A DNA stretch of 64,000 nt from NCBI GenBank assembly GCA_902780395.1, contig CACZFH010000001.1:13762-77761 (forward strand). Direction: 5' to 3'. The stretch is from an uncultured Erysipelotrichaceae bacterium (GTDB lineage: Bacteria; Bacillota_I; Bacilli_A; RF39; UBA660). The position numbers and the translations under genes are program-made. How positions within the stretch are numbered: the first letter of the stretch is position 1; the number at the start of each line of letters is the position of its first letter. Below are positions 1-64,000 of the stretch, piece by piece. The notes beneath the pieces are model-generated. The model saw only the letters and a program-made list of their open reading frames with translations, ran no database searches and had not been told where the DNA came from.

Positions 1-246
1 TTCATAACTTTCATCAACAGAAATAACAGGTAAATAAGAAAGATATTCCTTCACAACATCTAAATGCCAATTATATGTTTTCATCAAATAATAATAAAGA
101 TCAATATCATAAGTATAAAAATAGTGTTGAAAAAACTCTTCTTTTGTCATAAAACGAGTATTACTAAAACCATCTTCAAGTTTTCTCGAAGAAAGAATTT
201 TCATTTTTTCTTCATGAGGACAAATAATTAGTTTACCTTTTTTCAT
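1..246 (-). CDS. hypothetical protein, N-terminal 82 aa only (gene runs off the window start)
   Basis: ATG at 246..244 (minus strand); translation MKKGKLIICPHEEKMKILSSRKLEDGFSNTRFMTKEEFF... stays open to position 1. Absent from the ORF track because it is truncated. Confidence 0.35.
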   Translation of the reverse strand, partial: MKKGKLIICPHEEKMKILSSRKLEDGFSNTRFMTKEEFFQHYFYTYDIDLYYYLMKTYNWHLDVVKEYLSYLPVISVDESYE

Positions 247-295
247 AAGCTTCACCATATTTATTATAGCAAAAAAAAAGCACTATAACATGCTT

Positions 296-1084
296 TTATT
301 CACTTAAAGAAGATGACAAAGAAACTTCTTGCATTCCCCCCACAACATTTACTACTTTAACAGTAATTGAAATAGAAGTAGCTTGATTCATATTCATATA
401 ATCAGTAATTTTTTTCATAAATTTCAAATGATCATATCGATTTGTATACAAAATACCAGAATGATAAACATTTGCTTTCTCGCTATCAGAATCATTAAGA
501 ACACTAATAGTAAAAGAATAATAATCAATAGCTAGAAGAGTTCCACCTCTAGTTTGACCACCATTAATATCAATCATAAAAGAAGCATCCTTAATACTAT
601 CAAAATCATTTGAATTAATTTCTTCCCCATCATCATTTGAAAAAGATAATTGAATAGAAGGAGCAGGAACTAATTCTACCTCATTAGGAGATTCATCTCC
701 ACAATATAAATAAACATTATAAGTATATTCATTCTCATTTAAACGATAACTTCTTACATAAGAATTAGCCATACAACTATCATGTTCCAAATTATAAATA
801 TCTTCTTTTAAGAATTTTTCTTTTTTTAAATCTAATAGAGAAACATTACTACTTTCCCCTATATTTTTAGGATACTTATCAAAATGCTTCTGAAAATAAG
901 CATCTGCTGCTTTTGTAATCGTAGTCTCTAAAGAAACAGTATCATCTGCTTTAACTTTAAAAAAAGGAAGTAAACGATTAAAAACCATAAAAAGAATTAA
1001 ACCAACTATAACAACTAAACACAATAACTCTACAATCGAAAATCGATTTTTTTCTTTTTTAGTTAGCTTTACCACAAGCATCAC
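296..1084 (-). CDS. membrane-anchored pseudopilin-like protein with a degenerate type IV pilin N-terminus
   Basis: N-terminus KNRFSIVELLCLVVIVGLILF matches the pilin N-terminal helix (F+1, E+5), but Arg replaces the -1 Gly needed for prepilin peptidase cleavage. The rest is a ~200 aa extracytoplasmic domain. Confidence 0.5.
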   Translation of the reverse strand: MMLVVKLTKKEKNRFSIVELLCLVVIVGLILFMVFNRLLPFFKVKADDTVSLETTITKAADAYFQKHFDKYPKNIGESSNVSLLDLKKEKFLKEDIYNLEHDSCMANSYVRSYRLNENEYTYNVYLYCGDESPNEVELVPAPSIQLSFSNDDGEEINSNDFDSIKDASFMIDINGGQTRGGTLLAIDYYSFTISVLNDSDSEKANVYHSGILYTNRYDHLKFMKKITDYMNMNQATSISITVKVVNVVGGMQEVSLSSSLSE

Positions 1085-1144
1085 CTATCTTCTAATTAAT
1101 TATAATAAAAACTAAAAGAATAATCAATAAATAAAAAAAACAGA

Positions 1145-1348
1145 TTACTCTGCTTCTTTTGTTATTTCAACTTTTCCTTTGTAAGATCCACATTTTGGAC
1201 AAACTCTATGTGGTTTAATCATTTCTCCGCAATTTGGACATTTTGTCATACCAGGAATTTCCATAGCATTATGACTTCTTCTCATTCTTTTTCTTGTCTT
1301 AGAAACTTTACGGAAAGGAACAGCAAACAATTGAATATCTAACTTCAT
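1145..1348 (-). CDS. rpmF: 50S ribosomal protein L32
   Basis: [18 protein letters not shown] plus CPNCGE...CPKCGSY zinc ribbon. AGGAG RBS 7 nt upstream of the ATG at 1348; the ORF-track start at 1372 is an upstream extension. Confidence 0.9.
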
Positions 1349-1352
1349 CCTA

Positions 1353-1829
1353 TCACTCCTCTTCAAAATCATTTAATAATTTAAGAAATGGATTGTTCTC
1401 ATTTCTTCGTTCATCTTCACGAATTATTCTCCATCCATCCCCATGATATTTACTGAGATCTTGAACCTTAGTAAACCGTAAGGGGACCTCTAGGACAATA
1501 TTTTCCCACAAAAAACCAAAAATATCAAGAGTATTTTCATTTTTTATATAATTTTCAGGCAAATAATCATCAAAATCAATCTCAAATGGATAAGAAACCT
1601 CTTCTAATGAGATAGAATCAGCTAAAACCATCGAACCTTTTATTACCCCAACAAAAGCATCTTTAAAATCCTTAACCACAATATCTCCATCCACTAAAAC
1701 TTCACTAAGCTTCAAAATATCAGGATGATGATAAAGTTCTTCATCAAAAGAAAACTTATCATGAATAGAAATATTCGGAACCACCATAGAATGCAAACTA
1801 CTCAAGTCCATCATTTTTTTCATCCTCAT
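1353..1829 (-). CDS. yceD: YceD/DUF177 family protein (the conserved partner upstream of rpmF)
   Basis: Acidic ~150 aa protein directly preceding rpmF with a 4-nt gap; the conserved yceD-rpmF arrangement. True start may be a downstream Met (MKKMMDL/MDL). Confidence 0.7.
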
Positions 1830-2409
1830 CTATAATAGCAATTGAATAATCTTTTTCTACTACTTGAATAATACCATGATAATGTAAGAAAGCACCTCTT
1901 GGTAAAGTACTATCTTGATTAACCCATAAACGAATCGCAATATTATTATTAGCTAATGCTTCAATAGTATTTTCAAGTAACACTCCATCTTCTAATTCAC
2001 TTAAATTATAAATCTTATTTTCTTTTTTATTAACTTTAACAGAAATACGAATATCATCTTCAGGGATTAAATACTCTTCACATTCATCTTCTAAAATAGT
2101 ATCAACATCCTGTAAAATTCGAATTTTATAATTAACTCTTTCCGTCAAATTATTTTTAATCGAAATATTATAAGCTTTTGAAGAAGAAAGCCCTACAGAA
2201 TCAGTAACCGGAGTAACTTTAGAAATAGTAAGTTTATCTCCAGTAGATTCATGATAAACAACATCTAAAGACTCTGAACTAAAATCAATATTACGATTTC
2301 CCTGAAACTTATAATAAATATAATGAGTAGGAATAACTGCTAAAATAAGTATAAAAATAATAAAAATTGTATTTTTAATAATTTCACGTTTTCTAATTTC
2401 AGAATACAT
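1798..2409 (-). CDS. N-terminally membrane-anchored protein, paralog family copy 1 (TM helix + ~150 aa beta-rich domain)
   Basis: TM helix IFIIFILILAVIP; motif AYNISIKNNLTERVNYKI shared with the ORFs at 29032..29598 and 31477..32004 (Y-x-I-S/T-I-x-N). Confidence 0.55.
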   Translation of the reverse strand: MYSEIRKREIIKNTIFIIFILILAVIPTHYIYYKFQGNRNIDFSSESLDVVYHESTGDKLTISKVTPVTDSVGLSSSKAYNISIKNNLTERVNYKIRILQDVDTILEDECEEYLIPEDDIRISVKVNKKENKIYNLSELEDGVLLENTIEALANNNIAIRLWVNQDSTLPRGAFLHYHGIIQVVEKDYSIAIIDEDEKNDGLE

Positions 2410-2474
2410 AGTACACCTCTTTACAATATTATAAATTTCTTTTCTAACAGATAAAACATATTTTGAAATAATCT

Positions 2475-3395
2475 CTACTCGTTTGACGGTTCTTTACATA
2501 ATAATTCAAAGACTTGATATACACTTTGTAAAGAATCACAAGTAACAATAAAACGCCCAGAATGACAAAAACGTAATCCTGCTATCTTAGAGACAGATTC
2601 TAACTCCTCATTTTGAAGACCTCCCCATTCCTCAGGAAAATCTTTCCTAGCCGTATGATCATCAATTGATTTTGGAACCGTTTTAATAGCATAACCACCA
2701 CGATTAGAAGGAAATGCTACAAACAGAATAGATTCCGCCTTAGGATTAGCTAAAAGAGCTTCTTCATAAGGAAGATATTCATCTAATATCAAATATAAAG
2801 AATTATCTTCTAATTCTTCAAGCAAATCATTTACTTTTTGCTCTGCAATTACTTTTCCCTGAATATAATAGAACTCCTCTTCCCATATCATTTTAGCCAA
2901 CTGAACTGCTTTTAAAAATTGTTCTGATTCATCTTCACCAGAATCAAAACTAGGATTAAATATCTTAATTATAGCTGGTAAAGTTTTAACCTTATAAGGA
3001 CATTCTATCTTAGGAAAAACTCCATTATCATCACCATCTATTCCTTCAACTAAATCTTTATCAATCCCATTAAACATTTCATCAATTAGTGAAAAATCAT
3101 ATTTTTTTAAAAGATCTTTTCCAAATTCTTTCCAAAGTAAACCAACCGAACTATAAGTAATACCATTATCTCTTTTTACTGCATCAATTTGATGATGATC
3201 AAACTTTCCCCGACCAACATCATAAACAATAGTACCATCCTGAATATTTTGAGAAGATACAACCGTAGTACGATAAACACGTACATCTCCTAAATACATT
3301 TCTAATAAAGCCGTTGCAAAAACCTCATCAGCATGCATTGTACCATTATGGGTAATACAATTAGCATCTTCTATCTTTTGAACAACACGTACCAT
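2475..3395 (-). CDS. MYG1/UPF0160 family metal-dependent hydrolase
   Basis: N-terminal ITHNGTMHADEVFATALL plus a HH motif typical of the MYG1 family; ~300 aa. Confidence 0.8.
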   Translation of the reverse strand: MVRVVQKIEDANCITHNGTMHADEVFATALLEMYLGDVRVYRTTVVSSQNIQDGTIVYDVGRGKFDHHQIDAVKRDNGITYSSVGLLWKEFGKDLLKKYDFSLIDEMFNGIDKDLVEGIDGDDNGVFPKIECPYKVKTLPAIIKIFNPSFDSGEDESEQFLKAVQLAKMIWEEEFYYIQGKVIAEQKVNDLLEELEDNSLYLILDEYLPYEEALLANPKAESILFVAFPSNRGGYAIKTVPKSIDDHTARKDFPEEWGGLQNEELESVSKIAGLRFCHSGRFIVTCDSLQSVYQVFELLCKEPSNE

Positions 3396-3403
3396 ACATC
3401 ACC

Positions 3404-4075
3404 TCAAGAACGATCTCGATTAGCTATCATTACTAATCTAAGTATTTCTAAAACAGCAGTAGCAACAGCTGCAACATAGGTAAGAGCTGCTGCAGTTAAC
3501 ATTTTTTTACAAGAAGTATGTTCCTTTTTAGTAACTAAATTCAATGTAATTAACTGTTTTAAAGCCCTATTAGATGCATTAAACTCTACAGGTAAAGTAA
3601 TTACTTGAAATAGTAAAATAATAAGTTCCATAAGAATACCAAGCCATAATAAACGTGTCAAAGAAGAAAGCAAACTAATCATTATAATAAAATAACCTGC
3701 TCTCGAAGCTAAATTAACTATCGGAATAATAGAATTACGAAATCTTAAAAAAGAATATCCCTCTTTATCTTGAATAGCATGTCCACATTCATGAGCAGCT
3801 ACACTACAAGAAGCAACAGAAGTATTATGGTAAATATCTTTAGATAAACTAACTGTCTTATTACGAGGATCATAGTGATCAGTTAAAGTTCCTTCTACTT
3901 CCACTACCTTTACATTTTTTAATCCATTCTCATCAAGTATTATACGAGCAACATCTCTCCCACTAATATTACGATTTAAAGAAATCTTTTTTGTTTTGTT
4001 ATACATTGAATTAATGTATCCTTGAGCTCCTAAGGTAATGATCATAGTAACTAATAAAAATAAAATATAAATCAT
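3404..4075 (-). CDS. putative membrane neutral zinc metallopeptidase (Zn_peptidase_2-like)
   Basis: HECGHAIQ zinc-binding motif, N-terminal TM helix and hydrophobic C-terminal half; ~220 aa family architecture. Confidence 0.7.
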   Translation of the reverse strand: MIYILFLLVTMIITLGAQGYINSMYNKTKKISLNRNISGRDVARIILDENGLKNVKVVEVEGTLTDHYDPRNKTVSLSKDIYHNTSVASCSVAAHECGHAIQDKEGYSFLRFRNSIIPIVNLASRAGYFIIMISLLSSLTRLLWLGILMELIILLFQVITLPVEFNASNRALKQLITLNLVTKKEHTSCKKMLTAAALTYVAAVATAVLEILRLVMIANRDRS

Positions 4076-4134
4076 ATATTCCCTCCAAATCTATTAAAAT
4101 TATAACACAAAAAAAAAGAAATAGTTATAATTTA

Positions 4135-5943
4135 CTATCTAACTTTTCTTTTTCTGGCATTTTTAATTTTTCCCAAAACAATTCCCAGACTTGCTAATAA
4201 AACTAAACTAGTACCAGCACCAGCAGGCATAGCAAAATCTCGATCTAAAAATCTATTAAATTCTTTAATATCAGCTGTTGAAGTAATATAATCTTCTTGA
4301 GAATAATCAGTAAAACTAAAATCAATATCTAAATGACCTTCTCCATTACCAGCTCCAGCATTTATTGCACTACTAGTAGATTGAACCATTTCTGCACCAA
4401 ATTCATCACTTTCCAAAATACCATAAGAAGGATGTACATCTTCAAGTTCAATATCTCTATGATCAGAATAGTATTGTTCTCCTCCAGCAATCCAAATTTT
4501 GAAAACATCACTCAAATCATAATCTACACAACTTTGTAAATAACGGAATTCACTTTGATTACAATATATTGCCGGAGTATATCCTGCTTCTGTAATCTTT
4601 TGAGCCCAATTATCAAGCATTATTTGAACTTCTTCTGGTGTTAAATATTCTGAAATATCTCCATTAAACTCTACATCAAGGTAAACAGGATATTCAACCT
4701 TTTTGTTTTCTAAAAGAGATAACACAAATCTTACTTGATCTTCTTGTTTCTTTTCAAACATCTCCATATCATCACAATTCTTATGATGATAAGCATTAAA
4801 ACAATATACTCCATAAGGAATACCATATTGACCACATTTTGCCGAATTATAATCAAAACAATCATCTTTCGACATACCCTCTGAGCATTTTAAAATTATA
4901 AACTCAAAATTCTCAGCTAATGCTTCCCAATCAGAATCTTTTCCTTGAGCATAAGATATATCACAACCTCTAATTGGTTCATCCAATTGTTTAGGTTTTC
5001 CCGTTGTCGCAATAGCACATGGAATACGAATAGTAGTACCTGCTTCTAAATCTCTTCGTTTTAATCCATTAAATGACAATATTTCAGATACACTCATACC
5101 ATATTGTAAAGCAACATCTGTAATATCTTCTCCTTCTTCCATTACATAACTGACATCAGCACAGAATCTACTATCTGTGTTTAAACTCCTTGAATGAATA
5201 ACCTCAGCCAAATTCGAATCAGCATGTATTCTTCCTTTAAGATCTCTATATAGATGATATACTCCATCATATTGAATTATTTCACTATCTTGTATTAGAT
5301 AAGCATCATACCCAGTAATACCACAATTATTCTTAACACGACATAAATTAGTATCCGTTCCACTAATTCCTACATACATTCCATTAGCTGAACATTTATC
5401 TAAAAAATCACGAATAATTTTAGTTTTCATTTCATTATTTAATTGATCATTAGTAATAATAGAATCAATATTCAAATAAACAGGCATTTCTAAACGATAA
5501 TCGCGTACTAAACCTTTAGCATATTCTACATCATCATAAATATCTCTTTCATTTTTAGCATCACTAGTAATTACAATACCAAATGAAATTCTATGTTCTT
5601 GCAAATAATTCATCTTTTTTCCTTGCAATAACACTCCAAAAGTATTATGATCTCCAACATCTAAAATAACAAAGTCATCTTCATCCATTAATAAGCTTTG
5701 AAAAAACCAACTATTTTCACGACCATTTTGATTTTCAAAATCATTTTTTGTCTCATAAGATTTCTTCAAAACAAGAGCACCAGTACCACCAATACCTAAT
5801 GTAGATATTAAAGCAATAGCTGTTTTAGGTACCTTCACTTTCTTTGAAGAACTTTTTTTACGGTGTTCCATTAAACCATTCCCCCCTATCAGCTTCCATA
5901 TTATATCATATATTATAAAAAAAGGCAAATAAAAAAAGGACAA
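4135..5943 (-). CDS. membrane-anchored GH25 muramidase with LysM domain
   Basis: LysM (DITDVALQYGMSVSEILSFNGLKRRDLEAGTTIRIP). GH25 motifs (CDISYAQG...FIILKCSEG...YGVYCFNAY) plus an N-terminal degenerate GH25-like segment. TM helices near both termini. Confidence 0.75.
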   Translation of the reverse strand: MSFFYLPFFIIYDIIWKLIGGNGLMEHRKKSSSKKVKVPKTAIALISTLGIGGTGALVLKKSYETKNDFENQNGRENSWFFQSLLMDEDDFVILDVGDHNTFGVLLQGKKMNYLQEHRISFGIVITSDAKNERDIYDDVEYAKGLVRDYRLEMPVYLNIDSIITNDQLNNEMKTKIIRDFLDKCSANGMYVGISGTDTNLCRVKNNCGITGYDAYLIQDSEIIQYDGVYHLYRDLKGRIHADSNLAEVIHSRSLNTDSRFCADVSYVMEEGEDITDVALQYGMSVSEILSFNGLKRRDLEAGTTIRIPCAIATTGKPKQLDEPIRGCDISYAQGKDSDWEALAENFEFIILKCSEGMSKDDCFDYNSAKCGQYGIPYGVYCFNAYHHKNCDDMEMFEKKQEDQVRFVLSLLENKKVEYPVYLDVEFNGDISEYLTPEEVQIMLDNWAQKITEAGYTPAIYCNQSEFRYLQSCVDYDLSDVFKIWIAGGEQYYSDHRDIELEDVHPSYGILESDEFGAEMVQSTSSAINAGAGNGEGHLDIDFSFTDYSQEDYITSTADIKEFNRFLDRDFAMPAGAGTSLVLLASLGIVLGKIKNARKRKVR

Positions 5944-5946
5944 AAC

Positions 5947-6510
5947 CTATTGTCCCTTTTTATTTGAATACACTTTCTGTTTATTTAATTCTCTATTCAT
6001 ATCAATAAATTCTTCCGTTACATCATCCACTAAACCCTTAGGATTAGAATATGCTCTATTATATGCATCAAAAATCTTTCCATTATCATCAACATCTATT
6101 AATATTGTTCTCTCGGTAAGATAAGAAACTTCCTTAGGCGTAAAATATTTTAATCTACAATTTGATTCACTATAAAAATCCGTTAAACAATCATACTTCA
6201 ATAACTTATATTGAGTAGGATCAATAAACATCATATTAACAATATCATAAATATTATCATCAATCATAGTTATAATAACCGGTCGAGTACTTCGAGTATT
6301 AAAAACTCCAACCATCAAACCATCTTTTTTTAATAACTGAAGTATTTTAGCAATCTTTCCTAAAAGATTACCAGTAGTATAATTGTAGTTTCCTTTTTCT
6401 CTCTCTATGATATCTTTAGCATTTCCCCTATATTCTACAATACCAAAATATAATTCATTAAGATCTTTTTGTTCCAAAGCCTTATTTATCATTTCTTGTG
6501 TATAATTCAT
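5947..6510 (-). CDS. hypothetical protein (co-oriented, 3-nt gap to the muramidase gene)
   Basis: Intact 187-aa ORF with no recognisable motif. Confidence 0.45.
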   Translation of the reverse strand: MNYTQEMINKALEQKDLNELYFGIVEYRGNAKDIIEREKGNYNYTTGNLLGKIAKILQLLKKDGLMVGVFNTRSTRPVIITMIDDNIYDIVNMMFIDPTQYKLLKYDCLTDFYSESNCRLKYFTPKEVSYLTERTILIDVDDNGKIFDAYNRAYSNPKGLVDDVTEEFIDMNRELNKQKVYSNKKGQ

Positions 6511-6547
6511 ACAATCAACTCCTTAGTTATCTATTGTATAAAACTAA

Positions 6548-8113
6548 TTATTTTTTAGCAATAAACTCTGCAACTTTAATCCCATCCATAGCTGCTGTAG
6601 TAATACCTCCAGCATATCCAGCTCCTTCTCCACATGGATAAACCCCTTTAATATTAGCTTCTCCCATTTCATCCCTAACTATAATAACTGGTGAACTAGT
6701 TCTAGATTCAACTCCTAATAAAACACTATCATCTTGATCAAAACCCTTTATTTTAGTTCCAAAATATGGAATAGCTTCTTTCAAAGAATTAAGAATATAA
6801 TCAGGAAACAATAGATTTAAATCAACAAAAGAAACATTCCCCTTTGTATTGGAAACAACACTTTTAAAAGATGAAGAGACTTTTCCTTTTAAGAAATCAC
6901 CATACAACTGGCAAGGAATCAATCCTTTTCCAAGTTGAAAGGCTTTTTCCTCTAGCTTTCTTTGAAATTCAATTCCTGCTAAAGGATCTTCTCCAAAATC
7001 TTTTTTTGTTACAGTAACAACAATAGCACTATTAGCATTTTTTTCATCACGATGATAATTACTCATCCCATTAATTGCTAGTCTTCCCTTTTCTGAAGAA
7101 GCATTCACAACAAATCCTCCAGGACACATACAAAAAGAATAAACCCCTCTTCCCTCTTTTGTTTGATAAGTCAATTTATAACTAGCTGGTGGTAATAAAG
7201 AAGCCTTGTCTCCATATTGACTTTTATTAATCATCTCTTGCAAATGTTCCATTCGAATACCAACCGCAAAATTCTTTGCCTTCATCGATATTCCACAATC
7301 TAATAACATCTGAAATGTATCACGAGCTGAATGCCCAATAGCCAAAACTAAGACATTACAAGGAATTTTTTCTTTATTATTCACTTCAATTCCCACTAAT
7401 TGTTGATTCTCTATAAATAAATTGGTAACTTGAGAAGAATAAAAGAATTCCCCTCCCATTGTTATAATTTTATTCCGAATATTAACAATTACTTTTCGTA
7501 AAACATCTGTCCCAATATGAGGCTTAGCCTGATACAAAATCTCTTCAGGAGCTCCATTCTCAACAAATATATCAAATACTTTTTTTCCTCGAAAGAATTT
7601 ATCTTTAACTAAAGTATTTAATTTCCCATCAGAAAACGTTCCAGCTCCACCCTCACCAAATTGAATATTAGAATTAGGATTCAAAACATTTGTCTGAAAG
7701 AACTCCTCAACAGTTTTAATCCTCTCTTCCATTTTTTCTCCTCTTTCTAAAATACGAGGATGATAACCATTTTCAGCCAATAAATACGCACAAAAAAGTC
7801 CAGCTGGACCACTACCAACAATCACTGGATTACTCTCTAATTTATGACATTCTAAACTTGGAAAATGATATTCTTCTTTAGGAGATAAAAATACATCCAA
7901 ACTTCTATTTCGCTTTAAAACATCTTTTTCATGATATACCGAAACATCTAATTCATAAACATAAAATATTTCATTCTTATCTCTAGCATCAATTGATTTT
8001 CTAATTATTTTATAATCAATTATTTGATTAACTGAAATATTTATTTTCTTTGCCAATGCCTCTAAAGGATTATCCTTTTCTATTAAAACCTTAACTTGTC
8101 TAACTCTAATCAT
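6548..8113 (-). CDS. FAD-dependent dehydrogenase (COG2509-like)
   Basis: VIVGSGPAGLFCAYLLAENG dinucleotide-binding motif; ~520 aa architecture of the uncharacterised FAD-dependent dehydrogenases. Confidence 0.7.
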   Translation of the reverse strand: MIRVRQVKVLIEKDNPLEALAKKINISVNQIIDYKIIRKSIDARDKNEIFYVYELDVSVYHEKDVLKRNRSLDVFLSPKEEYHFPSLECHKLESNPVIVGSGPAGLFCAYLLAENGYHPRILERGEKMEERIKTVEEFFQTNVLNPNSNIQFGEGGAGTFSDGKLNTLVKDKFFRGKKVFDIFVENGAPEEILYQAKPHIGTDVLRKVIVNIRNKIITMGGEFFYSSQVTNLFIENQQLVGIEVNNKEKIPCNVLVLAIGHSARDTFQMLLDCGISMKAKNFAVGIRMEHLQEMINKSQYGDKASLLPPASYKLTYQTKEGRGVYSFCMCPGGFVVNASSEKGRLAINGMSNYHRDEKNANSAIVVTVTKKDFGEDPLAGIEFQRKLEEKAFQLGKGLIPCQLYGDFLKGKVSSSFKSVVSNTKGNVSFVDLNLLFPDYILNSLKEAIPYFGTKIKGFDQDDSVLLGVESRTSSPVIIVRDEMGEANIKGVYPCGEGAGYAGGITTAAMDGIKVAEFIAKK

Positions 8114-9326
8114 ATAAATCTTCTCCTGCTAAAATACCACTAATCCAACAAGTAGTTAAATTATATCCCCCACAAATACCATTCATATCTAATAATTCAC
8201 CTGTAATATATAAACCTTTTACTTTTTTAGATTCCATTGTTTCAGGCTTTATTTCCACTAGAGGGACTCCTCCATTACAAATCTGACATGAATCAAAAGA
8301 TTTAACATCAGTAATAATTACAGGAAAAGATTTTAATGCTTTACATAAAGAAAACTTAGACTCTTTACTCAATTCTTGATAAGCAAAATCTTCATCTAAC
8401 TTACATGATTTAAGAATAACAGGAACTAACTTATTATTTAAAAAACCTTCTAAAAGCTGAGTTAGATTTTTTTGATTATGAGTTTTACTATATTGATCCA
8501 TCCAAGGAGTTATCAAAGTTTCTATAAAAGGAACAAAATTAATTTTTAAAACAATTTCATGTTCTTTTAATCTTCTTGTAATAAAATTACTAACATTAAA
8601 AATGCAGACCCCACTAACTCCATAATTTGTTAATTGAATTTCCCCACTTTCTCTTTTCAAAAATTGACCATCTTCGAAAACGTCAATATCTACATCAGTT
8701 CTAACTCCATCCCACTCTTTCGTATAAGGAAAACTACTAACTAATTGAGTAAGTGCAGGTAACGGTTCAATAATTGTATGACCCAATTTTTCTAAAAAAG
8801 AATATCCCATACCATCACTACCTGTTTTAGGATAAGCTTTTGATCCCGTCGCTAAAACTACCTTTTTAGCATGATACTCCATCGTATCACAAGTAACAAC
8901 AAACTCATTTTTCTTTTTAATGATATTCACTACAACTGTATTATATATAATTTCTATACCTAAAGATAAAGCCTCCGAAATAAGGGCATTTTTAATAGTA
9001 ATAGCTTGATTAGAAAAAGGATAATAATAACCATTTTTTATCTTAGAAACAATTCCCAATCCTTCAAAAAAAGCCTTCATTTTATCTATATGATCAGTAG
9101 AAATAATCTTATCAACAATATCCATATCTCTACTAGTATAGCAATCTCTACTATATTTTTCATTCATATAATTACATTTTCCATTACCAGTCATCAATAG
9201 TTTTTTTAATGGTTTTTCATTTCTTTCTAATATAACAACTCTATTCTTTAAATTTTTTGCTTTAATAGCAGCTGTAATACCACTAGCACCGCAGCCAATA
9301 ACAAGAACATCTATCATATATACCAC
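8106..9326 (-). CDS. HI0933-family NAD(FAD)-utilizing flavoprotein
   Basis: VLVIGCGASGITAAI Rossmann motif plus the TGNGKCNYMN signature of the HI0933/BaiN-like family; ~400 aa. Confidence 0.75.
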   Translation of the reverse strand: MVYMIDVLVIGCGASGITAAIKAKNLKNRVVILERNEKPLKKLLMTGNGKCNYMNEKYSRDCYTSRDMDIVDKIISTDHIDKMKAFFEGLGIVSKIKNGYYYPFSNQAITIKNALISEALSLGIEIIYNTVVVNIIKKKNEFVVTCDTMEYHAKKVVLATGSKAYPKTGSDGMGYSFLEKLGHTIIEPLPALTQLVSSFPYTKEWDGVRTDVDIDVFEDGQFLKRESGEIQLTNYGVSGVCIFNVSNFITRRLKEHEIVLKINFVPFIETLITPWMDQYSKTHNQKNLTQLLEGFLNNKLVPVILKSCKLDEDFAYQELSKESKFSLCKALKSFPVIITDVKSFDSCQICNGGVPLVEIKPETMESKKVKGLYITGELLDMNGICGGYNLTTCWISGILAGEDLYD

Positions 9327-9428
9327 CTCATAAACAATGTTATTATAGCAAACATTATAATCTTTTTCTATAATAAAAATGATTGAGAAAAAAACAAAAT
9401 TATACTATACTAAATTCGGGTGAGATAG

Positions 9429-11042
9429 ATGAGTAAAAGAAAAAGAAAAAAGATAAAAAAGAAAGCCTTTATAGTAATTATTATACTAATGATTTGTATT
9501 GGGATTGTATCATATCTTATTATAGATTCTTATCAATTAAAACAAGCTATTAAAGAACATTATCATAATTATGTTAAAACAGTAAAAGAAACAGCACTAT
9601 ATGATAATGAGAAAAAGGCCATAGGAATCATCCATGAAAATGTAGGATTAGTATTAGAAAAAAAAGAAGGAATCAATGAATACCTAAAAATAAAAGATAA
9701 TCCATATTACATTTATTATAAAGATGTTACTAAAGGAAAAAAGCAATTATCAAAAGAAAACAATTATATACCATTTAATAAAAATATTAAAACAAGCAAT
9801 AAAGTTTCCTTACTACAAAACAATAAAGAACAAATCATAATGAATAAAGGAATCAATACTCCTATCCAATATGAAGACGAAAATAATTATTATATTTCTT
9901 TTCTAAATCAAATATTCGAAATACCAAAAACAAATGAAATAGAAATCATTGATCATAAAAATAGTGAAGAAGAAATTGCTAATCACATTAGTGTTCTAAA
10001 CTATGATACAATTGAACAATCTTGTACATCTAAAATATGTACCACAATAGAAGACTTTAAAAAACAAATAATAAAATTAAAAGATAATGGATATTATTCA
10101 ATAAGTAAAGAAGAATATGAAAAATATCGAAAAGGCTATATTCAATTAAAAAAAGGAGCTATTTATCTAACATCAAATTCATCAAAAGAAATATTAAATC
10201 AACTACAAGAAGAACTAGGAATTCAAATTGGCCAAGAAACAGTTATCTTAACAAATAAACCAACTACTCCTGATAATAACCTTGAAATAACAAATTCTTA
10301 TCAAATTAAAAATTACTCTACTATCGACAATATAATAAAAATGGCAAATGGAGAGGAAATAAAAGAATTATCTCCAGATGACAATAACCAAGGTATTCCT
10401 GTCTTAAACTATCATTTCTTTTATGGTGAAGGCGAAGATTGCAATGAATCAATCTGTTTAGATATTAATATTTTTAAAGAACATTTATCTTATTTAAAAG
10501 AAAATGGATTTAAAACATTAACCATGGAAGAATTTACAAAATGGATGTATAAAGAAATAGAGCTTCCTGAAAAATCTGTTTTAATTACGGTAGATGACGG
10601 AGCCAAAGGGACAGGAAAACATAATGGAAACAAGCTAATACCTGCTTTAGAAGAATACAAAATGCATGCTACCCTATTTTTAATTTCTGGTTGGTGGGAT
10701 GTAGAAAACTATCGTTCTAAATACTTAGATATTCAATCTCACACTTATGATATGCATCAATATGGACCATGTAAAAGAGGACAATTAAATTGTGCTACTT
10801 ATGAAGAAGCCCTAAAAGATTTAAAAAGATCATTAGAAATAGTAGATAATGCCAACTCTTTCTGCTTTCCTTTCTATTATTATAGTGATAGTTCCATTAA
10901 AGCTGTCCAAGATGCGGGCTTTAAAATAGCTTTCGTAGGAGGAAGCAGAAAAGCCAAAAGAAGTAATAATAAATATTTAATACCAAGATATCCAATCCAT
11001 GCAAATATTACCATGGATGCCTTTAAGAACATGGTAAATTAA
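9429..11042 (+). CDS. membrane-anchored polysaccharide deacetylase (NodB/CE4 domain at the C-terminus)
   Basis: N-terminal TM helix. C-terminal LITVDDGAKGTG...HTYDMHQYG...FCFPFYYY motifs of CE4 deacetylases. Only plus-strand gene in the first 50 kb. Confidence 0.7.
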   Translation: MSKRKRKKIKKKAFIVIIILMICIGIVSYLIIDSYQLKQAIKEHYHNYVKTVKETALYDNEKKAIGIIHENVGLVLEKKEGINEYLKIKDNPYYIYYKDVTKGKKQLSKENNYIPFNKNIKTSNKVSLLQNNKEQIIMNKGINTPIQYEDENNYYISFLNQIFEIPKTNEIEIIDHKNSEEEIANHISVLNYDTIEQSCTSKICTTIEDFKKQIIKLKDNGYYSISKEEYEKYRKGYIQLKKGAIYLTSNSSKEILNQLQEELGIQIGQETVILTNKPTTPDNNLEITNSYQIKNYSTIDNIIKMANGEEIKELSPDDNNQGIPVLNYHFFYGEGEDCNESICLDINIFKEHLSYLKENGFKTLTMEEFTKWMYKEIELPEKSVLITVDDGAKGTGKHNGNKLIPALEEYKMHATLFLISGWWDVENYRSKYLDIQSHTYDMHQYGPCKRGQLNCATYEEALKDLKRSLEIVDNANSFCFPFYYYSDSSIKAVQDAGFKIAFVGGSRKAKRSNNKYLIPRYPIHANITMDAFKNMVN

Positions 11043-11043
11043 A

Positions 11044-11069
11044 ATAACCAAATGGTTATTTTTTTTATT
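11044..11069 (+). terminator. rho-independent terminator of the deacetylase gene
   Basis: AATAACCAAATGGTTATT hairpin followed by T8. Confidence 0.6.
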
Positions 11070-11172
11070 AAACATTATTTTTAGAAATATTTATTATTAT
11101 TCCAATAGATACCATACTGACCAAAAGACTACTTCCACCATAAGAAAGAAATGATAAAGTTACCACCCTCAT
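11068..11172 (-). pseudogene. remnant duplicate of the ftsW 3' end (34 codons)
   Basis: Minus-strand translation MRVVTLSFLSYGGSSLLVSMVSIGIIINISKNNV* matches the FtsW C-terminus GVTLPFLSYGGSSLLVSMVSIGIILNISKNNS* (29/33 identical) at ~80% nucleotide identity to 12138..12238. Confidence 0.7.
11071..11168. repeat. direct repeat copy A (~98 bp, ~80% identical to 12138..12238)
   Basis: Aligned by eye: attattccaatagataccata...ccataagaaagaaatgataaagttacc versus attattccaattgataccata...ccataagaaagaaatggtaaagttacc. Confidence 0.75.
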
Positions 11173-12137
11173 ATATTTTTAAAACAACTTAATTATTATA
11201 GGTTACAACACATAAATAACTTTAAAATATTTTATATTTTTTTTAATAAATTATTTAAGATATCATTATCTTCTATCTTAGATATTTCAAAACATTTTTT
11301 ACCTAAATCTTTAAAAGATGCTCCTGAGTGATATAATATTTTCTTATCGATAATTATAAATCTATCATGAAAATGATTATTAATTATTAATTCTACATTT
11401 TTATATTGCATTTTATACTTTTCATAATCTTTATTATTATACTGATTTGTAATTACTTTTATATTCTTTTTTATCTTAGAAAGTATGTCTAATATGTTTT
11501 TATCAATGTAATTATCAATTATAATGATTTCTTTTTTAGATTTGTTAAATATATCTAGCAAAAGTGAGTAAGCATCATATATCTGTCCTTCGAAGAATAA
11601 ATGATTATTCTTTTCTTTAAAACTTAAAAAAGTATCTTCAATTGCTTGTAATCTTTCTTCATGTTTTATTACCAAATTATTTATATATCTTTGCTCAATC
11701 AAGCCAGAAGAAATATATTTTCTCATAGTTATAAAAGCTTCAATTATTTGAATGTTGATAGTTATAGCAATCTCTGAATTTATTATTCCTGATAGCATTG
11801 CTACTCCTTCTTCTGTAAATGCATATGGTGGTCTACGTAACCCTATTAAATCATTTTTGGAAGTCACAAAATGTGATCTCCAATCCATAAATTCTTCATT
11901 TGTTAATTGAAACATAAAATTATCCGGAAATCTTTTTATATTTCGTTTGACTGATTGCATGAAAACTCTTGTTTCAGTATGATAAAGTTTTGCTAAATCT
12001 CTATCTAGAATTATTTGTTTTCCTCTAATTTCATAAATCATATCTTCTATTTTTAATTTTTCTTTTAATATAATATTGTTCATAAAACCTCCACTGAATT
12101 TTTAACCATATTATATCAAACAAATATTCGTATATCA
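11169..12137. mobile_element. putative ~1 kb inserted segment (single ORF6N gene) bounded by diverged direct repeats of the ftsW 3' end
   Basis: Footprint of site-specific integration into a gene's 3' end: intact gene on one side, displaced partial copy on the other, foreign gene between. No integrase is present. Confidence 0.45.
11232..12083 (-). CDS. ORF6N/KilA-N domain protein with an uncharacterised C-terminal domain
   Basis: N-terminal IYEIRGKQIILDRDLAKLYHTETRVFMQSVKRNIKRFPDNFMFQLTNEE...GLRRPPYAFTEEGVAMLS is the ORF6N (KilA-N-like, antirepressor-associated) signature. The C-terminal ~150 aa alternates beta/alpha elements with HFHDRFIIIDKKILYHSGASFK (weak HxK/D-like). Confidence 0.7.
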   Translation of the reverse strand: MNNIILKEKLKIEDMIYEIRGKQIILDRDLAKLYHTETRVFMQSVKRNIKRFPDNFMFQLTNEEFMDWRSHFVTSKNDLIGLRRPPYAFTEEGVAMLSGIINSEIAITINIQIIEAFITMRKYISSGLIEQRYINNLVIKHEERLQAIEDTFLSFKEKNNHLFFEGQIYDAYSLLLDIFNKSKKEIIIIDNYIDKNILDILSKIKKNIKVITNQYNNKDYEKYKMQYKNVELIINNHFHDRFIIIDKKILYHSGASFKDLGKKCFEISKIEDNDILNNLLKKI

Positions 12138-13220
12138 ACTATTGTTTTTTGAAATATTAAGTATTATTCCAATTGATACCATAGATACTAAAAGAGATGA
12201 TCCTCCATAAGAAAGAAATGGTAAAGTTACCCCTGTAACAGGAATTAATCCTACAACCACCATTAAATTTAAGATTGCTTGAAAAAGAATCTGAAAGGAA
12301 AGTCCAAAAGATAAATATTTCCCAAATAAATCTTTTGATTGTAAAGAAATCTTCATTCCTTGATAAAACACATTAAAGAATAGTCCTACAACTACTATTA
12401 CCCCAACAATTCCAAATTCTTCTGCTAAAACAGAAAAAATAAAATCTGTCTGTGGTTCTGGTAAATAAAAATGTTTTTGAATAGAATTTAAATAACCATG
12501 TCCTAATAGTCCCCCTGGTCCTATTGCATATAAACTTTGTATCATTTGAAAACCACTCCCTAAAGCATCTTTCCAAGGATCTATAAAAGAAATTATTCTT
12601 AATAAACGATAAGGAGCTACAACAATCAAAAGAACTAAACCTATAAAGCCAATAACCCCACCTATAATAAAAAATCTCATATCCATGCCTCCTATAAAAA
12701 GAACAGCAATACAAGATAAAACAATTATAGTTCCTGTCCCTAAATCTGGCTGTAACATAATAAGTCCAAAAAACATAAGAATAACACCTATCACAGGTAA
12801 GAATATAAGAATCGGATGAGAATTATAATAATTGTTATTTTTAGCTAAATATTTACTAGTAAAAATAAGCAAAGCAATTTTACATAACTCACTAGGTTGA
12901 ATTCCCAAAGAACCAATGCCAAACCAACTACGACTGCCATTTCGTATACTACCAATCCCAGGAATTAATACTAAAACCAATAAAAGAAAACTAATTCCTA
13001 ACAAATAAAAAGAGTATTTGTGATAAATAGAATAAGGAATTCTTGAAAATAAGAAGAGTAATAATAACCCAACTATAAAAAATATTCCTTGATATTTAAC
13101 ATAATGAAAAGAATCATGAAAACGATACATTGCCCAAACACTTGAGGAAGAATATACCATCATTAAACCAAGAATTGATAGTAATAAAACACTTCCTAGT
13201 AAATAATAATTTTTCTTCAT
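12135..13220 (-). CDS. ftsW: SEDS-family peptidoglycan glycosyltransferase FtsW/SpoVE
   Basis: Ten-TM SEDS architecture with conserved C-terminal PFLSYGGSSLL motif; sits in the dcw cluster downstream of mraY. Confidence 0.9.
   Translation of the reverse strand: MKKNYYLLGSVLLLSILGLMMVYSSSSVWAMYRFHDSFHYVKYQGIFFIVGLLLLFLFSRIPYSIYHKYSFYLLGISFLLLVLVLIPGIGSIRNGSRSWFGIGSLGIQPSELCKIALLIFTSKYLAKNNNYYNSHPILIFLPVIGVILMFFGLIMLQPDLGTGTIIVLSCIAVLFIGGMDMRFFIIGGVIGFIGLVLLIVVAPYRLLRIISFIDPWKDALGSGFQMIQSLYAIGPGGLLGHGYLNSIQKHFYLPEPQTDFIFSVLAEEFGIVGVIVVVGLFFNVFYQGMKISLQSKDLFGKYLSFGLSFQILFQAILNLMVVVGLIPVTGVTLPFLSYGGSSLLVSMVSIGIILNISKNNS
12138..12238. repeat. direct repeat copy B (3' end of the intact ftsW)
   Basis: See copy A. 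Confidence 0.75.
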
Positions 13221-13277
13221 ACAATCACCTATTTCATTATATGAAGAAAAAAAAAGAATAGCTCAAAAAGAACTATC

Positions 13278-13634
13278 CTATAAATAATCACTTAAAAATG
13301 GAAATTCATTATCACCAATAATATAATTATAAATAGCATCTCCTAAATTCATATATATATGATTTTCATCTGAAAAAAAATCTTCTTTCAAAATAAATAA
13401 ATAATCTTTATAAACAAAAGAAACAAAATCTTTATTATCACTACTTACTAGCATTATATTGTATAATCTAAGAAGTTCATCTTGGATTGTTTTTTTATCA
13501 GAAATTCTTCCCTCCATCATCGCAGCTTCTTTTGCTTTTTCCATACTTACTTGAGGATATTTTCCAATAATTTCATTAGCCACTAAATTAATTCTTTCTT
13601 CTTCTAATAAGTTACCATTATATTCAAAATCCAT
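13278..13634 (-). CDS. hypothetical acidic protein, translationally coupled to the ClpX-like gene
   Basis: Start at 13634 is 2 nt after the ClpX-like stop at 13636; no recognisable motif. Confidence 0.45.
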   Translation of the reverse strand: MDFEYNGNLLEEERINLVANEIIGKYPQVSMEKAKEAAMMEGRISDKKTIQDELLRLYNIMLVSSDNKDFVSFVYKDYLFILKEDFFSDENHIYMNLGDAIYNYIIGDNEFPFLSDYL

Positions 13635-13635
13635 A

Positions 13636-15399
13636 CTAACCCCTAACCTTTCTATTCATAGTCTGTTCAAAAACATTATACACAGTTTCCGAATCAAGTA
13701 GAATCGTTTTACTATTTCCTCTCATAATCTCTTTAAGATAGTGACTTCGAACATTATTCATAATAGTTTGTAAACTTCTAGCTCCCGTATTTAATTTATA
13801 AGCACATTCAGCAATCGCAAGATAGGTATCATCAGTGATTTCCAAATGTCTATCATTACTTTCTACCCACATTTTAAATCCTAACACTGGACTAATTGCA
13901 GATTCTCGCAATATTTTTTCTAATGCCACCACATCATAATCATCTGTATGAAGATAAACATTAAATCGACCAATCAATTCTTTTTCAAAACCTATTTCTA
14001 TCAAATCCTCAGGAGTAATACTATAATTTCCAGTTATAGCTGTTTCCATAGATTCCCCAAATCCCATAGGAGATTTAGCAGTCGTTTTTCTCTTTCTCAA
14101 ATCCGTCAATGCTCCAACACCTGCAAAAGTAAGTTTAGATGTATCAAATTCAATCGTTCTCCTACCAAAAAGGCCATCACCAACTGTAATAACATACTTT
14201 CCTCCACCTAGAAGTTTTAATAAATCATGTTGAACAGCTTTCTTCATGACTAATGCATTTGCCCCACCAAATATAAGTTTATCAATTTCATCTAAAACAA
14301 CTATTCCCCTTTGAGCCAATTCCAAATCACCATTAGCCTTCTTATATTATTCAACTAGAATATTTTCTAAACTACCTCCAACATATCCAGTAGCAGAGTA
14401 TTCACCCATAGATGTAACAACAAAAGGAACTCCGATTTTTTCCGATATTTCTTTAATAATAGCTGTCTTCCCAGTTCCAGATGGGCCATCTAAAAAGATA
14501 ATAGATCTTTCACCATCATTAATAGTTTCACTATTAATTAAACATTGATTATTAATAATATTATAAAATAACTCTTCTGCTAAAGCTTCTTGTCCTATAA
14601 ATTTAGTCTTAATTACTTCCAATAACTTCCATACATTTTCATCAATTACAAATTTATGTCCAGATTTTTCTGAATCTTTATCCTTACCAGTATCTTCTTC
14701 CTTTTTTTCAGTACTTTCTAAATCTTTATCATTATCAATATTCAATTTGTTTTTTCCTAATCTCATTGAAGGATCTAAATAAAAAGATAATAAAGAAGAA
14801 TAATTAGCATTTCTTTTTTTAGTATTTACTGATTTTCCAGCAATACAACCACAATCAATTAAACTTATCTTTAATAAATCAAAAATATCATGATAATAAA
14901 TTCCACCACCAACTAAATCTTTTATATTGTTTTGTTTTCCAAATTTAGAAATAACATTAGAGCCACAATATTTATCACGCTTTAAACAAAAAAATATCAA
15001 TTCTTGAGATAAAAAGTAAACATCATAATCATTAGTACCTTTTGAAACAATATTCATCAAATTTAGTTTAAAAACAGAATTATAATAATCAGCATAGTTT
15101 TTATATCGTTTAGAAAGTATATCATAGCTATCAAAAGGTACAATATCGTCCTCATTTAATTTAACAAAATCAAGTAAATCTTTTAATTTTATATTATACT
15201 GAGAAACTATATTTTTCAAATTACTATCAATTAAAAATCCTGCTATAAATAAAGAAATAACTTTCTTATCAATTAAAGTTAATTCTTCATTATTTACTAC
15301 TAGTTTTTTTCCTTCAATAGCGGCATAAATATCCATTGTTTTTTTTAAATATCTTTGTGTTTCTTCAGTTAAATCATCAAAATTATAAGTTAATGCCAT
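13636..15399 (-). pseudogene. ClpX-family AAA+ unfoldase with a novel ~270-aa N-terminal domain, interrupted by an in-frame TAA at 14347..14349
   Basis: Walker A FLDGPSGTGKT, pore loop TGYVGG, Walker B VVLDEIDKL, MGFG loop (resembles the ClpX IGF ClpP-docking loop), sensor TGARSL. The two ORF-track ORFs are in the same frame separated by a single TAA (…ENILVE*YKKANGDLELAQRG…). No ClpX zinc-finger N-domain. Confidence 0.6.
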
Positions 15400-15474
15400 A
15401 TATAATCCTCCATATACTACAATTATATCATAAAAAGAAAATTAATAAAAAAAAGAAATAGTAAATCTATTTCT

Positions 15475-16476
15475 TTACACCCATACTCCAAAAATAATTC
15501 CTGCCATGGATAATATTAATCCAAAAACCCAAAATAATTTTACAATATCTGTTTCCATCCATCCTAGCTTTTCAAAATGATGATGAATTGGGGTCATTAA
15601 GAAAAGTTTTCTATGAAAGACTTGTACCCAAAATGTTTGTAAAATAACACTTAAGGTCTCTATCACAAAAATAGATGCCACTACCAATAAAGTTAATTCT
15701 CTATGAGTTAATATAGCTATAGCTCCCATTAAGGCTCCCAATGCTAAAGAACCAGTATCTCCCATAAATACTTTAGCCGGATAAGTATTATATATTAAAA
15801 ATCCCATTAAACTACCAACTAAAATCAAACTAAAGATTCCAATATCTTCAAACCCAACTGATAAAGAAATCAAAGAAAAAGCAATAAAGGCAATCGCCGA
15901 TAATCCACCAGCTAAACCATCAAGTCCATCCGTTAGATTAACCGCATTACTAGCTCCAACTAAAACAAATAAAATAGCGAGACCATATAACCAACCTAGT
16001 TCTAAATCTATTCTTAAAGTTCCAACTACCCAAGCCGTTTGCCCACCACTTCTCATATATATATAGAAAAAACCAATGGCAATCAACACTTGCATAAAGA
16101 GTTTTTGATAAGCAGATAATCCTTCATTATTACCTTTTCGAATTGATAAAAAATCATCCAAAAAGCCAATACACGCATACCCAATAAAAACTAATAAAAC
16201 TATTCCTAAATTAGAAGAATAAGTCAACTTATTCATAGCAATCAAGGCAATTGTCGCCAAAACCGTTGGAATAATGAAAATAATCCCACCCATAGTTGGA
16301 GTACCTTCTTTTTTTCGATGAGCATCACCAACAAAGATAGAAATTTTTTGCCCAACTCTTAATTTTCGTAATAAAGGTAATAGAAATAAACCCAAAATCG
16401 TAGAAGATAAAAAGCCAATCATAATAGCAAAAATTGCTTTGGTTAATAGTAACATGAAATTCACTCCATTTCTCAA
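15475..16476 (-). CDS. mraY: phospho-N-acetylmuramoyl-pentapeptide transferase
   Basis: Ten-TM protein with MraY motifs (PTMGG, NAVNLTDGLDGL, VFMGDTGSL, HHHFE). Confidence 0.93.
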   Translation of the reverse strand: MRNGVNFMLLLTKAIFAIMIGFLSSTILGLFLLPLLRKLRVGQKISIFVGDAHRKKEGTPTMGGIIFIIPTVLATIALIAMNKLTYSSNLGIVLLVFIGYACIGFLDDFLSIRKGNNEGLSAYQKLFMQVLIAIGFFYIYMRSGGQTAWVVGTLRIDLELGWLYGLAILFVLVGASNAVNLTDGLDGLAGGLSAIAFIAFSLISLSVGFEDIGIFSLILVGSLMGFLIYNTYPAKVFMGDTGSLALGALMGAIAILTHRELTLLVVASIFVIETLSVILQTFWVQVFHRKLFLMTPIHHHFEKLGWMETDIVKLFWVFGLILSMAGIIFGVWV

Positions 16477-16535
16477 AATATTATATCATACTTAAAACAA
16501 CAATATGACAAACTTCCCATACTTTACAAAATATT

Positions 16536-18449
16536 TTACATAGATTTAGATTTCACATAAACTCTAACTTTACTTCCTTCCTCTAACATTGTAGAACTCT
16601 TAGGACTTTGCTCCACAACTATATCCCCTTCTCCCTCAACAACCATGTCGAATGAATATAACAGCTTTTTAGCTTCCTGAAGAGTTTTTCCAATAACATT
16701 AGGAACCTCATAAGGAATTTTATCATTCCATTCAAAATCTTTTACAACTTCACCCTCTTGTTCTGGTATTTTAAGAGCAGTAATAATATCTAGTAAAATC
16801 CTTCTAGCAATAGGAGTAGTTGTATAACTAGAAAGCATTGCTGTATTTTTTGGATTATCAATTGCCAAATATAAAACAGCTTCTGGATTATTAGCTGGAA
16901 CTACAGCCATAAAACTCATTATATAATTGTTAACCAAATAAACTCCATTTTCACTCTTTTGAGCAGTTCCTGTTTTTCCACCTATGCGATATCCCTCAAT
17001 ATAAGCACTTTTTCCTCCACCTTTAGCCACAACATGTTCTAATGCTAGTCTCATAATAGCAGATGTCTCCGAAGATATAACCTTTCTTCTAAATTTAGTA
17101 TGATACTCTATAATATTATTTTGTGTCTGATTACTAATACTTTTAACAATATAAGGAGAATACAAATATCCACCATTAACAACAGCAGAAACAGCCATAA
17201 CTTGTTGTAAAGGAGTAACACTAATTCCTTGACCAAAAGCTGAAGTTGCTAACTCAACATTACCAATTTGATTCATAGAAAATAAAATACCCTTTCCTTC
17301 ACCATTTAAATCAATACCAGTCTTTTCACCAAAACCAAAATCATGAATATAAGAAAACAATCTTTCTTTTCCCAATAATTGTCCTAATTTAACAAATCCC
17401 GGATTACAAGAATTCTGTAATACTTCTAAAAAGGTTTGATTTCCATGTCCCTGAGTTTTCCAACACTTTAATACACTACCATCTACCGTAACCTTTCCCG
17501 AATCATAGAAATGATCTTTAAAAATATCAACTACCCCTTCTTCTACAGCCGATGCCATCGTTACAATTTTAAATGTACTACCTGGTTCATAACTAAACCA
17601 AATAGGTAAATTCCTACTTAACACACTAGTATCATACTTTTGATACTCATTAGGATTAAAATCAGGATAAGAAGCCATTCCTAATATTTCTCCATTTTTT
17701 GGATTAACTACAATAGCTAAAGCATTATTAGGAGTAAACATTTTCTCAATATTAGATATTTCTCGTTCTAAAGCTTTTTGAATTTGAAAATCAATTGTCA
17801 AATGAATATCCATTCCAGAAGTAGGTGCTTTATATACATCACTTTTAGTAATTTTATTTCCATGAGCATCACTGAAATATTGTATAGCCCCATTTTCCCC
17901 CTTTAAATAGTCATCATACAATAATTCTAACCCTGATAACCCTTGATTATCTATCCCCACATACCCCAATGTATGTGATAATAAATCATTATAAGGATAA
18001 TATCTTTTTGCTTCTTTTACTAAATAAACCCCTTCTATTTTTAAATCAGCAATCTTCTCCGCCACTTTATAAGATAATCTTCTTCCTTCTGGATGCACTC
18101 TTTCAATAGAAGTATTCTTATAAACATGCTTTTTCATTTCTTCATAAGAAACATTTAAAATTGAAGCTAAAGCTTTAGTAGTAACCTTTTTATCCTTTAT
18201 TTGATTAGGAATTAGTACCAAAGAAGTAGTCGTTAAATTATCAGCTAAAATAATCCCATTTCGATCATATATCTTTCCTCTATCAGCTTCTACTTCTAAA
18301 TCACGACTCCATAAATGACTAGCTAAGATAGATAATTTATGATACTGAAATACTTGAATATAAAAAACTTTTAATATAACTAAAAATAAGCAAAAACTAG
18401 TCCCTAAAAAAAGCACTTTCTCTCTTTTATGAATACTCTTAAAAAACAT
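16536..18449 (-). CDS. class B penicillin-binding protein (SpoVD/FtsI-like) with one C-terminal PASTA domain
   Basis: PBP dimerisation and transpeptidase motifs (STFK, SSN, KTGT); C-terminal PASTA; located upstream of mraY. Confidence 0.85.
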   Translation of the reverse strand: MFFKSIHKREKVLFLGTSFCLFLVILKVFYIQVFQYHKLSILASHLWSRDLEVEADRGKIYDRNGIILADNLTTTSLVLIPNQIKDKKVTTKALASILNVSYEEMKKHVYKNTSIERVHPEGRRLSYKVAEKIADLKIEGVYLVKEAKRYYPYNDLLSHTLGYVGIDNQGLSGLELLYDDYLKGENGAIQYFSDAHGNKITKSDVYKAPTSGMDIHLTIDFQIQKALEREISNIEKMFTPNNALAIVVNPKNGEILGMASYPDFNPNEYQKYDTSVLSRNLPIWFSYEPGSTFKIVTMASAVEEGVVDIFKDHFYDSGKVTVDGSVLKCWKTQGHGNQTFLEVLQNSCNPGFVKLGQLLGKERLFSYIHDFGFGEKTGIDLNGEGKGILFSMNQIGNVELATSAFGQGISVTPLQQVMAVSAVVNGGYLYSPYIVKSISNQTQNNIIEYHTKFRRKVISSETSAIMRLALEHVVAKGGGKSAYIEGYRIGGKTGTAQKSENGVYLVNNYIMSFMAVVPANNPEAVLYLAIDNPKNTAMLSSYTTTPIARRILLDIITALKIPEQEGEVVKDFEWNDKIPYEVPNVIGKTLQEAKKLLYSFDMVVEGEGDIVVEQSPKSSTMLEEGSKVRVYVKSKSM

Positions 18450-18533
18450 ATAATCACCTTAATAAAATGTATGAAAAAAGATTCTATTTAAAACATAAAA
18501 CAATAAAAAAAACAGTATATTTACTGCTAATTA

Positions 18534-19100
18534 TTACTTAACTTTTTGCCTACCTTCAGCCTTTGTTTCGTTGATAGCATCTACCTCTATTGCATATAAA
18601 TCTAAAAGATTATTTAATTCTTCTATTTCATAAGAATCCTTTATTTCTTCTATTTCATCATTATACTTTAATAACTCATCATCTGAAAGCTTAACACTAT
18701 GTTCCTTGATATATTGATCATAGTATGGATCCCAATAATGATTATTAAAATCAGATAAATAATAAATCATCTCCAACTCTCCATCAGGTAAAGTATATAA
18801 ATATTTACCATCTTCCCATTCATAATAATAAATTCTTTTAGCACCTACTTCAGGATCATAAAATAGTCTTATATACTCACTATAATATTTAATAACTCCT
18901 TTACCATTTTGATAAACACAATCATAGGTATTTTCAAAAGATGTCTTTAAATATTCTTCATCAGGAAGATTATTTTCAGCAACATACTTATTCTTATATT
19001 GACTTTTACACCCCGGAACAAGAACCAAAGTTCCAGACAATAAAATAGCCATTGTTCTTTTACTAAGAAAACTTATCTTAAAATATTTGGTCTTTTCCAT
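18534..19100 (-). CDS. putative lipoprotein
   Basis: Signal-like N-terminus with LVPGC lipobox-like cysteine; Tyr/Asp-rich body. Confidence 0.45.
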   Translation of the reverse strand: MEKTKYFKISFLSKRTMAILLSGTLVLVPGCKSQYKNKYVAENNLPDEEYLKTSFENTYDCVYQNGKGVIKYYSEYIRLFYDPEVGAKRIYYYEWEDGKYLYTLPDGELEMIYYLSDFNNHYWDPYYDQYIKEHSVKLSDDELLKYNDEIEEIKDSYEIEELNNLLDLYAIEVDAINETKAEGRQKVK

Positions 19101-19254
19101 AAATTTCCCTCCAAAAAGATAAAAAATATTCTAACATACTATTAGTAGCAAAGCAAATATAACAAATCATATTTCATTACCATTATTAGAAATGATTATA
19201 ATTTTTTTGAAGGTACAATAGAGAAAAAATTATTAAAAAAAGACAAAAGTATTC

Positions 19255-20142
19255 TTATTTCTTTTTGTCCTTTAATAATTCTATAAACTTAGATGTTGCT
19301 CTAGTTAAAAACTCTTCAATATAAACACAGCAAACATCAACATCTGGTAAATTATTATCAAATGATAATACTTCAAATTTATCTTTATCCATTTGTTGAT
19401 TAATTATTTCTTGTATAAAATAACCAATTCCTACTCCACTTCTTACCATAGATAACATGACCTCAGTACTCCAACTTTCCAAAACCGGATGATACTTTAT
19501 ATTTTTACTTTCCATATATTCATCTAATTTCAAACGAACCGAAAAACTTTGATCTGGTAGTATTAAAGGATAACTTTCTAAATCCTTCATATTTTCAATA
19601 GAAACATCTTTCATCTTATTCTTATAATAAGCAAAGCAATTATGAAATTTAGATAAAGTAACTTTAGTAACATTCTTTTTACTATTAATTGGTAAAGTAC
19701 CTACAATAACATCTAACTTTCTTGTTTCAAGAAGCTCAACCATTTCAGACATAGGCTTAGAAACAATCTCAAAAGTAATTCCTGGAAACTTCTCATGAAA
19801 ACTAGTAACCACATCAGTTAAATAAAACATTCCAATATAAGAAGGTACTCCAATTCGAATACAACCAACATTTAAATGATTCAAATTATTAATATGTTCT
19901 TCTGCATCATTTAAAATATTAAAAGCCGTAGAAATATAATTATATAATTCCTTTGCTTCCATAGTTGGTTCAATTCCCTTTGAATTTCGATAAAACAAAG
20001 TATAACCTAACTGATTTTCTAATTCTTTTAAACTATAACTAATAGCTGGTTGAGATACATATAAACGATTTGCCGTCCGAGAAATACTTTTTTCTTCATA
20101 TAGATATAAAAATATTTTATACAAGTTATAATCTGTATTCAT
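19255..20142 (-). CDS. LysR-family transcriptional regulator
   Basis: N-terminal HTH (RTANRLYVSQPAISYSLKELE) plus LysR substrate-binding-like C-terminus. Confidence 0.85.
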   Translation of the reverse strand: MNTDYNLYKIFLYLYEEKSISRTANRLYVSQPAISYSLKELENQLGYTLFYRNSKGIEPTMEAKELYNYISTAFNILNDAEEHINNLNHLNVGCIRIGVPSYIGMFYLTDVVTSFHEKFPGITFEIVSKPMSEMVELLETRKLDVIVGTLPINSKKNVTKVTLSKFHNCFAYYKNKMKDVSIENMKDLESYPLILPDQSFSVRLKLDEYMESKNIKYHPVLESWSTEVMLSMVRSGVGIGYFIQEIINQQMDKDKFEVLSFDNNLPDVDVCCVYIEEFLTRATSKFIELLKDKKK

Positions 20143-20231
20143 AAGATGCCCCCTTGAAAAATTATTATAGAGTTCTTTTATAAAAAAGTCAAACGTTATA
20201 ATTGCAATTTATAAAAAGAAAAACAATTAAT

Positions 20232-20274
20232 AATAATAAAAAAGTCTACCTAACTCATCAATGAATTAGATAGA
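20232..20274 (-). terminator. putative terminator after the zinc-ribbon membrane protein gene
   Basis: Imperfect 10-bp hairpin GTCTACCTAA...TTAGATAGAC, followed by a T-tract on the minus strand. Confidence 0.4.
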
Positions 20275-20285
20275 CCAAATAGTCT

Positions 20286-21593
20286 TTAATTAACTGGTAA
20301 ATAAATAGTTACACACTCATTATTTTCTAAAAGACATAAACTACCACCATCTTCACTAGAACGATAGCGATATTCTAAATCTTCACCTACATTATTACCT
20401 TTTACATGAATATAATAATCATTATCTTTTGTTTCCAATTGATATGTTCCATGTATTTCAGTATTACCTGTAATAATAGCTACTTTACCTTCTTTTATAG
20501 TAATCTCTGTTCCATCTTCCCCTTTAAAAGTATTTTCAAATTCACTAGGTTCTCCAATCAAAACAACCAAACATAAAATAACTAAGGCAATCCTTGCAAT
20601 AATAACAATAGGCCCCATAGAACTTCCAAATTTTTTCATTAAACTTCTTTTTAACTGAGGAATAAAACTAATAATAGTTATTAACCATGCCATAATTATT
20701 AATAAACTTTCTTTATTAAAGATAGATCCTAAAAACATAATAGATAAGAAGAAAATCATCAAATAACACAAAATATCCCAAAAAATAGATTTCTTACTTT
20801 CAACATCAACTACTTTTTCCTTAGAAGTAATTTTTTCAACTTTATTAGAAGTCTCACCTTTTCTTGCCATATAAGCTTTTTTCTTTTCTTTTAATTCATT
20901 TACATAAGAACTACTCAAATGATATTTTGTATCATTTGTATTACCTAAGATAATATCAATTATCTCTATAATACTAGAAACAATTCTATTTTCTAAATCT
21001 TTATCTCCAGCAGCAATACTATCTAGATAAATATAACCATCTAAACAAGCCTCTAATCGATCAATATACCCTTTTGTTTGTTCTTTATTAAGTTTATTAC
21101 GATTATACACGTCTACAATATATTTCTTTGTTATATACAAAACAGTTCCTGTATCATTTATACAAGTATTAATTTCATCCCTAGAAATTTTCATTTTTTT
21201 CATTAAAGAATATGCTGTCTTCATACCATTTATTGAAGAATTGATATCAAGTACATTATAATCCGTAATCAAAGTTCGACATAAACCTCTCCGTAATACT
21301 ACAATAGGATTATCCGGATCTATTTCTTCAGCCTTAGAATAAACTTTATAAGCTTCTTCAAATTCTTGATTATCAAAATAACGATTCCCTAATTTTAAAT
21401 AATTATCTAAAGAAGGAGAATCCTTAAGCTCAACCTTTAATAAATTTTCAACGGCCTCTTCAACCATTATCTCTGTATTACAATAATCACATTTCGTAAA
21501 CTTTAAACTTCTATCTACTTGTATATTAGCACCACAAGAAGGACATTTAGCTGCAACCAATTTCATATTATCACCATAAAAATTATAGCACAC
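20286..21593 (-). CDS. zinc-ribbon / TPR-like membrane protein
   Basis: CPSCG...CDYC zinc ribbon, TPR-like segment, three TM helices and a C-terminal extracytoplasmic domain. Last gene of the ABC-transporter operon. Confidence 0.5.
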   Translation of the reverse strand: MCYNFYGDNMKLVAAKCPSCGANIQVDRSLKFTKCDYCNTEIMVEEAVENLLKVELKDSPSLDNYLKLGNRYFDNQEFEEAYKVYSKAEEIDPDNPIVVLRRGLCRTLITDYNVLDINSSINGMKTAYSLMKKMKISRDEINTCINDTGTVLYITKKYIVDVYNRNKLNKEQTKGYIDRLEACLDGYIYLDSIAAGDKDLENRIVSSIIEIIDIILGNTNDTKYHLSSSYVNELKEKKKAYMARKGETSNKVEKITSKEKVVDVESKKSIFWDILCYLMIFFLSIMFLGSIFNKESLLIIMAWLITIISFIPQLKRSLMKKFGSSMGPIVIIARIALVILCLVVLIGEPSEFENTFKGEDGTEITIKEGKVAIITGNTEIHGTYQLETKDNDYYIHVKGNNVGEDLEYRYRSSEDGGSLCLLENNECVTIYLPVN

Positions 21594-21613
21594 AACAAAA
21601 AAAAAGTGTAGAC

Positions 21614-22390
21614 TTAAGAGCCTACACTAGAATATCTTTTCATCCCCAAATAAAAAGTTACAATACTAGGAATTAAATACAAAAATACTAACAAAGGAGA
21701 AAAAGCATAAAGAATAGAACTTTTTCTTCCTAGAAAAAATAATAATGGATAATAATTTACAAAAGCATAAGGAATAATAAAAGTAAAAAAATAAACAAAT
21801 CCTTTAGAAAATACACCTATAGGATATTGAGCCATATGCTTTCCTCCATCAGTAAATACATTTCTAACTTCTAATCCTTGGACCGTAAAAAAACAATAAG
21901 AAGCAGCCATTAAAAAGATTCCAAAGAAAATAATACATGAAGAAAAAAGCATTAATAATAAAGTAATAATCTTTAATAAATTCCAAGAAATATTCAAATG
22001 ACATATAGCTATAATCAATACAATAATAGATTGAATTAATCTAGAAACTTTTACAAAATCACTATCACTACATAAAACTTGTAAAATTATATTTTTAGGT
22101 CTTAATAAAAGCCTATCAAAATCCCCACGAATGATTAATTCATCAAATTTATCTATTCCTCTAGCAAAAACTTCATTAAAAGCAAACCCAAATTGAACAA
22201 TAGAAAAACATAATAGAACTTCATATAAAGTAAAGCCTTTAATATGATTAAATTTTGTAAATAATGCTAGTATTATAAAATAATAAGTAAAAAACACCAG
22301 TATTTGAGATAGAAAAGATAGAATGAAATCCACTCGATACTCTAGTTCACCTTTTAAATGCATTGCGAGTGATTCAAAATAAATTTTCAT
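21614..22390 (-). CDS. ABC-2 type transporter permease
   Basis: Six TM helices; adjacent to ABC ATPase. Confidence 0.6.
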   Translation of the reverse strand: MKIYFESLAMHLKGELEYRVDFILSFLSQILVFFTYYFIILALFTKFNHIKGFTLYEVLLCFSIVQFGFAFNEVFARGIDKFDELIIRGDFDRLLLRPKNIILQVLCSDSDFVKVSRLIQSIIVLIIAICHLNISWNLLKIITLLLMLFSSCIIFFGIFLMAASYCFFTVQGLEVRNVFTDGGKHMAQYPIGVFSKGFVYFFTFIIPYAFVNYYPLLFFLGRKSSILYAFSPLLVFLYLIPSIVTFYLGMKRYSSVGS

Positions 22391-23194
22391 CTATCCTCCT
22401 TGAACAACAATCTTTTTTATATTTATTCTCATTATGATATTTCCTAAGATGATAAAAATAACAATCCAAATAAATTGGATACACATACCGAAAACTCCAT
22501 CTGTTAAAGATATATTTCCAACATATAATCTAAAAGGTAGATCACTTATATATTGAAAAGGTAAAAATGAAGAGATTATTTGTAAAAACTTAGGAAAGAA
22601 AGGAATTGGAATACTTACTCCAGATAAAACACTAGCAATAGTCATTAGTAAATTAACAATTCCTTTCTCATTCATGGTTATTAACGTAATAATAGGATAA
22701 AAAACTGATAATGCCACTACTAATAATGTTCCCAATATTAAAGACAATAAAAAGGATAAAAAATGAAGTAACGAAGCTGGTCCACCCAAATGAAATGGAT
22801 ATGGAAGTATAGTTGTTATAATTATTAATGGAAAAAATCTTAATGTTACATTAGCAAGTCTTTGACCCAAAATCTTAAAATACCACATAAAATAGAGATT
22901 CTTTGGTCTTGCCAATTCATAAGATACTCCGCCATCTCTAATAATTTTAAATAACTCTTGATCTTTTGAAAATTGGTTAACTAAAGCCAATAATGATTGA
23001 TTTAACCATAAATAAGTTATTATTTGAGATAATTCCATAGGAAGATTTTTTCCACCAGATTCATAAAATGCCACATACACCATTACATATACAAAGCCAA
23101 AGAAGAATTGGGTTGCTATCCCAGCCCAAGCTGCACTTCGATATTGAAGACTGCTTATGAATTTTAATTTAAAATATGTTATATAAGCTTTCAA
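22391..23194 (-). CDS. ABC-2 type transporter permease
   Basis: Six TM helices; start overlaps the ATPase stop by 4 nt. Confidence 0.6.
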   Translation of the reverse strand: MKAYITYFKLKFISSLQYRSAAWAGIATQFFFGFVYVMVYVAFYESGGKNLPMELSQIITYLWLNQSLLALVNQFSKDQELFKIIRDGGVSYELARPKNLYFMWYFKILGQRLANVTLRFFPLIIITTILPYPFHLGGPASLLHFLSFLLSLILGTLLVVALSVFYPIITLITMNEKGIVNLLMTIASVLSGVSIPIPFFPKFLQIISSFLPFQYISDLPFRLYVGNISLTDGVFGMCIQFIWIVIFIILGNIIMRINIKKIVVQGG

Positions 23195-24171
23195 ATCTTA
23201 TAGTCCTTATACAATTTTACAATAATACTATCAATATTCTCATGATCAATCTCAATATCTTCAATAGTTATTTTTTTTGAAATAACATTTAATAACTCCG
23301 AAATACTTATCTCATTAGCATTAATAACTAAATCATAACCATTTTTAGTCTTAATTTTATTCTTTATCCCTTTTTTTCTAATAGTTAGTTTATCTTTTGT
23401 TTTTATTGATACATATTTCTCTGTCTCATATTTAATTTGTAATTTTTTAAGACTACCATCATATAACACATGACCTTTTCCTATTAATATAATTCTTTTG
23501 GCGAGTGCTGTTATATCAGCCATATCATGACTTGTTAAAATCACTGTGGTTTTCTTCTCTTTATTAAGTTTTTTAATAAAATCCCTTACTACTTGCTTAG
23601 ATACTGCATCTAATCCAATTGTTGGTTCATCCAAGAACAATATTTTTGGATTATGTAGTAAACTAGCCGCAATTTCACAGCGCATTCTCTGTCCAAGACT
23701 TAATTGTCTTACCGGAATGTTTATGATATCGTGAAGATCCAATTTATTAATTAAATCTTCTTTAGTAGCTTGATATTCTTCTTCAGGTATCTCATAAATA
23801 TCTTTTAATAAATCAAATGTATCTTCTGCTGGAATATCCCACCATAATTGGCTTCTTTGACCAAAGACTACACCAATTTTTTTTACATATCTAACTCGAT
23901 CTTTCCAAGGGGTCATACCATCTATTTGGCATTCTCCAGAATCTGGAATTAAAATACCACTAAGTATCTTAATAGTAGTTGACTTTCCAGCACCATTTGG
24001 TCCAATATATCCTACTATTTCTCCCTCTTCAATAGAAAAAGATATATCATCTACTGCCTTCACTTCTATAAAATCTCTCTTAAAAAATGATTTTATAGAT
24101 TCTTTTAAGCCACTTTTCTTCTTAGCGACTTTGAAAGTTTTCGATATCTGCTTTATCTCGATGAATGACAT
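23191..24171 (-). CDS. ABC transporter ATP-binding protein
   Basis: Walker A GPNGAGKST, signature LSLGQRMR, Walker B LFLDEPT. Confidence 0.9.
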   Translation of the reverse strand: MSFIEIKQISKTFKVAKKKSGLKESIKSFFKRDFIEVKAVDDISFSIEEGEIVGYIGPNGAGKSTTIKILSGILIPDSGECQIDGMTPWKDRVRYVKKIGVVFGQRSQLWWDIPAEDTFDLLKDIYEIPEEEYQATKEDLINKLDLHDIINIPVRQLSLGQRMRCEIAASLLHNPKILFLDEPTIGLDAVSKQVVRDFIKKLNKEKKTTVILTSHDMADITALAKRIILIGKGHVLYDGSLKKLQIKYETEKYVSIKTKDKLTIRKKGIKNKIKTKNGYDLVINANEISISELLNVISKKITIEDIEIDHENIDSIIVKLYKDYKI

Positions 24172-24300
24172 TTTTTATTTCACACTCCTTTCAACGCAAA
24201 AAAGCCACATTTTTCTCATGCGGGGCATGTAAAAATATAGCTAATTTGCAAAAACGTCAAAAACAAATTATCACAAAACAAAAAAAAAGTAAAGATTTTT

Positions 24301-24627
24301 TTACTTTTCTTTTTCTTTTAGTTTTACAGCAGTACCATAAACTATCATCTCAGCAGCACCTTGCATAACAGCCGAAGATCCATAACGAACCCCAACAATA
24401 GCATCAGCACCTAATTTCTCAGCTTCATCAACCATCCTCTTAGTAGCAATTTGTCTAGCCTCTCGAATCATTTCAGTATAACCAACAATTTCACCACCAA
24501 CTAAAGTCTTCATCCCAGCCATAAAATCTCTACCAATATTTTTAGATTGAACAATTTCTCCTTTAACAATTCCTAAACTCTCTTCAATTTTCTTCCCCTG
24601 TATTTCTTCAGTACTAACAATTAACAT
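24301..24627 (-). CDS. YbjQ/UPF0145 family protein
   Basis: Full-length similarity to the YbjQ (DUF74) pattern: IVSTEEIQGKKI...GADAIVGVRY. Confidence 0.8.
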   Translation of the reverse strand: MLIVSTEEIQGKKIEESLGIVKGEIVQSKNIGRDFMAGMKTLVGGEIVGYTEMIREARQIATKRMVDEAEKLGADAIVGVRYGSSAVMQGAAEMIVYGTAVKLKEKEK

Positions 24628-24635
24628 AAATCCTC

Positions 24636-24872
24636 CTAATACTTCTTAGCCTTTTCTTCTTCACCATTATGAATTTCATTAACCCTAGAATATAAAGCAT
24701 AAATAATGCCTATAAATGGAACACCAAAAATAAACAATAAAAAGATAAATACACCTGTTGGCATCTTATCAACTTCAGTCAATTGAGTATATACAAGCAA
24801 TGAAATAAGCATTGCCAAATAAACAATGAAAACAATACTAGATAAAATTGCTCCCAACAATTTCTTATTCAT
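24636..24872 (-). CDS. small membrane protein (2 TM)
   Basis: 78 aa with two hydrophobic helices; lies between the superoxide reductase and YbjQ genes. Confidence 0.4.
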   Translation of the reverse strand: MNKKLLGAILSSIVFIVYLAMLISLLVYTQLTEVDKMPTGVFIFLLFIFGVPFIGIIYALYSRVNEIHNGEEEKAKKY

Positions 24873-24873
24873 A

Positions 24874-25212
24874 TTATAAATCCTCTGATACCCATAAACT
24901 ATGTTTATTACAGTAACTATATGCTTTCATTCCACTACGATATTCAACAATCATAGAAGGGACATCACCTGGAGCAAAATGCTTAATAATTTGCTCATTA
25001 CCATAATCTACCAATAACCATTCTATATAATGATCTTCTTCCATTACATGATTAACAAATACTTTTACATTTTTATCCATCATTTCAAATTGGGGAACAT
25101 GCTTTTCAAAAGAAGCATCTACATCGTTAGCTTTAATAACCTTATCACTAACATCTTCAACTTCTTTTAAAACTATCATAATATTTCCACTCTTACATTT
25201 TATAACTTTCAT
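24874..25212 (-). CDS. superoxide reductase (neelaredoxin/desulfoferrodoxin-type, single domain)
   Basis: EKHVP motif, HVMEEDHYIEW His ligands and CNKHSLW Cys/His ligands of the SOR centre II. Confidence 0.8.
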   Translation of the reverse strand: MKVIKCKSGNIMIVLKEVEDVSDKVIKANDVDASFEKHVPQFEMMDKNVKVFVNHVMEEDHYIEWLLVDYGNEQIIKHFAPGDVPSMIVEYRSGMKAYSYCNKHSLWVSEDL

Positions 25213-25556
25213 ATCATTTCACTCCATTCTTTTTCTGAAAAACCAACTAAAACACTATCCTCTAATACTAATATTGGTCGCTTGATTAACATTCCATCAC
25301 TAGCTAACAAATTAATCATCTCTTCTTCTGTTAATCCCAGCAACTTTTCCTTCAAATTAAATTCCCGATACTTCTTACCACTTGTATTAAAAAACTTCTT
25401 AATATCTTTCCCACTAGAAGAAATATATTTATTTAAATCTTCTTTAGTAGGAATATCAATAGTTATATCTTTCAGCTTATAAACACAATGATGATCATCC
25501 AAGAATTTCTTTGCCTTTTGACAAGTAGAACATTTTGGATACCATATTAATACCAT
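25209..25556 (-). CDS. Spx/ArsC-family thioredoxin-fold redox regulator
   Basis: WYPKCSTCQKAKKFL CxxC N-terminus and LIKRPILVLEDSVLVGFSEKEW C-terminus resemble Spx/MgsR. Probable start at 25556 (AGGTGA RBS); the ORF-track start at 25577 is an extension. Overlaps the SOR start by 4 nt. Confidence 0.7.
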   Translation of the reverse strand: MVLIWYPKCSTCQKAKKFLDDHHCVYKLKDITIDIPTKEDLNKYISSSGKDIKKFFNTSGKKYREFNLKEKLLGLTEEEMINLLASDGMLIKRPILVLEDSVLVGFSEKEWSEMI

Positions 25557-25619
25557 ACCATCACCTACTTCTATCATAACAAATTACAATAAAGAAAAAA
25601 AGATATTTTCATATCTTTT

Positions 25620-28600
25620 TTATAAAGTCTTATGACTATCATCAGCAATTTCATCAAGACAGCCTTTAATCATATCTTCTATGTCCTCATCAGATAACTC
25701 AGAAGAATCAGAATCAATAGTTTCTTCATATTCGATAGGCAATGATCCCATAGAAATCCTTTTACCATGTTTTCCAAAGAATGCTTCCAACTGAATAAAA
25801 CTATCTACAATGGCTTTATCATCATGAGCCTCAATAGAATCTGACAAAGCTTGCTCTAAGATAGCAAGTTCAGCCAACTCATCATCATTTAGTCGATAAA
25901 CACCTACATCACGAATTAAAGCTCTTCCTTCCATTAAATAACGTTGACTTAATCCATAAGCATCATTATCCAAATAATAACTTACTTCTTCCCTTAATTT
26001 TTTAATCTCAAGAACTTGCATAGCAGCTTGCCTATAATAATCCTCAATTGATTCTTCATATTTACTTTCATTTTCTTTGTCTACTGATTTTTTTTGTTCA
26101 TTTTCACTAATTAATGACTTTAAAGAACCAATTTCTTGATAGCTATCTTTAATACTAGCAAAATAGTCTTCAATCATATCATATTGATATTCACGAATGA
26201 AATCTACTATTAAGGGTTCAATAACACTCTTATTTTCTTCATTAGAAGAATAATCATGATACTCAGCAAACAAAGTTTCTAACTCACTCTCTGACAAATC
26301 TTGAAGACGATATGTTACTTCTTCTAATCTTTCTTTAGAGTCTAAAGATATAATTATATGAGCACTAATCTTTTTCAAGAATGCCGCACTTGCTGTTATG
26401 ATAGCAGGTAAAGCTCCTACAATATTATATTCCCAATCATCATTCTTTAATTCATCAAAGAATAATTTAGTACAATTAACTCTTCCATTTTGAAAAGTCT
26501 TAACAGCCCCTTCTTGAATATTTTTTTCAAGATCTAAACCTTCAGATAATTTATCAATAATTTCATCAATAGATTCATAAACATCCTCATATTCTTCATG
26601 ACCTATACCACTATAAGGATCATCTGGAAGAATATCTTCACCACCAGAACCAAAAGGACCAAAACTATAAGGAGCATCTGGAAGAATTTCTTCATCATCA
26701 GAATCAACAGCAGATGCTTCTCCAGTAGATTCTTCTCTATTTAATGGTTCATCTGAAACAGCTTCCATATCAGGATCAACAGCAGATGTTTCTTCAGTAG
26801 ATTCTTCTCTATCTAATGATTCATCTGAAGCAGCTTCCAAATCAGAATCAACAGCAGATGCTTCTCCAGTAGATTCTTCTCTATCTAATGATTCATCTGA
26901 AACAGCTTCCAAATCAGGATCAACTACTGGTGTTTCAACAACTGGTTCTTCTATTTTATCTATTTGAACATCTCTTACTTCAACCCTATAAGGAGAATAA
27001 TCATTATTAGCATTTTTCATAATAGCCTTGGCATCTTCTTCACTAATTTCATAGCAAACAGCTCCGTTAATCAAGACTTCAGGTCCAACAGGTTTTTCTA
27101 AAGAAAAACGTTGAAATAAATGTTTTCTAACATAAGCGACATTATCATGTTCTGTATCATGATATATCACTATTCTCTCAACCAAATCGTCAGAATCCTT
27201 CTTAACTTCTTCTGGTAATACAGAAAATTTCTTTCCTAAATGAACTGTTTCATGAGAAACTTGAAAATGATTATCATCTTCTAATTTAGAAAGAATTTCC
27301 TCAACATCTGCCTTATCTGCTTGATAACACTTCTTCCCATTAATTTCTTTTTCTTCACTAATAGGAATTTTATGAAAACGATCAAATGTATCTTTTAATA
27401 AATACACCTCATCATTATCTTCATCATGATAAACTTCTACAGTAATTGCCTCTTCTGGAATACCTACTTGCACATCTTCCATATCTGCTGGTCCTTTATC
27501 TGGAGTATAATCAGGTGCAATCGAAGTTCCAACAATTTTAGCAGGTAAAGTTTCTATATTCTTTATAGCAACAACATAATTAGTTTCAGGAAGTCGTATT
27601 GGACGTGCTATTGTACTCATTGGAGGAATTCCTTCAGTAAAATATAGTTTTTGAATAATAGCTAATGGGTATTTACCATTATCTGAAGAAGCATCTTCTT
27701 GAACTGTCACATCATTCTCAGCAGCAGCATCTTCTTGAACTGCCTCATCATTCTCAGCAGCAGCATCTTCTTGAACTGCCACATCATTCTCAGCAGCAGC
27801 ATCTTCTTGAACTGCCACATCATTCTCAGCAGCAACATCTTCTTGAATTACTACCCTTTCTTCATCAGGAACAATTGCCTTTGCCAACTTTTCCTCATCT
27901 TCTGATATTACAGTATCTGAAGTACTACCTTGGCCAAGACTTTCATCTTTTTGTAAAAGAGTAGCGCCTCTTCTTTTTCCATTAATATCTCTAACAATAG
28001 AATTCAATTCAGCTAATACTTTTTCCCTCTCCTTTAAAGAACCTAGTCTAACAGCACTAATTTCTTCATCAGATAATAAAGTATCACCATCTAATTCAGC
28101 TTGTTCTTCCTCCACAATTTGTGTCATTTTTCCTTTTTCAACATCATATGTATGAGAAAGCTTCTTAATATCTTCTTCTAATGAATCCTTATCTTCAAGT
28201 TCACTATCTATTGGATTAACTACTTCATCAGCAACAGCACTATCTTCTTCAGGAATAACTTCACCTTCAGAAATAGCTGTTATTTTTTCCATTATTTGTT
28301 CTCTATCATGAGAATCTACAGCATTTTTCAATTGCTCTCTTAAGGCTTTTAACATTTCTAATTCTTTTAAAGCCTCATCTTGTTCTTGTTTTTTAGTTGG
28401 AGTCATATGCTTACGATATACAGTAAATTTAGTAGAAAGCGTTTCTGACTCTCCATAATCACTATCTGCTCCCTCATAGATAATCTCTAATTCTTCAGGA
28501 TTTTGAACACTAATGCCATCTTTTTTCATCATCTCAAATATTCTATTTCTTTGTTCCTCTATTGAAATAGGAAGCCCATCTAAAATATAAGTTCCTGAAT

Positions 28601-28676
28601 AAACCTCTTCCCGAGTATTATTCTTTACTATTCTATCTTCACTCATACTATACCTCCTATGCATTAGCTTCTGCAT
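25620..28676 (-). CDS. large acidic protein with tandem repeats and an internally duplicated domain; no signal peptide
   Basis: 1018 aa, strongly D/E-rich. 12-aa repeat (AAAENDVAVQED) x4.6, 24-aa repeat (DPDLEAVSDESLDREESTGEASAV) x3.3, and a duplicated ~60-aa domain (VYHDEDNDEVYLLKDTFDRF…INGKKCY / IYHDTEHDNVAYVRKHLFQRF…INGAVCY). Confidence 0.6.
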   Translation of the reverse strand: MQKLMHRRYSMSEDRIVKNNTREEVYSGTYILDGLPISIEEQRNRIFEMMKKDGISVQNPEELEIIYEGADSDYGESETLSTKFTVYRKHMTPTKKQEQDEALKELEMLKALREQLKNAVDSHDREQIMEKITAISEGEVIPEEDSAVADEVVNPIDSELEDKDSLEEDIKKLSHTYDVEKGKMTQIVEEEQAELDGDTLLSDEEISAVRLGSLKEREKVLAELNSIVRDINGKRRGATLLQKDESLGQGSTSDTVISEDEEKLAKAIVPDEERVVIQEDVAAENDVAVQEDAAAENDVAVQEDAAAENDEAVQEDAAAENDVTVQEDASSDNGKYPLAIIQKLYFTEGIPPMSTIARPIRLPETNYVVAIKNIETLPAKIVGTSIAPDYTPDKGPADMEDVQVGIPEEAITVEVYHDEDNDEVYLLKDTFDRFHKIPISEEKEINGKKCYQADKADVEEILSKLEDDNHFQVSHETVHLGKKFSVLPEEVKKDSDDLVERIVIYHDTEHDNVAYVRKHLFQRFSLEKPVGPEVLINGAVCYEISEEDAKAIMKNANNDYSPYRVEVRDVQIDKIEEPVVETPVVDPDLEAVSDESLDREESTGEASAVDSDLEAASDESLDREESTEETSAVDPDMEAVSDEPLNREESTGEASAVDSDDEEILPDAPYSFGPFGSGGEDILPDDPYSGIGHEEYEDVYESIDEIIDKLSEGLDLEKNIQEGAVKTFQNGRVNCTKLFFDELKNDDWEYNIVGALPAIITASAAFLKKISAHIIISLDSKERLEEVTYRLQDLSESELETLFAEYHDYSSNEENKSVIEPLIVDFIREYQYDMIEDYFASIKDSYQEIGSLKSLISENEQKKSVDKENESKYEESIEDYYRQAAMQVLEIKKLREEVSYYLDNDAYGLSQRYLMEGRALIRDVGVYRLNDDELAELAILEQALSDSIEAHDDKAIVDSFIQLEAFFGKHGKRISMGSLPIEYEETIDSDSSELSDEDIEDMIKGCLDEIADDSHKTL
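26698..26931. repeat. 72-nt coding tandem repeat, ~3.3 copies
   Basis: Unit gaatcaacagcagatgcttctccagtagattcttctctat… repeated at 26700, 26773 and 26845. Confidence 0.8.
27685..27850. repeat. 36-nt coding tandem repeat, ~4.6 copies
   Basis: Unit gcagcagcatcttcttgaactgccacatcattctca repeated head to tail. Confidence 0.8.
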
Positions 28677-28974
28677 CTAATTGTTGTAATACGTCATTAA
28701 CCATTGCTAGTTCTCTCTCATCAGTTATATTTTCTAACTCCAATTTAGGCTTTAATGGATCATAGCTTGATACATAAATATTCTTTCTCCCATTAGCTCC
28801 AACGCTATGATCTGTATACCCAATATAGCACTTCATTGTTTCCTCAGAATCAAACGTAAATAATACATCACACTCTATAGCTTTGCCATCTTTTTCAATC
28901 TGTACTTTCTCATTATCAATATTGAAATCCATTATACCCCTCCAGCACATTATTCTACTATACAAGTTTATCAT
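28657..28974 (-). CDS. DUF1292-like small acidic protein, translationally coupled to the downstream giant acidic protein gene
   Basis: Pattern IEKDGKAIECDVLFTFDSEETMKCYIGYTD typical of the DUF1292 family (assigned from memory). Probable start at the internal Met (MDFNIDNE). Overlaps the next gene by 20 nt. Confidence 0.45.
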   Translation of the reverse strand: MINLYSRIMCWRGIMDFNIDNEKVQIEKDGKAIECDVLFTFDSEETMKCYIGYTDHSVGANGRKNIYVSSYDPLKPKLELENITDERELAMVNDVLQQLDAEANA

Positions 28975-29031
28975 TCATCAAGTAAAAAGTCAATTTTTTG
29001 CAAAGAAAAAGAGACTTAAAATAAGTCCTTT

Positions 29032-29598
29032 TTAACTATCAATATGAATTGTGATTAAATCCGTATTTTTTAACTTCCCAGTCTTCTTAAAACGTACATA
29101 ATAAAACGCTTCATCTTCTTCTTTTGCAGAAAGAGTTTCATTTTCCAAAATAGTTTCTTTTTGACTCTTCATTAGGTTCTCTTTCTCATCGTTTTTCATA
29201 AGAGTAATAACCGAATCTGTTGGGTTTTGAATAGTAATTTTATAAGAAATATCTTCTTCACTTACAATATCTTTCATATAATTAACTACTTTAAATGTAT
29301 ATTTATTTGCTTTTTTTAAATCTACTGCACTAATACTAAATTCAAAATCAGCATCTGCTTTATAAATAGGAATTACAATATTAGCCTTATTTTCACCTAT
29401 TTCATTTTTTCTTTTTTGATGTACTAATATCATTAAAAATATAACTATAATTAACAATATAATAAAGACAATACTCAAAAAAAGAGTTGAAGAAAAGAAT
29501 TCTTTTAGTCTATCCTTCCAAGTTTTCTCTTTTTGTTTTCCTTTTTTCTTCTTTTTCTTCTCTTTTTTTTCTTTCATCTTAGTAAACCTCACCATCAT
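29032..29598 (-). CDS. N-terminally membrane-anchored protein, paralog family copy 2 (Lys-rich cytoplasmic tail)
   Basis: TM helix LFLSIVFIILLIIVIFLMILV; motif ISYKITIQNPTDSVITL shared with copies 1 and 3. Confidence 0.55.
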   Translation of the reverse strand: MMVRFTKMKEKKEKKKKKKGKQKEKTWKDRLKEFFSSTLFLSIVFIILLIIVIFLMILVHQKRKNEIGENKANIVIPIYKADADFEFSISAVDLKKANKYTFKVVNYMKDIVSEEDISYKITIQNPTDSVITLMKNDEKENLMKSQKETILENETLSAKEEDEAFYYVRFKKTGKLKNTDLITIHIDS

Positions 29599-30031
29599 AG
29601 TTTTCCAATACTTCTCGACAACTTGCTTTAGATACTTCTTCTGTTTCTAAAATAGAAGTTTCTCCTTGAAAATACCGATAAGCTGAATCATCCTTAAATC
29701 CTCTTTCTTTAGCATCTTCCCTAGTAGCACCATAATAAACTTTTCCAATATGAGCCATTATCATAGCACCTATACACATAGGACAAGGTTCACAACTACT
29801 ATATAAAACATAATCACTTAAATCATGAGTATCTAGTATTCGACAAGCTTCTCTAATAGCCATAATCTCTGCGTGAGCAGTAACATCTTGAGTACTTAAA
29901 ACCATATTATGGGCTTTACAAATAATATTTCCATTCTTATCTGTGATAACCGCTCCAAAAGGTCCACCATCTTTTCCTTTAACTCCTAAAGAAGCTTCCA
30001 AAGCTGCTACTTCCAATAATGCATCATTCAT
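29579..30031 (-). CDS. guanine/nucleoside deaminase (CDA fold, GuaD/TadA-like)
   Basis: GGPFGAVI, TAHAE and CEPCPMC zinc-binding motifs; length and pattern close to B. subtilis GuaD. Confidence 0.8.
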   Translation of the reverse strand: MNDALLEVAALEASLGVKGKDGGPFGAVITDKNGNIICKAHNMVLSTQDVTAHAEIMAIREACRILDTHDLSDYVLYSSCEPCPMCIGAMIMAHIGKVYYGATREDAKERGFKDDSAYRYFQGETSILETEEVSKASCREVLENYDGEVY

Positions 30032-30032
30032 A

Positions 30033-31403
30033 CTATTTTTCCATCCTTTCTTTTATAGCTTTATATTTATTTTGAAACATATCCTTCTGTTCTTTCGTTA
30101 ATTTAGAGGCAAGAATACTATCTCCTACTGACTCTTCAATTTGTGCCTTGCTATCTAATTTTTGAGTATAAGAAACAGAACCATTTAACTTCGTTATTTT
30201 ATTCTCTAAATAACTAAAAGATAATAATTGAGTATTTACATATCTTTTTTTCTTAACAACATCTTCATATTTAGAAGAATAAACCACCTCATACTTCTTA
30301 TCTTTTTCTTCAAAAGAATAATTCATGGCTATATTATTACCATCTTTATCAAAACGAAAATTACCTAAATCTTCTCCCTTAGAATTTTTAATTTTAACAT
30401 CTATAGAATTATCTCTCCATTTAAAATGAGCTGAATAATATACTTGATCATTTAAAACATAATAACCATCTCCAGAAGTATCATCTCCTTCATAGATATA
30501 TACTTCCTTCTCATCACCCATCATATGAATAACCTCATATTTAACAGGTGCATATAAAAATCTTGTTGTATAGATATTCAAAATATAATATTCATTACTA
30601 GATAGAATCCTTGAATCATCTTTTAATAAATAATTTTTATAATTAGGAAAAATATTTTTAATCAGAAAAGAAGCTTCTTCATCTTTTTCAAAATCTAAAA
30701 TAATAGAATTCCATACTTTTCTAATTAGTTTATTAGTAAATTGTATAGATATTTGATGAACTTTTTCCTCTTTACCATGAATATTAGTATTAACTTCATA
30801 AGTTTTAAAATCTTCCTCTAATAAACTATTTTGTATTGCTTTAAATATATACTCATTCAAATATTGAAAATTATCATGATGAGTTTTTCCTTCACGAATA
30901 GTTTCAAAGTAATGACATGAGCCATTATTAACATATTGATTCAAAACATCTTCAACATAATAATAACCTGTTTCGTTAGCAACATACTCTTTCCTATGAT
31001 ATAGCTTTTCATTTCCCAATTTTTGCTCAAAATCTAGTAAAAGCTGTCTAGCCTTTCCATCATGTTTCATAACTAATTGAGTATTCAAATTACTAAGATT
31101 TTTAATTATATTATACTTTCTTAAAGCATCTATATCTACCATACTCTGATTTTTATAATACTCACTATCTAAATCAAAATCAATGGAGCTTTCTAAACTA
31201 AATTGATCTCCTACAAATATGTTTTGATTAGGAAATAAATAATTCCAACTCTTATTTTGAATTCTTTCTAGTACTTCCCCCACAATATAGCTAGGTTTTG
31301 ATAGATGCCTAAAATAAAAGCCTATATAGATTAATAAAATAGCAAAAAGAAAAATAAAAACAGCTAATATAATAGAAAGTTTTTTTTCTGTCACTACTAT
31401 CAC
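30033..31403 (-). CDS. membrane-anchored hypothetical protein
   Basis: N-terminal TM helix plus ~420 aa extracytoplasmic region rich in Y/N/K; no recognisable motif. Confidence 0.45.
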   Translation of the reverse strand: MIVVTEKKLSIILAVFIFLFAILLIYIGFYFRHLSKPSYIVGEVLERIQNKSWNYLFPNQNIFVGDQFSLESSIDFDLDSEYYKNQSMVDIDALRKYNIIKNLSNLNTQLVMKHDGKARQLLLDFEQKLGNEKLYHRKEYVANETGYYYVEDVLNQYVNNGSCHYFETIREGKTHHDNFQYLNEYIFKAIQNSLLEEDFKTYEVNTNIHGKEEKVHQISIQFTNKLIRKVWNSIILDFEKDEEASFLIKNIFPNYKNYLLKDDSRILSSNEYYILNIYTTRFLYAPVKYEVIHMMGDEKEVYIYEGDDTSGDGYYVLNDQVYYSAHFKWRDNSIDVKIKNSKGEDLGNFRFDKDGNNIAMNYSFEEKDKKYEVVYSSKYEDVVKKKRYVNTQLLSFSYLENKITKLNGSVSYTQKLDSKAQIEESVGDSILASKLTKEQKDMFQNKYKAIKERMEK

Positions 31404-31476
31404 ACCCTAACATAATTATTATAAAAAAAAAGAAACTATTTTGTCAATAAAACGAAAAAAAAGAACAGAACGTTCT

Positions 31477-32004
31477 TTATCTTGATTTTGTTAATAATCC
31501 TAACTTTAAAGGAACTATTTTCTTAACATTAGAAGTACTACTAGGATTATAATAAACAACTACTTTAAATTCGATATCATCACCAGCCGGAATTATTTTT
31601 CCTTTAACATCTGAAAGACTAATTGATACTGGCGATATTAACTTTTTATAATAATCCGTTTGATAATTTGGACTTGCCATAATATCTACAATTTCCGCTG
31701 GCATTGTTCCACTATTACGAATTGTCACTATATAACTTAACTCATCATAACTAGAATTTAATACAAAACTCATATCTAATTCTAAACCATTACTAGTAAT
31801 GTCAATATTTCCATAAGGTTCAATATCACTACCTCGAACAGATGATGATTTACGAACATCACTAAAAGAAACATTATAAGAAGATAACTTTTCTGTTTCT
31901 GCTTTATAGCGTACTGATAATACAATAAAACCAAAACCCATACAGATAATGGTTACACATAGCATGATTATCACACTATTTCGTATATGAATCATCTTTT
32001 TCAT
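31477..32004 (-). CDS. N-terminally membrane-anchored protein, paralog family copy 3
   Basis: TM helix VIIMLCVTIICMGFGFIVL; motif LSYIVTIRNSGTMPAEIV (Y-x-x-T-I-x-N-x-G) shared with copies 1 and 2. Confidence 0.55.
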   Translation of the reverse strand: MKKMIHIRNSVIIMLCVTIICMGFGFIVLSVRYKAETEKLSSYNVSFSDVRKSSSVRGSDIEPYGNIDITSNGLELDMSFVLNSSYDELSYIVTIRNSGTMPAEIVDIMASPNYQTDYYKKLISPVSISLSDVKGKIIPAGDDIEFKVVVYYNPSSTSNVKKIVPLKLGLLTKSR

Positions 32005-32019
32005 TTAACATACCCCATT

Positions 32020-34170
32020 TTACTCTATCACATATCGAGGAGATAATTGTAAAGTAATCTCCATACCATCACTAATAACTACTCCCTCACCAACAGACTG
32101 CGAAGTAACATAGCCAACTCCATCTAAATGAACAATTAGTCCCATTTTTTGCAATAAATCCTTAGCAACTTTTCCCGAAAGGCCAGCTACATTAGGAACC
32201 ACTAAATTAGTATCATTAGTAATTAAATAAATCGTATCTTGATTAGTAATAACATCTCCACTAACAGGACTTTGACGTACTACTTTATCACCATTCCCAA
32301 TTATAGTATACCTCATTCCTCTAGTTTCTAACAACAATTTACTTACATCTATTTTTTTATTTGTAAAGTTTGGCACCTCATAGCTATTAATTGTTATAGA
32401 AGATTGATTACTATCACTGTTACCATAATATTTAGAAATATTTTGAACAATCTCCTTAACAGCATTACTAACTGGTTTCTGACTACCCCCACTTGGTCTA
32501 GCCACCGATGCATAAATAATTATTTGTGGATTACTCTTTGGATAAATACCAGAGAAAGAAGAAATGATATCTTCCTTACCAGTTAAATAACCACCACCAT
32601 GTTCATTAGCTATTTGCGCCGTACCTGTTTTTCCTATTAATTCTCCCCCATCAATACGATAACCACTACCAGTATTTCCAATTCCATTAACACAATCATC
32701 CATTAATGAAAGCATCTTATGTACCGTGTTAGTAGAAGCAACTCTTTCTATTTCTTCTCTTTTATTTTCTAAAACAATCTCTCCTGTTTCAGAATCAACT
32801 ATTTTAGAAACAATATATGGTTTAAGAAGCATTCCATCATTTGTAAGAGGAGTCATGGCCTTTACATTTTGAACAGGTGTAGTCGTAATACCTTGTCCAA
32901 ATCCAGCATTATATATTTCTGTTTCATATTTAAATTCCAAATTACCTTTTGACTCATTAGGAAGTTCAATTCCTGTTCTTCGACCAAAACCTAATTTCTT
33001 AAAGTATTGACGAAGCATAACACTAGACATATGTCGATTAATTATATTAATAACTCCAACATTACTACTCATTGCATAACCTTTATCAAAAGAAATAATC
33101 CCCCAACCATTTCGGTTCCAGTCTCCAATTTCAGTTCCATCAGAAGTAACATACACTCCTGATTTATAGGTCTCATTACCATCATATACCCCATTTTCCA
33201 TAGCAGCCATATAAGTAAATGTTTTCATAGTACTTCCTGGTTCATATGGAGAAGACATAAACAAATTAAGATAATTTGTAATATTACGAGTATTAGGATC
33301 AAATGAAGGAGAAGAAGATGTACCTAAAACAGCCCCTGTCTTAGCATCCATAACAGTAATCGTAAACCAATTCCAATCATACTCTTTATCAGCATTATTA
33401 AGCGCTTGCTCCAAAAAGAATTGAATATTAGAATCAATCGTTAAATATATATCCTTTCCTTGCACTGCATCTTTTTGAATTACTGGAGTATTAGCAATCT
33501 TATAACCCTTTAAATCTTTCTGATAAGTAGTATAACCATCTTCACCCTTTAAAATTTCATTATATTGCCTCTCAATTCCCATTTCACCTTTCATAGTAGA
33601 ATCTTCTTCACTATTTTTTGTATACCCAATAGTATAAGAAGCAAAATTTCCTTTTGGATAGTACCTCTTAAAAGACTCTATAAAATCAAGTCCAGGTAAA
33701 TTTAAAGCATCAATCTGTGTTTTTATAAGCTCCGAAAGTCCTCTACCTTTAGCACCAAACTCTGTTTGATAAAGACCTTCTTTATTTAAATAATGAAGAA
33801 CTTCATCCTTTTCCATACCTAAAATAGGAGCTAATTTAGTAGCAGTATCTTCCTTATCAACAACATGCTGTGGACGTTTTTTATTTGTAGTACGAGAAGG
33901 ATCCAAATAAGCAATCAAAGTATAAGAAGAAACATTTTGAGCTAAAACATCACCATTTACAGAATAAATAGTTCCTCTTTTAGCTTCTTCTATATCCGTT
34001 TTAGTAGTTCTTTGACTAGCTAATTTTTTTAAATCAACACCATCAATTTCAGTCGATAATCCTAATTGAACTACTCTTCCAATCATTAGACAAAATAAAA
34101 GAAGAGAACCAAAAATAAACAATTTTGAATATTTAATTGTATTTTTTCTCTTCTTTTTCACGCATATCAC
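32020..34170 (-). CDS. class B penicillin-binding protein 2B (FtsI-like) with two C-terminal PASTA domains
   Basis: Transpeptidase motifs (STMK, SSN, KTGT) plus two PASTA repeats; follows ftsL in the mraZ-rsmH-ftsL block. Confidence 0.88.
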   Translation of the reverse strand: MICVKKKRKNTIKYSKLFIFGSLLLFCLMIGRVVQLGLSTEIDGVDLKKLASQRTTKTDIEEAKRGTIYSVNGDVLAQNVSSYTLIAYLDPSRTTNKKRPQHVVDKEDTATKLAPILGMEKDEVLHYLNKEGLYQTEFGAKGRGLSELIKTQIDALNLPGLDFIESFKRYYPKGNFASYTIGYTKNSEEDSTMKGEMGIERQYNEILKGEDGYTTYQKDLKGYKIANTPVIQKDAVQGKDIYLTIDSNIQFFLEQALNNADKEYDWNWFTITVMDAKTGAVLGTSSSPSFDPNTRNITNYLNLFMSSPYEPGSTMKTFTYMAAMENGVYDGNETYKSGVYVTSDGTEIGDWNRNGWGIISFDKGYAMSSNVGVINIINRHMSSVMLRQYFKKLGFGRRTGIELPNESKGNLEFKYETEIYNAGFGQGITTTPVQNVKAMTPLTNDGMLLKPYIVSKIVDSETGEIVLENKREEIERVASTNTVHKMLSLMDDCVNGIGNTGSGYRIDGGELIGKTGTAQIANEHGGGYLTGKEDIISSFSGIYPKSNPQIIIYASVARPSGGSQKPVSNAVKEIVQNISKYYGNSDSNQSSITINSYEVPNFTNKKIDVSKLLLETRGMRYTIIGNGDKVVRQSPVSGDVITNQDTIYLITNDTNLVVPNVAGLSGKVAKDLLQKMGLIVHLDGVGYVTSQSVGEGVVISDGMEITLQLSPRYVIE

Positions 34171-34173
34171 TTC

Positions 34174-34479
34174 CTAAGATTCGTTATCTTCAACAACAGA
34201 TTTTATATTATTATTATTATAACTCAAACCCTGCTCTTCCGCAACTGCTTGTATCTTAGTTAAAGATGCCAATTCATCAATAGTCATAGCAATAGACTCA
34301 TTAGTCTTTTTTTGCTTTTCTATTTCTCTTTTTTGTTTTTCTACTTCAAAATTTACCTCTGCTAAAGTAGCTTTGGAAAACACAATCGAAACAGGTGAAA
34401 TTACTAGCAAAAATATAGCTAATGAGTATAGTAATTTCTCAAATTTCGACATTTTTACCCTTTTTTTCACCTTTCTCAC
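34174..34479 (-). CDS. ftsL: cell division protein FtsL
   Basis: ~100 aa bitopic protein with a coiled-coil (EVEKQKREIEKQKK) between rsmH and the PBP gene; position conserved. Confidence 0.65.
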   Translation of the reverse strand: MRKVKKRVKMSKFEKLLYSLAIFLLVISPVSIVFSKATLAEVNFEVEKQKREIEKQKKTNESIAMTIDELASLTKIQAVAEEQGLSYNNNNIKSVVEDNES

Positions 34480-34492
34480 TTTTTTTCATCTC

Positions 34493-35425
34493 CTATTTAA
34501 TTCTTTCAATCACTCGAAGTTTAGAACTTCTTGCTCGCGGATTATGTTCTAACTCTTCTTCACTAGGAACAATTGCCTTTGAAACGACTAATTTAAAATC
34601 CGGTAAATATTCTTCCGGAACATTTGGTAAACCTTTTACCATTTCGTCAATCTGACAATATTCCTTAAAAGTTTTTTTTACAATTCTATCTTCTAATGAA
34701 TGAAATGTAATAACCGCAACTCTTCCACCAACTTTTAATAAAGAAAGTGCTTGCTCTAAAGCTGGCTCTATAACATCTAATTCATGATTTACTTCAATTC
34801 GTATAGCTTGAAATATCTGTCTAGCTGGATGTTTATCCACACGAAATTTCATTGGTACAGCTGTTTTAATAATATCTACTAATTCTAATGTTGTTTCAAT
34901 CTTTTTTGTTTGCCGATATTCGCATATCTTTTTAGCAATATTATTAGCAAATTTATCTTCACCATACTCTCGAAAAATACTAGCTAATTTTTCCTTTGAG
35001 TATTCATTAACAACTTGATAAGCAGATAATTTCTGCTCTCTATTCATTCTCATATCAAGTTTAGCATCAACATGATAAGAAAATCCTCTCTCCCCATCAT
35101 CTAATTGAGGAGAAGACACACCCAAATCAAATAAAACGCCATCTACTTGATGAACCCCAAGCTTATCCAATTCCTCTTTCATATGTACAAAATTACTATG
35201 AATGATAGTGAAGTTAGTACCGATCTTTGAAAGACGATCGGTACTATGCCGAATTGCTTCACTATCTTGGTCAAAGGCGAATAGATAACCCTTTTTTATT
35301 CGATCTAAGATGTCACTACTGTGTCCCCCATAGCCAAGGGTAGCGTCAACTATGATACTATTTTCTTTTAAATTTAGGGAGGAAATAGATTCTTTAAGCA
35401 ATACACTAATATGCTTTTCTATCAT
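34493..35425 (-). CDS. rsmH: 16S rRNA (cytosine1402-N4)-methyltransferase
   Basis: HISVLLKESI, DATLGYGGHS and FDLGVSSPQLD motifs of MraW/RsmH. Confidence 0.93.
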   Translation of the reverse strand: MIEKHISVLLKESISSLNLKENSIIVDATLGYGGHSSDILDRIKKGYLFAFDQDSEAIRHSTDRLSKIGTNFTIIHSNFVHMKEELDKLGVHQVDGVLFDLGVSSPQLDDGERGFSYHVDAKLDMRMNREQKLSAYQVVNEYSKEKLASIFREYGEDKFANNIAKKICEYRQTKKIETTLELVDIIKTAVPMKFRVDKHPARQIFQAIRIEVNHELDVIEPALEQALSLLKVGGRVAVITFHSLEDRIVKKTFKEYCQIDEMVKGLPNVPEEYLPDFKLVVSKAIVPSEEELEHNPRARSSKLRVIERIK

Positions 35426-35859
35426 AAGTCCACACTCTCGTTAAATAAATGATCGGCTATGTCAGACATACTGTCTTTTGTAGAATCAAAGAAAACATCC
35501 CAAGACTCTTGTGACCAGATTTCAAGTCTATCTCCAGTACCAATAATTACACAATCTTTGCTAAGCTTAGCATAATCAATTAATGGTTGAGAGACATTAA
35601 CTCTTCCCTGTTTATCCAATTCTACGTCTGTAGCACCTGATAAAAAGAAACGACTAAAAGTTCTCGCATCTTTTTTGGTGAAAGGTAAAGAAGTAAGTTT
35701 ATCAGTAATCTTTGCCCAGTTTTCTAAAGAATAGACAAAAAGGCAGTTTTCAATTCCTCTAGTAATAATAAATTGTTCTCCTAGAGAATCACGAAATTTT
35801 GCTGGAATAATAATTCTTCCCTTTTCATCAATCGTATGATGATATTCTCCTATAAACAT
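35422..35859 (-). CDS. mraZ: transcriptional regulator MraZ
   Basis: MFIGEYHHTIDEKGRIIIPAKFR signature. Start at 35859 with GGGGGAT RBS; the ORF-track start at 35892 is an extension. Confidence 0.9.
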   Translation of the reverse strand: MFIGEYHHTIDEKGRIIIPAKFRDSLGEQFIITRGIENCLFVYSLENWAKITDKLTSLPFTKKDARTFSRFFLSGATDVELDKQGRVNVSQPLIDYAKLSKDCVIIGTGDRLEIWSQESWDVFFDSTKDSMSDIADHLFNESVDL

Positions 35860-35988
35860 TTTTATCCCCCACTTTTCACCACTATCAACCACTACCTACT
35901 TCAATATTACTGAAAAGAGCTTTTTTTGTAAAGATAAAAAAAGAAAAAAAAAGAAGTTTTACAATTTATTTACATCTTTTTATTCCAC

Positions 35989-36019
35989 AAAAAAAAAGAA
36001 TGAAATCATTCTTTTTTTT
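35989..36019. terminator. bidirectional rho-independent terminator after thrS
   Basis: Hairpin AAAGAATGAAATCATTCTTT flanked by an A-tract and a T-tract. Confidence 0.6.
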
Positions 36020-37781
36020 AAACTCTTAAACTTCTATTTTTAATTTCTTGTTTAATCAATTCTACAAATTCTTCTTGAGAAACAGTTGTCGTATCTTTTT
36101 GTCCAAATAAACGATAACTTATTGTACGATTTTCTTTTTCTTGATCTCCCAATATAATTGTATATGGTATTTTTTTAGTTTGAGCTTCTCTCAAACGATA
36201 TCCTAGCTTCTCATTACGAACATCTAATTCTACCCGAATATCATTATTCAACAGCAAATCTCTAATCTCTTCTCCATATTCTTGATGAAATTCCGGATTA
36301 ACAGGAATAACTGATACTTGAACAGGCGATAGCCAAGTTGGAAAAACTCCTTTCGTCTCTTCAATCAAGAATGCCGTAAATCGATCAAAAGTACCAAAAA
36401 TAGCTCTATGAAGAACAACTGGAATTTGTTTTTCTCCATTAGAATCAATATAAGTTAGTTCAAAGCGACGAGGAAGTAAAAAATCTAACTGACAAGTTGA
36501 TAATGTTACTTCTGGTCCTACAGCTGGTTTAACCTCTACATCTAGTTTTGGTCCATAGAATGCCGCTTCCCCAATTGCTTCAAAGTATTCTACTCCTAAA
36601 CCATCTAACACTTCTCTTAATTTAGCTTCTGCTTCATCCCACATCTTATCATCATCAAAATATTTTTCCTTGTCTTCTGGATCTCTTAAAGATAAACGGA
36701 ATTTATAGTTTTTAATACCAAAATCTTGATAAACATCTAATATTAAGCGAACAACCTTTTGGAATTCTTCTCCGATTTGATCTGGTCTAACAAATAGGTG
36801 AGCATCATTCTGGCACATACAACGAACTCTCTCTAATCCTTTAACAGCTCCGCTAGCTTCATAACGAAAATCCGTGGCAAATTCACCAATACGAATTGGT
36901 AAATCACGATAAGAATGAAGCTTATTTCCATATATTAACATATGATGAGGACAATTCATTGGACGAAGAACAAATTCTTCCTCATCCACTTTCATCATTG
37001 GAAACATATTTTCTTTATAATGATCCCAGTGACCAGAAGTCTTATATAAATCTACTGTTCCTACACAAGGTGTATAAACATGTAAGTATCCTTGTTTTTG
37101 CTCTTTTTCATAAATATAGTTTTCTAATTGCTTACGAATTAAAGCTCCGTTTGGCAACCACATAGGCATTCCCGAACCAACTAATTCATGATTCATAAAA
37201 ATCTCTTGTTCTTTACCAATCTTACGATGATCTCTTTCTTTTGCTTCTGCTATTTCTTTTAAACAAGCATCCAAATCTTCTTGTGAATCAAAACAAACTC
37301 CATAAATTCTTTGAAGCATCTTATTTTTAGAGTCACCTTTCCAGTAAGCTCCTGAAAATTTTAGTAATTTAAAATACTTCAATTCTTTAGTTGTCTCAAC
37401 ATGAGGTCCACGACATAAATCCGTAAAATCTCCCTGACTGTAGCAAGAAATAACAGTATCATTTTCATCCATTCTAGATATTAAATCAATCTTATAAGGA
37501 TCATCTTTGAATTTTTCTAACGCTTCTTCTTTACTAAGTTCATGACGAATAATCTTCTTACCATCTTTAGCACACTTTTTCATTTCTTTTTCAATACGAG
37601 CTAAATCTTCTTCTTTAATAACATCATCACCTAAGTCAATGTCATAGTAAAACCCTTCTTCAATTGCAGGTCCTACCCAAAACTTAGCTTGTGGGTATAA
37701 GTGTTGTACTGCTTGTGCAAGTAAATGTGCACAAGAGTGATTTAACATTTCTAATCTTTCATTTTCTTTTATATTTATCAT
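36018..37781 (-). CDS. thrS: threonine--tRNA ligase (editing N2 + class II core + anticodon-binding; no TGS N1 domain)
   Basis: HSCAHLLAQAV editing motif and class II motifs (FRYE, GLERV, RLSLRDPE…); 587 aa. Confidence 0.95.
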   Translation of the reverse strand: MINIKENERLEMLNHSCAHLLAQAVQHLYPQAKFWVGPAIEEGFYYDIDLGDDVIKEEDLARIEKEMKKCAKDGKKIIRHELSKEEALEKFKDDPYKIDLISRMDENDTVISCYSQGDFTDLCRGPHVETTKELKYFKLLKFSGAYWKGDSKNKMLQRIYGVCFDSQEDLDACLKEIAEAKERDHRKIGKEQEIFMNHELVGSGMPMWLPNGALIRKQLENYIYEKEQKQGYLHVYTPCVGTVDLYKTSGHWDHYKENMFPMMKVDEEEFVLRPMNCPHHMLIYGNKLHSYRDLPIRIGEFATDFRYEASGAVKGLERVRCMCQNDAHLFVRPDQIGEEFQKVVRLILDVYQDFGIKNYKFRLSLRDPEDKEKYFDDDKMWDEAEAKLREVLDGLGVEYFEAIGEAAFYGPKLDVEVKPAVGPEVTLSTCQLDFLLPRRFELTYIDSNGEKQIPVVLHRAIFGTFDRFTAFLIEETKGVFPTWLSPVQVSVIPVNPEFHQEYGEEIRDLLLNNDIRVELDVRNEKLGYRLREAQTKKIPYTIILGDQEKENRTISYRLFGQKDTTTVSQEEFVELIKQEIKNRSLRV

Positions 37782-37783
37782 AT

Positions 37784-38389
37784 TTATCTCTCCTTAACCA
37801 TTAATAATACTTTTGAATTATGAACATTCTTTAAAAATTCTTCTTCTAAAGAAAAGTCCCCTATTATTTTTCCATAATGAATTGGTATTGCGAAACTAGG
37901 CTTAATATCATTAATATAACCACTAGCTTCTAAAACATCCATTGTATAAGTTCCCCCTATAGGAACAAAGCATACATCTGTTTTTACCTTATCTGCCTCA
38001 GGTGTTCGATTAGTATCTCCCATAATATAGTAATATAAACCATCTATTAATATATTATAACCAACATAACCAGCTTCTTTAGGATGATAACTAACCTTAG
38101 TATTATAAGCCGCAATAGTATCAAATTCTAAAGAATCAATCTTATAACTATTACCAGGTTCTACTACTAAATCATACCCTTTATCTTTTAAACAATCAGG
38201 TACAATAACTTTAGTAGTCTCTTTACTAACCTTAGAAATACTAATTTCATCATAATGATCATAATGATCATGAGTAATAAAAATGTAATCTGCATCATGC
38301 TTTTCTTCTTTAATGTCATATGGATCAATATAAATAACAACATCACTTTCTAATCTAATACTAGCATGATGAATAACTTCCATCTGCAT
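37784..38389 (-). CDS. MBL-fold metallo-hydrolase, first gene of the thrS operon
   Basis: HxHxDH-like ITHDHYDHYD motif. Start at 38389 (GAGGTGAT RBS); the ORF-track extension to 38446 reads through the T-box terminator hairpin. Confidence 0.7.
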   Translation of the reverse strand: MQMEVIHHASIRLESDVVIYIDPYDIKEEKHDADYIFITHDHYDHYDEISISKVSKETTKVIVPDCLKDKGYDLVVEPGNSYKIDSLEFDTIAAYNTKVSYHPKEAGYVGYNILIDGLYYYIMGDTNRTPEADKVKTDVCFVPIGGTYTMDVLEASGYINDIKPSFAIPIHYGKIIGDFSLEEEFLKNVHNSKVLLMVKER

Positions 38390-38401
38390 AAATATCACCT
38401 C

Positions 38402-38560
38402 ATAAACAAAAAAAGGATAGTACAGGAGTGCTAAGCACGGTACCATCCTTTGTTTTTCTTAATTTAATAACGGCATTACCGGAATTACTTTGCATAATTC
38501 TACTCGAAAGGTAGTAATAAATTAACTGTTTATTCTTTTTCCACCATCAAGAACTCTCTC
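38402..38560 (-). ncRNA. T-box riboswitch leader (threonine specifier likely) controlling the MBL-hydrolase-thrS operon
   Basis: Minus strand carries the T-box sequence AAAGGATGGTACCGTGC (consensus AANNNGGGUGGUACCGCG). It is followed by terminator hairpin GGATGGTACCGTGCTTAGCACTCCTGTACTATCC + U7. Stem I region has AGAGA and an ACC/ACU-containing loop (TACTACCTT). Confidence 0.75.
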
Positions 38561-38566
38561 TTAAAC

Positions 38567-38595
38567 TATTATTAACTTATCATGTCCTTTGTCAA
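38567..38595 (-). promoter_or_regulatory. sigma-A-type promoter for the T-box leader/thrS operon
   Basis: TTGACA (38595..38590), 17-nt spacer, ATAATA (38572..38567) on the minus strand. Confidence 0.5.
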
Positions 38596-38637
38596 TGTAT
38601 TTCAACAAAACTAATATATCACAAAACTATATCATTT

Positions 38638-39426
38638 TCAATCGCCAAATTTTATAATTGTATCCGTCTTACAATATATTTTTGGCCTCTTATTACTATT
38701 ATTATAACCTACTATTTTACAAAAATTCTTATCAAGACCATATATATCAAAGTCCCCAACATAATAAGATTCCCGCTTCATACAGCTATAATATAGTTCC
38801 CCTTTACGAACGCTAAGTCCTTCAATTCCAATATCATAAAGATCATTTTGTGTAATATCATCAGTTAACCAATAACCTTGATTTATGAGTTTATAGACTT
38901 CGGGATCAATAGAACCGTGGTTTCTATAATGCCTCATACTTTCAAAATCAATACAATCAAATATTACCACGTCATCCCACTTATCTAATAAAGTAGCATT
39001 TAAAGTTTTAACTGATCCAGTAGAATAATCAAGTACAAACTCAACAAATGTATATGTAGGATAGTTCTTCTTACAAAATACAATATAATTCTTATCCGAA
39101 GAACAAATAATATCATAATTAGTTCCTAAATCATTAATATTAATACCAATAAGAGACAATGCACTTTCTATAAAGTGTACCCACTGAGCTTGTTGATTAA
39201 GTTTATTCTTTCTATTCAATACTGTATTATCTATTATTTTCATTCCATCTAAAACAATAATATCATCATCTACAGTATACTCATAAACATGTGAATCTCT
39301 AGGATGTTTAACGAGTAATCGACCTCTATATATTAACTCATTCAAGAATTTTATTTCATTATCTAATGACCCACCTATTTTCCAAATATTAGAAAAATCA
39401 TCTTTTTTGGATTGATAATCAGTCAT
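38638..39426 (-). CDS. hypothetical protein
   Basis: Intact 262-aa ORF, no signal peptide, no recognisable motif; 8-nt gap to the M23 peptidase gene. Confidence 0.45.
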   Translation of the reverse strand: MTDYQSKKDDFSNIWKIGGSLDNEIKFLNELIYRGRLLVKHPRDSHVYEYTVDDDIIVLDGMKIIDNTVLNRKNKLNQQAQWVHFIESALSLIGININDLGTNYDIICSSDKNYIVFCKKNYPTYTFVEFVLDYSTGSVKTLNATLLDKWDDVVIFDCIDFESMRHYRNHGSIDPEVYKLINQGYWLTDDITQNDLYDIGIEGLSVRKGELYYSCMKRESYYVGDFDIYGLDKNFCKIVGYNNSNKRPKIYCKTDTIIKFGD

Positions 39427-39434
39427 AATAACAC

Positions 39435-40184
39435 CTAACTTCTAGAAGTCCAACTACCAGGAACAACTATATGACTACCTAATCCTAAGTAACCATCATT
39501 AATTCTTTTATTTCCATATACAAAGAAACTATTTAAGTTAGAGCAATTAGCATCATTTGAATCAAATAATGCACAATCAAGAACCGCTAAATGTAAATGT
39601 ACTCCCGTAGAATAACCAGTAGTTCCCATCCAACCAATAGGATCTAAATAAGAAACTGACTTACCTACATACAAACCTTCTTTATAACGTGATAAATGAA
39701 CATATTGAGATGTATACTTATGACCATTAATATCATGAAGAATTGTTACAATTAATGCCCCATACATATCTGTATAAATACCACTAATTACTCCATCATA
39801 GACAGGATATATTACCTCTCCACTACCTCTAGGACTCGTAATATCTAAAGCCATATGACCATAATGAGGATTTTGACTAATTATTCCCATTTCCGTAGGC
39901 AAATGCCAAGTAGGAGAAGGTAATACTGGTTTTTCTTCCTTCTCATTAGCAATTTCTTTAAAATGATAAGAAACATCATCTTTTCTATATAAGAATGATA
40001 ATGATGTACTAACACCTTGTAATTTTTCTGAAACATCTACAGCAGAAATATTTTTTATATTAATAGATTCATATGAAGTATTAATATCTAAACTTGAATA
40101 GTAATAATAAATTCTAGCTTCTAATGCAAATAAGAATAGAAAGATAGCAATAATCATTACAAATCTATCTCTTCGAATACTCAT
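39435..40184 (-). CDS. M23 family metallopeptidase (LytM-like) with N-terminal TM anchor
   Basis: HxxxD…HLHL pattern (MALDITSPRG … GVHLHLAV) and N-terminal hydrophobic helix. Confidence 0.8.
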   Translation of the reverse strand: MSIRRDRFVMIIAIFLFLFALEARIYYYYSSLDINTSYESINIKNISAVDVSEKLQGVSTSLSFLYRKDDVSYHFKEIANEKEEKPVLPSPTWHLPTEMGIISQNPHYGHMALDITSPRGSGEVIYPVYDGVISGIYTDMYGALIVTILHDINGHKYTSQYVHLSRYKEGLYVGKSVSYLDPIGWMGTTGYSTGVHLHLAVLDCALFDSNDANCSNLNSFFVYGNKRINDGYLGLGSHIVVPGSWTSRS

Positions 40185-40248
40185 ACAAATCCCCCCAAAA
40201 AGATGAGAATTATTATAATAAAAATATCAAAAAATGTCAAAAAAAAGA

Positions 40249-42168
40249 TTATCGACTCTTACGATAAATCTTTTTGCAATCGTTCAAAAACCAATCAATT
40301 GGATATTGAGAAGCATTCAATTCTTCAGCTCTTTTTTGAACCTCATTTTCTAATTTAGCTAATTCCAAATCAGTAGGTTGTTTATCACAACATACTTCTA
40401 AACAATGTTCATTTACAATAGCCGCTCCTTTTCTTAATTCAGATGCACAGCAACAATAATGATCTAAATGTAATCCATCATGTGACCCACTTAATGCATA
40501 TCCTCCAGTAGGATATACTTCCTTTAAAGAAGCTGCTATTTTCTTATATTGATTAATTCCATATATCTTCGGAAAACTCTTCACTTTATTTTGGACATTT
40601 TTATAATCTTCATTTTTATCCATAACTCGATATAGGCATGGATATCCATTTGTGGCAAAATAAGTTGCTACTCTATTCCCTAATAGAAGTATATTATCAT
40701 AAATAATTTTTTGAGCTCTAATATTATCTTCTTCTAGGCAAGAAACATCCCCTTGTTGATCTTTCAACTGATCATAGAATTCTACCTTCTTATATTTTTT
40801 AGCTAATATCCGATCTACTTCTTGTAGAGACATTAAAACATCTTGAATTTTTTCTTCCTTAGAACCATTTTTCAAAATAGTATTTACATCATCAAAAGAT
40901 AACTTTTTACTACTTTGAATAATAGATGGAAAGAAATATTCTTGAACAATTTCTCCATCAGAACTAATCTCAAAAAAATAACTTCTAGCATATTTATCTT
41001 GATTAGGAATTAAAGAAGCCTTTAAAGCAGCAAAAGAATAAGGAAAAATAGATATCATCTGATTAAAATCGTTTTTCTTATTTTGATATTTAACAGGTAA
41101 ATAGATATTTCTATTCCTAGAAATAGCTTCATCTACAATATTAGATTGATAAGGGAAATATCCTAAAACAGAAACAGAATGAATTCCTAGTAAATAATTA
41201 CCATTAGAAAGCTTTCGACAAGAGTAACCATCATCTAATACTAAAGCATTTTTCTTATCAATAGTAACTATTACTTCATCTACTCTCTTCCGCTTACTAT
41301 CATTAACACCAGGCAACAATTGAATCTGTTCTTCTATTTTTTTAGGAAAAATCATAGCTATTTGATATTGATCAGCAATCTGAATAATATTAGAAATCTG
41401 ATCATCATATTTTCTAATTCTTTCAACTAATTCTTTCAACGCTTGAATTTGTTGTGAATTAACTACCCCTTTTTCACTATAAAAAGAATCTATAGCATGA
41501 TAAATACTTTCTAAACAAGCTCTCTTTTCTTTTCTACTAATAATAAAATTTTTACGAGTTAATAGTAAAGTAATTAAATTATAATAATAATGAATATCTT
41601 GATTAGAGTTCTTTTTCATTGCCTCACAATAACGTTCTAACACATGTTGAATTATTCTTTTTCCATCTTTATCTTTAACATTGACCAAAGAAGGAACTTT
41701 TCCAATAGCAAATTCAATATAATCTAAATTTTTAATACTATCTATCAAATAATCCATAAACTCATATTGATTACTATTCTTTAAAATTGCACGATAAAGC
41801 ACATCTTCAATACAAGTTCTTAACTTTTCTAATTCTTTAGTAGCTCTTTGAACATCTTTAAACGATTGCTGCTTTTCAATCAAAACACAACTAATCTTTT
41901 CATCTATTTTAGCTAGTTTTCGATCAACAATTCCTCTATTTACATCATCATAGTTTTCCAAAATACTTTTAACATTATTAACAAGTTCACATACCTTATC
42001 TAAAGACTGTTCACCAGTAGTAGTATCAATTCCATAATGAATTACTTTAAAAAGAGAATCTAAAACAACATTTGAATCATGCGCAGCATAATTATAGATT
42101 TCTACTTCTCGAATTTTTCTACCAGTACCATTTATATATTGAATAAGTTTTTTTTCAACACGTCTCAT
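40249..42168 (-). CDS. RNB-domain 3'-5' exoribonuclease (RNase II/R family)
   Basis: RNB catalytic region VIVTIDKKNALVLDDGYSCRKLSNGNYLLGIHSVSVLGYF...AISRNRNIYLP. Confidence 0.7.
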   Translation of the reverse strand: MRRVEKKLIQYINGTGRKIREVEIYNYAAHDSNVVLDSLFKVIHYGIDTTTGEQSLDKVCELVNNVKSILENYDDVNRGIVDRKLAKIDEKISCVLIEKQQSFKDVQRATKELEKLRTCIEDVLYRAILKNSNQYEFMDYLIDSIKNLDYIEFAIGKVPSLVNVKDKDGKRIIQHVLERYCEAMKKNSNQDIHYYYNLITLLLTRKNFIISRKEKRACLESIYHAIDSFYSEKGVVNSQQIQALKELVERIRKYDDQISNIIQIADQYQIAMIFPKKIEEQIQLLPGVNDSKRKRVDEVIVTIDKKNALVLDDGYSCRKLSNGNYLLGIHSVSVLGYFPYQSNIVDEAISRNRNIYLPVKYQNKKNDFNQMISIFPYSFAALKASLIPNQDKYARSYFFEISSDGEIVQEYFFPSIIQSSKKLSFDDVNTILKNGSKEEKIQDVLMSLQEVDRILAKKYKKVEFYDQLKDQQGDVSCLEEDNIRAQKIIYDNILLLGNRVATYFATNGYPCLYRVMDKNEDYKNVQNKVKSFPKIYGINQYKKIAASLKEVYPTGGYALSGSHDGLHLDHYCCCASELRKGAAIVNEHCLEVCCDKQPTDLELAKLENEVQKRAEELNASQYPIDWFLNDCKKIYRKSR

Positions 42169-42171
42169 TCT

Positions 42172-43074
42172 TTAATTCCTCCTATTTTTACTAATTAATT
42201 CAAGTGAAATAGTCAATTGCTTGATTCTTTCTATGATTCTTCTAGCTTTTACTTTATCTACTCCAGAAGAAGTAATAGAAAGAGCTTTCTCTAATTCAGT
42301 CAAAGTCAAATTAGAAGTAAAAAAAGTTGGTAAATGATTTTCCATCCGGTATTGTAAAATCGGTCCTAATACTTCATCTCTAGACCAATTACTGCAATTT
42401 TCAGCACCAATATCATCTAGTAGTAATAAAGGTATCTTTTTTATATGATTAAATTTTTCATCATAATTAGTCGTAAAAGAAGACTTTAAACTTCTTAAAA
42501 ATTCAGGATAATAAATTAGAATACTTTGTACTCCTTTTTTAGCCATCTCATTAAATAAAGAAGCTATTAAATATGTTTTTCCCGAACCAAAAGAACCATT
42601 TAAATAAATACCTTTAGGTTTATCAACATCTTCATAATGATCCATAAACTCTTTAAAATACTTAATAATAGGCACTCTAGTCTTATCATCTTTATAAATA
42701 CTTTTAAAAGAAGCTTCTTTAATATCTTTTGGCATATCATATAAATCTAAATTATCTTTATAAGCATCTTCAGCCATTTTCTTTTGATTTTTTAAGCAAG
42801 CATCATAAGAAAACTGAATAATATTATCACTACAAATAGGAGTATATATATACCCCTTCATTTGATTCTTACAATATTCAAGTCCTTTACAATTCATGCA
42901 ATTCTTTTTTTCTACGAAAGCATCTTCTAAACCAGAAGTATACTTCATTAATACATCGTCTTTAACATTTAAACTTCTAACAAACTGAAAAAAATCAGGA
43001 TTACTACAAGCATCTTCAAAAGAATGAGTTAATTTATTAGTATCAGCATTATATATATCAGTAACTTTTTTCAT
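42172..43074 (-). CDS. dnaI: DnaI-like helicase loader (DnaC/IstB AAA+ family)
   Basis: N-terminal Cys cluster (CMNCKGLEYC), Walker A GSFGSGKT, Walker B LLLDDIGAE. The dnaI…thrS linkage matches B. subtilis. Confidence 0.65.
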   Translation of the reverse strand: MKKVTDIYNADTNKLTHSFEDACSNPDFFQFVRSLNVKDDVLMKYTSGLEDAFVEKKNCMNCKGLEYCKNQMKGYIYTPICSDNIIQFSYDACLKNQKKMAEDAYKDNLDLYDMPKDIKEASFKSIYKDDKTRVPIIKYFKEFMDHYEDVDKPKGIYLNGSFGSGKTYLIASLFNEMAKKGVQSILIYYPEFLRSLKSSFTTNYDEKFNHIKKIPLLLLDDIGAENCSNWSRDEVLGPILQYRMENHLPTFFTSNLTLTELEKALSITSSGVDKVKARRIIERIKQLTISLELISKNRRN

Positions 43075-43168
43075 AACCCATCACCCATAAAAACATTGTA
43101 ACGAATTATAAAAAAAAAGTCCATATTATTATCATTATTTGACAAAGAAAAAAGAAGATAAAAATCTT

Positions 43169-44176
43169 CTATATCAAACTTTTCCTCATAAAGGACTCTA
43201 CATCTTTATCAATATATAAATCAATAACTCCCTTATTAACAATCTTTATAAAGCCTAATCCACTAATAACCAAATCTTCATCATATTTTACTTGATACGT
43301 AATCTTATTCTTATCCTTTAAATCATCATGTTGAATAATATTAAGAAACCGCTTAACTCTCAAATCATTAGATATAAACAAAGTAAAACTATTCTTTTCT
43401 CCCTCAACATAATCAATACGTACTAAATCTTCAATTACCAGAGATTGATTTTTACGAAGTTGATAAGTACGAGGCTTTATTTCTTTTTTAGGAGATATTT
43501 TTTTAACCATTTTTTCATCAACATGATTTAATATTGAACCGACATCTACTAATCCTGGAGTATCAATCAAAGTAAGATGCTCATTAATATCAATATGCAC
43601 CATATTTAAAGTTGTAGATGGTAATGGACTCATAGTTAACTCCTGATTATTATCAGAATAATTATGAATCAATTGATTAATCAAACTACTCTTACCAGCA
43701 TTAGTATGTCCCACAACATATACATTTTTACTAGTTTGATGATACTTAATCTTTTTTAATAAAGTATCAATATTATAATTCTTATTAACAGATATAACTA
43801 TTACATCTTCAAAATGAATATCTTTAGATTCTAAATATTGAATCAATTTCGTTTCTTTTACCGATTTTGGCAAAACATCTATCTTATTAAGAACTAAGAT
43901 CATTTTATTACTCATCATATTACGAATCTCTTCTATATTCTTTTCTAAATTTAACAAATCCGTAACATATACAACTAAATCATTCGTTTTTGAAACAGTC
44001 TCTAATATTTTTAAATATTCTTCATTTGATTTAACAACAACCTGATATTCTCCATAATTTCTCATTCGAAAACATCTCTGGCATAAATCATTATCTAAAC
44101 TAGTAGTATATCCTTCTTGTAAAACATTCTGATCCTGCAGTAAAATACCACATCCTTGACAATGCTTTTCATTCAT
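43169..44176 (-). CDS. yqeH: ribosome biogenesis GTPase YqeH
   Basis: N-terminal CQGCG…CQRC zinc motif and circularly permuted GTPase motifs (NKID…, GHTNAGKSSLIN, DTPG). Start at 44176; the ORF-track extension overlaps yqeG. Confidence 0.8.
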   Translation of the reverse strand: MNEKHCQGCGILLQDQNVLQEGYTTSLDNDLCQRCFRMRNYGEYQVVVKSNEEYLKILETVSKTNDLVVYVTDLLNLEKNIEEIRNMMSNKMILVLNKIDVLPKSVKETKLIQYLESKDIHFEDVIVISVNKNYNIDTLLKKIKYHQTSKNVYVVGHTNAGKSSLINQLIHNYSDNNQELTMSPLPSTTLNMVHIDINEHLTLIDTPGLVDVGSILNHVDEKMVKKISPKKEIKPRTYQLRKNQSLVIEDLVRIDYVEGEKNSFTLFISNDLRVKRFLNIIQHDDLKDKNKITYQVKYDEDLVISGLGFIKIVNKGVIDLYIDKDVESFMRKSLI

Positions 44177-44687
44177 AATAGTGTCCCCTCTCAAATAATC
44201 CTCTTTTTTCATATTTCTTTATAATAAAAGCTTCCAATTTACGATTTAAACCCGTAATCTTCAAATCTTTTTTTCCCATTGGATCTACCAATATAGTATA
44301 AATATGGAATCGATTACCAGCTATAATATCAGTTATTATCTGATCACCTATCATACACATTTCTTTTTTCTTTAAATGATACTTTGTTTTAATAATAAAT
44401 AAACTTCTAATAGATGGTTTCAAACTCCAGCTAATTCCATCAATTCCAAGTTCTTCTAAATATGGTTTTAATCTTTTTCTAGTATTATTAGAACTAATAA
44501 CTACAATAAAATCTTTTTGCAATTTCTTTATAAGTTTCTTAGTCTCATCAGGACACCTTTTATGAGAAAGTAACCCCAAAGTATTGTCTAAATCAAATAC
44601 TAAACAACGAATACCTTTTTCCTTTAAAGTGTCATAAGAAATATCAAAAATACTTTTCTGATAACTCTTTGGTCTAAATATTCCCAT
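44169..44687 (-). CDS. yqeG: HAD-superfamily phosphatase YqeG
   Basis: LVFDLDNTL motif I, SNN and GDQIITD motifs; conserved yqeG-yqeH pair. Confidence 0.8.
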   Translation of the reverse strand: MGIFRPKSYQKSIFDISYDTLKEKGIRCLVFDLDNTLGLLSHKRCPDETKKLIKKLQKDFIVVISSNNTRKRLKPYLEELGIDGISWSLKPSIRSLFIIKTKYHLKKKEMCMIGDQIITDIIAGNRFHIYTILVDPMGKKDLKITGLNRKLEAFIIKKYEKRGLFERGHYYE

Positions 44688-44717
44688 AAAATCACTCCTT
44701 TCGTATTATCTCCTTCA

Positions 44718-46175
44718 TCAATTATTAACTCTTTGAGTAATCATATCAGTATCCATAGTGATTTTTTCAAAAGTATAACCATTCTCTTTTCCAAAACGAA
44801 TAATATCCCTTAAAGCATCTCTTGTATAAGTCTTAATATCATGCATTAATACCATATTAACTCGATCATATCGTAACGCATTAACTACATTATTATATAT
44901 TTGACTAGGAGCTGGACTTCCACCAGCAGCATCTCCACTACTAACATTCCAATCATAATAACGAAATCCTCTATTTTGCACTTCTTGAGTTAATCTTGAC
45001 ATTATCCCATTAGAATATCTTCTACTAATAGTATTACTACTTCCACCAGGAAAACGAATAATTTTACTCTCATACCCAGTAATCCGTTTTACCCTCTCTT
45101 GAACAGAATATAAATCATTAAAATATGCTTCATCTGATGCATATAAAATAGCATAATTATGAGAAGCTGTATGTAAAGCTACTGTATGTCCTTCATCATA
45201 CTCTCTTTTAATTAATTCATCAGGTCCTTTATTAGTAACAAAGAAAGTAGCTTTAACACCCTCTTCTTTTAAAATATTTAAAATAACATCCGTAGTACCA
45301 CTATTAGGTCCATCATCAAATGTTAAATAAATAATTCCTCGCCCCTGCTCTTTTACATGAACATTCCGCTTAACACTTACCTTATTATGGAAATTATCTT
45401 CAACAGAATAAGTAATCTCATAAGTACCTACCTGATTAGTATTAACTGAACCATCTATAACTACTTTAGAAGAGATATCTTTATCACAATTGTCCGAAAC
45501 AGAAACTCCCAACTCTTCATACCCATTTCCTACAAAAACAGAAACATCTTCACTACCATTTAGAGTAATAATAGGAGCTTCCTTATCACCAAAAATAATC
45601 TTTTTAGTAACACTTTCACAATTCCTACTCTTATCACATACTTTATAAGTAATAGCATCTCTTTCCTTTGAAATCACATTTTCAACCTGTTCTGATAAAT
45701 CCTTATCATAATTATCAGATACCTCAACCTTTTCAGGAACAATCTCATCGCCAGGACATAAATAGATATCCCGATCATCTATATTCATCTTAGGTTTTTC
45801 TAAGTCCTTCACAACAATTGTACGCACAACTTTCTTCTTAAAAAAGCCTTCCTTTACCACATATTCTATATTATAAGTGCCTAATTTATTTGAGTTAACC
45901 TTTCCCTTAACAACTACATCTTTTGTAACATCATTTCCTAAAAAAGATGCTTTAAATCCCTTCTCAGAATACTTTTTTTGATAAGCTAAAACAACACTCT
46001 TTTTTCCCACTAAATGAATCTGTGGTAAAAAGATATATTGATATGCCAAAAATCCTCCTACTACTAAAAACAAAAGAAAAAAGCACACTAAAAAACGTCC
46101 ACTTAAAAATCTTTTCTTTTTAATAAAACGATTAATTTTTCTCTTCCATCTAATTTTATCGCCCACAACAATCAC
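44718..46175 (-). CDS. membrane-anchored polysaccharide deacetylase (CE4) with tandem Ig-like domains
   Basis: TM helix, three ~70-aa Ig-like repeats (…GTYNIEYVV…, …ITYKVCDKS…, …GTYEITYSVEDN…), and a C-terminal NodB domain (IYLTFDDGPN…HTASH). Confidence 0.7.
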   Translation of the reverse strand: MIVVGDKIRWKRKINRFIKKKRFLSGRFLVCFFLLFLVVGGFLAYQYIFLPQIHLVGKKSVVLAYQKKYSEKGFKASFLGNDVTKDVVVKGKVNSNKLGTYNIEYVVKEGFFKKKVVRTIVVKDLEKPKMNIDDRDIYLCPGDEIVPEKVEVSDNYDKDLSEQVENVISKERDAITYKVCDKSRNCESVTKKIIFGDKEAPIITLNGSEDVSVFVGNGYEELGVSVSDNCDKDISSKVVIDGSVNTNQVGTYEITYSVEDNFHNKVSVKRNVHVKEQGRGIIYLTFDDGPNSGTTDVILNILKEEGVKATFFVTNKGPDELIKREYDEGHTVALHTASHNYAILYASDEAYFNDLYSVQERVKRITGYESKIIRFPGGSSNTISRRYSNGIMSRLTQEVQNRGFRYYDWNVSSGDAAGGSPAPSQIYNNVVNALRYDRVNMVLMHDIKTYTRDALRDIIRFGKENGYTFEKITMDTDMITQRVNN

Positions 46176-46219
46176 ACTCTACTTAAATTATATAAAAAAT
46201 AGAGTTATTTGTAAAGTTA

Positions 46220-46906
46220 TCAATCTCTTTGATTTTTAATAAATTCTCTCAACAATTTTGTCAAAGCTCTTTTTTCAATTCTAGAAACATAACTTCTCGA
46301 AATCCCTAATTTTTTAGATATCTTTTTTTGCGTTTTTTCTTCATTTTCCAACAACCCATATCTTTCCATAATAATCTTTTTCTCTCTTTCTGTTAAAACA
46401 TGCATATATTGATATAACTTCTGAATATTATCTTTTAAATCTATATCATCACAAAAATCCGTATCTTCACTCTGAATCACATCAGAAATAGCTATTTCAT
46501 TTCCATCTTTATCATAACCAACCGTTTCATTGATAGAGATATCCTTAGTATACTTATTATTCTTTCGAAAATACATTAATATTTCATTTTCAATACATCT
46601 AGCACAATATGTAGTTATTTTAACACTCTTATCAGGAACAAACGTATCTACTCCCTTAATTAAACCAATAGTCCCAATACTAATCAAATCATCCATGTCT
46701 ACATATTTAGAATCATATTTTTTAGCAATATGCGCAACCAATCTTAAATTATGTTCAATTAACTTATTTCGACATTCAATATCTCCTTGCATTTTACCTA
46801 AAATACACTTTTCTTCTTCATCACTATCTAAAGGATCTTTAAATACCTCATTAGAATAACTCCCCATAAAACAAAAAATATGACGGAGTAAAAATAAAAA
46901 AAACAT
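46220..46906 (-). CDS. sigK: sporulation sigma factor pro-sigma-K (uninterrupted gene)
   Basis: Hydrophobic pro-sequence MFFLFLLRHIFCFMGSY; GDIECRNKLIEHNLRLVAHIAKKY and TYCARCIENEILMYFR nearly identical to B. subtilis SigK regions 2.x; region 4 ISRSYVSRIEKRAL. Confidence 0.85.
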   Translation of the reverse strand: MFFLFLLRHIFCFMGSYSNEVFKDPLDSDEEEKCILGKMQGDIECRNKLIEHNLRLVAHIAKKYDSKYVDMDDLISIGTIGLIKGVDTFVPDKSVKITTYCARCIENEILMYFRKNNKYTKDISINETVGYDKDGNEIAISDVIQSEDTDFCDDIDLKDNIQKLYQYMHVLTEREKKIIMERYGLLENEEKTQKKISKKLGISRSYVSRIEKRALTKLLREFIKNQRD

Positions 46907-46946
46907 ATAATCACCTAATTAATTATATGTTTTATATTGTCGAATA

Positions 46947-48356
46947 TTATTTTTTAAAGAATTTATCAATTACTACATGATAACTTGATAATAAAAAACT
47001 CTTATTAATCAACACTGCATAAATAGATACACCTATCAAATTAATAATATTATAATACATATTATTTTGATAATACAAAGTAATAGCAAAAGTAAACAAC
47101 AAGATAGTTTTTATAATAAGTCCCTTTTCAAGAGTAATATGAATATACTTTTTTAAATCAATATGACGATAAATCATCATTACAAAATATGAAATAGCTG
47201 TAGATAAAGCCGCAGCATAAAGACCTATCTTTTTAATAAATAACACATTAATTACAATATTAATAATAGCTCCTAAAATAGCCGTAGAAGCAACTTGCTT
47301 CGATAGTTTTTTAGCCAAATACACTTGACTATATAAACAAATAGCAACATTAAAGACCGTACCTAATACTAAAAAAGGGATATATTGATAGGCTTCTTGA
47401 AATTTAGCATTTATAAAAAGTGGGAACAAAAATGGCATACAAGCAATCATACCAGCTCCCATAGAAGTAAATAGTTTAATAACAGTATTAGTAATATCAG
47501 AAAAAAACTCATCTCGATCAGGACTATTAATATGTAAAGCAGCACTCTCACTCCAACTTAAATTAAATACACCTGTCAAACTAGAAATAATCGTTGGAAA
47601 CTTATTACTAATAGCATATAAACCATTAGCCCCTGCTCCTAATACAAAAGCAATAATACTACGATCACTAGCATTAACAATCCACCAACTAACGCCATTA
47701 GGAATTAACGGAATAGAATAACGATTCATATCTTTAATAAGCTTTTTATCAACTAATGAAAAGTCAATGTAATTATACATTTTAATTCGTAAGAATAAAT
47801 AAAGAGCACAAATAAAATTAGCCAAAGCCATAGAGAAAATCATTCCCTCAGCACCTTTATGTAAATAACAAATCATAACAATATTTGATAATATTGTAGT
47901 AATTCCAGTTAAAATACAACTAATAGAAAAATCAACCGTACGTCCAAACCCTCTTGCTATTTGTAAAAAATTACCAGATAATACACAAACAATTGCATCA
48001 AATAATATTAAAAAACGAAAAGGTATCACAACAAAACTAGTAATTATTAAATATAATAAAGTAAAGCTAGATAAACTAATTCCTAAAATAAAGAAATTAT
48101 TACTCATCAATACCTTAGTATCTTTCTCTTTTCCCCTAACATCAATTAAATAGCGAAATACACTCATCTCTAATTCCAAAGTAACAATAGGAACTAATAA
48201 GGTAATATAAGTTTGAACTAAATCAACTAACCCATATTCACTAGTAGCTAAATAAGCTGTATATAATGGTAATAAAAAATATGAGATTAATTGGGTACAA
48301 ACTCTCCCAAAGAAAATAATTAATGTATTCTTAGCCAGTTGTTTTTTCTTATTCAT
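46947..48356 (-). CDS. MOP-superfamily polysaccharide flippase (SpoVB/Wzx-like), 14 TM
   Basis: Polytopic membrane protein with the polysaccharide-biosynthesis-protein architecture; adjacent to sigK. Confidence 0.65.
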   Translation of the reverse strand: MNKKKQLAKNTLIIFFGRVCTQLISYFLLPLYTAYLATSEYGLVDLVQTYITLLVPIVTLELEMSVFRYLIDVRGKEKDTKVLMSNNFFILGISLSSFTLLYLIITSFVVIPFRFLILFDAIVCVLSGNFLQIARGFGRTVDFSISCILTGITTILSNIVMICYLHKGAEGMIFSMALANFICALYLFLRIKMYNYIDFSLVDKKLIKDMNRYSIPLIPNGVSWWIVNASDRSIIAFVLGAGANGLYAISNKFPTIISSLTGVFNLSWSESAALHINSPDRDEFFSDITNTVIKLFTSMGAGMIACMPFLFPLFINAKFQEAYQYIPFLVLGTVFNVAICLYSQVYLAKKLSKQVASTAILGAIINIVINVLFIKKIGLYAAALSTAISYFVMMIYRHIDLKKYIHITLEKGLIIKTILLFTFAITLYYQNNMYYNIINLIGVSIYAVLINKSFLLSSYHVVIDKFFKK

Positions 48357-48804
48357 ATTTCTTCCTCCTTAAATAATAATAATAAAGACTAAATATCCCC
48401 AAACTACCTCCTATAGTATCAATCAAAACATCAATAACTTCACCACTTCTACCAGAAACAAACAATTGATGAATCTCATCACTACAAGCATATAATAATA
48501 CAAAAAGAATACTAAAAAAAATTCCCTTTCTATCAATAAGATTATATTCTTTTAATAAAGAAAGAAAAGAAAATCCTAATAAGAAATAAATCATAAAATG
48601 AGCCCCTTTTCTAACAGGAGTAACATATTTTTCACGAATCATTTCTCTTTCTTCAAAAGATATCTCTCTTCTAAGAATAATATCACTAACTATATCTATA
48701 ATAGAATTACTTTTACCAGTAGAGGCCTCTCCTTGATCCATCGAAAAAGAAAAAATAAGAACCATCCAAAATACGACTAAAATAATTTTAAATAGCTTCT
48801 TCAT
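48349..48804 (-). CDS. VanZ-like membrane protein
   Basis: ~150 aa, 4 TM, pattern typical of the VanZ family; overlaps the flippase start by 8 nt. Confidence 0.55.
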   Translation of the reverse strand: MKKLFKIILVVFWMVLIFSFSMDQGEASTGKSNSIIDIVSDIILRREISFEEREMIREKYVTPVRKGAHFMIYFLLGFSFLSLLKEYNLIDRKGIFFSILFVLLYACSDEIHQLFVSGRSGEVIDVLIDTIGGSLGIFSLYYYYLRRKKYE

Positions 48805-48902
48805 TTTAATTCACCACTACTATTATATCACGTATCTCAAAGAAAATAAAAAATAGATATTCAAATCTATTTTCTTTTTGCATAACCATTGTCAAAGTCT
48901 TT

Positions 48903-49913
48903 TTATCTAACTAATTTTTCTTTTATTTTTAATACTTTATTCGCTGCTAATACCGGAATACCAGCAATAACATTTTTTTCATTATCATAATATGATATTT
49001 CAAAATTAATGATATCATCAATATTAAAAATACATTCCCCCAAAGAATTTACTTCTTTAAAAGTACAAGAATTCTGAGAAAGCAATTCTCCATAATAATC
49101 ATCACTAACAGCTATATCAATATCACGTGAATATTCTTTCAAATCATAAAGAACCATAGCCGCCTCAGCAATAACAACATACTTATTTGAATCCAAATTA
49201 TATTCATGTAATATTCTAATAATATCATCTTTATAAAATTTATCTTCATCTGCTAAACAAATATCTGTATTAGCTATTAATTCTTTTGTTTTTTCTTTAT
49301 CATCAGTATGCATTAAATAAACATCATACCCTTGATTAGTTAATTTCTTTAAAAAATCCAAATTATCTTCTAAATAGATATGAGCACTATTTTTACGAAT
49401 ATTCGTATCAATATAAATCTCACTTACTCCATCAAGTTTATCAATAAATGGTTGAAAAGTTGAAGTATCCCCAGTATACAATATCTTTTTTCCATCAATA
49501 TCTAATTTAAAGCCATAGCAATCCAAACCAACAGCATGGATAGTTTTAATAAATTCTATTTGTTCACTATGATCTCTTACTTCATAAAAGTCATCCAAAA
49601 CACCACAAATTTGCATTCTATTTCTAATATTATGACACTTAGTATAAATAACCGGTTTCTTATTTAAAACATATCTACAGTATAATATTAAAGTACTTAA
49701 AGAACCTACATGATCATCATGTAAATGAGTAATAATAATCTCTATTTTATCTTTTGCCCTCAAAAAACCATTATTTTGATCCATCATTAATAATTTACCA
49801 AATACTGTTCCTCCACAATCTATTAACAATAAATTATTATTTTGAACAACATAAGCCGAATTATTATTTAAACCAAAACCCGAATCAATTCCTAAAAACC
49901 TTAAAGATTTCAT
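48903..49913 (-). CDS. MBL-fold metallo-hydrolase with C-terminal extension
   Basis: IITHLHDDHVGSL metal-binding motif. Confidence 0.6.
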   Translation of the reverse strand: MKSLRFLGIDSGFGLNNNSAYVVQNNNLLLIDCGGTVFGKLLMMDQNNGFLRAKDKIEIIITHLHDDHVGSLSTLILYCRYVLNKKPVIYTKCHNIRNRMQICGVLDDFYEVRDHSEQIEFIKTIHAVGLDCYGFKLDIDGKKILYTGDTSTFQPFIDKLDGVSEIYIDTNIRKNSAHIYLEDNLDFLKKLTNQGYDVYLMHTDDKEKTKELIANTDICLADEDKFYKDDIIRILHEYNLDSNKYVVIAEAAMVLYDLKEYSRDIDIAVSDDYYGELLSQNSCTFKEVNSLGECIFNIDDIINFEISYYDNEKNVIAGIPVLAANKVLKIKEKLVR

Positions 49914-49932
49914 TAAATAACCTCACCTATTT

Positions 49933-51375
49933 TTAGTTTCCTTGTTTTATCTTTCTGCTAGCAACAGCATTATAAGCTTCTTCAATATCATTAAAGTAGA
50001 TAGTACCATCTTTTAATTTTTCATAAGTCTCATTACCTTTTCCAAGAATTAAAACCATATCTTTGGCTTCAGCCATATCAATAGCTTTTTGAATAGCTTC
50101 TCTTCTATCAATAACAATTTCATAATTAGTATGATTTTCTTTTAACTCCTTAATAATATCCTCACAGATAGCCACAGGATCTTCACTGCGTGGATCTTCA
50201 TAAGTAAAAATAGCATAACTAGCATTTTCCACTACTACATTACCAACCTTTGGTCGTTTATAAGGATCTCTTTCTCCTGCTTGTCCAATTACTACAATAC
50301 TTCTATTAATATCCAAAGTATGAACAAAATTAAGTAATTTTTGAATTCCATTTGGAGTATGTGCATAATCAACCATAACATAATAAGGCGTATTTGTATT
50401 TAAGAGTTCTAATCTTCCATCTACTTTTAATTCAGGGATTTTTGATAAAACATCATTTAAATGGAATCCTAAAGCTAACACACACAATAAAGCACAAGCT
50501 AAATTATAAACATTAAAGTCTCCCATCAAAGGACTCTTAATAGAAATAATCTCTTCCTTATACTTAAACTCTATATCAGTATGATCAGGATAAACTTTAT
50601 AAGAAACAATTTGTAAATCATTATCTTCTCCAAGTCCATAAGTCAATACTTGTCCATTACAAGCTTCCCTAGCCTGAGAATAATAAGCATCATCATGATT
50701 TAAGATACAATAGCCATCTTTTTTCGTTTGTTTAAAAAGCATTAATTTACACTCTAAATAATTTTCAAAACTACCATGTATATTTAAATGTTCAGAAGTA
50801 ACATTCGTAATAGCCGAGATATCAAATTGCATAGCTTGTAATCTTCCCCTAAAGAAAGCCTCACTAGAAGTTTCAATAGAAGCATATTTACATCCAAAGC
50901 GAACAAATTCATCTAAATATAAATATAAGTTTTGAGCATCAGGAGTAGTATTAGGATTATCTCCTTTAAACTTAGCACAACTTCTACCATTAGTACCTAT
51001 ATAACCACAAACATCACTTCCAATTAATGTTTGAATAATTGTCGTTGTACTAGTTTTTCCATCTGTTCCTGTAACACCTATCATTTTTAATGTTTGATCA
51101 GGATAATCATAGAATTTTTGACATAAATAAGGAAGTTCTAGATTCGTATCAGGAACCTTAATAACAGGGATATCTGGGTCAGTTATATCTTTACTTACAA
51201 CCAAAGCAGCTGCTCCATGCTTTTTAGCATCATCAATATAATCATGACGATCTGCTGTAACTCCCATCGTACATACAAATAAATCTCCTGGTTCAACTTC
51301 TTTTGAATTAATTTTAATTCCTTTAATAAGAACATCTGACCCAATACCAGGATATAATTCTTCTAATTTTTTCAT
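49933..51375 (-). CDS. murE: UDP-N-acetylmuramoyl-L-alanyl-D-glutamate--2,6-diaminopimelate (or L-Lys) ligase
   Basis: Mur ligase motifs (GVTGTDGKTST, central and C-terminal domains; DNPN-like GDNPNTTP). Confidence 0.9.
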   Translation of the reverse strand: MKKLEELYPGIGSDVLIKGIKINSKEVEPGDLFVCTMGVTADRHDYIDDAKKHGAAALVVSKDITDPDIPVIKVPDTNLELPYLCQKFYDYPDQTLKMIGVTGTDGKTSTTTIIQTLIGSDVCGYIGTNGRSCAKFKGDNPNTTPDAQNLYLYLDEFVRFGCKYASIETSSEAFFRGRLQAMQFDISAITNVTSEHLNIHGSFENYLECKLMLFKQTKKDGYCILNHDDAYYSQAREACNGQVLTYGLGEDNDLQIVSYKVYPDHTDIEFKYKEEIISIKSPLMGDFNVYNLACALLCVLALGFHLNDVLSKIPELKVDGRLELLNTNTPYYVMVDYAHTPNGIQKLLNFVHTLDINRSIVVIGQAGERDPYKRPKVGNVVVENASYAIFTYEDPRSEDPVAICEDIIKELKENHTNYEIVIDRREAIQKAIDMAEAKDMVLILGKGNETYEKLKDGTIYFNDIEEAYNAVASRKIKQGN

Positions 51376-51474
51376 ATTACCACCTAAAAATATTATACAG
51401 TAAACGAAAATGGAAAGAAAGATTTTTATTGCTAGAAAAAGGAATTTACGTTAAAATAGTAATGGTGATAATAA

Positions 51475-52380
51475 ATGAGAACAATGATATTTGGAGCAGG
51501 AACAGACTTAGGAGTTCATATCGATGGAGCAAATTTAGGTCCTGTTCAATTACTAAATGATATTAAATCTTTCTACCAAGGAGAAACTTTTTTATTAGAA
51601 AGAGATAAAGATATAATAAAAAGTAGAAATTTATCAGACCGTCGAAAAAATGAATATGAAATTGAAAAATTTAATTCTAAACTATATAAAACAATGGTAG
51701 AAAAAATAAAAGAAGAATACTTCCCTATCATGATTGGAGGAGATCATTCTGCTGCTATTGCTTCTGCCTTAGCAAGTGCTAAAGTAAATATTGACGTTGG
51801 TATGATTTGGATAGATGCTCATACCGACTATAATACCTTTGAAACAACCGTAACAGGAAATATCCATGGTCTTCCCCTAGCAGCAATTAATGGTTATAAA
51901 AACAATGAATTAAGATATTATCATGACGGAAAAATTATTCAACCATCTAAAACCGTTATTATTGGTGCTAGAAGTATCGATGAAGGCGAAAAAGATAATG
52001 TTCGCTATTCAGGTGTAACCGTCTTTACAACTGAAGATGTCAAAGAAAAAGGAATAGAAGCAGTCATGGACGAAGCTTTTAAAATAGCTGGATACAAAAC
52101 AAAAGGAATTCATATAAGTTATGACTTAGATGTCATAGACCCAGATGTAGCTCCAGGAGTAAGTATTCCTGAATTCGATGGTTTAACAGAAGAAGAAGCA
52201 ATGAAAATTAATGAATATATCATTAATCATATGAAAGATGTCTTATCCTTTGACCTAGTAGAATTTAATCCCTTAAGAGATATAGATAGAAAAACAGAAC
52301 AAATTGCTTTAAACATCTTAGCTCAAATAATTAGAGCTGCTGAAAATAAAAAGAAATTTGAACAAAAAACATATTATTAA
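51475..52380 (+). CDS. rocF: arginase
   Basis: Ureohydrolase Mn-binding motifs GGDHS, DAHTD, SYDLDVIDP. Confidence 0.85.
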   Translation: MRTMIFGAGTDLGVHIDGANLGPVQLLNDIKSFYQGETFLLERDKDIIKSRNLSDRRKNEYEIEKFNSKLYKTMVEKIKEEYFPIMIGGDHSAAIASALASAKVNIDVGMIWIDAHTDYNTFETTVTGNIHGLPLAAINGYKNNELRYYHDGKIIQPSKTVIIGARSIDEGEKDNVRYSGVTVFTTEDVKEKGIEAVMDEAFKIAGYKTKGIHISYDLDVIDPDVAPGVSIPEFDGLTEEEAMKINEYIINHMKDVLSFDLVEFNPLRDIDRKTEQIALNILAQIIRAAENKKKFEQKTYY

Positions 52381-52383
52381 AAA

Positions 52384-52409
52384 TAGTATCAACTGATACT
52401 ATTTTTTTT
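52384..52409. terminator. bidirectional terminator (arginase / ComGC-like pilin gene)
   Basis: Hairpin ATAGTATCAACTGATACTAT followed by T8, preceded by an A-tract. Confidence 0.6.
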
Positions 52410-52435
52410 AAGAAAAAGTAGTCCATATCTATTGA

Positions 52436-52611
52436 CTACTTAGCTGTTCCTGTTAAGGTTCCACTTTCAACTATATTAACAGTCTTAGAAGAAACAACAG
52501 CAATATCTTTATTACCCTCTCTAATATTACGAATCATTGGAATAGCAATTGCTGTAATAATTCCCATAATAACAATAGCTACTAATAATTCTACTAGCGT
52601 AAATCCTCTAT
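52436..52611 (-). CDS. ComGC-like type IV prepilin / pseudopilin (orphan)
   Basis: MMKNRG|FTLVELLVAIVIMGIITAIAIP is the canonical class III signal with G-1, F+1 and E+5. AGGTGAT RBS; the ORF-track start at 52672 is an extension. Confidence 0.8.
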
Positions 52612-52642
52612 TTTTCATCATATCACCTATATTATCATTATA

Positions 52643-52675
52643 GCAAAACAACAACAAAAAAAAGCAACTCAATTT
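52643..52675 (-). terminator. rho-independent terminator of ftsZ
   Basis: Hairpin AAAGCAACTCAAATTGAGTTGCTTT followed by U8 on the minus strand. Confidence 0.6.
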
Positions 52676-52691
52676 GAGTTGCTTTAATATA

Positions 52692-53840
52692 CTAAAAATT
52701 ACGATCTCTTAAGAAAGAAGGCATCTCAATATCTACACTACTAGAAGATGAAGCTTCCCCATCAGACGATGAATCACTTAATATCTCTGGTGGATAAGCA
52801 TAGTCTTCTCTATTTGGAACCCTCCTTGTAGCTTGTGCAGGAGTAGCATTAGCCACATAAGAATTATCTACTACAGCTGCCTGCTTCTTCGCTTTATCAA
52901 ATCCAGTTGCTATTACAGTAACAATTACTTCATCACTTAGATTTTCATTAATAACTGAACCAAATATAGTATTAATATCTGTATTAGCAGCACTTCTAAC
53001 AACTTCTGCAGCTTGTTCAGCCTCAAACAAAGTTAAATTTACTCCACCAGTAATATTAATAATAGCATCTGTAGCACCTTCTATAGAAGTTTCCAATAGT
53101 GGTGATGAAACAGCTTGTTTAGCAGCTTCTAAAGCTCTATCTTCACCCATGCCAATACCAATACCGATAATAGCACGACCACTTTTTTCCATAACTGCCT
53201 TAACATCTGCAAAATCAAGGTTAACTAATCCAACAACAGCAATCAAATCAGAAATGGATTGAACTCCTCGACGAAGAACATTATCAACTTCTTTAAATGC
53301 TTCTAACATTGGAGTAGATTTATCAATAATCTCTCTTAAACGATCATTAGGAATAACAATTAATGTATCTACATGTTTCTTTAATTCATCTATTCCTGCT
53401 AAAGCATTTTCCATTCTTCTTTTTCCTTCAAAAGAGAAAGGCTTTGTAACAATAGCAACCGTTAAAGCTCCTAATCCTTGAGCAATTTCAGCCACAACAG
53501 CAGCAGCTCCAGTACCTGTTCCACCACCCATTCCAGCAGTGATAAATACCATATCTGCTCCAGCTAAAGCATCTTCTATTTCTTTTTTAGATTCAACAGC
53601 AGATTCTTTTCCAACTTCTGGTTTTCCACCAGCTCCTAACCCATCTGTAAGACTAGCTCCAATTTGGATTTTAACATCTGCTTTAGAAGAATTTAAAACT
53701 TGTAAATCTGTGTTAGCAGCAATAAACTCTACTCCCTTAACCCCAGATTCAACCATTCTATTAATAGCGTTTCCACCACCGCCACCTAAACCGATGACTT
53801 TGATTTTCGCTAATTGATCCATTTCTAATCCGCCTATCAT
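52692..53840 (-). CDS. ftsZ: cell division GTPase FtsZ
   Basis: [13 protein letters not shown] tubulin signature and T7 loop; acidic/Ser-rich C-terminal tail. Confidence 0.97.
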
Positions 53841-53852
53841 ACCTATTCCTCC

Positions 53853-55088
53853 TTAAGGTTTAAGGATATCCCCAAATACCTTATTTAGCATGTTTTCTTT
53901 TGAGATAGAAGAATCCATCGTTAGCAATGATTCTCCATCATCTTTGGAAATCATATTATAATGTTTTCCTCTTAACTCTAATTTATCATCAAAATATTTA
54001 ATAATTCCATAAGAACTACTATATTGATTATGTCTAATTCCTAAAGTAGTCATAGCAAGAACTTTCGCAACAAAACCAAACTCTTGTTCTACTAATTCTG
54101 AAAAACCAGACAACTCGGTCAAACCACCTGTTACAATTATATAACGTATTTCTCTATTTGTTAAGTTTTTTATTTCATTTTTAGCAAGTTTTAAGATTTC
54201 TCTTACTCTAGCTTCTACTACTTTAGAAACTCCCAATTGATTAATTTCTTTTGTATTCTCTTTATCAATCGAAAAAGTATATAAATCACCTGCATCAGCA
54301 TGATTAGCAATAGCTAAAGAAAAATCCTCTTTAATTCTTCTAGATTCTTTCAAACTAGCTTTAAACACATAAGTAATATCCTTATCTACATTCAAACTAC
54401 CTACTGGTAGAGTACTATTTTTAATTTGAATTCCTTTATTAAACACCGAAATATTAGTAGATTCTTCTCCTATATTAATAATAGCCCCTACTAATTCATC
54501 ATATTTATGATTTTTAATACAATAATAATCTCCTACTGAAGCAAAAGAAATATCAACTGTTTCTAAACCACTAAGTTTTAATACTTCAAGAATTCTATAT
54601 AAAGGTTCCTTAGGCACAGTACTAATAACTACCTTAGTACTTAAAGTACTACCCTTCATTCCTTTAGGATCTTTTATATCATTTTGTTCATCAACTGTAA
54701 AACTAATAGGCATAGCCGTAACCAATTCATCACTTTTAAATTCTTCTTCCTTCATAGCATCTAATAAAACATTACTAATATCTACACCTGTTATTTCATT
54801 ATAATCAACAACATTAACTGCTCCTAAGACAATATTCATCTTACAATTAACAGAAGGAATACAAGCCACAACTTTTTCTATTTTAATTCCCAAAGAATTT
54901 TCAATTTTTTTTAAAGCGTTTTTAACACTAGCTACAGCTAATTTAGTATCTTCAACAAACCCATTTTTGATACCTTTAGAAGGACTACTAACAGATGCTA
55001 AAACATGAAATTTATCATTTACTTTTTGAGATACCACTATTTTAATTCGACTAGTACCTAAATCAATTCCAGTATAAATATCACTCAT
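53853..55088 (-). CDS. ftsA: cell division protein FtsA
   Basis: Actin-fold motifs GIDLGTSRIKIVV…VTGGLTEL; immediately upstream of ftsZ. Confidence 0.93.
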   Translation of the reverse strand: MSDIYTGIDLGTSRIKIVVSQKVNDKFHVLASVSSPSKGIKNGFVEDTKLAVASVKNALKKIENSLGIKIEKVVACIPSVNCKMNIVLGAVNVVDYNEITGVDISNVLLDAMKEEEFKSDELVTAMPISFTVDEQNDIKDPKGMKGSTLSTKVVISTVPKEPLYRILEVLKLSGLETVDISFASVGDYYCIKNHKYDELVGAIINIGEESTNISVFNKGIQIKNSTLPVGSLNVDKDITYVFKASLKESRRIKEDFSLAIANHADAGDLYTFSIDKENTKEINQLGVSKVVEARVREILKLAKNEIKNLTNREIRYIIVTGGLTELSGFSELVEQEFGFVAKVLAMTTLGIRHNQYSSSYGIIKYFDDKLELRGKHYNMISKDDGESLLTMDSSISKENMLNKVFGDILKP

Positions 55089-55190
55089 AGAATCCTCCTA
55101 CCTTTAAAAATAATTATACATTATTTTCAAACTTTTGCAAACACTATTAAAAAAGAAAAGAAAAAAAACAATTATAACATCTTATAATTG

Positions 55191-55892
55191 TTATTCCATA
55201 ATTTTAAAGTGATTTCCATTATCTAAATATAAGATTCCATGATGTCCTTCTAATTGTTGTAATACTTCATTATAATGATTAATCATTTTAAATTTTGTTA
55301 ATGTTAAATACACCATATTTCCATCGTCCATATATAAAAGGAAACGATCTTTATCATAATCATTTGGCTGATATTCAATATCTCCTATCTTAGACAATGT
55401 ATTATCTTTTACTTTTCCCATATTTTCAATAAACTTTTTATACTTAGTATCTGGAACATAATTCAATAATCTTGGTACCCGAAATGTTTTACTAACATCA
55501 TTAACTCCTACGTTAGTAGCATCATCAAAAACATATTTTTGTTTATTCTCATCAAAGAACAAAGCTTTATTCTCTTCAACAATTATTCGAAAGACAAAAC
55601 CATATTCTTTTTTCAAACGAGCTTTATGAATATAAGGAGATTTTTCCAATTTCTTAGCAACCGCCCTAGAAGAAGTTAAAAGAAACTCTGGATAATCTTT
55701 CACTCCAGCAATTTCTAACACTTCATCATCATTTAAATACTTAGTACCTTCAACTATTAAATTAGCTACTGGTATTTGAAAACAATAATACACAACGAAA
55801 GAAAGCCCTGTTAAAACAAACAGAGTAAGAAAAAAATTCCATATTTTCAATTTCCTTTTTTTCACAATCTTTTTTGTCATATCTACTCCCAA
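55191..55892 (-). CDS. divIB: cell division protein DivIB/FtsQ
   Basis: Bitopic protein with POTRA-like region, between murB and ftsA. Confidence 0.7.
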   Translation of the reverse strand: MGVDMTKKIVKKRKLKIWNFFLTLFVLTGLSFVVYYCFQIPVANLIVEGTKYLNDDEVLEIAGVKDYPEFLLTSSRAVAKKLEKSPYIHKARLKKEYGFVFRIIVEENKALFFDENKQKYVFDDATNVGVNDVSKTFRVPRLLNYVPDTKYKKFIENMGKVKDNTLSKIGDIEYQPNDYDKDRFLLYMDDGNMVYLTLTKFKMINHYNEVLQQLEGHHGILYLDNGNHFKIME

Positions 55893-56791
55893 TTAACAAA
55901 TTCTTGTTCTATTCTCATATCAATTCCATACTCTTCAAGAACTTTATCATGGCACAAATCAATTAAATATTTTATATCATCAGCTGAAGCCCCATTATGA
56001 TTAACAATAAAATTAGCATGTTTATCACTAACCATAGCTCCCCCATATATTTTTCCTTTTAAGCCAACATCTTCAATTAATTTACCAGCAAAATTATCTT
56101 CTGGATTTCTAAACACACTTCCAGCCGAAGGATATTCTAAAGGTTGAGATTCCATTCTTCTTTGCTTTCTTTCTCTTATTACTTCTTCAATAGCTTCTCT
56201 TTTTCCTTTTTGCAAACGTAAAACTGCTTCTAAACAAATATAATCACGATGTTTTTGTAAGAAAGAAGAGCGATAATGAAATTCCATTTCTCTATTCTCT
56301 AAAGTTATAATTCTAAGTTCTGGAGTTAAGACTTTAACAGACTCCACAATATAACCCATATCTGATTTATAAGCTCCAGCATTCATAAAAACACTTCCAC
56401 CAATACTACCAGGGATACCTGAAGCAAACTCTAAACCAGTTAATCCTTTTTTAGCAGCCATTAAGCTAAGTTTTATCAAAGACACACCTGCTCCTACACG
56501 AACTTTATCTTTTCCAAAAAAAGTAATATCATTAAATTCATCTAATTTAATTAAAATACCATTATAATTCTTTTCACTAAATAATAAATTAGATCCTTTC
56601 CCTAATAACTTATACAAGATATCATTTTCTCTAAGAAAACGAATCAAAGTAACTAATCCATCAATATTTTGAGGAAAAACAATAGCTCTAGCAGTTCCTC
56701 CAACATGATAAGTCGTGTACTTTTTCAAGGAAGCGTATTCCTCAACTTTACCAATATTTAATTCTTTAATAGCATCAATATATTGTTCCAT
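55883..56791 (-). CDS. murB: UDP-N-acetylenolpyruvoylglucosamine reductase
   Basis: FAD-binding GGTARAIVFP… and C-terminal MurB domain motifs. Confidence 0.92.
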   Translation of the reverse strand: MEQYIDAIKELNIGKVEEYASLKKYTTYHVGGTARAIVFPQNIDGLVTLIRFLRENDILYKLLGKGSNLLFSEKNYNGILIKLDEFNDITFFGKDKVRVGAGVSLIKLSLMAAKKGLTGLEFASGIPGSIGGSVFMNAGAYKSDMGYIVESVKVLTPELRIITLENREMEFHYRSSFLQKHRDYICLEAVLRLQKGKREAIEEVIRERKQRRMESQPLEYPSAGSVFRNPEDNFAGKLIEDVGLKGKIYGGAMVSDKHANFIVNHNGASADDIKYLIDLCHDKVLEEYGIDMRIEQEFVNWE

Positions 56792-56795
56792 AAAA

Positions 56796-57872
56796 TCACC
56801 TTATAATCCTTTTTACTTCTTGATAAATACGACTAGCTGAATCGGAAATACCTAATTTTTTACTATTGTCCTGCATACTTTGATAATAGTCCTTATCATC
56901 AAATATAGCATCTATCTCCTGTAATATCTTATCTTTTGAAAACTCCTCTTCCAAAACAATCTTACAAGCTCCCTGATCAGCTAATTCTTTAGCATTTTTA
57001 TACTGATGATTATTTGTTACATAAGGAGAAGGTACCAATATTGCAGGTAATCCAATAGCTGTTATTTCTGCAATAGTACTAGCTCCTGCTCTTGAAACTA
57101 TTAAATCACTATCTTTCAATAAGCAAATCAAATCTTCTCGAAAAGGAACTACTTTACAATTATCAGGAACAACTACATCTTTATAATCATCAAAATAATT
57201 TTTTCCTGTAATTACTAACACTTGATAGTTTTTATTTGAAAAACTAGGTATTAATTCTTTTAATTTCTTAGTCATAGTTGTACTTCCCAAAGACCCCATA
57301 ACAACTACAACTAATTTTTTCTTTTCATCAAATCCTAAAGAAGACTTTAATTCTTTTTTTACATGAATTATTTCTTCACTTCTAGGATTTCCCGTATAAA
57401 CAACTTTTTCTTTTGGAAATAATTTTAAACTATTTGGTAAAGAAACGCAAATTTTATCAGCAAATCTACTTATAAATTTATTACTTACTCCTGGAATAGA
57501 ATTCTGTTCATGAATAAGAATTGGTACATGCAACTGATGAGCTGCATATAAAACAGGAGCTGTTATATATCCTCCTGCCCCTATAACAACATCTGGCTGA
57601 AACTCTTGAATAATTGTTTTTGCCTTTTTTACAGCTTGCAAAAACATTTTAGTAACTTGGATATTATCAAAAATATTTTTCCGATTAATACCTTTCATAG
57701 GAATACCAATAAAAGGAATATCTAATTTAGGAATAATATCTTTTTCCATTCTATCTGTCGTTCCAATATATAGAAATTCACAGTCTTTTTCTTTTTCTTT
57801 GATTTTATTCATAATCGCAATTGCTGGATAAATATGCCCACCAGTTCCACCTGCTACCATAATGACTTTCAT
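56796..57872 (-). CDS. murG: UDP-GlcNAc--lipid I N-acetylglucosaminyltransferase
   Basis: GGTGGHIYPAIAI and GT28 C-terminal motifs. Start at 57872 (GGAG RBS); the ORF-track extension is ignored. Confidence 0.92.
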   Translation of the reverse strand: MKVIMVAGGTGGHIYPAIAIMNKIKEKEKDCEFLYIGTTDRMEKDIIPKLDIPFIGIPMKGINRKNIFDNIQVTKMFLQAVKKAKTIIQEFQPDVVIGAGGYITAPVLYAAHQLHVPILIHEQNSIPGVSNKFISRFADKICVSLPNSLKLFPKEKVVYTGNPRSEEIIHVKKELKSSLGFDEKKKLVVVVMGSLGSTTMTKKLKELIPSFSNKNYQVLVITGKNYFDDYKDVVVPDNCKVVPFREDLICLLKDSDLIVSRAGASTIAEITAIGLPAILVPSPYVTNNHQYKNAKELADQGACKIVLEEEFSKDKILQEIDAIFDDKDYYQSMQDNSKKLGISDSASRIYQEVKRIIR

Positions 57873-58041
57873 AAAATCACTCCATCTATCAAAATTATAC
57901 CATACTTTCAAAAGAAAAATGGTATTATTCTTAAAAAGCAATCATACTTTACACTGTATTTTATGATGAAATTGTTCATCATAGAACAATTGAAAAAAAC
58001 TCCTATTTTTGATAAAATAATACCAAGAAAGAAGGTGTCCC

Positions 58042-59175
58042 ATGCATTCTATAGGAATTATTGCCGAATATAACCCTTTTCATAACGGACATGTCTATCA
58101 GATTAATAAAATAAAAGAAAAATATCCCAATGATATAATTGTCTTAATCATGACTGGAAATTTCACAGAAAGAGGAGAAGTAACTATTATCGATAAATGG
58201 GCACGTACTGAAATTGCTCTAAACCACGGAATAGATCTAGTAATTGAATTACCCTATCCATTTGCTACTCAATCAGCTGATTACTTTGCCTACGGAGGAA
58301 TAACATTATTAGAAGAATTAAAAGTAGATAAATTAATCTTCGGCAGCGAATCAAATGACATCGATACCATTAAAACAATTGCTAGTATTCAAATTGAAAA
58401 TAAAGACTTTGATAATCTCGTAAAATTCTATTCAAAACAAGGAAAGAATTATCCAACAGCTCTATCCTGTGCTATAAAAGAATTAACTGGCAAAGAAATA
58501 GAAACCCCTAATGATTTACTAGGAATTAGCTACTTAAAAACAATTTTAAAATACAACTACAATATTTCAGCCGAAACAATCAAAAGAACCAATAATTATC
58601 ATAATAAAAAACTAAATGAAACTATATCTAGTGGAACAGCCATTAGAGAAGCATTAAAAATGAATGAATCAATAGTAAATCAAGTTCCAAAAGATACAAT
58701 TTCTTATTATAAAACAATTCATACAATGGATGACTATTTTGATTTACTAAAATATAAAATTATAACTGAAGAAGATTTATCAAAATATCAAACCGTAGAA
58801 GAAGGAATTGAAAAAGTCCTAAAAAAAGAAATTAATAAAGCTACAAATTATGATGATTTTATTAAAAGAATTAAGAGTAAAAGATATACCTATAATAAAA
58901 TTAGTAGAATGCTACTACATATATTATGTAATTTTACTAAAGAAAAAGCTAATCAATGGAAAAAACCAGAGTATATTAGAATTTTAGGTTTTAATCAAAA
59001 AGGAAGAGAATATTTAAATACCATAAAAAAAGATATTAATCTTCCTATCATAAGTAAAATTAAAAGAGAAAAAAATAATATGTTAGAATTTGAAATAGAA
59101 ACAACAAACATATATAATATTAAAAAAAATAGTAATCAAAAAGAAGAAGATAAAATAATAATAAAAGGAGAATAA
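58042..59175 (+). CDS. tmcAL: tRNA(Met) cytidine acetate ligase TmcAL (YlbM/UPF0348 family)
   Basis: GIIAEYNPFHNGHVYQI nucleotidyltransferase signature of the YlbM family. Confidence 0.75.
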   Translation: MHSIGIIAEYNPFHNGHVYQINKIKEKYPNDIIVLIMTGNFTERGEVTIIDKWARTEIALNHGIDLVIELPYPFATQSADYFAYGGITLLEELKVDKLIFGSESNDIDTIKTIASIQIENKDFDNLVKFYSKQGKNYPTALSCAIKELTGKEIETPNDLLGISYLKTILKYNYNISAETIKRTNNYHNKKLNETISSGTAIREALKMNESIVNQVPKDTISYYKTIHTMDDYFDLLKYKIITEEDLSKYQTVEEGIEKVLKKEINKATNYDDFIKRIKSKRYTYNKISRMLLHILCNFTKEKANQWKKPEYIRILGFNQKGREYLNTIKKDINLPIISKIKREKNNMLEFEIETTNIYNIKKNSNQKEEDKIIIKGE

Positions 59176-59176
59176 T

Positions 59177-59866
59177 ATGATAAAACAAAAAAAACAAGGA
59201 CAATTAATAGTTATATCAGCGCCTAGTGGAGCTGGAAAAGGAACAATCATTTCAAAAATAATTGAAAATAATAAAAATATCTGGGTATCTATTTCTGCTA
59301 CTTCTAGAAAGCCAAGGAAAGGCGAAATTGAAGGAGTTAATTATTATTACTTAGAAAGAGAAGACTTTGAACAAAAGATTAAAGACGATTATTTCTTAGA
59401 ATATGCTGAATATGCCGGTAATTATTATGGTACCCCAAAAGGAAAAATTATTGAAAAATTAGAAAGTGGTAAAGACGTAATATTAGAAATAGAAATACAA
59501 GGAGCAAAAAAAATAAAAGAAATATTACCAGAAGCATTATTTATTTTTATCATGCCACCTTCAGAAAAAGAGTTATTGTATAGATTAAAAGGAAGGCAAA
59601 CTGAAAGTACAGAGAAAATATTAGAACGTTTCAATACAGCATATAAAGAAATCAATGAAGTTTCAAAATATAACTATGTAGTAGTAAATGATAAATTAGA
59701 AGAAGCTGTATTAAAAGTTGAATCAATTATTCGAGCTGAAAAATGTCGAGTAGATCGTATCGAAGAAATGTTAGTAGCCAACAAAGAAGAGATTATTCAT
59801 GAATTCTTAATGGAACAAGAGTTTGATAATAAAAGTATAAAAGATAAATTGGAGAATGAACAATGA
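59177..59866 (+). CDS. gmk: guanylate kinase
   Basis: SAPSGAGKGT P-loop and GMP-binding motifs. Confidence 0.93.
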   Translation: MIKQKKQGQLIVISAPSGAGKGTIISKIIENNKNIWVSISATSRKPRKGEIEGVNYYYLEREDFEQKIKDDYFLEYAEYAGNYYGTPKGKIIEKLESGKDVILEIEIQGAKKIKEILPEALFIFIMPPSEKELLYRLKGRQTESTEKILERFNTAYKEINEVSKYNYVVVNDKLEEAVLKVESIIRAEKCRVDRIEEMLVANKEEIIHEFLMEQEFDNKSIKDKLENEQ

Positions 59867-60192
59867 AAATAAAATTATCTAGTTATTGTGAATCATTAGA
59901 AAAGAAAATAAAAAATAAAGAAGTAAATAAAGAATTGCTAGAAGAAGTCTATACTTGGATATTATTTTTTCAGCATGAAAGATTAGTCCATTTAATTGTA
60001 ACATTTATGACTGCTATGGGAACAATTTTATTCTTATTAGGATTCCTAGCCTTTGAAAATATTGGATTACTATTACTATTCACCATCACTTTATGTTTAT
60101 TTATTTTTTATATATTCCATTATTATTATCTAGAAAATGGAGTACAAAAACTTTATGATTTATATTTTGACATAAAAAAGGTTACAAAATAA
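59863..60192 (+). CDS. small membrane protein
   Basis: 109 aa with two TM helices; overlaps the gmk stop by 4 nt. Confidence 0.45.
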   Translation: MKIKLSSYCESLEKKIKNKEVNKELLEEVYTWILFFQHERLVHLIVTFMTAMGTILFLLGFLAFENIGLLLLFTITLCLFIFYIFHYYYLENGVQKLYDLYFDIKKVTK

Positions 60193-60212
60193 TGTAACCT
60201 TTTTATTTTTTT
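60174..60212. terminator. bidirectional terminator (tmcAL-gmk operon / pyk)
   Basis: GGTTACAAAATAATGTAACC hairpin flanked by an A-tract and a T-tract. Confidence 0.55.
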
Positions 60213-60222
60213 AAACTACAAA

Positions 60223-61626
60223 TTAAACCTCTACAATTCTAATATAATTAGTCATTCTTGTTTTACCTAGTGGAAATCCTCCCGTAACAACAATTAAATC
60301 TCCTTCCTTTAAATGAAATTCTTCTTGAGCAATGTATCTTGCTGCTTCAACCATTTGATCAGTACTATGAAAAATTTCTGTAACAACAGGTTTTACCCCA
60401 AAATTAAGAGCTAATTTTTCAGCAATATGATTAGAAGGACAACATGCCATAATCGTACAATTAGGTCTTAAATTACTAATTTTTCGAGCTGTATAACCAG
60501 TCATAGTAGTAGTAACAATTAATTTAATATCATCATATTCAACAGCATCTACTACTAATTTAGCAATCGTATCAGAAACACCAATTTCTCTTCGATAAGC
60601 GGTATGCTTAGAGTAATCAATTGTTTCTTCTACTGATTCACAAATACGACTCATAAAATCAACTGCCGCCACTGGATATTTTCCAACAGTTGTTTCTCCT
60701 GACAACATAACACAATCTGTACCATCTAATACAGCATTAGCTATATCAGATACTTCTGCTCGAGTAGGTCTAGGATTAGTATACATAGAAGCCAACATTT
60801 CTGTTGCTACTATAGCAAACTTACCATTTTCGCGGCATTTTCTAATTATTTCTTTTTGAATAGTAGGAAGTTTTTCCATAGGAACTTCTACTCCTAAATC
60901 ACCTCTAGCAACCATAATACCATCTGATTCGGCAATAATAGCATCTATATTATCAATTCCCATTTGACTTTCTATTTTTGAAATAATGCGAGCATCACCA
61001 CCACTAGCCTCAATAATAGAACGAACTTCTCGAACATCTTCTGCTGTATTTACAAACGAAAGAGCTAAATAATCACAAGAATGTTGTGATGCATAAATAA
61101 TATCCTCTCTATCTTGTTCACTAATAAATGGTAGATTCAAATGAACCCCTGGAACATTAATTGTTTTATGATTTTTAATCTCTCCATCATTACAAGCTCT
61201 TAATAATACACCATGCTCTTCTTTTTCTATAACCACTAAATCTAATAAAGCATTATCGATTAATACATGATTCCCAACTTGAATAGCATTAATTGCTTCT
61301 GGATGATTAACACTAAATTGGGAAGAATTTCCAACTACAGATTCCTTTACCATCCAAATAGTTTCTCCAGTATTAATCTGAATTCCTTCATTTTCAAATT
61401 CTAAAGTTCTAAATTCAGGTCCCTTTGTATCATACATAATTGCAATGGGCTCTAATGTATTTTTCCTGACTTTACGAACAACATCAATCGTCTTTTCACA
61501 ATCTTCATGTGTTGCATGAGAAAGATTAATACGAGCACAATTCATCCCATGATGTACCATATTTTCCATTACTTCAACCGACTCACAAGCAGGTCCAACA
61601 CTACATATTATTTTTGTCTTTTTCAT
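60223..61626 (-). CDS. pyk: pyruvate kinase
   Basis: Full-length PK motifs (TKIICSVGP, MVARGDLG, GETAKG-like). Confidence 0.95.
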   Translation of the reverse strand: MKKTKIICSVGPACESVEVMENMVHHGMNCARINLSHATHEDCEKTIDVVRKVRKNTLEPIAIMYDTKGPEFRTLEFENEGIQINTGETIWMVKESVVGNSSQFSVNHPEAINAIQVGNHVLIDNALLDLVVIEKEEHGVLLRACNDGEIKNHKTINVPGVHLNLPFISEQDREDIIYASQHSCDYLALSFVNTAEDVREVRSIIEASGGDARIISKIESQMGIDNIDAIIAESDGIMVARGDLGVEVPMEKLPTIQKEIIRKCRENGKFAIVATEMLASMYTNPRPTRAEVSDIANAVLDGTDCVMLSGETTVGKYPVAAVDFMSRICESVEETIDYSKHTAYRREIGVSDTIAKLVVDAVEYDDIKLIVTTTMTGYTARKISNLRPNCTIMACCPSNHIAEKLALNFGVKPVVTEIFHSTDQMVEAARYIAQEEFHLKEGDLIVVTGGFPLGKTRMTNYIRIVEV

Positions 61627-61694
61627 TTAAATCACCAAACCTATCATACAAAACAATTATATAACAAAACCTAAAAAAAAGAATAGTATTTTCA

Positions 61695-62528
61695 CTATTC
61701 TTTTCTTGTTTTCTGACAATTTGGACAATAATAAGTCCCTCTTCCATTAACCTTTATTTTGACAATACTACCACCACATTTAGAACATGATTCATTTTCT
61801 TTGCCATGAACCTTCAATTCCATTTGAAACAAACCATGAACCCCTTCAGATGAAGTAAAACTTCTAATCGTAGTTCCACCTAATTGAATTGCTTTTTCTA
61901 AAACAATCCGCGTATTATCAATAATCTTTTCACATTCTTTCTTGGTAATATTACAAGCTTTTGTTAAAGGTGAAATTCCACTTAGAAACAATATCTCATT
62001 AGCATAAATATTTCCAATACCCGCAATAATACTTTGATCAAGTAACACTGTTTTAATAGGTAATTGCTTAGAATGTATTTTAGAATAAAGATATTGACTA
62101 GTAAGAAGATTATCATTATATTCAAAACCCAATTCATTTAATGGTTTAACATGAAAAGCTTCTTCTTTTAATAATAAATACATCTTCCCAAACTTACGAA
62201 CATCATGATATCTCCATGAAATATTATTATCTAAAATAAATTCAACATGTTCATGTTTATTAATTTCTTCTCCAATATCTCTAAAAGTAAATTTACCTTC
62301 CATTCTCAAATGAATTAATAAATAATAATCATCTAATTCAATTAATATAAACTTTCCTTTTGAATTTACCTTATGAATTGTTTGCAGAAGAATATTATTT
62401 TTAAAATCTTCAACACTTGGTGTAGCAATTATATTATTCCAATAAACATTACACCCAGTAATCTTCTTACCAACAATTTTTTCTTCTAATGCTTTACACA
62501 CCGTTACTACTTCTGGTTTTTCTGGCAT
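61695..62528 (-). CDS. mutM: formamidopyrimidine-DNA glycosylase
   Basis: N-terminal PEKPEV (Pro2/Glu3), H2TH, and C-terminal CSKCGG…CPNCQ zinc finger. Confidence 0.92.
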   Translation of the reverse strand: MPEKPEVVTVCKALEEKIVGKKITGCNVYWNNIIATPSVEDFKNNILLQTIHKVNSKGKFILIELDDYYLLIHLRMEGKFTFRDIGEEINKHEHVEFILDNNISWRYHDVRKFGKMYLLLKEEAFHVKPLNELGFEYNDNLLTSQYLYSKIHSKQLPIKTVLLDQSIIAGIGNIYANEILFLSGISPLTKACNITKKECEKIIDNTRIVLEKAIQLGGTTIRSFTSSEGVHGLFQMELKVHGKENESCSKCGGSIVKIKVNGRGTYYCPNCQKTRKE

Positions 62529-62540
62529 AATACTTCTCCC

Positions 62541-63122
62541 CTATTTTACTTTAGTAGCATAAATGAAAATCTTAACAATACTCTTATCATCATAGTTTTT
62601 ACTTTTTTTCCAAGAAACACCGCCAATTAAACTTTTAGCAACGTTCTTCTTAAATTTAGATTCCACTGACTGATACTTTCCAACTCCACTTACTTCATAT
62701 GGTATATCAGTCCATTCATTATAACTATATTCTTTCCAATTATTTGTTTTTTTCTCTTTTAAAGAAATCAAATAGTCAGAAAAACTTAAAGTTTTACCGT
62801 TATTAGAAAATCTATAATAATACTTACCTTTACCCCTAATATTACCAAGCTCTTTAGTATAAACAATACTATCATCAACTTTTACTTCCATCATAAGAGA
62901 ATACTCATGTTTTAACTGAAAAGAAACGGCATCAGTAAAATAAGTAACATCTTCTGAATTAGAAATATCAGAATTATTAAGTAAAAATTTTACATCATCT
63001 GACAAATCATAATTTTTTATAAATTCTTCATTTAATGATTGATAATACTTAAATCCACAAATACATCCTATAAGAAATAAAACTACAAAGATACAAATTA
63101 CAATAACTTTCTTCTTTTCCAT
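62541..63122 (-). CDS. hypothetical lipoprotein-like protein
   Basis: N-terminal hydrophobic segment with Cys (LFLIGCICG); no recognisable motif. Confidence 0.45.
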   Translation of the reverse strand: MEKKKVIVICIFVVLFLIGCICGFKYYQSLNEEFIKNYDLSDDVKFLLNNSDISNSEDVTYFTDAVSFQLKHEYSLMMEVKVDDSIVYTKELGNIRGKGKYYYRFSNNGKTLSFSDYLISLKEKKTNNWKEYSYNEWTDIPYEVSGVGKYQSVESKFKKNVAKSLIGGVSWKKSKNYDDKSIVKIFIYATKVK

Positions 63123-63183
63123 ATATTATACCTCCAAAAATTAAGTATATTATAATACAATTCACTATAAAAAACAAAGAAAA

Positions 63184-64000
63184 TTATTTAGCCTCATACC
63201 AATTATTACCAATCTCAATATCTACTTTTAAAGGAACATCTAATTTAAAAGTATTCTCCATAATATTTTTAACAATCTTTTTTACTTCCTCTAATTCATC
63301 ATTTAAAACATTAAATACTAATTCATCGTGCACTTGAATAAGCATCTTACTCTTTAAATTTTTCTTTTTAAATTCTTGATATATTTCCACCATTGCCTTT
63401 TTCAAAATATCCGCAGCCGTTCCTTGAATAGGAGTATTTAAAGCCATCCTCTCTCCACTACTTCTAATCATATAATTTTTACTAGATAATTCTTCAATAA
63501 CTCTCTTACGATTCATTAATGTTTTAACATATCCATTTCGATAAGCTAATGCTTTAGCTTCTTCCATATAATCTTGAATTCCAGGATAAGTTTCTAAATA
63601 ATTATCAATAAACTTTTTAGCTGAACTTATATCAATTCCTAAATCTTCTGATAATCCAAACCCACTAATTCCATATAAAATACCAAAGTTAACAGCCTTT
63701 GCATTTCTTCTCATATCCTTAGTAACTTCTTCCATTGGTACATGAAATATATCACTAGCGGTCTTAGCATGAATATCTTTTCCATCAATAAATGCTTGAA
63801 TTAGATTTTTCTCATGAGACATATGTGCAAATATACGAAGTTCTACTTGAGAATAATCACTAGATAATAACACTGAGCCTTCATCTGGTAAAAAAGCTTT
63901 ACGAATCATTTTAGAATAATCATTTCTAGCAGGAATATTTTGTAAATTAGGCTCTATACTAGATAGTCTTCCCGTTCTAGTTAAAGTCTGTGTAAAAATC
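63184..64000 (-). CDS. polA: DNA polymerase I, C-terminal polymerase-domain fragment (gene continues beyond the window end)
   Basis: Motif A DYSQVELRI, motif C QVHDELVF and the C-terminal end of family A polymerases. The ORF-track Met at 63909 is internal. Confidence 0.93.
   Translation of the reverse strand, partial: IFTQTLTRTGRLSSIEPNLQNIPARNDYSKMIRKAFLPDEGSVLLSSDYSQVELRIFAHMSHEKNLIQAFIDGKDIHAKTASDIFHVPMEEVTKDMRRNAKAVNFGILYGISGFGLSEDLGIDISSAKKFIDNYLETYPGIQDYMEEAKALAYRNGYVKTLMNRKRVIEELSSKNYMIRSSGERMALNTPIQGTAADILKKAMVEIYQEFKKKNLKSKMLIQVHDELVFNVLNDELEEVKKIVKNIMENTFKLDVPLKVDIEIGNNWYEAK

Follow-up and report, generated by a model that had tools for sequence, protein, structure and literature searches.

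Our analysis of a 64,000-nucleotide stretch of DNA (hereafter the window) indicates that the two open reading frames lying between mraY and ftsW probably form a cassette, in which a ClpX-type unfoldase with a Clp-N domain is encoded together with a small partner protein, that the unfoldase was recently nulled in this strain by a nonsense mutation, and that the position between mraY and ftsW is incidental. The locus appears to be a self-contained two-gene cassette, narrowly distributed among uncultured gut Bacilli of low GC content. Judged from its sequence, the AAA+ gene of the window strain is best regarded as a pseudogene of an ordinary kind and of recent origin, whose intact form is an uncharacterised variant of the Clp unfoldases, since the codon occupied by the premature TAA is a sense codon in close as well as distant orthologues and essential motifs are lost. 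The first-pass annotation of this DNA had described a ClpX-like AAA+ gene with an in-frame TAA between mraY and ftsW, and the sequence facts of that description all hold.

Organisation of the locus

The window has a GC content of about 26-33%, and nearly all of its genes lie on the minus strand. The order of transcription on this strand is a PASTA PBP gene, mraY, the AAA+ gene, an ORF of 118 codons and a SEDS gene of the ftsW/spoVE type (Table 1). Joined through the TAA, the AAA+ gene comprises 587 codons, and the ATG of the partner gene follows 1 nt past its TAG; the tight coupling that had been reported for the two ORFs is therefore real, although the gap between them is not the two nucleotides first given. 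The core motifs of the AAA+ module were located by direct reading and by alignment to E. coli ClpX.

Table 1. Coordinates of the AAA+ gene, its partner and the surrounding features in the window.
Feature	Position	Strand	Basis
PASTA-containing PBP gene	16536-18449	-	
mraY, flanking, outside the module	15475-16476	-	
Terminator-like hairpin and U-run, overlapping the mraY stop	15442..15477	-	RNA fold
Promoter-like extended -10 TGATATAAT	15422-15430	-	direct reading
SD GGAGG, 7 nt 5' of the AAA+ ATG	15407-15411	-	direct reading
AAA+ ORF, codons 1-350	14350-15399	-	
Predicted divergent double Clp-N domain, residues 1-190	14830-15399	-	
Lys/Asp/Glu-rich linker, residues 191-250 (~60 residues)	14650-14829	-	
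First part of the AAA+ module, residues 251-350	14350-14649	-	
Walker A GPSGTGKT	14464-14487	-	direct reading, alignment
Pore-1 GYVG	14377-14388	-	direct reading, alignment
In-frame TAA, codon 351; TTA (Leu) in the sister strain	14347-14349	-	
AAA+ codons 352-587, same frame, untranslated remainder	13639-14346; TAG 13636-13638	-	
Walker B VVLDEIDK	14278-14301	-	direct reading, alignment
MGFG at the ClpX IGF-loop position	14056-14067	-	direct reading, alignment
Arg-finger GR, R478	13966-13968	-	direct reading, alignment
Sensor-2 TGARSL	13771-13788	-	direct reading, alignment
SD-like AGGGG, 5 nt before the partner ATG	13640-13644	-	
Partner gene, acidic helical protein of 118 aa (118 codons)	13278-13634	-	
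Terminator-like hairpin and T-run 3' of the partner gene	13255..13279	-	
ftsW/spoVE-type SEDS gene, flanking, outside the module	12135-13220	-	
dcw block: mraZ (by position only)-rsmH-pbp	32-36 kb		
dcw block: murE; murG ... ftsA-ftsZ	~50 kb; 52-58 kb		
dcw block: pbp-mraY ... ftsW	12-18 kb		

The hairpin at the mraY stop codon has a 10-bp stem (AAAGAAAUAG/CUAUUUCUUU) and a 5-nt loop followed by eight U; it was recognised by RNA folding and was missed by the consensus terminator scanner, for which it is too AT-rich. Likewise, the extended -10 was not reported by the promoter scanner, which requires a -35 hexamer, and its sequence suggests that it may act as a promoter. Bracketed by two terminator-like hairpins and provided with its own promoter-like motif and SD, the cassette in the window seems to stand apart from the flanking genes. 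Rfam at gathering thresholds, applied to the entire window, gave zero matches.

Origin and consequences of the premature stop codon

The truncated product of 350 aa is recorded on 14 contigs. We fetched five of these loci, which come from different assemblies and runs (ERZ28613845, ERR3224606, ERR3201383, ERR3211453 and ERZ1029116), and all of them carry the TAA; in four, the whole 2122-nt pair of genes matches the window at 100% identity, and in the fifth there is likewise no difference in the 2027 nt that its contig covers. An intact protein of 587 aa (P0343) shares a 90% cluster with the truncated product. Over 4750 nt its contig (L069, run SRR27755812) shares 99.5% identity with the window, codon 351 being TTA (Leu), and the 2122-nt pair shows 8 differences between the two, with none beyond codon 351 and none in the partner gene. 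Twelve aligned relatives have Leu at this position (Ile in one), within a motif E-L-Y, and the frame 3' of the TAA contains no other stop and no frameshift. Hundreds of full-length relatives of 560-582 aa are present in the protein database; among the 120 relatives listed, ten clusters of 579-598 aa share 82-85% identity with the protein and the rest mostly 45-49%.

These data point to a single T-to-A change at window base 14348 that turned Leu351 (TTA) into TAA, very recently and within a species whose only other known strain keeps the gene intact, since the 99.5% identical sister contig has TTA and no differences after codon 351. This corroborates the earlier proposal of a very recent nonsense mutation, and the search for orthologues found the gene intact in relatives (587 aa in P0343/L069 and 582 aa in locus L058).

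The first-pass annotation had also raised a sequencing error and readthrough. If the TAA were an artefact of sequencing or assembly, or were read through by a suppressor tRNA or by recoding, the full 587-aa protein would be made, and it agrees with this that the frame is otherwise perfect and that the missing residue is a conserved Leu. Such an explanation is nevertheless very unlikely. A random sequencing error is excluded by the identical DNA of five assemblies made from different runs, and recoding is unlikely because TAA is the commonest stop in the window, where it ends 33 of the 63 long ORFs. The stop is followed by U, and UAAU is a strong stop context. A tRNA scan of the window found no tRNA gene, so that no suppressor tRNA is encoded there. 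The codon reassignments reported in related orders affect Arg codons and not stops, AGG being reassigned in one RFN20 clade (PMC8629427). Here AGG encodes the invariant Arg364, and this reassignment therefore does not apply to the AAA+ gene.

The TAA falls between the pore-1 loop and Walker B. The translated product thus ends before Walker B and is predicted to lack this motif together with sensor-1, the Arg finger, the ClpP-docking loop and the small subdomain; with Walker B, the Arg finger, sensor-2 and the small subdomain gone it cannot be an ATPase, and the T-to-A change would thus null the unfoldase and leave the partner gene intact.

We also considered that the gene might be functionally split, a 350-aa N-terminal fragment and a 229-aa C-terminal fragment initiated at TTG 14325 forming an active ring together, or the N-terminal fragment acting alone in the manner of the Clp-N-only proteins ClpT and ClpC2. 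Synthesis of a C-terminal fragment is conceivable, as an SD-like AGAAGG lies 11 nt 5' of this in-frame TTG just past the TAA, but the same bases merely encode the conserved YKKANG. Moreover, the break runs through the large, nucleotide-binding AAA+ subdomain, after the pore-1 loop and before Walker B, and a split at this point occurs in no relative, which makes a functional split very improbable. The open frame after the TAA is to be expected of so recent a mutation, with no differences from the sister strain in this part. Plant ClpT1/T2 and mycobacterial ClpC2 are products of dedicated Clp-N-only genes, whereas the fragment in the window would be a nonsense product with an incomplete ATPase domain.

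The ratio dN/dS against L058 is 0.45 for codons 352-587 and 0.14 for codons 251-350. When derived changes were polarised with outgroups, 12 were assigned to the window branch and 16 to the sister clade; five fall after the stop, all of them conservative. A pseudogene decaying under relaxed selection after the stop was rejected, because the window branch is not accelerated and shows no differences from L069 in this part, and the gene thus appears to be just broken and not decaying.

The AAA+ module is of the ClpX type

To judge from profile and structure-database searches, ClpX is the closest family for residues 255-576. The NCBIfam ClpX model NF003745 matched these residues with E 2.5e-43 over model positions 61-402 of 418, and the HslU and ClpA models of NCBIfam scored far lower. 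The match to the HslU model TIGR00390 was piecewise only, at 53 bits against a cut-off of 362, with no full-length similarity, and HslU matches in the PDB spanned only ~100 residues around Walker A. A profile of the family retrieved ClpX structures from the PDB at E 8e-41, the alignment running through the IGF loop (iGfg on IGFG).

In an alignment of 46 family copies with E. coli ClpX, the Walker A, GY[V]G, Walker B, Arg-finger and sensor-2 motifs are conserved. The pore loop reads GYVG in most copies, with the Val replaced in at least four. At the position of the IGF loop, 40 of the 46 have a motif [ILMVF]G[FY]; one has IVF and five have lost the loop, so that some members must act without ClpP. 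The assignment to the ClpX family with all core motifs, as first proposed from the sequence, is borne out by NCBIfam, by the ClpX structures of the PDB and by this alignment.

The scores stay far under the ClpX equivalog cut-offs (148.5 bits vs 359 for NF003745; 127.8 vs 370.75 for TIGR00382), and the RKH loop of ClpX is not conserved, its place being taken by DGLFGR in the window species (in the intact P0343) and by NSIFDM and others in the family. The motifs and the alignment to ClpX, together with these low scores, indicate a motor of the ClpX type in a protein that is not a ClpX orthologue by curated criteria. The protein has one Walker A and one Walker B, with one AAA/AAA_2 match and one D2-small match, and no tandem D1/D2. 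Neither ClpP nor canonical ClpX was found in the window, in the contig flanks read or within ~7 kb of the pair at any family locus.

The N-terminal domain and the linker

An AlphaFold model of residues 1-215, built with 32 aligned relatives, gave a mean pLDDT of 86 for residues 1-190 and a pTM of 0.83. The domain is modelled as mostly helical with two similar halves, and structure comparison identifies it as a highly divergent double Clp-N domain, as found in the two-ring Clp/Hsp100 proteins ClpA, ClpB and ClpC. This assignment came solely from structure comparison, the sequence methods being blind to the domain: Pfam gave no N-domain match, Clp_N included, in the window protein and 32 family members, and a 30-sequence profile of the domain searched against the PDB sequences returned noise only (E >0.1). 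The domain had first been described as novel and unrecognised; it is a divergent Clp-N domain and not a new fold.

The zinc-binding C4 N-domain of ClpX was not found, as the ClpX models start to match only at residue 255 and the four Cys of the N-domain in the window are not kept in relatives. The first-pass annotation had an unrecognised domain of ~270 residues in place of the ClpX zinc finger. The replacement stands, and its extent is now reduced to ~190 structured residues plus a linker of ~60. The modelled part of the linker (residues 192-215) has pLDDT <50; linker length and sequence vary among relatives, and its dN/dS against L058 exceeds 1. It is unusual for a Clp-N domain to be joined to a single ring of the ClpX type, and we found no description of such an architecture in the literature.

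The partner protein

The small ORF, first noted as coupled to the AAA+ gene, proved to be genuine, tightly coupled and conserved. By tblastn, the partner lies directly 3' of the AAA+ gene in 44 of 52 genome loci, and clustering of ORFs showed the pair kept in 43 of 50 loci with variable neighbours. In 41 of the 50 loci the partner begins at a distance of -1 to +3 nt from the AAA+ stop, and in 32 this distance is exactly 1 nt. These counts argue for a conserved pair that is probably translationally coupled. In the window strain the partner gene is intact, with its own SD-like sequence.

The partner has 240 homologues at 90% clustering, and an exhaustive profile search of 1.84 billion representatives found 102 matches, nearly all of which are free-standing and 105-125 aa long. 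Its conservation exceeds that of the AAA+ protein (~65% identity where the latter has ~47%), and it shows conserved motifs at its N-terminus (M-x-F-E-Y-N-G-N-L) and C-terminus (F-P-x-x-S-[DE]-[FY]). The model has a pLDDT of 85 and five main helices; structure comparison found no specific relative, only a generic helical bundle. Comparison with Pfam, NCBIfam, PADLOC and PHROG assigned the partner to no family, and it shows no likeness in sequence or fold to known Clp adaptors (ClpS, MecA, SspB and others).

In the intact relatives, the most likely course is that a hexameric single ring would pull substrates through the GYVG pore and would dock on ClpP by the conserved [I/L/M]GF loop. The partner would bind the Clp-N domain and serve it as an adaptor or regulator of its own; an action on this domain is suggested by analogy with the pairs ClpS-ClpA, MecA-ClpC and SspB-ClpX.

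Distribution of the family and gene order

The hosts of the family are MAGs labelled as uncultured Bacilli, Tenericutes, Mollicutes or Erysipelotrichaceae, from human, rabbit, chicken, ruminant and other samples. One host, Ca. Aphodocola, corresponds to the GTDB order RF39 (PMC8035907).

The first-pass annotation had placed the AAA+ gene where murD normally sits, and had noted that murD and murF are absent from the window. The absence was confirmed, as E. coli queries for murD, murF, murC and ddl had no match in the window, and no Mur-ligase, ClpP or AAA match of Pfam is on record for the contig flanks (~7.5 kb and ~8.5 kb). The placement over-reads the synteny. The order mraY-pair-ftsW is limited to the window genus (L058 and L064, both at ~93% DNA identity, and L069 at 99.5%; in L058 the intact gene lies in this position), and neither mraY nor ftsW lies beside the pair in any of the 48 more distant family loci (L006-L053), so that no functional link follows from the murD position and no cell-wall role is implied. 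The hairpins and the promoter-like motif likewise isolate the pair. The "murD slot" thus appears to be a matter of local gene order and not functional evidence. The dcw genes are scattered over three blocks in the window (Table 1), and the orders RF39, RFN20 and ML615J-28 are reported to have incomplete peptidoglycan pathways (PMC10868615).

Clustering of the ORFs at 50 loci revealed no gene family that accompanies the pair. The commonest neighbour, present at 7 loci, resembles by eye an operon for a heavy-metal P-type ATPase. Locus L023 was examined as a possible case of clpX-locus synteny, with lon ~2 kb downstream, and was rejected owing to an apparent ffh in between and the lack of tig. 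Neither a CtsR operator nor a CIRCE element was found in the 69 loci, and nothing therefore ties the pair to the classical heat-shock regulons.

The variable neighbours could also mean that the pair is an accessory module of the conflict type, akin to phage defence or toxin-antitoxin systems and not a housekeeping protease, the nonsense allele being one of many losses. Several observations agree with this: duplicates occur (in tandem in L034, and in L027 and L010/L022); copies are disrupted by a nonsense mutation in the N-domain (L020), by frameshifts (L039 and L047) or by 5' truncation (L064/L065); the IGF loop is missing in five copies; and dN/dS of the AAA+ gene is raised in the window genus, at 0.39-0.53 vs 0.06 for mraY. 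However, some of the disruptions may be assembly errors of the MAGs, and the partner is strongly conserved. The PADLOC matches are weak and of the generic P-loop kind (IetA, E 3e-6; DolB, 4e-6; for the partner BrxA, 0.003), no nuclease, toxin or other effector domain was found, and searches of viral contigs and phage genomes turned up no related pair, IMG/VR yielding a single weak unrelated match. We consequently regard a conflict module as unlikely. Fast evolution in the genus and the disrupted copies are compatible with a housekeeping protease and equally with a dispensable accessory gene, and the unfoldase cassette remains the reading that we prefer. A mobile or phage origin was rejected too, as only the AAA module finds matches in phage genomes, with phage ClpX at 35%, and phrog_4339 covers the AAA module only.

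Comparison with known Clp systems

Compared with ClpX (TIGR00382/NF003745; PDB 3hws, 6po1 and 6wr2), the family has a single AAA+ module that can be aligned end to end at E ~1e-40, sharing Walker A and B, GYVG, the Arg finger, the sensor-2 TGAR and, precisely where ClpX has IGF, a hydrophobic-Gly-Phe loop. It differs in having a predicted Clp-N domain and a long charged linker where ClpX has its C4 zinc-binding N-domain, in the missing conservation of the RKH loop, in its co-encoded 118-aa partner and in its scores far under the equivalog cut-off. With ClpC, ClpA, ClpB and Hsp104 it shares, by structure comparison of the model, the double Clp-N repeat; these proteins have two rings, whereas the family has one ring, no M-domain and an N-domain that the Pfam Clp_N model does not see. 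The partner, all-helical in the model, resembles neither MecA nor ClpS, and it is encoded downstream and not upstream.

ClpI of Actinomycetota (PMC10149685) is a lineage-restricted, uncharacterised Clp class defined bioinformatically, and hence a precedent for a class proposed from genomes alone, although it belongs to a different phylum.

For the window itself, the outcome is mostly deflationary, with an ordinary, very recent loss-of-function allele and an mraY adjacency that says nothing about function. The interest now lies in the family, in which the N-domain of two-ring Clp proteins, the part that binds substrates and adaptors, sits on a one-ring ClpX motor with a loop of the ClpP-docking type, next to a partner like no known adaptor. 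The intact family might represent an undescribed class of Clp unfoldases that combines Clp-N, a single ClpX-type ring and an obligate 118-aa partner and occurs solely in uncultured gut Bacilli with reduced genomes (RF39 and its relatives), where it could replace ClpX and/or ClpC, the partner acting as an N-domain adaptor of a new kind; we put this forward tentatively, as a possibility against which we still lean. If the partner is an adaptor, it would provide a new way to wire substrate selection onto a ClpX-type motor, and would also inform on the proteolysis machinery of abundant uncultured gut bacteria. With one strain naturally null and a sister, 99.5% identical, that is intact, the function could be compared in vivo.

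Rapid evolution and disrupted copies of the unfoldase gene

Comparison of the window with L058, a locus from the same genus, gave the ClpX-like unfoldase an overall dN/dS of 0.53, rising to 0.71 across the Clp-N domain and exceeding 1 for the linker. The same comparison yielded 0.06 for mraY, 0.19 for ftsW and 0.32 for the 118-aa partner ORF, and the unfoldase thus evolves much faster within the genus than its neighbours.

Disrupted copies of this AAA+ family were detected at about 1 in 10 loci (see table for positions). The copy in L020 has an in-frame stop in the N-domain, at the position equivalent to Gln67, while L039 and L047 carry frameshifts and L053 carries several; these disruptions may reflect true recurrent loss or consensus errors in the MAGs. 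The gene is also broken off in L064 and L065, two assemblies of one relative (93% identical), where it abuts unrelated DNA of higher GC content that encodes a PBP-like protein on the opposite strand. Either the gene was disrupted independently a second time, or the assembly is a chimera.

Features of the window and of related loci
Feature	Locus	Position
Unfoldase gene	window	13636-15399
Direct repeat	window	11066-11164 / 12133-12231
ORF6N-domain gene	window	11232-12083
dcw blocks	window	12135-18449; 32020-35892; 49933-57941
AAA+ break point of L064 and L065	window equivalent	14872
Broken AAA+ gene and adjoining unrelated DNA	L064	1-1092
Broken AAA+ gene and adjoining unrelated DNA	L065	1-559
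In-frame stop	L020	~7200
Frameshift	L039	~4900
Frameshift	L047	~6670
Frameshifts, several	L053	
Loop-less AAA+ copy	L034	5277-6881
Region of the PASTA-PBP fragment	L058	4165-6466
Region of the PASTA-PBP fragment	L069	2-1364

Variants within the AAA+ family

A deletion of some 20 residues has removed the IGF-type loop, at the position of the ClpP-docking loop of ClpX, from five family copies (L031, L034, L036, L041 and L046); L034 has two copies in tandem, and the upstream one is affected. The loss of the loop from these sequences suggests that they are ClpP-independent paralogues. A divergent subgroup, formed by L047 to L050, has a different ORF, of 148 aa, in place of the 118-aa partner; next come genes for large proteins of 695 and 578 aa, and the cluster is conserved and co-directional.

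Genomic surroundings of the gene pair

In the window, the division and cell-wall (dcw) genes do not form one cluster but fall into three separate blocks. No tblastn match to murD, murF, murC or ddl was obtained in the 64 kb, nor is any Mur-ligase Pfam match recorded for the contig flanks read (~7.5 kb and ~8.5 kb adjoining the window). Peptidoglycan pathways are reported to be partial in RF39, RFN20 and ML615J-28 (PMC10868615).

At the other end of the pair's surroundings we found a direct repeat of 99 nt (81% identical): the 3' end of ftsW recurs beyond an ORF6N-domain gene. L064 lacks this gene and carries another, encoding 409 aa, at the equivalent site. The site appears to be a small hotspot for insertions, with duplication of the target.

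On the mraY side, the PASTA-PBP gene is intact in the window, unlike in its closest relatives, L058 and L069, where only a 220-aa C-terminal fragment is left upstream of mraY. In L058 the genes preceding the fragment encode a large serine recombinase and cargo (APH, ABC_tran and NUDIX), a stretch that looks like an integrated element, and the fragment in L069 has a 240-aa ORF on its 5' side.

Follow-up and report, generated by a model that had tools for sequence, protein, structure and literature searches.

Two adjacent genes on the minus strand of the window (the whole stretch of DNA analysed, 64,000 nt of a contig from an uncultured Erysipelotrichaceae bacterium) encode a small DUF1292 protein and, directly downstream, a large acidic protein (Table 1). 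As its longest open reading frame, the large gene runs from 25620 to 28676 and would encode 1018 aa, the length given in an earlier note on this sequence together with a 20-nt overlap with the upstream ORF. Both figures need correction. The likely start is the ATG at 28646, the eleventh codon of that frame, which yields a protein of 1008 aa; a GGAGG ribosome-binding site precedes it and overlaps the DUF1292 stop codon by one base, the last of that codon, all homologues start at MSEDR or an equivalent, and gene callers choose the MSEDR-type start on related contigs. As this start lies 10 nt past the DUF1292 stop codon (28659–28657), the overlap is an artefact of taking the longest ORF. A chance ORF was considered and rejected as an explanation of the large frame; the gene is genuine. 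The DUF1292 gene likewise has a likely start at 28932, an ATG preceded by GGAGGGG, which gives 91 rather than 105 aa, and gene callers report 91 aa on the related contigs L009 and L010. The promoter-like site upstream of the pair is suggestive only, as such sites are no commoner in the region than in shuffled sequence, and the terminator-like hairpin at the end of the large gene was not called by a consensus scan for terminators.

Table 1. Features of the DUF1292–acidic protein locus, in window coordinates.
Feature	Coordinates	Strand	Residues and basis
Promoter-like site TTGACT-17-TAAACT, extended TG, upstream of DUF1292	28965..28993	-	consensus scan, 9/12 matches
DUF1292 partner gene	28657..28932	-	Pfam PF06949; 91 aa, coordinates incl. 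stop; longest ORF to 28974
GGAGG ribosome-binding site of large gene	28653..28657	-	sequence reading; 6-nt spacer to ATG 28646
Large acidic protein gene, corrected start	25620..28646	-	1008 aa + stop
N-terminal domain (Nt)	28413..28610	-	aa 13–78; family profile E 1.5e-34
Acidic linker, helicity assumed	27843..28391	-	aa 86–268; composition windows
Tandem array 1, 36-nt units encoding ED[VA]AAEND[VE][AT]VQ	27690..27847	-	TRF x4.4, 96% matches
Conserved 'mid' motif, holds LPAKIVG...PDYTPDKGPADM	27471..27674	-	aa 325–392; family profile E 9.4e-32
Repeat domain R1	27231..27443	-	aa 402–472; family repeat profile E 1.8e-25; alignment
Repeat domain R2, predicted small alpha/beta, order b-b-a-b-b-a-b	26955..27179	-	aa 490–564; E 3.1e-33; AlphaFold2 pLDDT 84
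Tandem array 2, 72-nt units encoding DPDLEAVSDESLDREESTGEASAV	26697..26924	-	TRF x3.2, 92% matches
Two short acidic motifs, EEILPDAPY and EDILPDDPY	26613..26693	-	aa 652–678; regex search
C-terminal all-helical domain (Ct), family-defining	25770..26591	-	aa 686–959; profile E 6.4e-119
Acidic C-terminal tail	25623..25769	-	aa 960–1008; position where relatives have a ~320-aa segment
AT-rich hairpin + U tract, terminator-like, overlaps large-gene stop codon	25590..25621	-	RNA fold -12.3 kcal/mol, z -2.76

Asp and Glu make up 25% of the large protein, Lys and Arg 10% and Pro 3.3%. Its N-terminus, MSEDRIVKNNTREE, is hydrophilic. The most hydrophobic stretch of 19 residues reaches a Kyte–Doolittle (KD) value of only 1.59 and has lysines inside it. 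These values agree with the high acidity and the absence of a signal peptide or transmembrane (TM) segment that had been read from the sequence before. The Nt domain is present once here and one to five times in relatives. An internal duplication had also been noticed, of a domain put at about 60 aa; the duplication is borne out by the profile matches of R1 and R2, with a domain size nearer 74 aa. Comparison by hhalign gave no homology linking DUF1292, Nt and R to one another (probability at most 3%). The two short acidic motifs may be linear binding motifs; sites of the form [DE][DE][IL][IL]P[DEA] number two to five in proteins P0001–P0005 and are absent from P0006. The Ct domain, of about 275 aa with a YN[IV]V..P...K motif, includes a conserved hydrophobic helix, YNIVGALPAIITASAAFLKKIS. 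AlphaFold2 models of R2 and Ct were confident, that of Ct predicting a long helical hairpin (pLDDT 78), with low confidence in its YNIV...KK helix.

Searches against curated families returned no Pfam, NCBIfam, PHROGs or PADLOC family for the large protein, the only Pfam matches, PspAA (19.8 bits against a threshold of 27) and Csa1 (12.4 bits), falling below threshold; five to ten relatives gave no curated match either. No known housekeeping family, the identification that would have refuted the earlier note's reading, emerged from these family searches. PDB sequence searches with the whole protein and with the R and Ct profiles recovered designed helical repeats or noise only, and the DUF1292 partner had no PDB relative by sequence. 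Foldseek against the PDB gave no significant match either, the best fold match to the Ct model having an E-value of 0.4. The R domain was also without a significant fold match in BFVD and showed a faint, non-significant likeness to MutS domain I and to HARP-like folds.

Tandem repeats and length variation

Both tandem arrays are in frame and lie between recognizable domains. Array 1 has four full 12-aa units at 27699–27842, identical at 34–35 of 36 nt, and array 2 three full 24-aa units at 26706–26921, identical at 65–69 of 72 nt; the earlier note had described the same coding arrays, at x4.6 and x3.3. A homologous but diverged array 2 unit, DSDEEEILPDESLRSEEPVVEIPVV, recurs three to four times in P0002–P0004. 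On contig L009, DNA that is 100% identical over 13 flanking genes (~12 kb) differs solely in having one 36-nt unit fewer, a single-unit difference that could reflect a short-read assembly artefact. Among relatives, array 1 is present in 0, 1, 3 or 4 copies, as is array 2. Units agree at 17–24 of 24–25 residues within a genome and at only 10–12 between lineages, which indicates concerted evolution. The suggestion of a length-variable locus whose repeats had expanded recently or been homogenized is therefore upheld by the comparison of copy numbers and units.

The acidic spacers between the folded domains are probably disordered. Slippage or unequal recombination would add and remove repeat units, which would be homogenized within a genome, and such changes would be tolerated because the length and charge of a spacer count for more than its sequence. 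The arrays share in-frame units, copy-number differences between near-identical contigs and concerted evolution with bacterial variable-number coding repeats known elsewhere; unlike those, they sit in the linkers of a protein that carries no export signal, and what changes is the length of a spacer rather than expression or a surface epitope.

An undescribed Ct-domain family and its DUF1292 partner

Word-indexed homologue searches with the domain alignments gave fragments only, and the family emerged from an exhaustive profile search, in which 319 clusters contained the Ct domain at E<=1e-3 and 156 did so at the stricter E<=1e-30. Looking up these clusters yielded no names given by their sources. 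The common core of the family is Ct plus a C-terminal extension: nearly all full-length relatives carry some 320 additional residues with two uncharged helices rich in Ala, Ser and Thr. The conserved uncharged stretches are 18–23 aa long, with median KD values of about 1.5 and 1.2, and in most members are separated by a loop of about 205–209 aa, in which Lys and Arg account for 6% of residues compared with 15–18% in the flanks. Judged by hydropathy, which is borderline, and by charge bias, the extension is a probable membrane hairpin. It is absent from the window protein and from the whole window, as searched with the extension profile and tblastn, and the window holds neither a separately encoded copy nor paralogues of any of the domains. 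As the extension is also missing in P0002 and P0006, its absence reflects a clade-specific loss. The window protein is thus a derived, anchorless member of a large undescribed family, a point absent from the earlier note. In the same clade, the motif HG[LI]EEDFKA...Y.G.RFAK, conserved in the Ct domain of relatives, has diverged, and together with the lost anchor this may mean that function has shifted or is decaying.

The upstream gene had been called DUF1292-like, and Pfam PF06949 indeed passes its cutoff (28.4 bits against 24, E 3e-6, profile positions 2–73 of 75), whereas the NCBIfam PRK13678 models match below theirs. Overlooked in the earlier note was that the family is always paired with DUF1292, usually within the division and cell wall (dcw) cluster. 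In all 33 informative loci the large gene is directly preceded by a DUF1292 gene of the same strand, these loci being L001–L010, L011, L014–L019 and all 16 metagenome loci with the 5' end on the contig, a sample skewed towards relatives of the window. The partners form a specialized, highly conserved DUF1292 subfamily (GYTDHS...NGRKNIYVSS[YF]DP) and remain 54–58% identical across distant members, compared with only 20–25% for the large proteins.

DUF1292, as UPF0473/YrzB, occurs in Bacillus, Listeria, Staphylococcus and Enterococcus. The 91-aa protein resembles this group in passing the Pfam threshold, but differs from canonical YrzB in its surroundings: the large Ct-domain protein invariably comes next, with no ruvX, yrzL or mltG nearby. 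Canonical yrzB presumably belongs to an alaS-yrzL(ireB/reoM)-yrrK(ruvX)-yrzB-mltG region, which we also take to be cell-wall-related. The ruvX/yrrK and yrzL surroundings, which are typical rather than defining of DUF1292, are lacking in the window. A deposited note records that a DUF1292 gene adjoins ruvX in E. faecium. A literature search on DUF1292, UPF0473 and YrzB found no functional study; a published gene table gives B. subtilis yrzB only as a 'putative anti-sigma factor'.

The window and most loci share a block running mraZ-rsmH-ftsL-pbp2B-(membrane proteins)-DUF1292-large gene; the neighbours in the window are tm188, a deaminase, tm456, tm175, pbp2B, ftsL, rsmH and mraZ. In L015 the pair lies between pbp2B and a downstream second PBP gene with mraY, and in L019 a second PBP gene again follows it. 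The pair of L016, whose large protein is only about 20–25% identical, stands downstream of ftsX and a gene for a PcsB-like M23 hydrolase. Linkage to the dcw cluster is frequent rather than universal, given that in L011 the pair is found beside GATase and infC genes and in L039 without the pbp2B block.

Proposed role of the pair

Gene context suggests that the large protein is a DUF1292-partnered scaffold with acidic spacers, associated with division or the cell wall, a reading to which we give a probability of roughly 45%. The 91-aa and 1008-aa proteins would then be the products of a two-gene unit, and the 10-nt gap with its embedded ribosome-binding site favours their coupled, stoichiometric synthesis. 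The large protein would act as a modular cytoplasmic scaffold composed of Nt, the mid motif, two R domains and the helical Ct, to which the small protein would bind as an obligate partner through the conserved Ct domain. The complex may operate with the division and peptidoglycan machinery encoded next to it, namely FtsL, PBP2B and the co-conserved membrane proteins. For most relatives, a membrane hairpin at the C-terminus of the scaffold itself would provide the tether; with the hairpin lost in the window clade, the protein there would either be soluble or rely on partner proteins for its recruitment.

The same arrangement could arise if the pair served a cytoplasmic role unrelated to division (chaperone-like, nucleic-acid-related, or as a polyanionic buffer or mimic) and its position after pbp2B were merely synteny inherited in one lineage. 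The pairs of L011 and L039 in other neighbourhoods fit such a role, as do what appear to be the pair's own promoter-like site and flanking hairpins, the non-significant fold likenesses of R and the anti-sigma label of yrzB. We nevertheless consider it rather unlikely, because the pair occurs in two distinct division or cell-wall contexts, after pbp2B and, for a distant member, after ftsX-pcsB, because in L015 it is enclosed by the cluster, and because most relatives are apparently membrane-anchored.

Compared with L010, dN/dS is 0.52 for the whole large gene, 0.22–0.49 for its folded domains and 0.65–0.75 for its linkers (0.68, with 41 gapped columns, for aa 86–268); the overall value and those of the folded domains indicate purifying selection. 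The ratio is 0.07 for the DUF1292 partner, a sign of strong constraint, and 0.01–0.12 for the neighbours that belong to the division cluster; no neighbour exceeds 0.25. The excess of the large gene over these neighbours would suit a decaying remnant of an anchored ancestor, drifting and padded by repeat expansions as neutral filler, and so would the missing extension and the diverged Ct motif. Decay is improbable, however: three or more lineages with 45–99% identity keep the frame intact at about 870–1008 aa, the gene still has its ribosome-binding site and begins close behind DUF1292, and both the folded domains and the partner remain constrained.

Copy-number-variable, concertedly evolving coding repeats are found in many surface proteins, and the gene evolves fast, as might be expected of an exposed or secreted adhesin or antigen whose repeats serve immune or phage evasion. 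We reject this reading as very improbable. The window protein shows neither a signal peptide nor the C-terminal LPXTG, hydrophobic stretch and positive tail of sortase-anchored proteins; its N-terminus is hydrophilic, it has no TM segment, its tail is acidic and without a sorting signal, and its only LPxT-like string is an internal LPETN at aa 352. Moreover, the repeats lie between domains N-terminal to the putative hairpin of relatives, on what the positive-inside rule would make the cytoplasmic side, and no secretion-system gene is nearby. Membership of a mobile element, prophage (for example as a tape-measure-like protein) or defence system, which the size, repeats and rarity of the family and the tape-measure-like A/S/T-rich hydrophobic helices of relatives might bring to mind, is rejected as effectively refuted by stable chromosomal synteny beside core genes over dozens of contigs, the lack of PHROGs or PADLOC matches for the large protein, DUF1292 or two relatives, and the lack of integrase, capsid or tail genes nearby.

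As a division- or cell-wall-associated scaffold, the protein would resemble EzrA, MapZ/LocZ and ZipA in concept: a large cytoplasmic region, helical and disordered spacers, membrane attachment (in relatives) and a link to the divisome. It differs from them in showing no significant sequence or fold similarity (no Pfam match, TM segment or PDB fold match was found), and its division role is a proposal from gene context. Those proteins are anchored by a TM segment that is N-terminal or single; the putative anchor of the relatives is instead a hairpin at the C-terminus whose loop spans about 207 aa, and the window protein is anchorless. The terminal-organelle cytoskeletal proteins of Mycoplasma (HMW1, P200 and the like), from low-GC relatives among the Bacilli and Mollicutes, are likewise large and strongly acidic proteins of the cytoplasm, in which small modules recur and acidic stretches are of low complexity; they are characterized by acidic proline-rich domains and EAGR boxes. 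The spacers here are rich in Asp, Glu, Ala, Ser and Val rather than proline, and Pfam gave no EAGR box in the window protein at E<=0.1. Since it encodes PBP2B and FtsL, the host has a cell wall.

A wider proposal, possible but doubtful, is that DUF1292 and the Ct-domain protein form an unrecognized component of the divisome or of peptidoglycan synthesis in a broad set of uncultured gut Bacilli, and that DUF1292 is generally a small adaptor in envelope biogenesis; the window clade would then show how such a scaffold works after the loss of its own membrane anchor. DUF1292/UPF0473 is a widespread protein of Firmicutes, and the pairing offers a testable hypothesis, adaptor plus scaffold, for both proteins. 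In addition, tandem-repeat spacers that evolve quickly and in concert within a probably cytoplasmic protein make the locus a clean example from nature. The pair further suggests that the division apparatus has been elaborated in a lineage-specific way in uncultured Bacilli that abound in the gut and rumen.

Gene starts and modular architecture

By the longest-ORF rule, the large gene runs over 25620..28676 (-) and encodes 1018 aa, the length reported in the earlier note together with a 20-nt overlap with the upstream DUF1292 gene. An ORF of that length is present, but translation probably starts at its residue 11. Inspection of the sequence ahead of ATG 28676 found no GGAGG-type site, and the DNA at the junction reads ...GCA TAG GAGG TATAGT ATG AGT GAA.... 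GGAGG precedes the ATG at 28646, homologues start with MSEDR or MSEVK at the corresponding position, and on related contigs this start is the one chosen by gene callers, 10 nt past the DUF1292 stop. The protein is therefore taken as 1008 aa, the basis for residue numbering here; the overlap is an artefact. For DUF1292 itself the likeliest start is 28932, which a GGAGGGG site precedes and which gives 91 aa. A promoter-like site lies upstream of DUF1292, and AT-rich hairpins with U tracts flank the pair (downstream hairpin z -2.76); these signals fit, rather than prove, a bicistronic unit.

The large protein is acidic (D+E 25%, K+R 10%). Iterated domain profiles, built on homologues, define five elements in it. 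The internally duplicated domain of the earlier note is real and corresponds to the R domains, although each measures ~74 aa rather than ~60. Among relatives, Nt occurs in 1-5 copies and R in 0-9. Structure prediction confidently gives R2 as a small b-b-a-b-b-a-b domain (pLDDT 84), and Ct as all-helical with a long helical hairpin (pLDDT 78). Within Ct, the hydrophobic helix with the strongest conservation, YNIVGALPAIITASAAFLKKIS, has a low-confidence model, as would be expected for a partner- or membrane-binding surface. The acidic EEILPDxPY motifs number 2-5 in the relatives P0001-P0005, with none in P0006; with their acidic, hydrophobic and proline residues they may loosely resemble the pattern of FtsZ C-terminal peptides.

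Features of the DUF1292-large-gene pair
Feature	Position	Strand	Basis or remark
Nt	aa 13-78		profile
Conserved mid motif	aa 325-392		profile
R domains (R1, R2)	aa 402-472 and 490-564		profile
Two EEILPDxPY-type motifs	aa 652-678; 26613-26693		directly ahead of Ct
Helical Ct domain	aa 686-959		profile
DUF1292 stop codon	28659-28657	-	read from sequence
GGAGG ribosome-binding site, large gene	28657-28653	-	read from sequence
Likely large-gene start ATG	28646	-	residue 11 of long ORF; 6-nt spacer after GGAGG

The family and its C-terminal extension

The earlier note left room for a known housekeeping protein; searches of curated libraries and solved structures matched no part of the large protein, which by these comparisons belongs to no described family. 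Word-indexed searches recovered no more than 12 relatives, none of them named; a mid-to-Ct query, run as an exhaustive profile search, returned 319 clusters at E<=1e-3 and 156 at E<=1e-30, counted at 50% identity. These share a core made up of Ct and, after it, a C-terminal extension of ~320 aa. Two stretches of the extension, each 18-23 aa long, are conserved, uncharged and A/S/T-rich (median KD ~1.5 and 1.2); a loop, ~205-209 aa long in most members, separates them. Because the loop is poor in K+R (6%) compared with its flanks (15-18%), the positive-inside rule suggests an in-out-in membrane hairpin. Complete proteins lacking the extension occur only in the window clade (the window protein and P0001-P0006), and no other part of the window encodes it. 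Other members conserve the motif HG[LI]EEDFKA...Y.G.RFAK; in this clade it has diverged as well. The distant member P0136 (L011 9001-11400) is without Nt and R domains; its N-terminal ~60 aa (LLGIDPNYASESELKSARNLLAHQFDYDNPEN...INEAYQLL) look J-domain-like by eye, with the HPD motif missing.

Genomic neighbourhood

The minus-strand order in the window is thrS, mraZ, rsmH, ftsL and pbp2B; next come a trio of uncharacterised membrane-anchored proteins interspersed with a deaminase, and then DUF1292 and the large gene. The block from mraZ to the large gene recurs in L001-L010 (eight relatives with MAG titles Bacilli, Bacillales or 'uncultured bacterium', plus the contigs L009 and L010), in the more distant L014, L015, L017, L018 and L019, and in most of 27 metagenome loci. 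A second PBP follows the pair in L015, with mraY, and likewise in L019; ftsX and a PcsB-like M23 hydrolase precede the pair in L016. In L011 the pair is flanked by a glutamine amidotransferase gene and infC, and in L039 it stands without the pbp2B block. DUF1292 is directly upstream of the large gene in 33/33 loci with an informative 5' side. One odd case, L041 (7792-10419), has no DUF1292 gene and an apparent YchF fusion, a YchF-like GTPase fragment of ~130 aa standing N-terminal and in frame with the family member; the DNA upstream seems partly GC-richer. This contig is probably chimeric, a genuine fusion being conceivable.

Several neighbouring genes were also recorded. Between pbp2B and DUF1292 (window 29032-32004 (-)) lies a conserved block of N-terminal-TM proteins (175, 456 and 188 aa) and a CMP/dCMP-type deaminase, with equivalents in L001-L010, L014, L015, L017-L019 and many of L020-L046; a ~290-aa gene present there in many relatives is absent from the window. 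None of these membrane proteins has a Pfam family, and they may be scaffold partners or unrecognised division proteins. In some relatives the tm175 and tm456 genes are separated by a ~718-aa gene (L001 2962-5118) that combines Flg_new repeats with a prepilin-type N_methyl domain; L004 and L007 have 3-4 kb gaps at this point. Downstream of the pair, window 24301-25577 (-) encodes an ArsC/Spx-family CxxC protein, a desulfoferrodoxin-type superoxide reductase, a small membrane protein and YbjQ, with an ABC transporter next, in an order partly syntenic in relatives. A few kb past thrS, a 249-aa Peptidase_M23 protein adjoins a family-less 262-aa protein (38638-40184 (-)); no FtsX was found among the ORFs examined there. 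In L011 (12353-13974), precomputed Pfam assignments give ribosomal proteins L20 and S2 added Rho_N, SAP or HeH-like domains, by annotation unusual fusions.

Repeat dynamics, evolutionary rates and possible function

TRF recovers a 36-nt unit x4.4 (array 1, 96% matches) and a 72-nt unit x3.2 (array 2, 92%). Both are in frame, with four full 12-aa units identical at 34-35/36 nt and three 24-aa units identical at 65-69/72 nt, in agreement with the coding repeats first described; the differences between array 2 units are all non-synonymous. Two antisense ORFs with repeated HHSQQQHLLELP-like peptides, 27665-27964 (+) and 27699-27905 (+) (99 and 68 aa), were rejected as genes, being opposite-strand shadows of array 1.

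The suspicion of a length-variable, homogenised locus is borne out. L009 is 100.0% identical to the window in DNA over 13 flanking genes (~12 kb), its sole difference being one 36-nt unit fewer, which, between near-identical short-read assemblies, could be an assembly artefact. Differences between lineages cannot be: relatives carry 4, 3, 1, 1, 0 and 0 array 1 units, and 3, 3, 1, 3-4 and 0 units of array 2 or its diverged homologue DSDEEEILPDESLRSEEPVVEIPVV. Within a genome, units agree at 17-24 of 24-25 residues, against only 10-12 between lineages, which is the pattern of concerted evolution.

Identity to L010 is just 67% for the large protein but 83-99% for neighbouring proteins. Its dN/dS is 0.52 overall (folded domains 0.22-0.49, linkers 0.65-0.75), compared with 0.01-0.12 for division-cluster neighbours, DUF1292 among them (0.07), and 0.14 and 0.25 for the two genes downstream. 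DUF1292 partners remain 54-58% identical where the large protein falls to ~20-25%.

Given the invariant pairing, the tight spacing with an embedded ribosome-binding site and these very different rates, the most economical reading is that DUF1292 and Ct would form a physical complex. Since the pair recurs beside two distinct sets of division or cell-wall genes, and since a membrane anchor seems present in most relatives, it may act at the divisome or peptidoglycan-synthesis machinery; the acidic repeats would be weakly constrained spacers between folded modules that may bind partners. Sequence and gene context together give this whole reading a tentative probability of about 0.45. The window protein itself, as claimed earlier, has neither a hydrophobic N-terminus nor a convincing TM segment. 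The chief rival reading, a cytoplasmic role not related to division, seems less likely than the scaffold reading. Functional decay in the anchor-less window clade, the other main rival, is more doubtful still, and a surface antigen or a mobile element is poorly supported.

The large protein appears to be of a known kind, a modular scaffold associated with division whose spacers are probably disordered; what is new is the family, the apparently obligate partnership with DUF1292 and the window clade's loss of the probable anchor.
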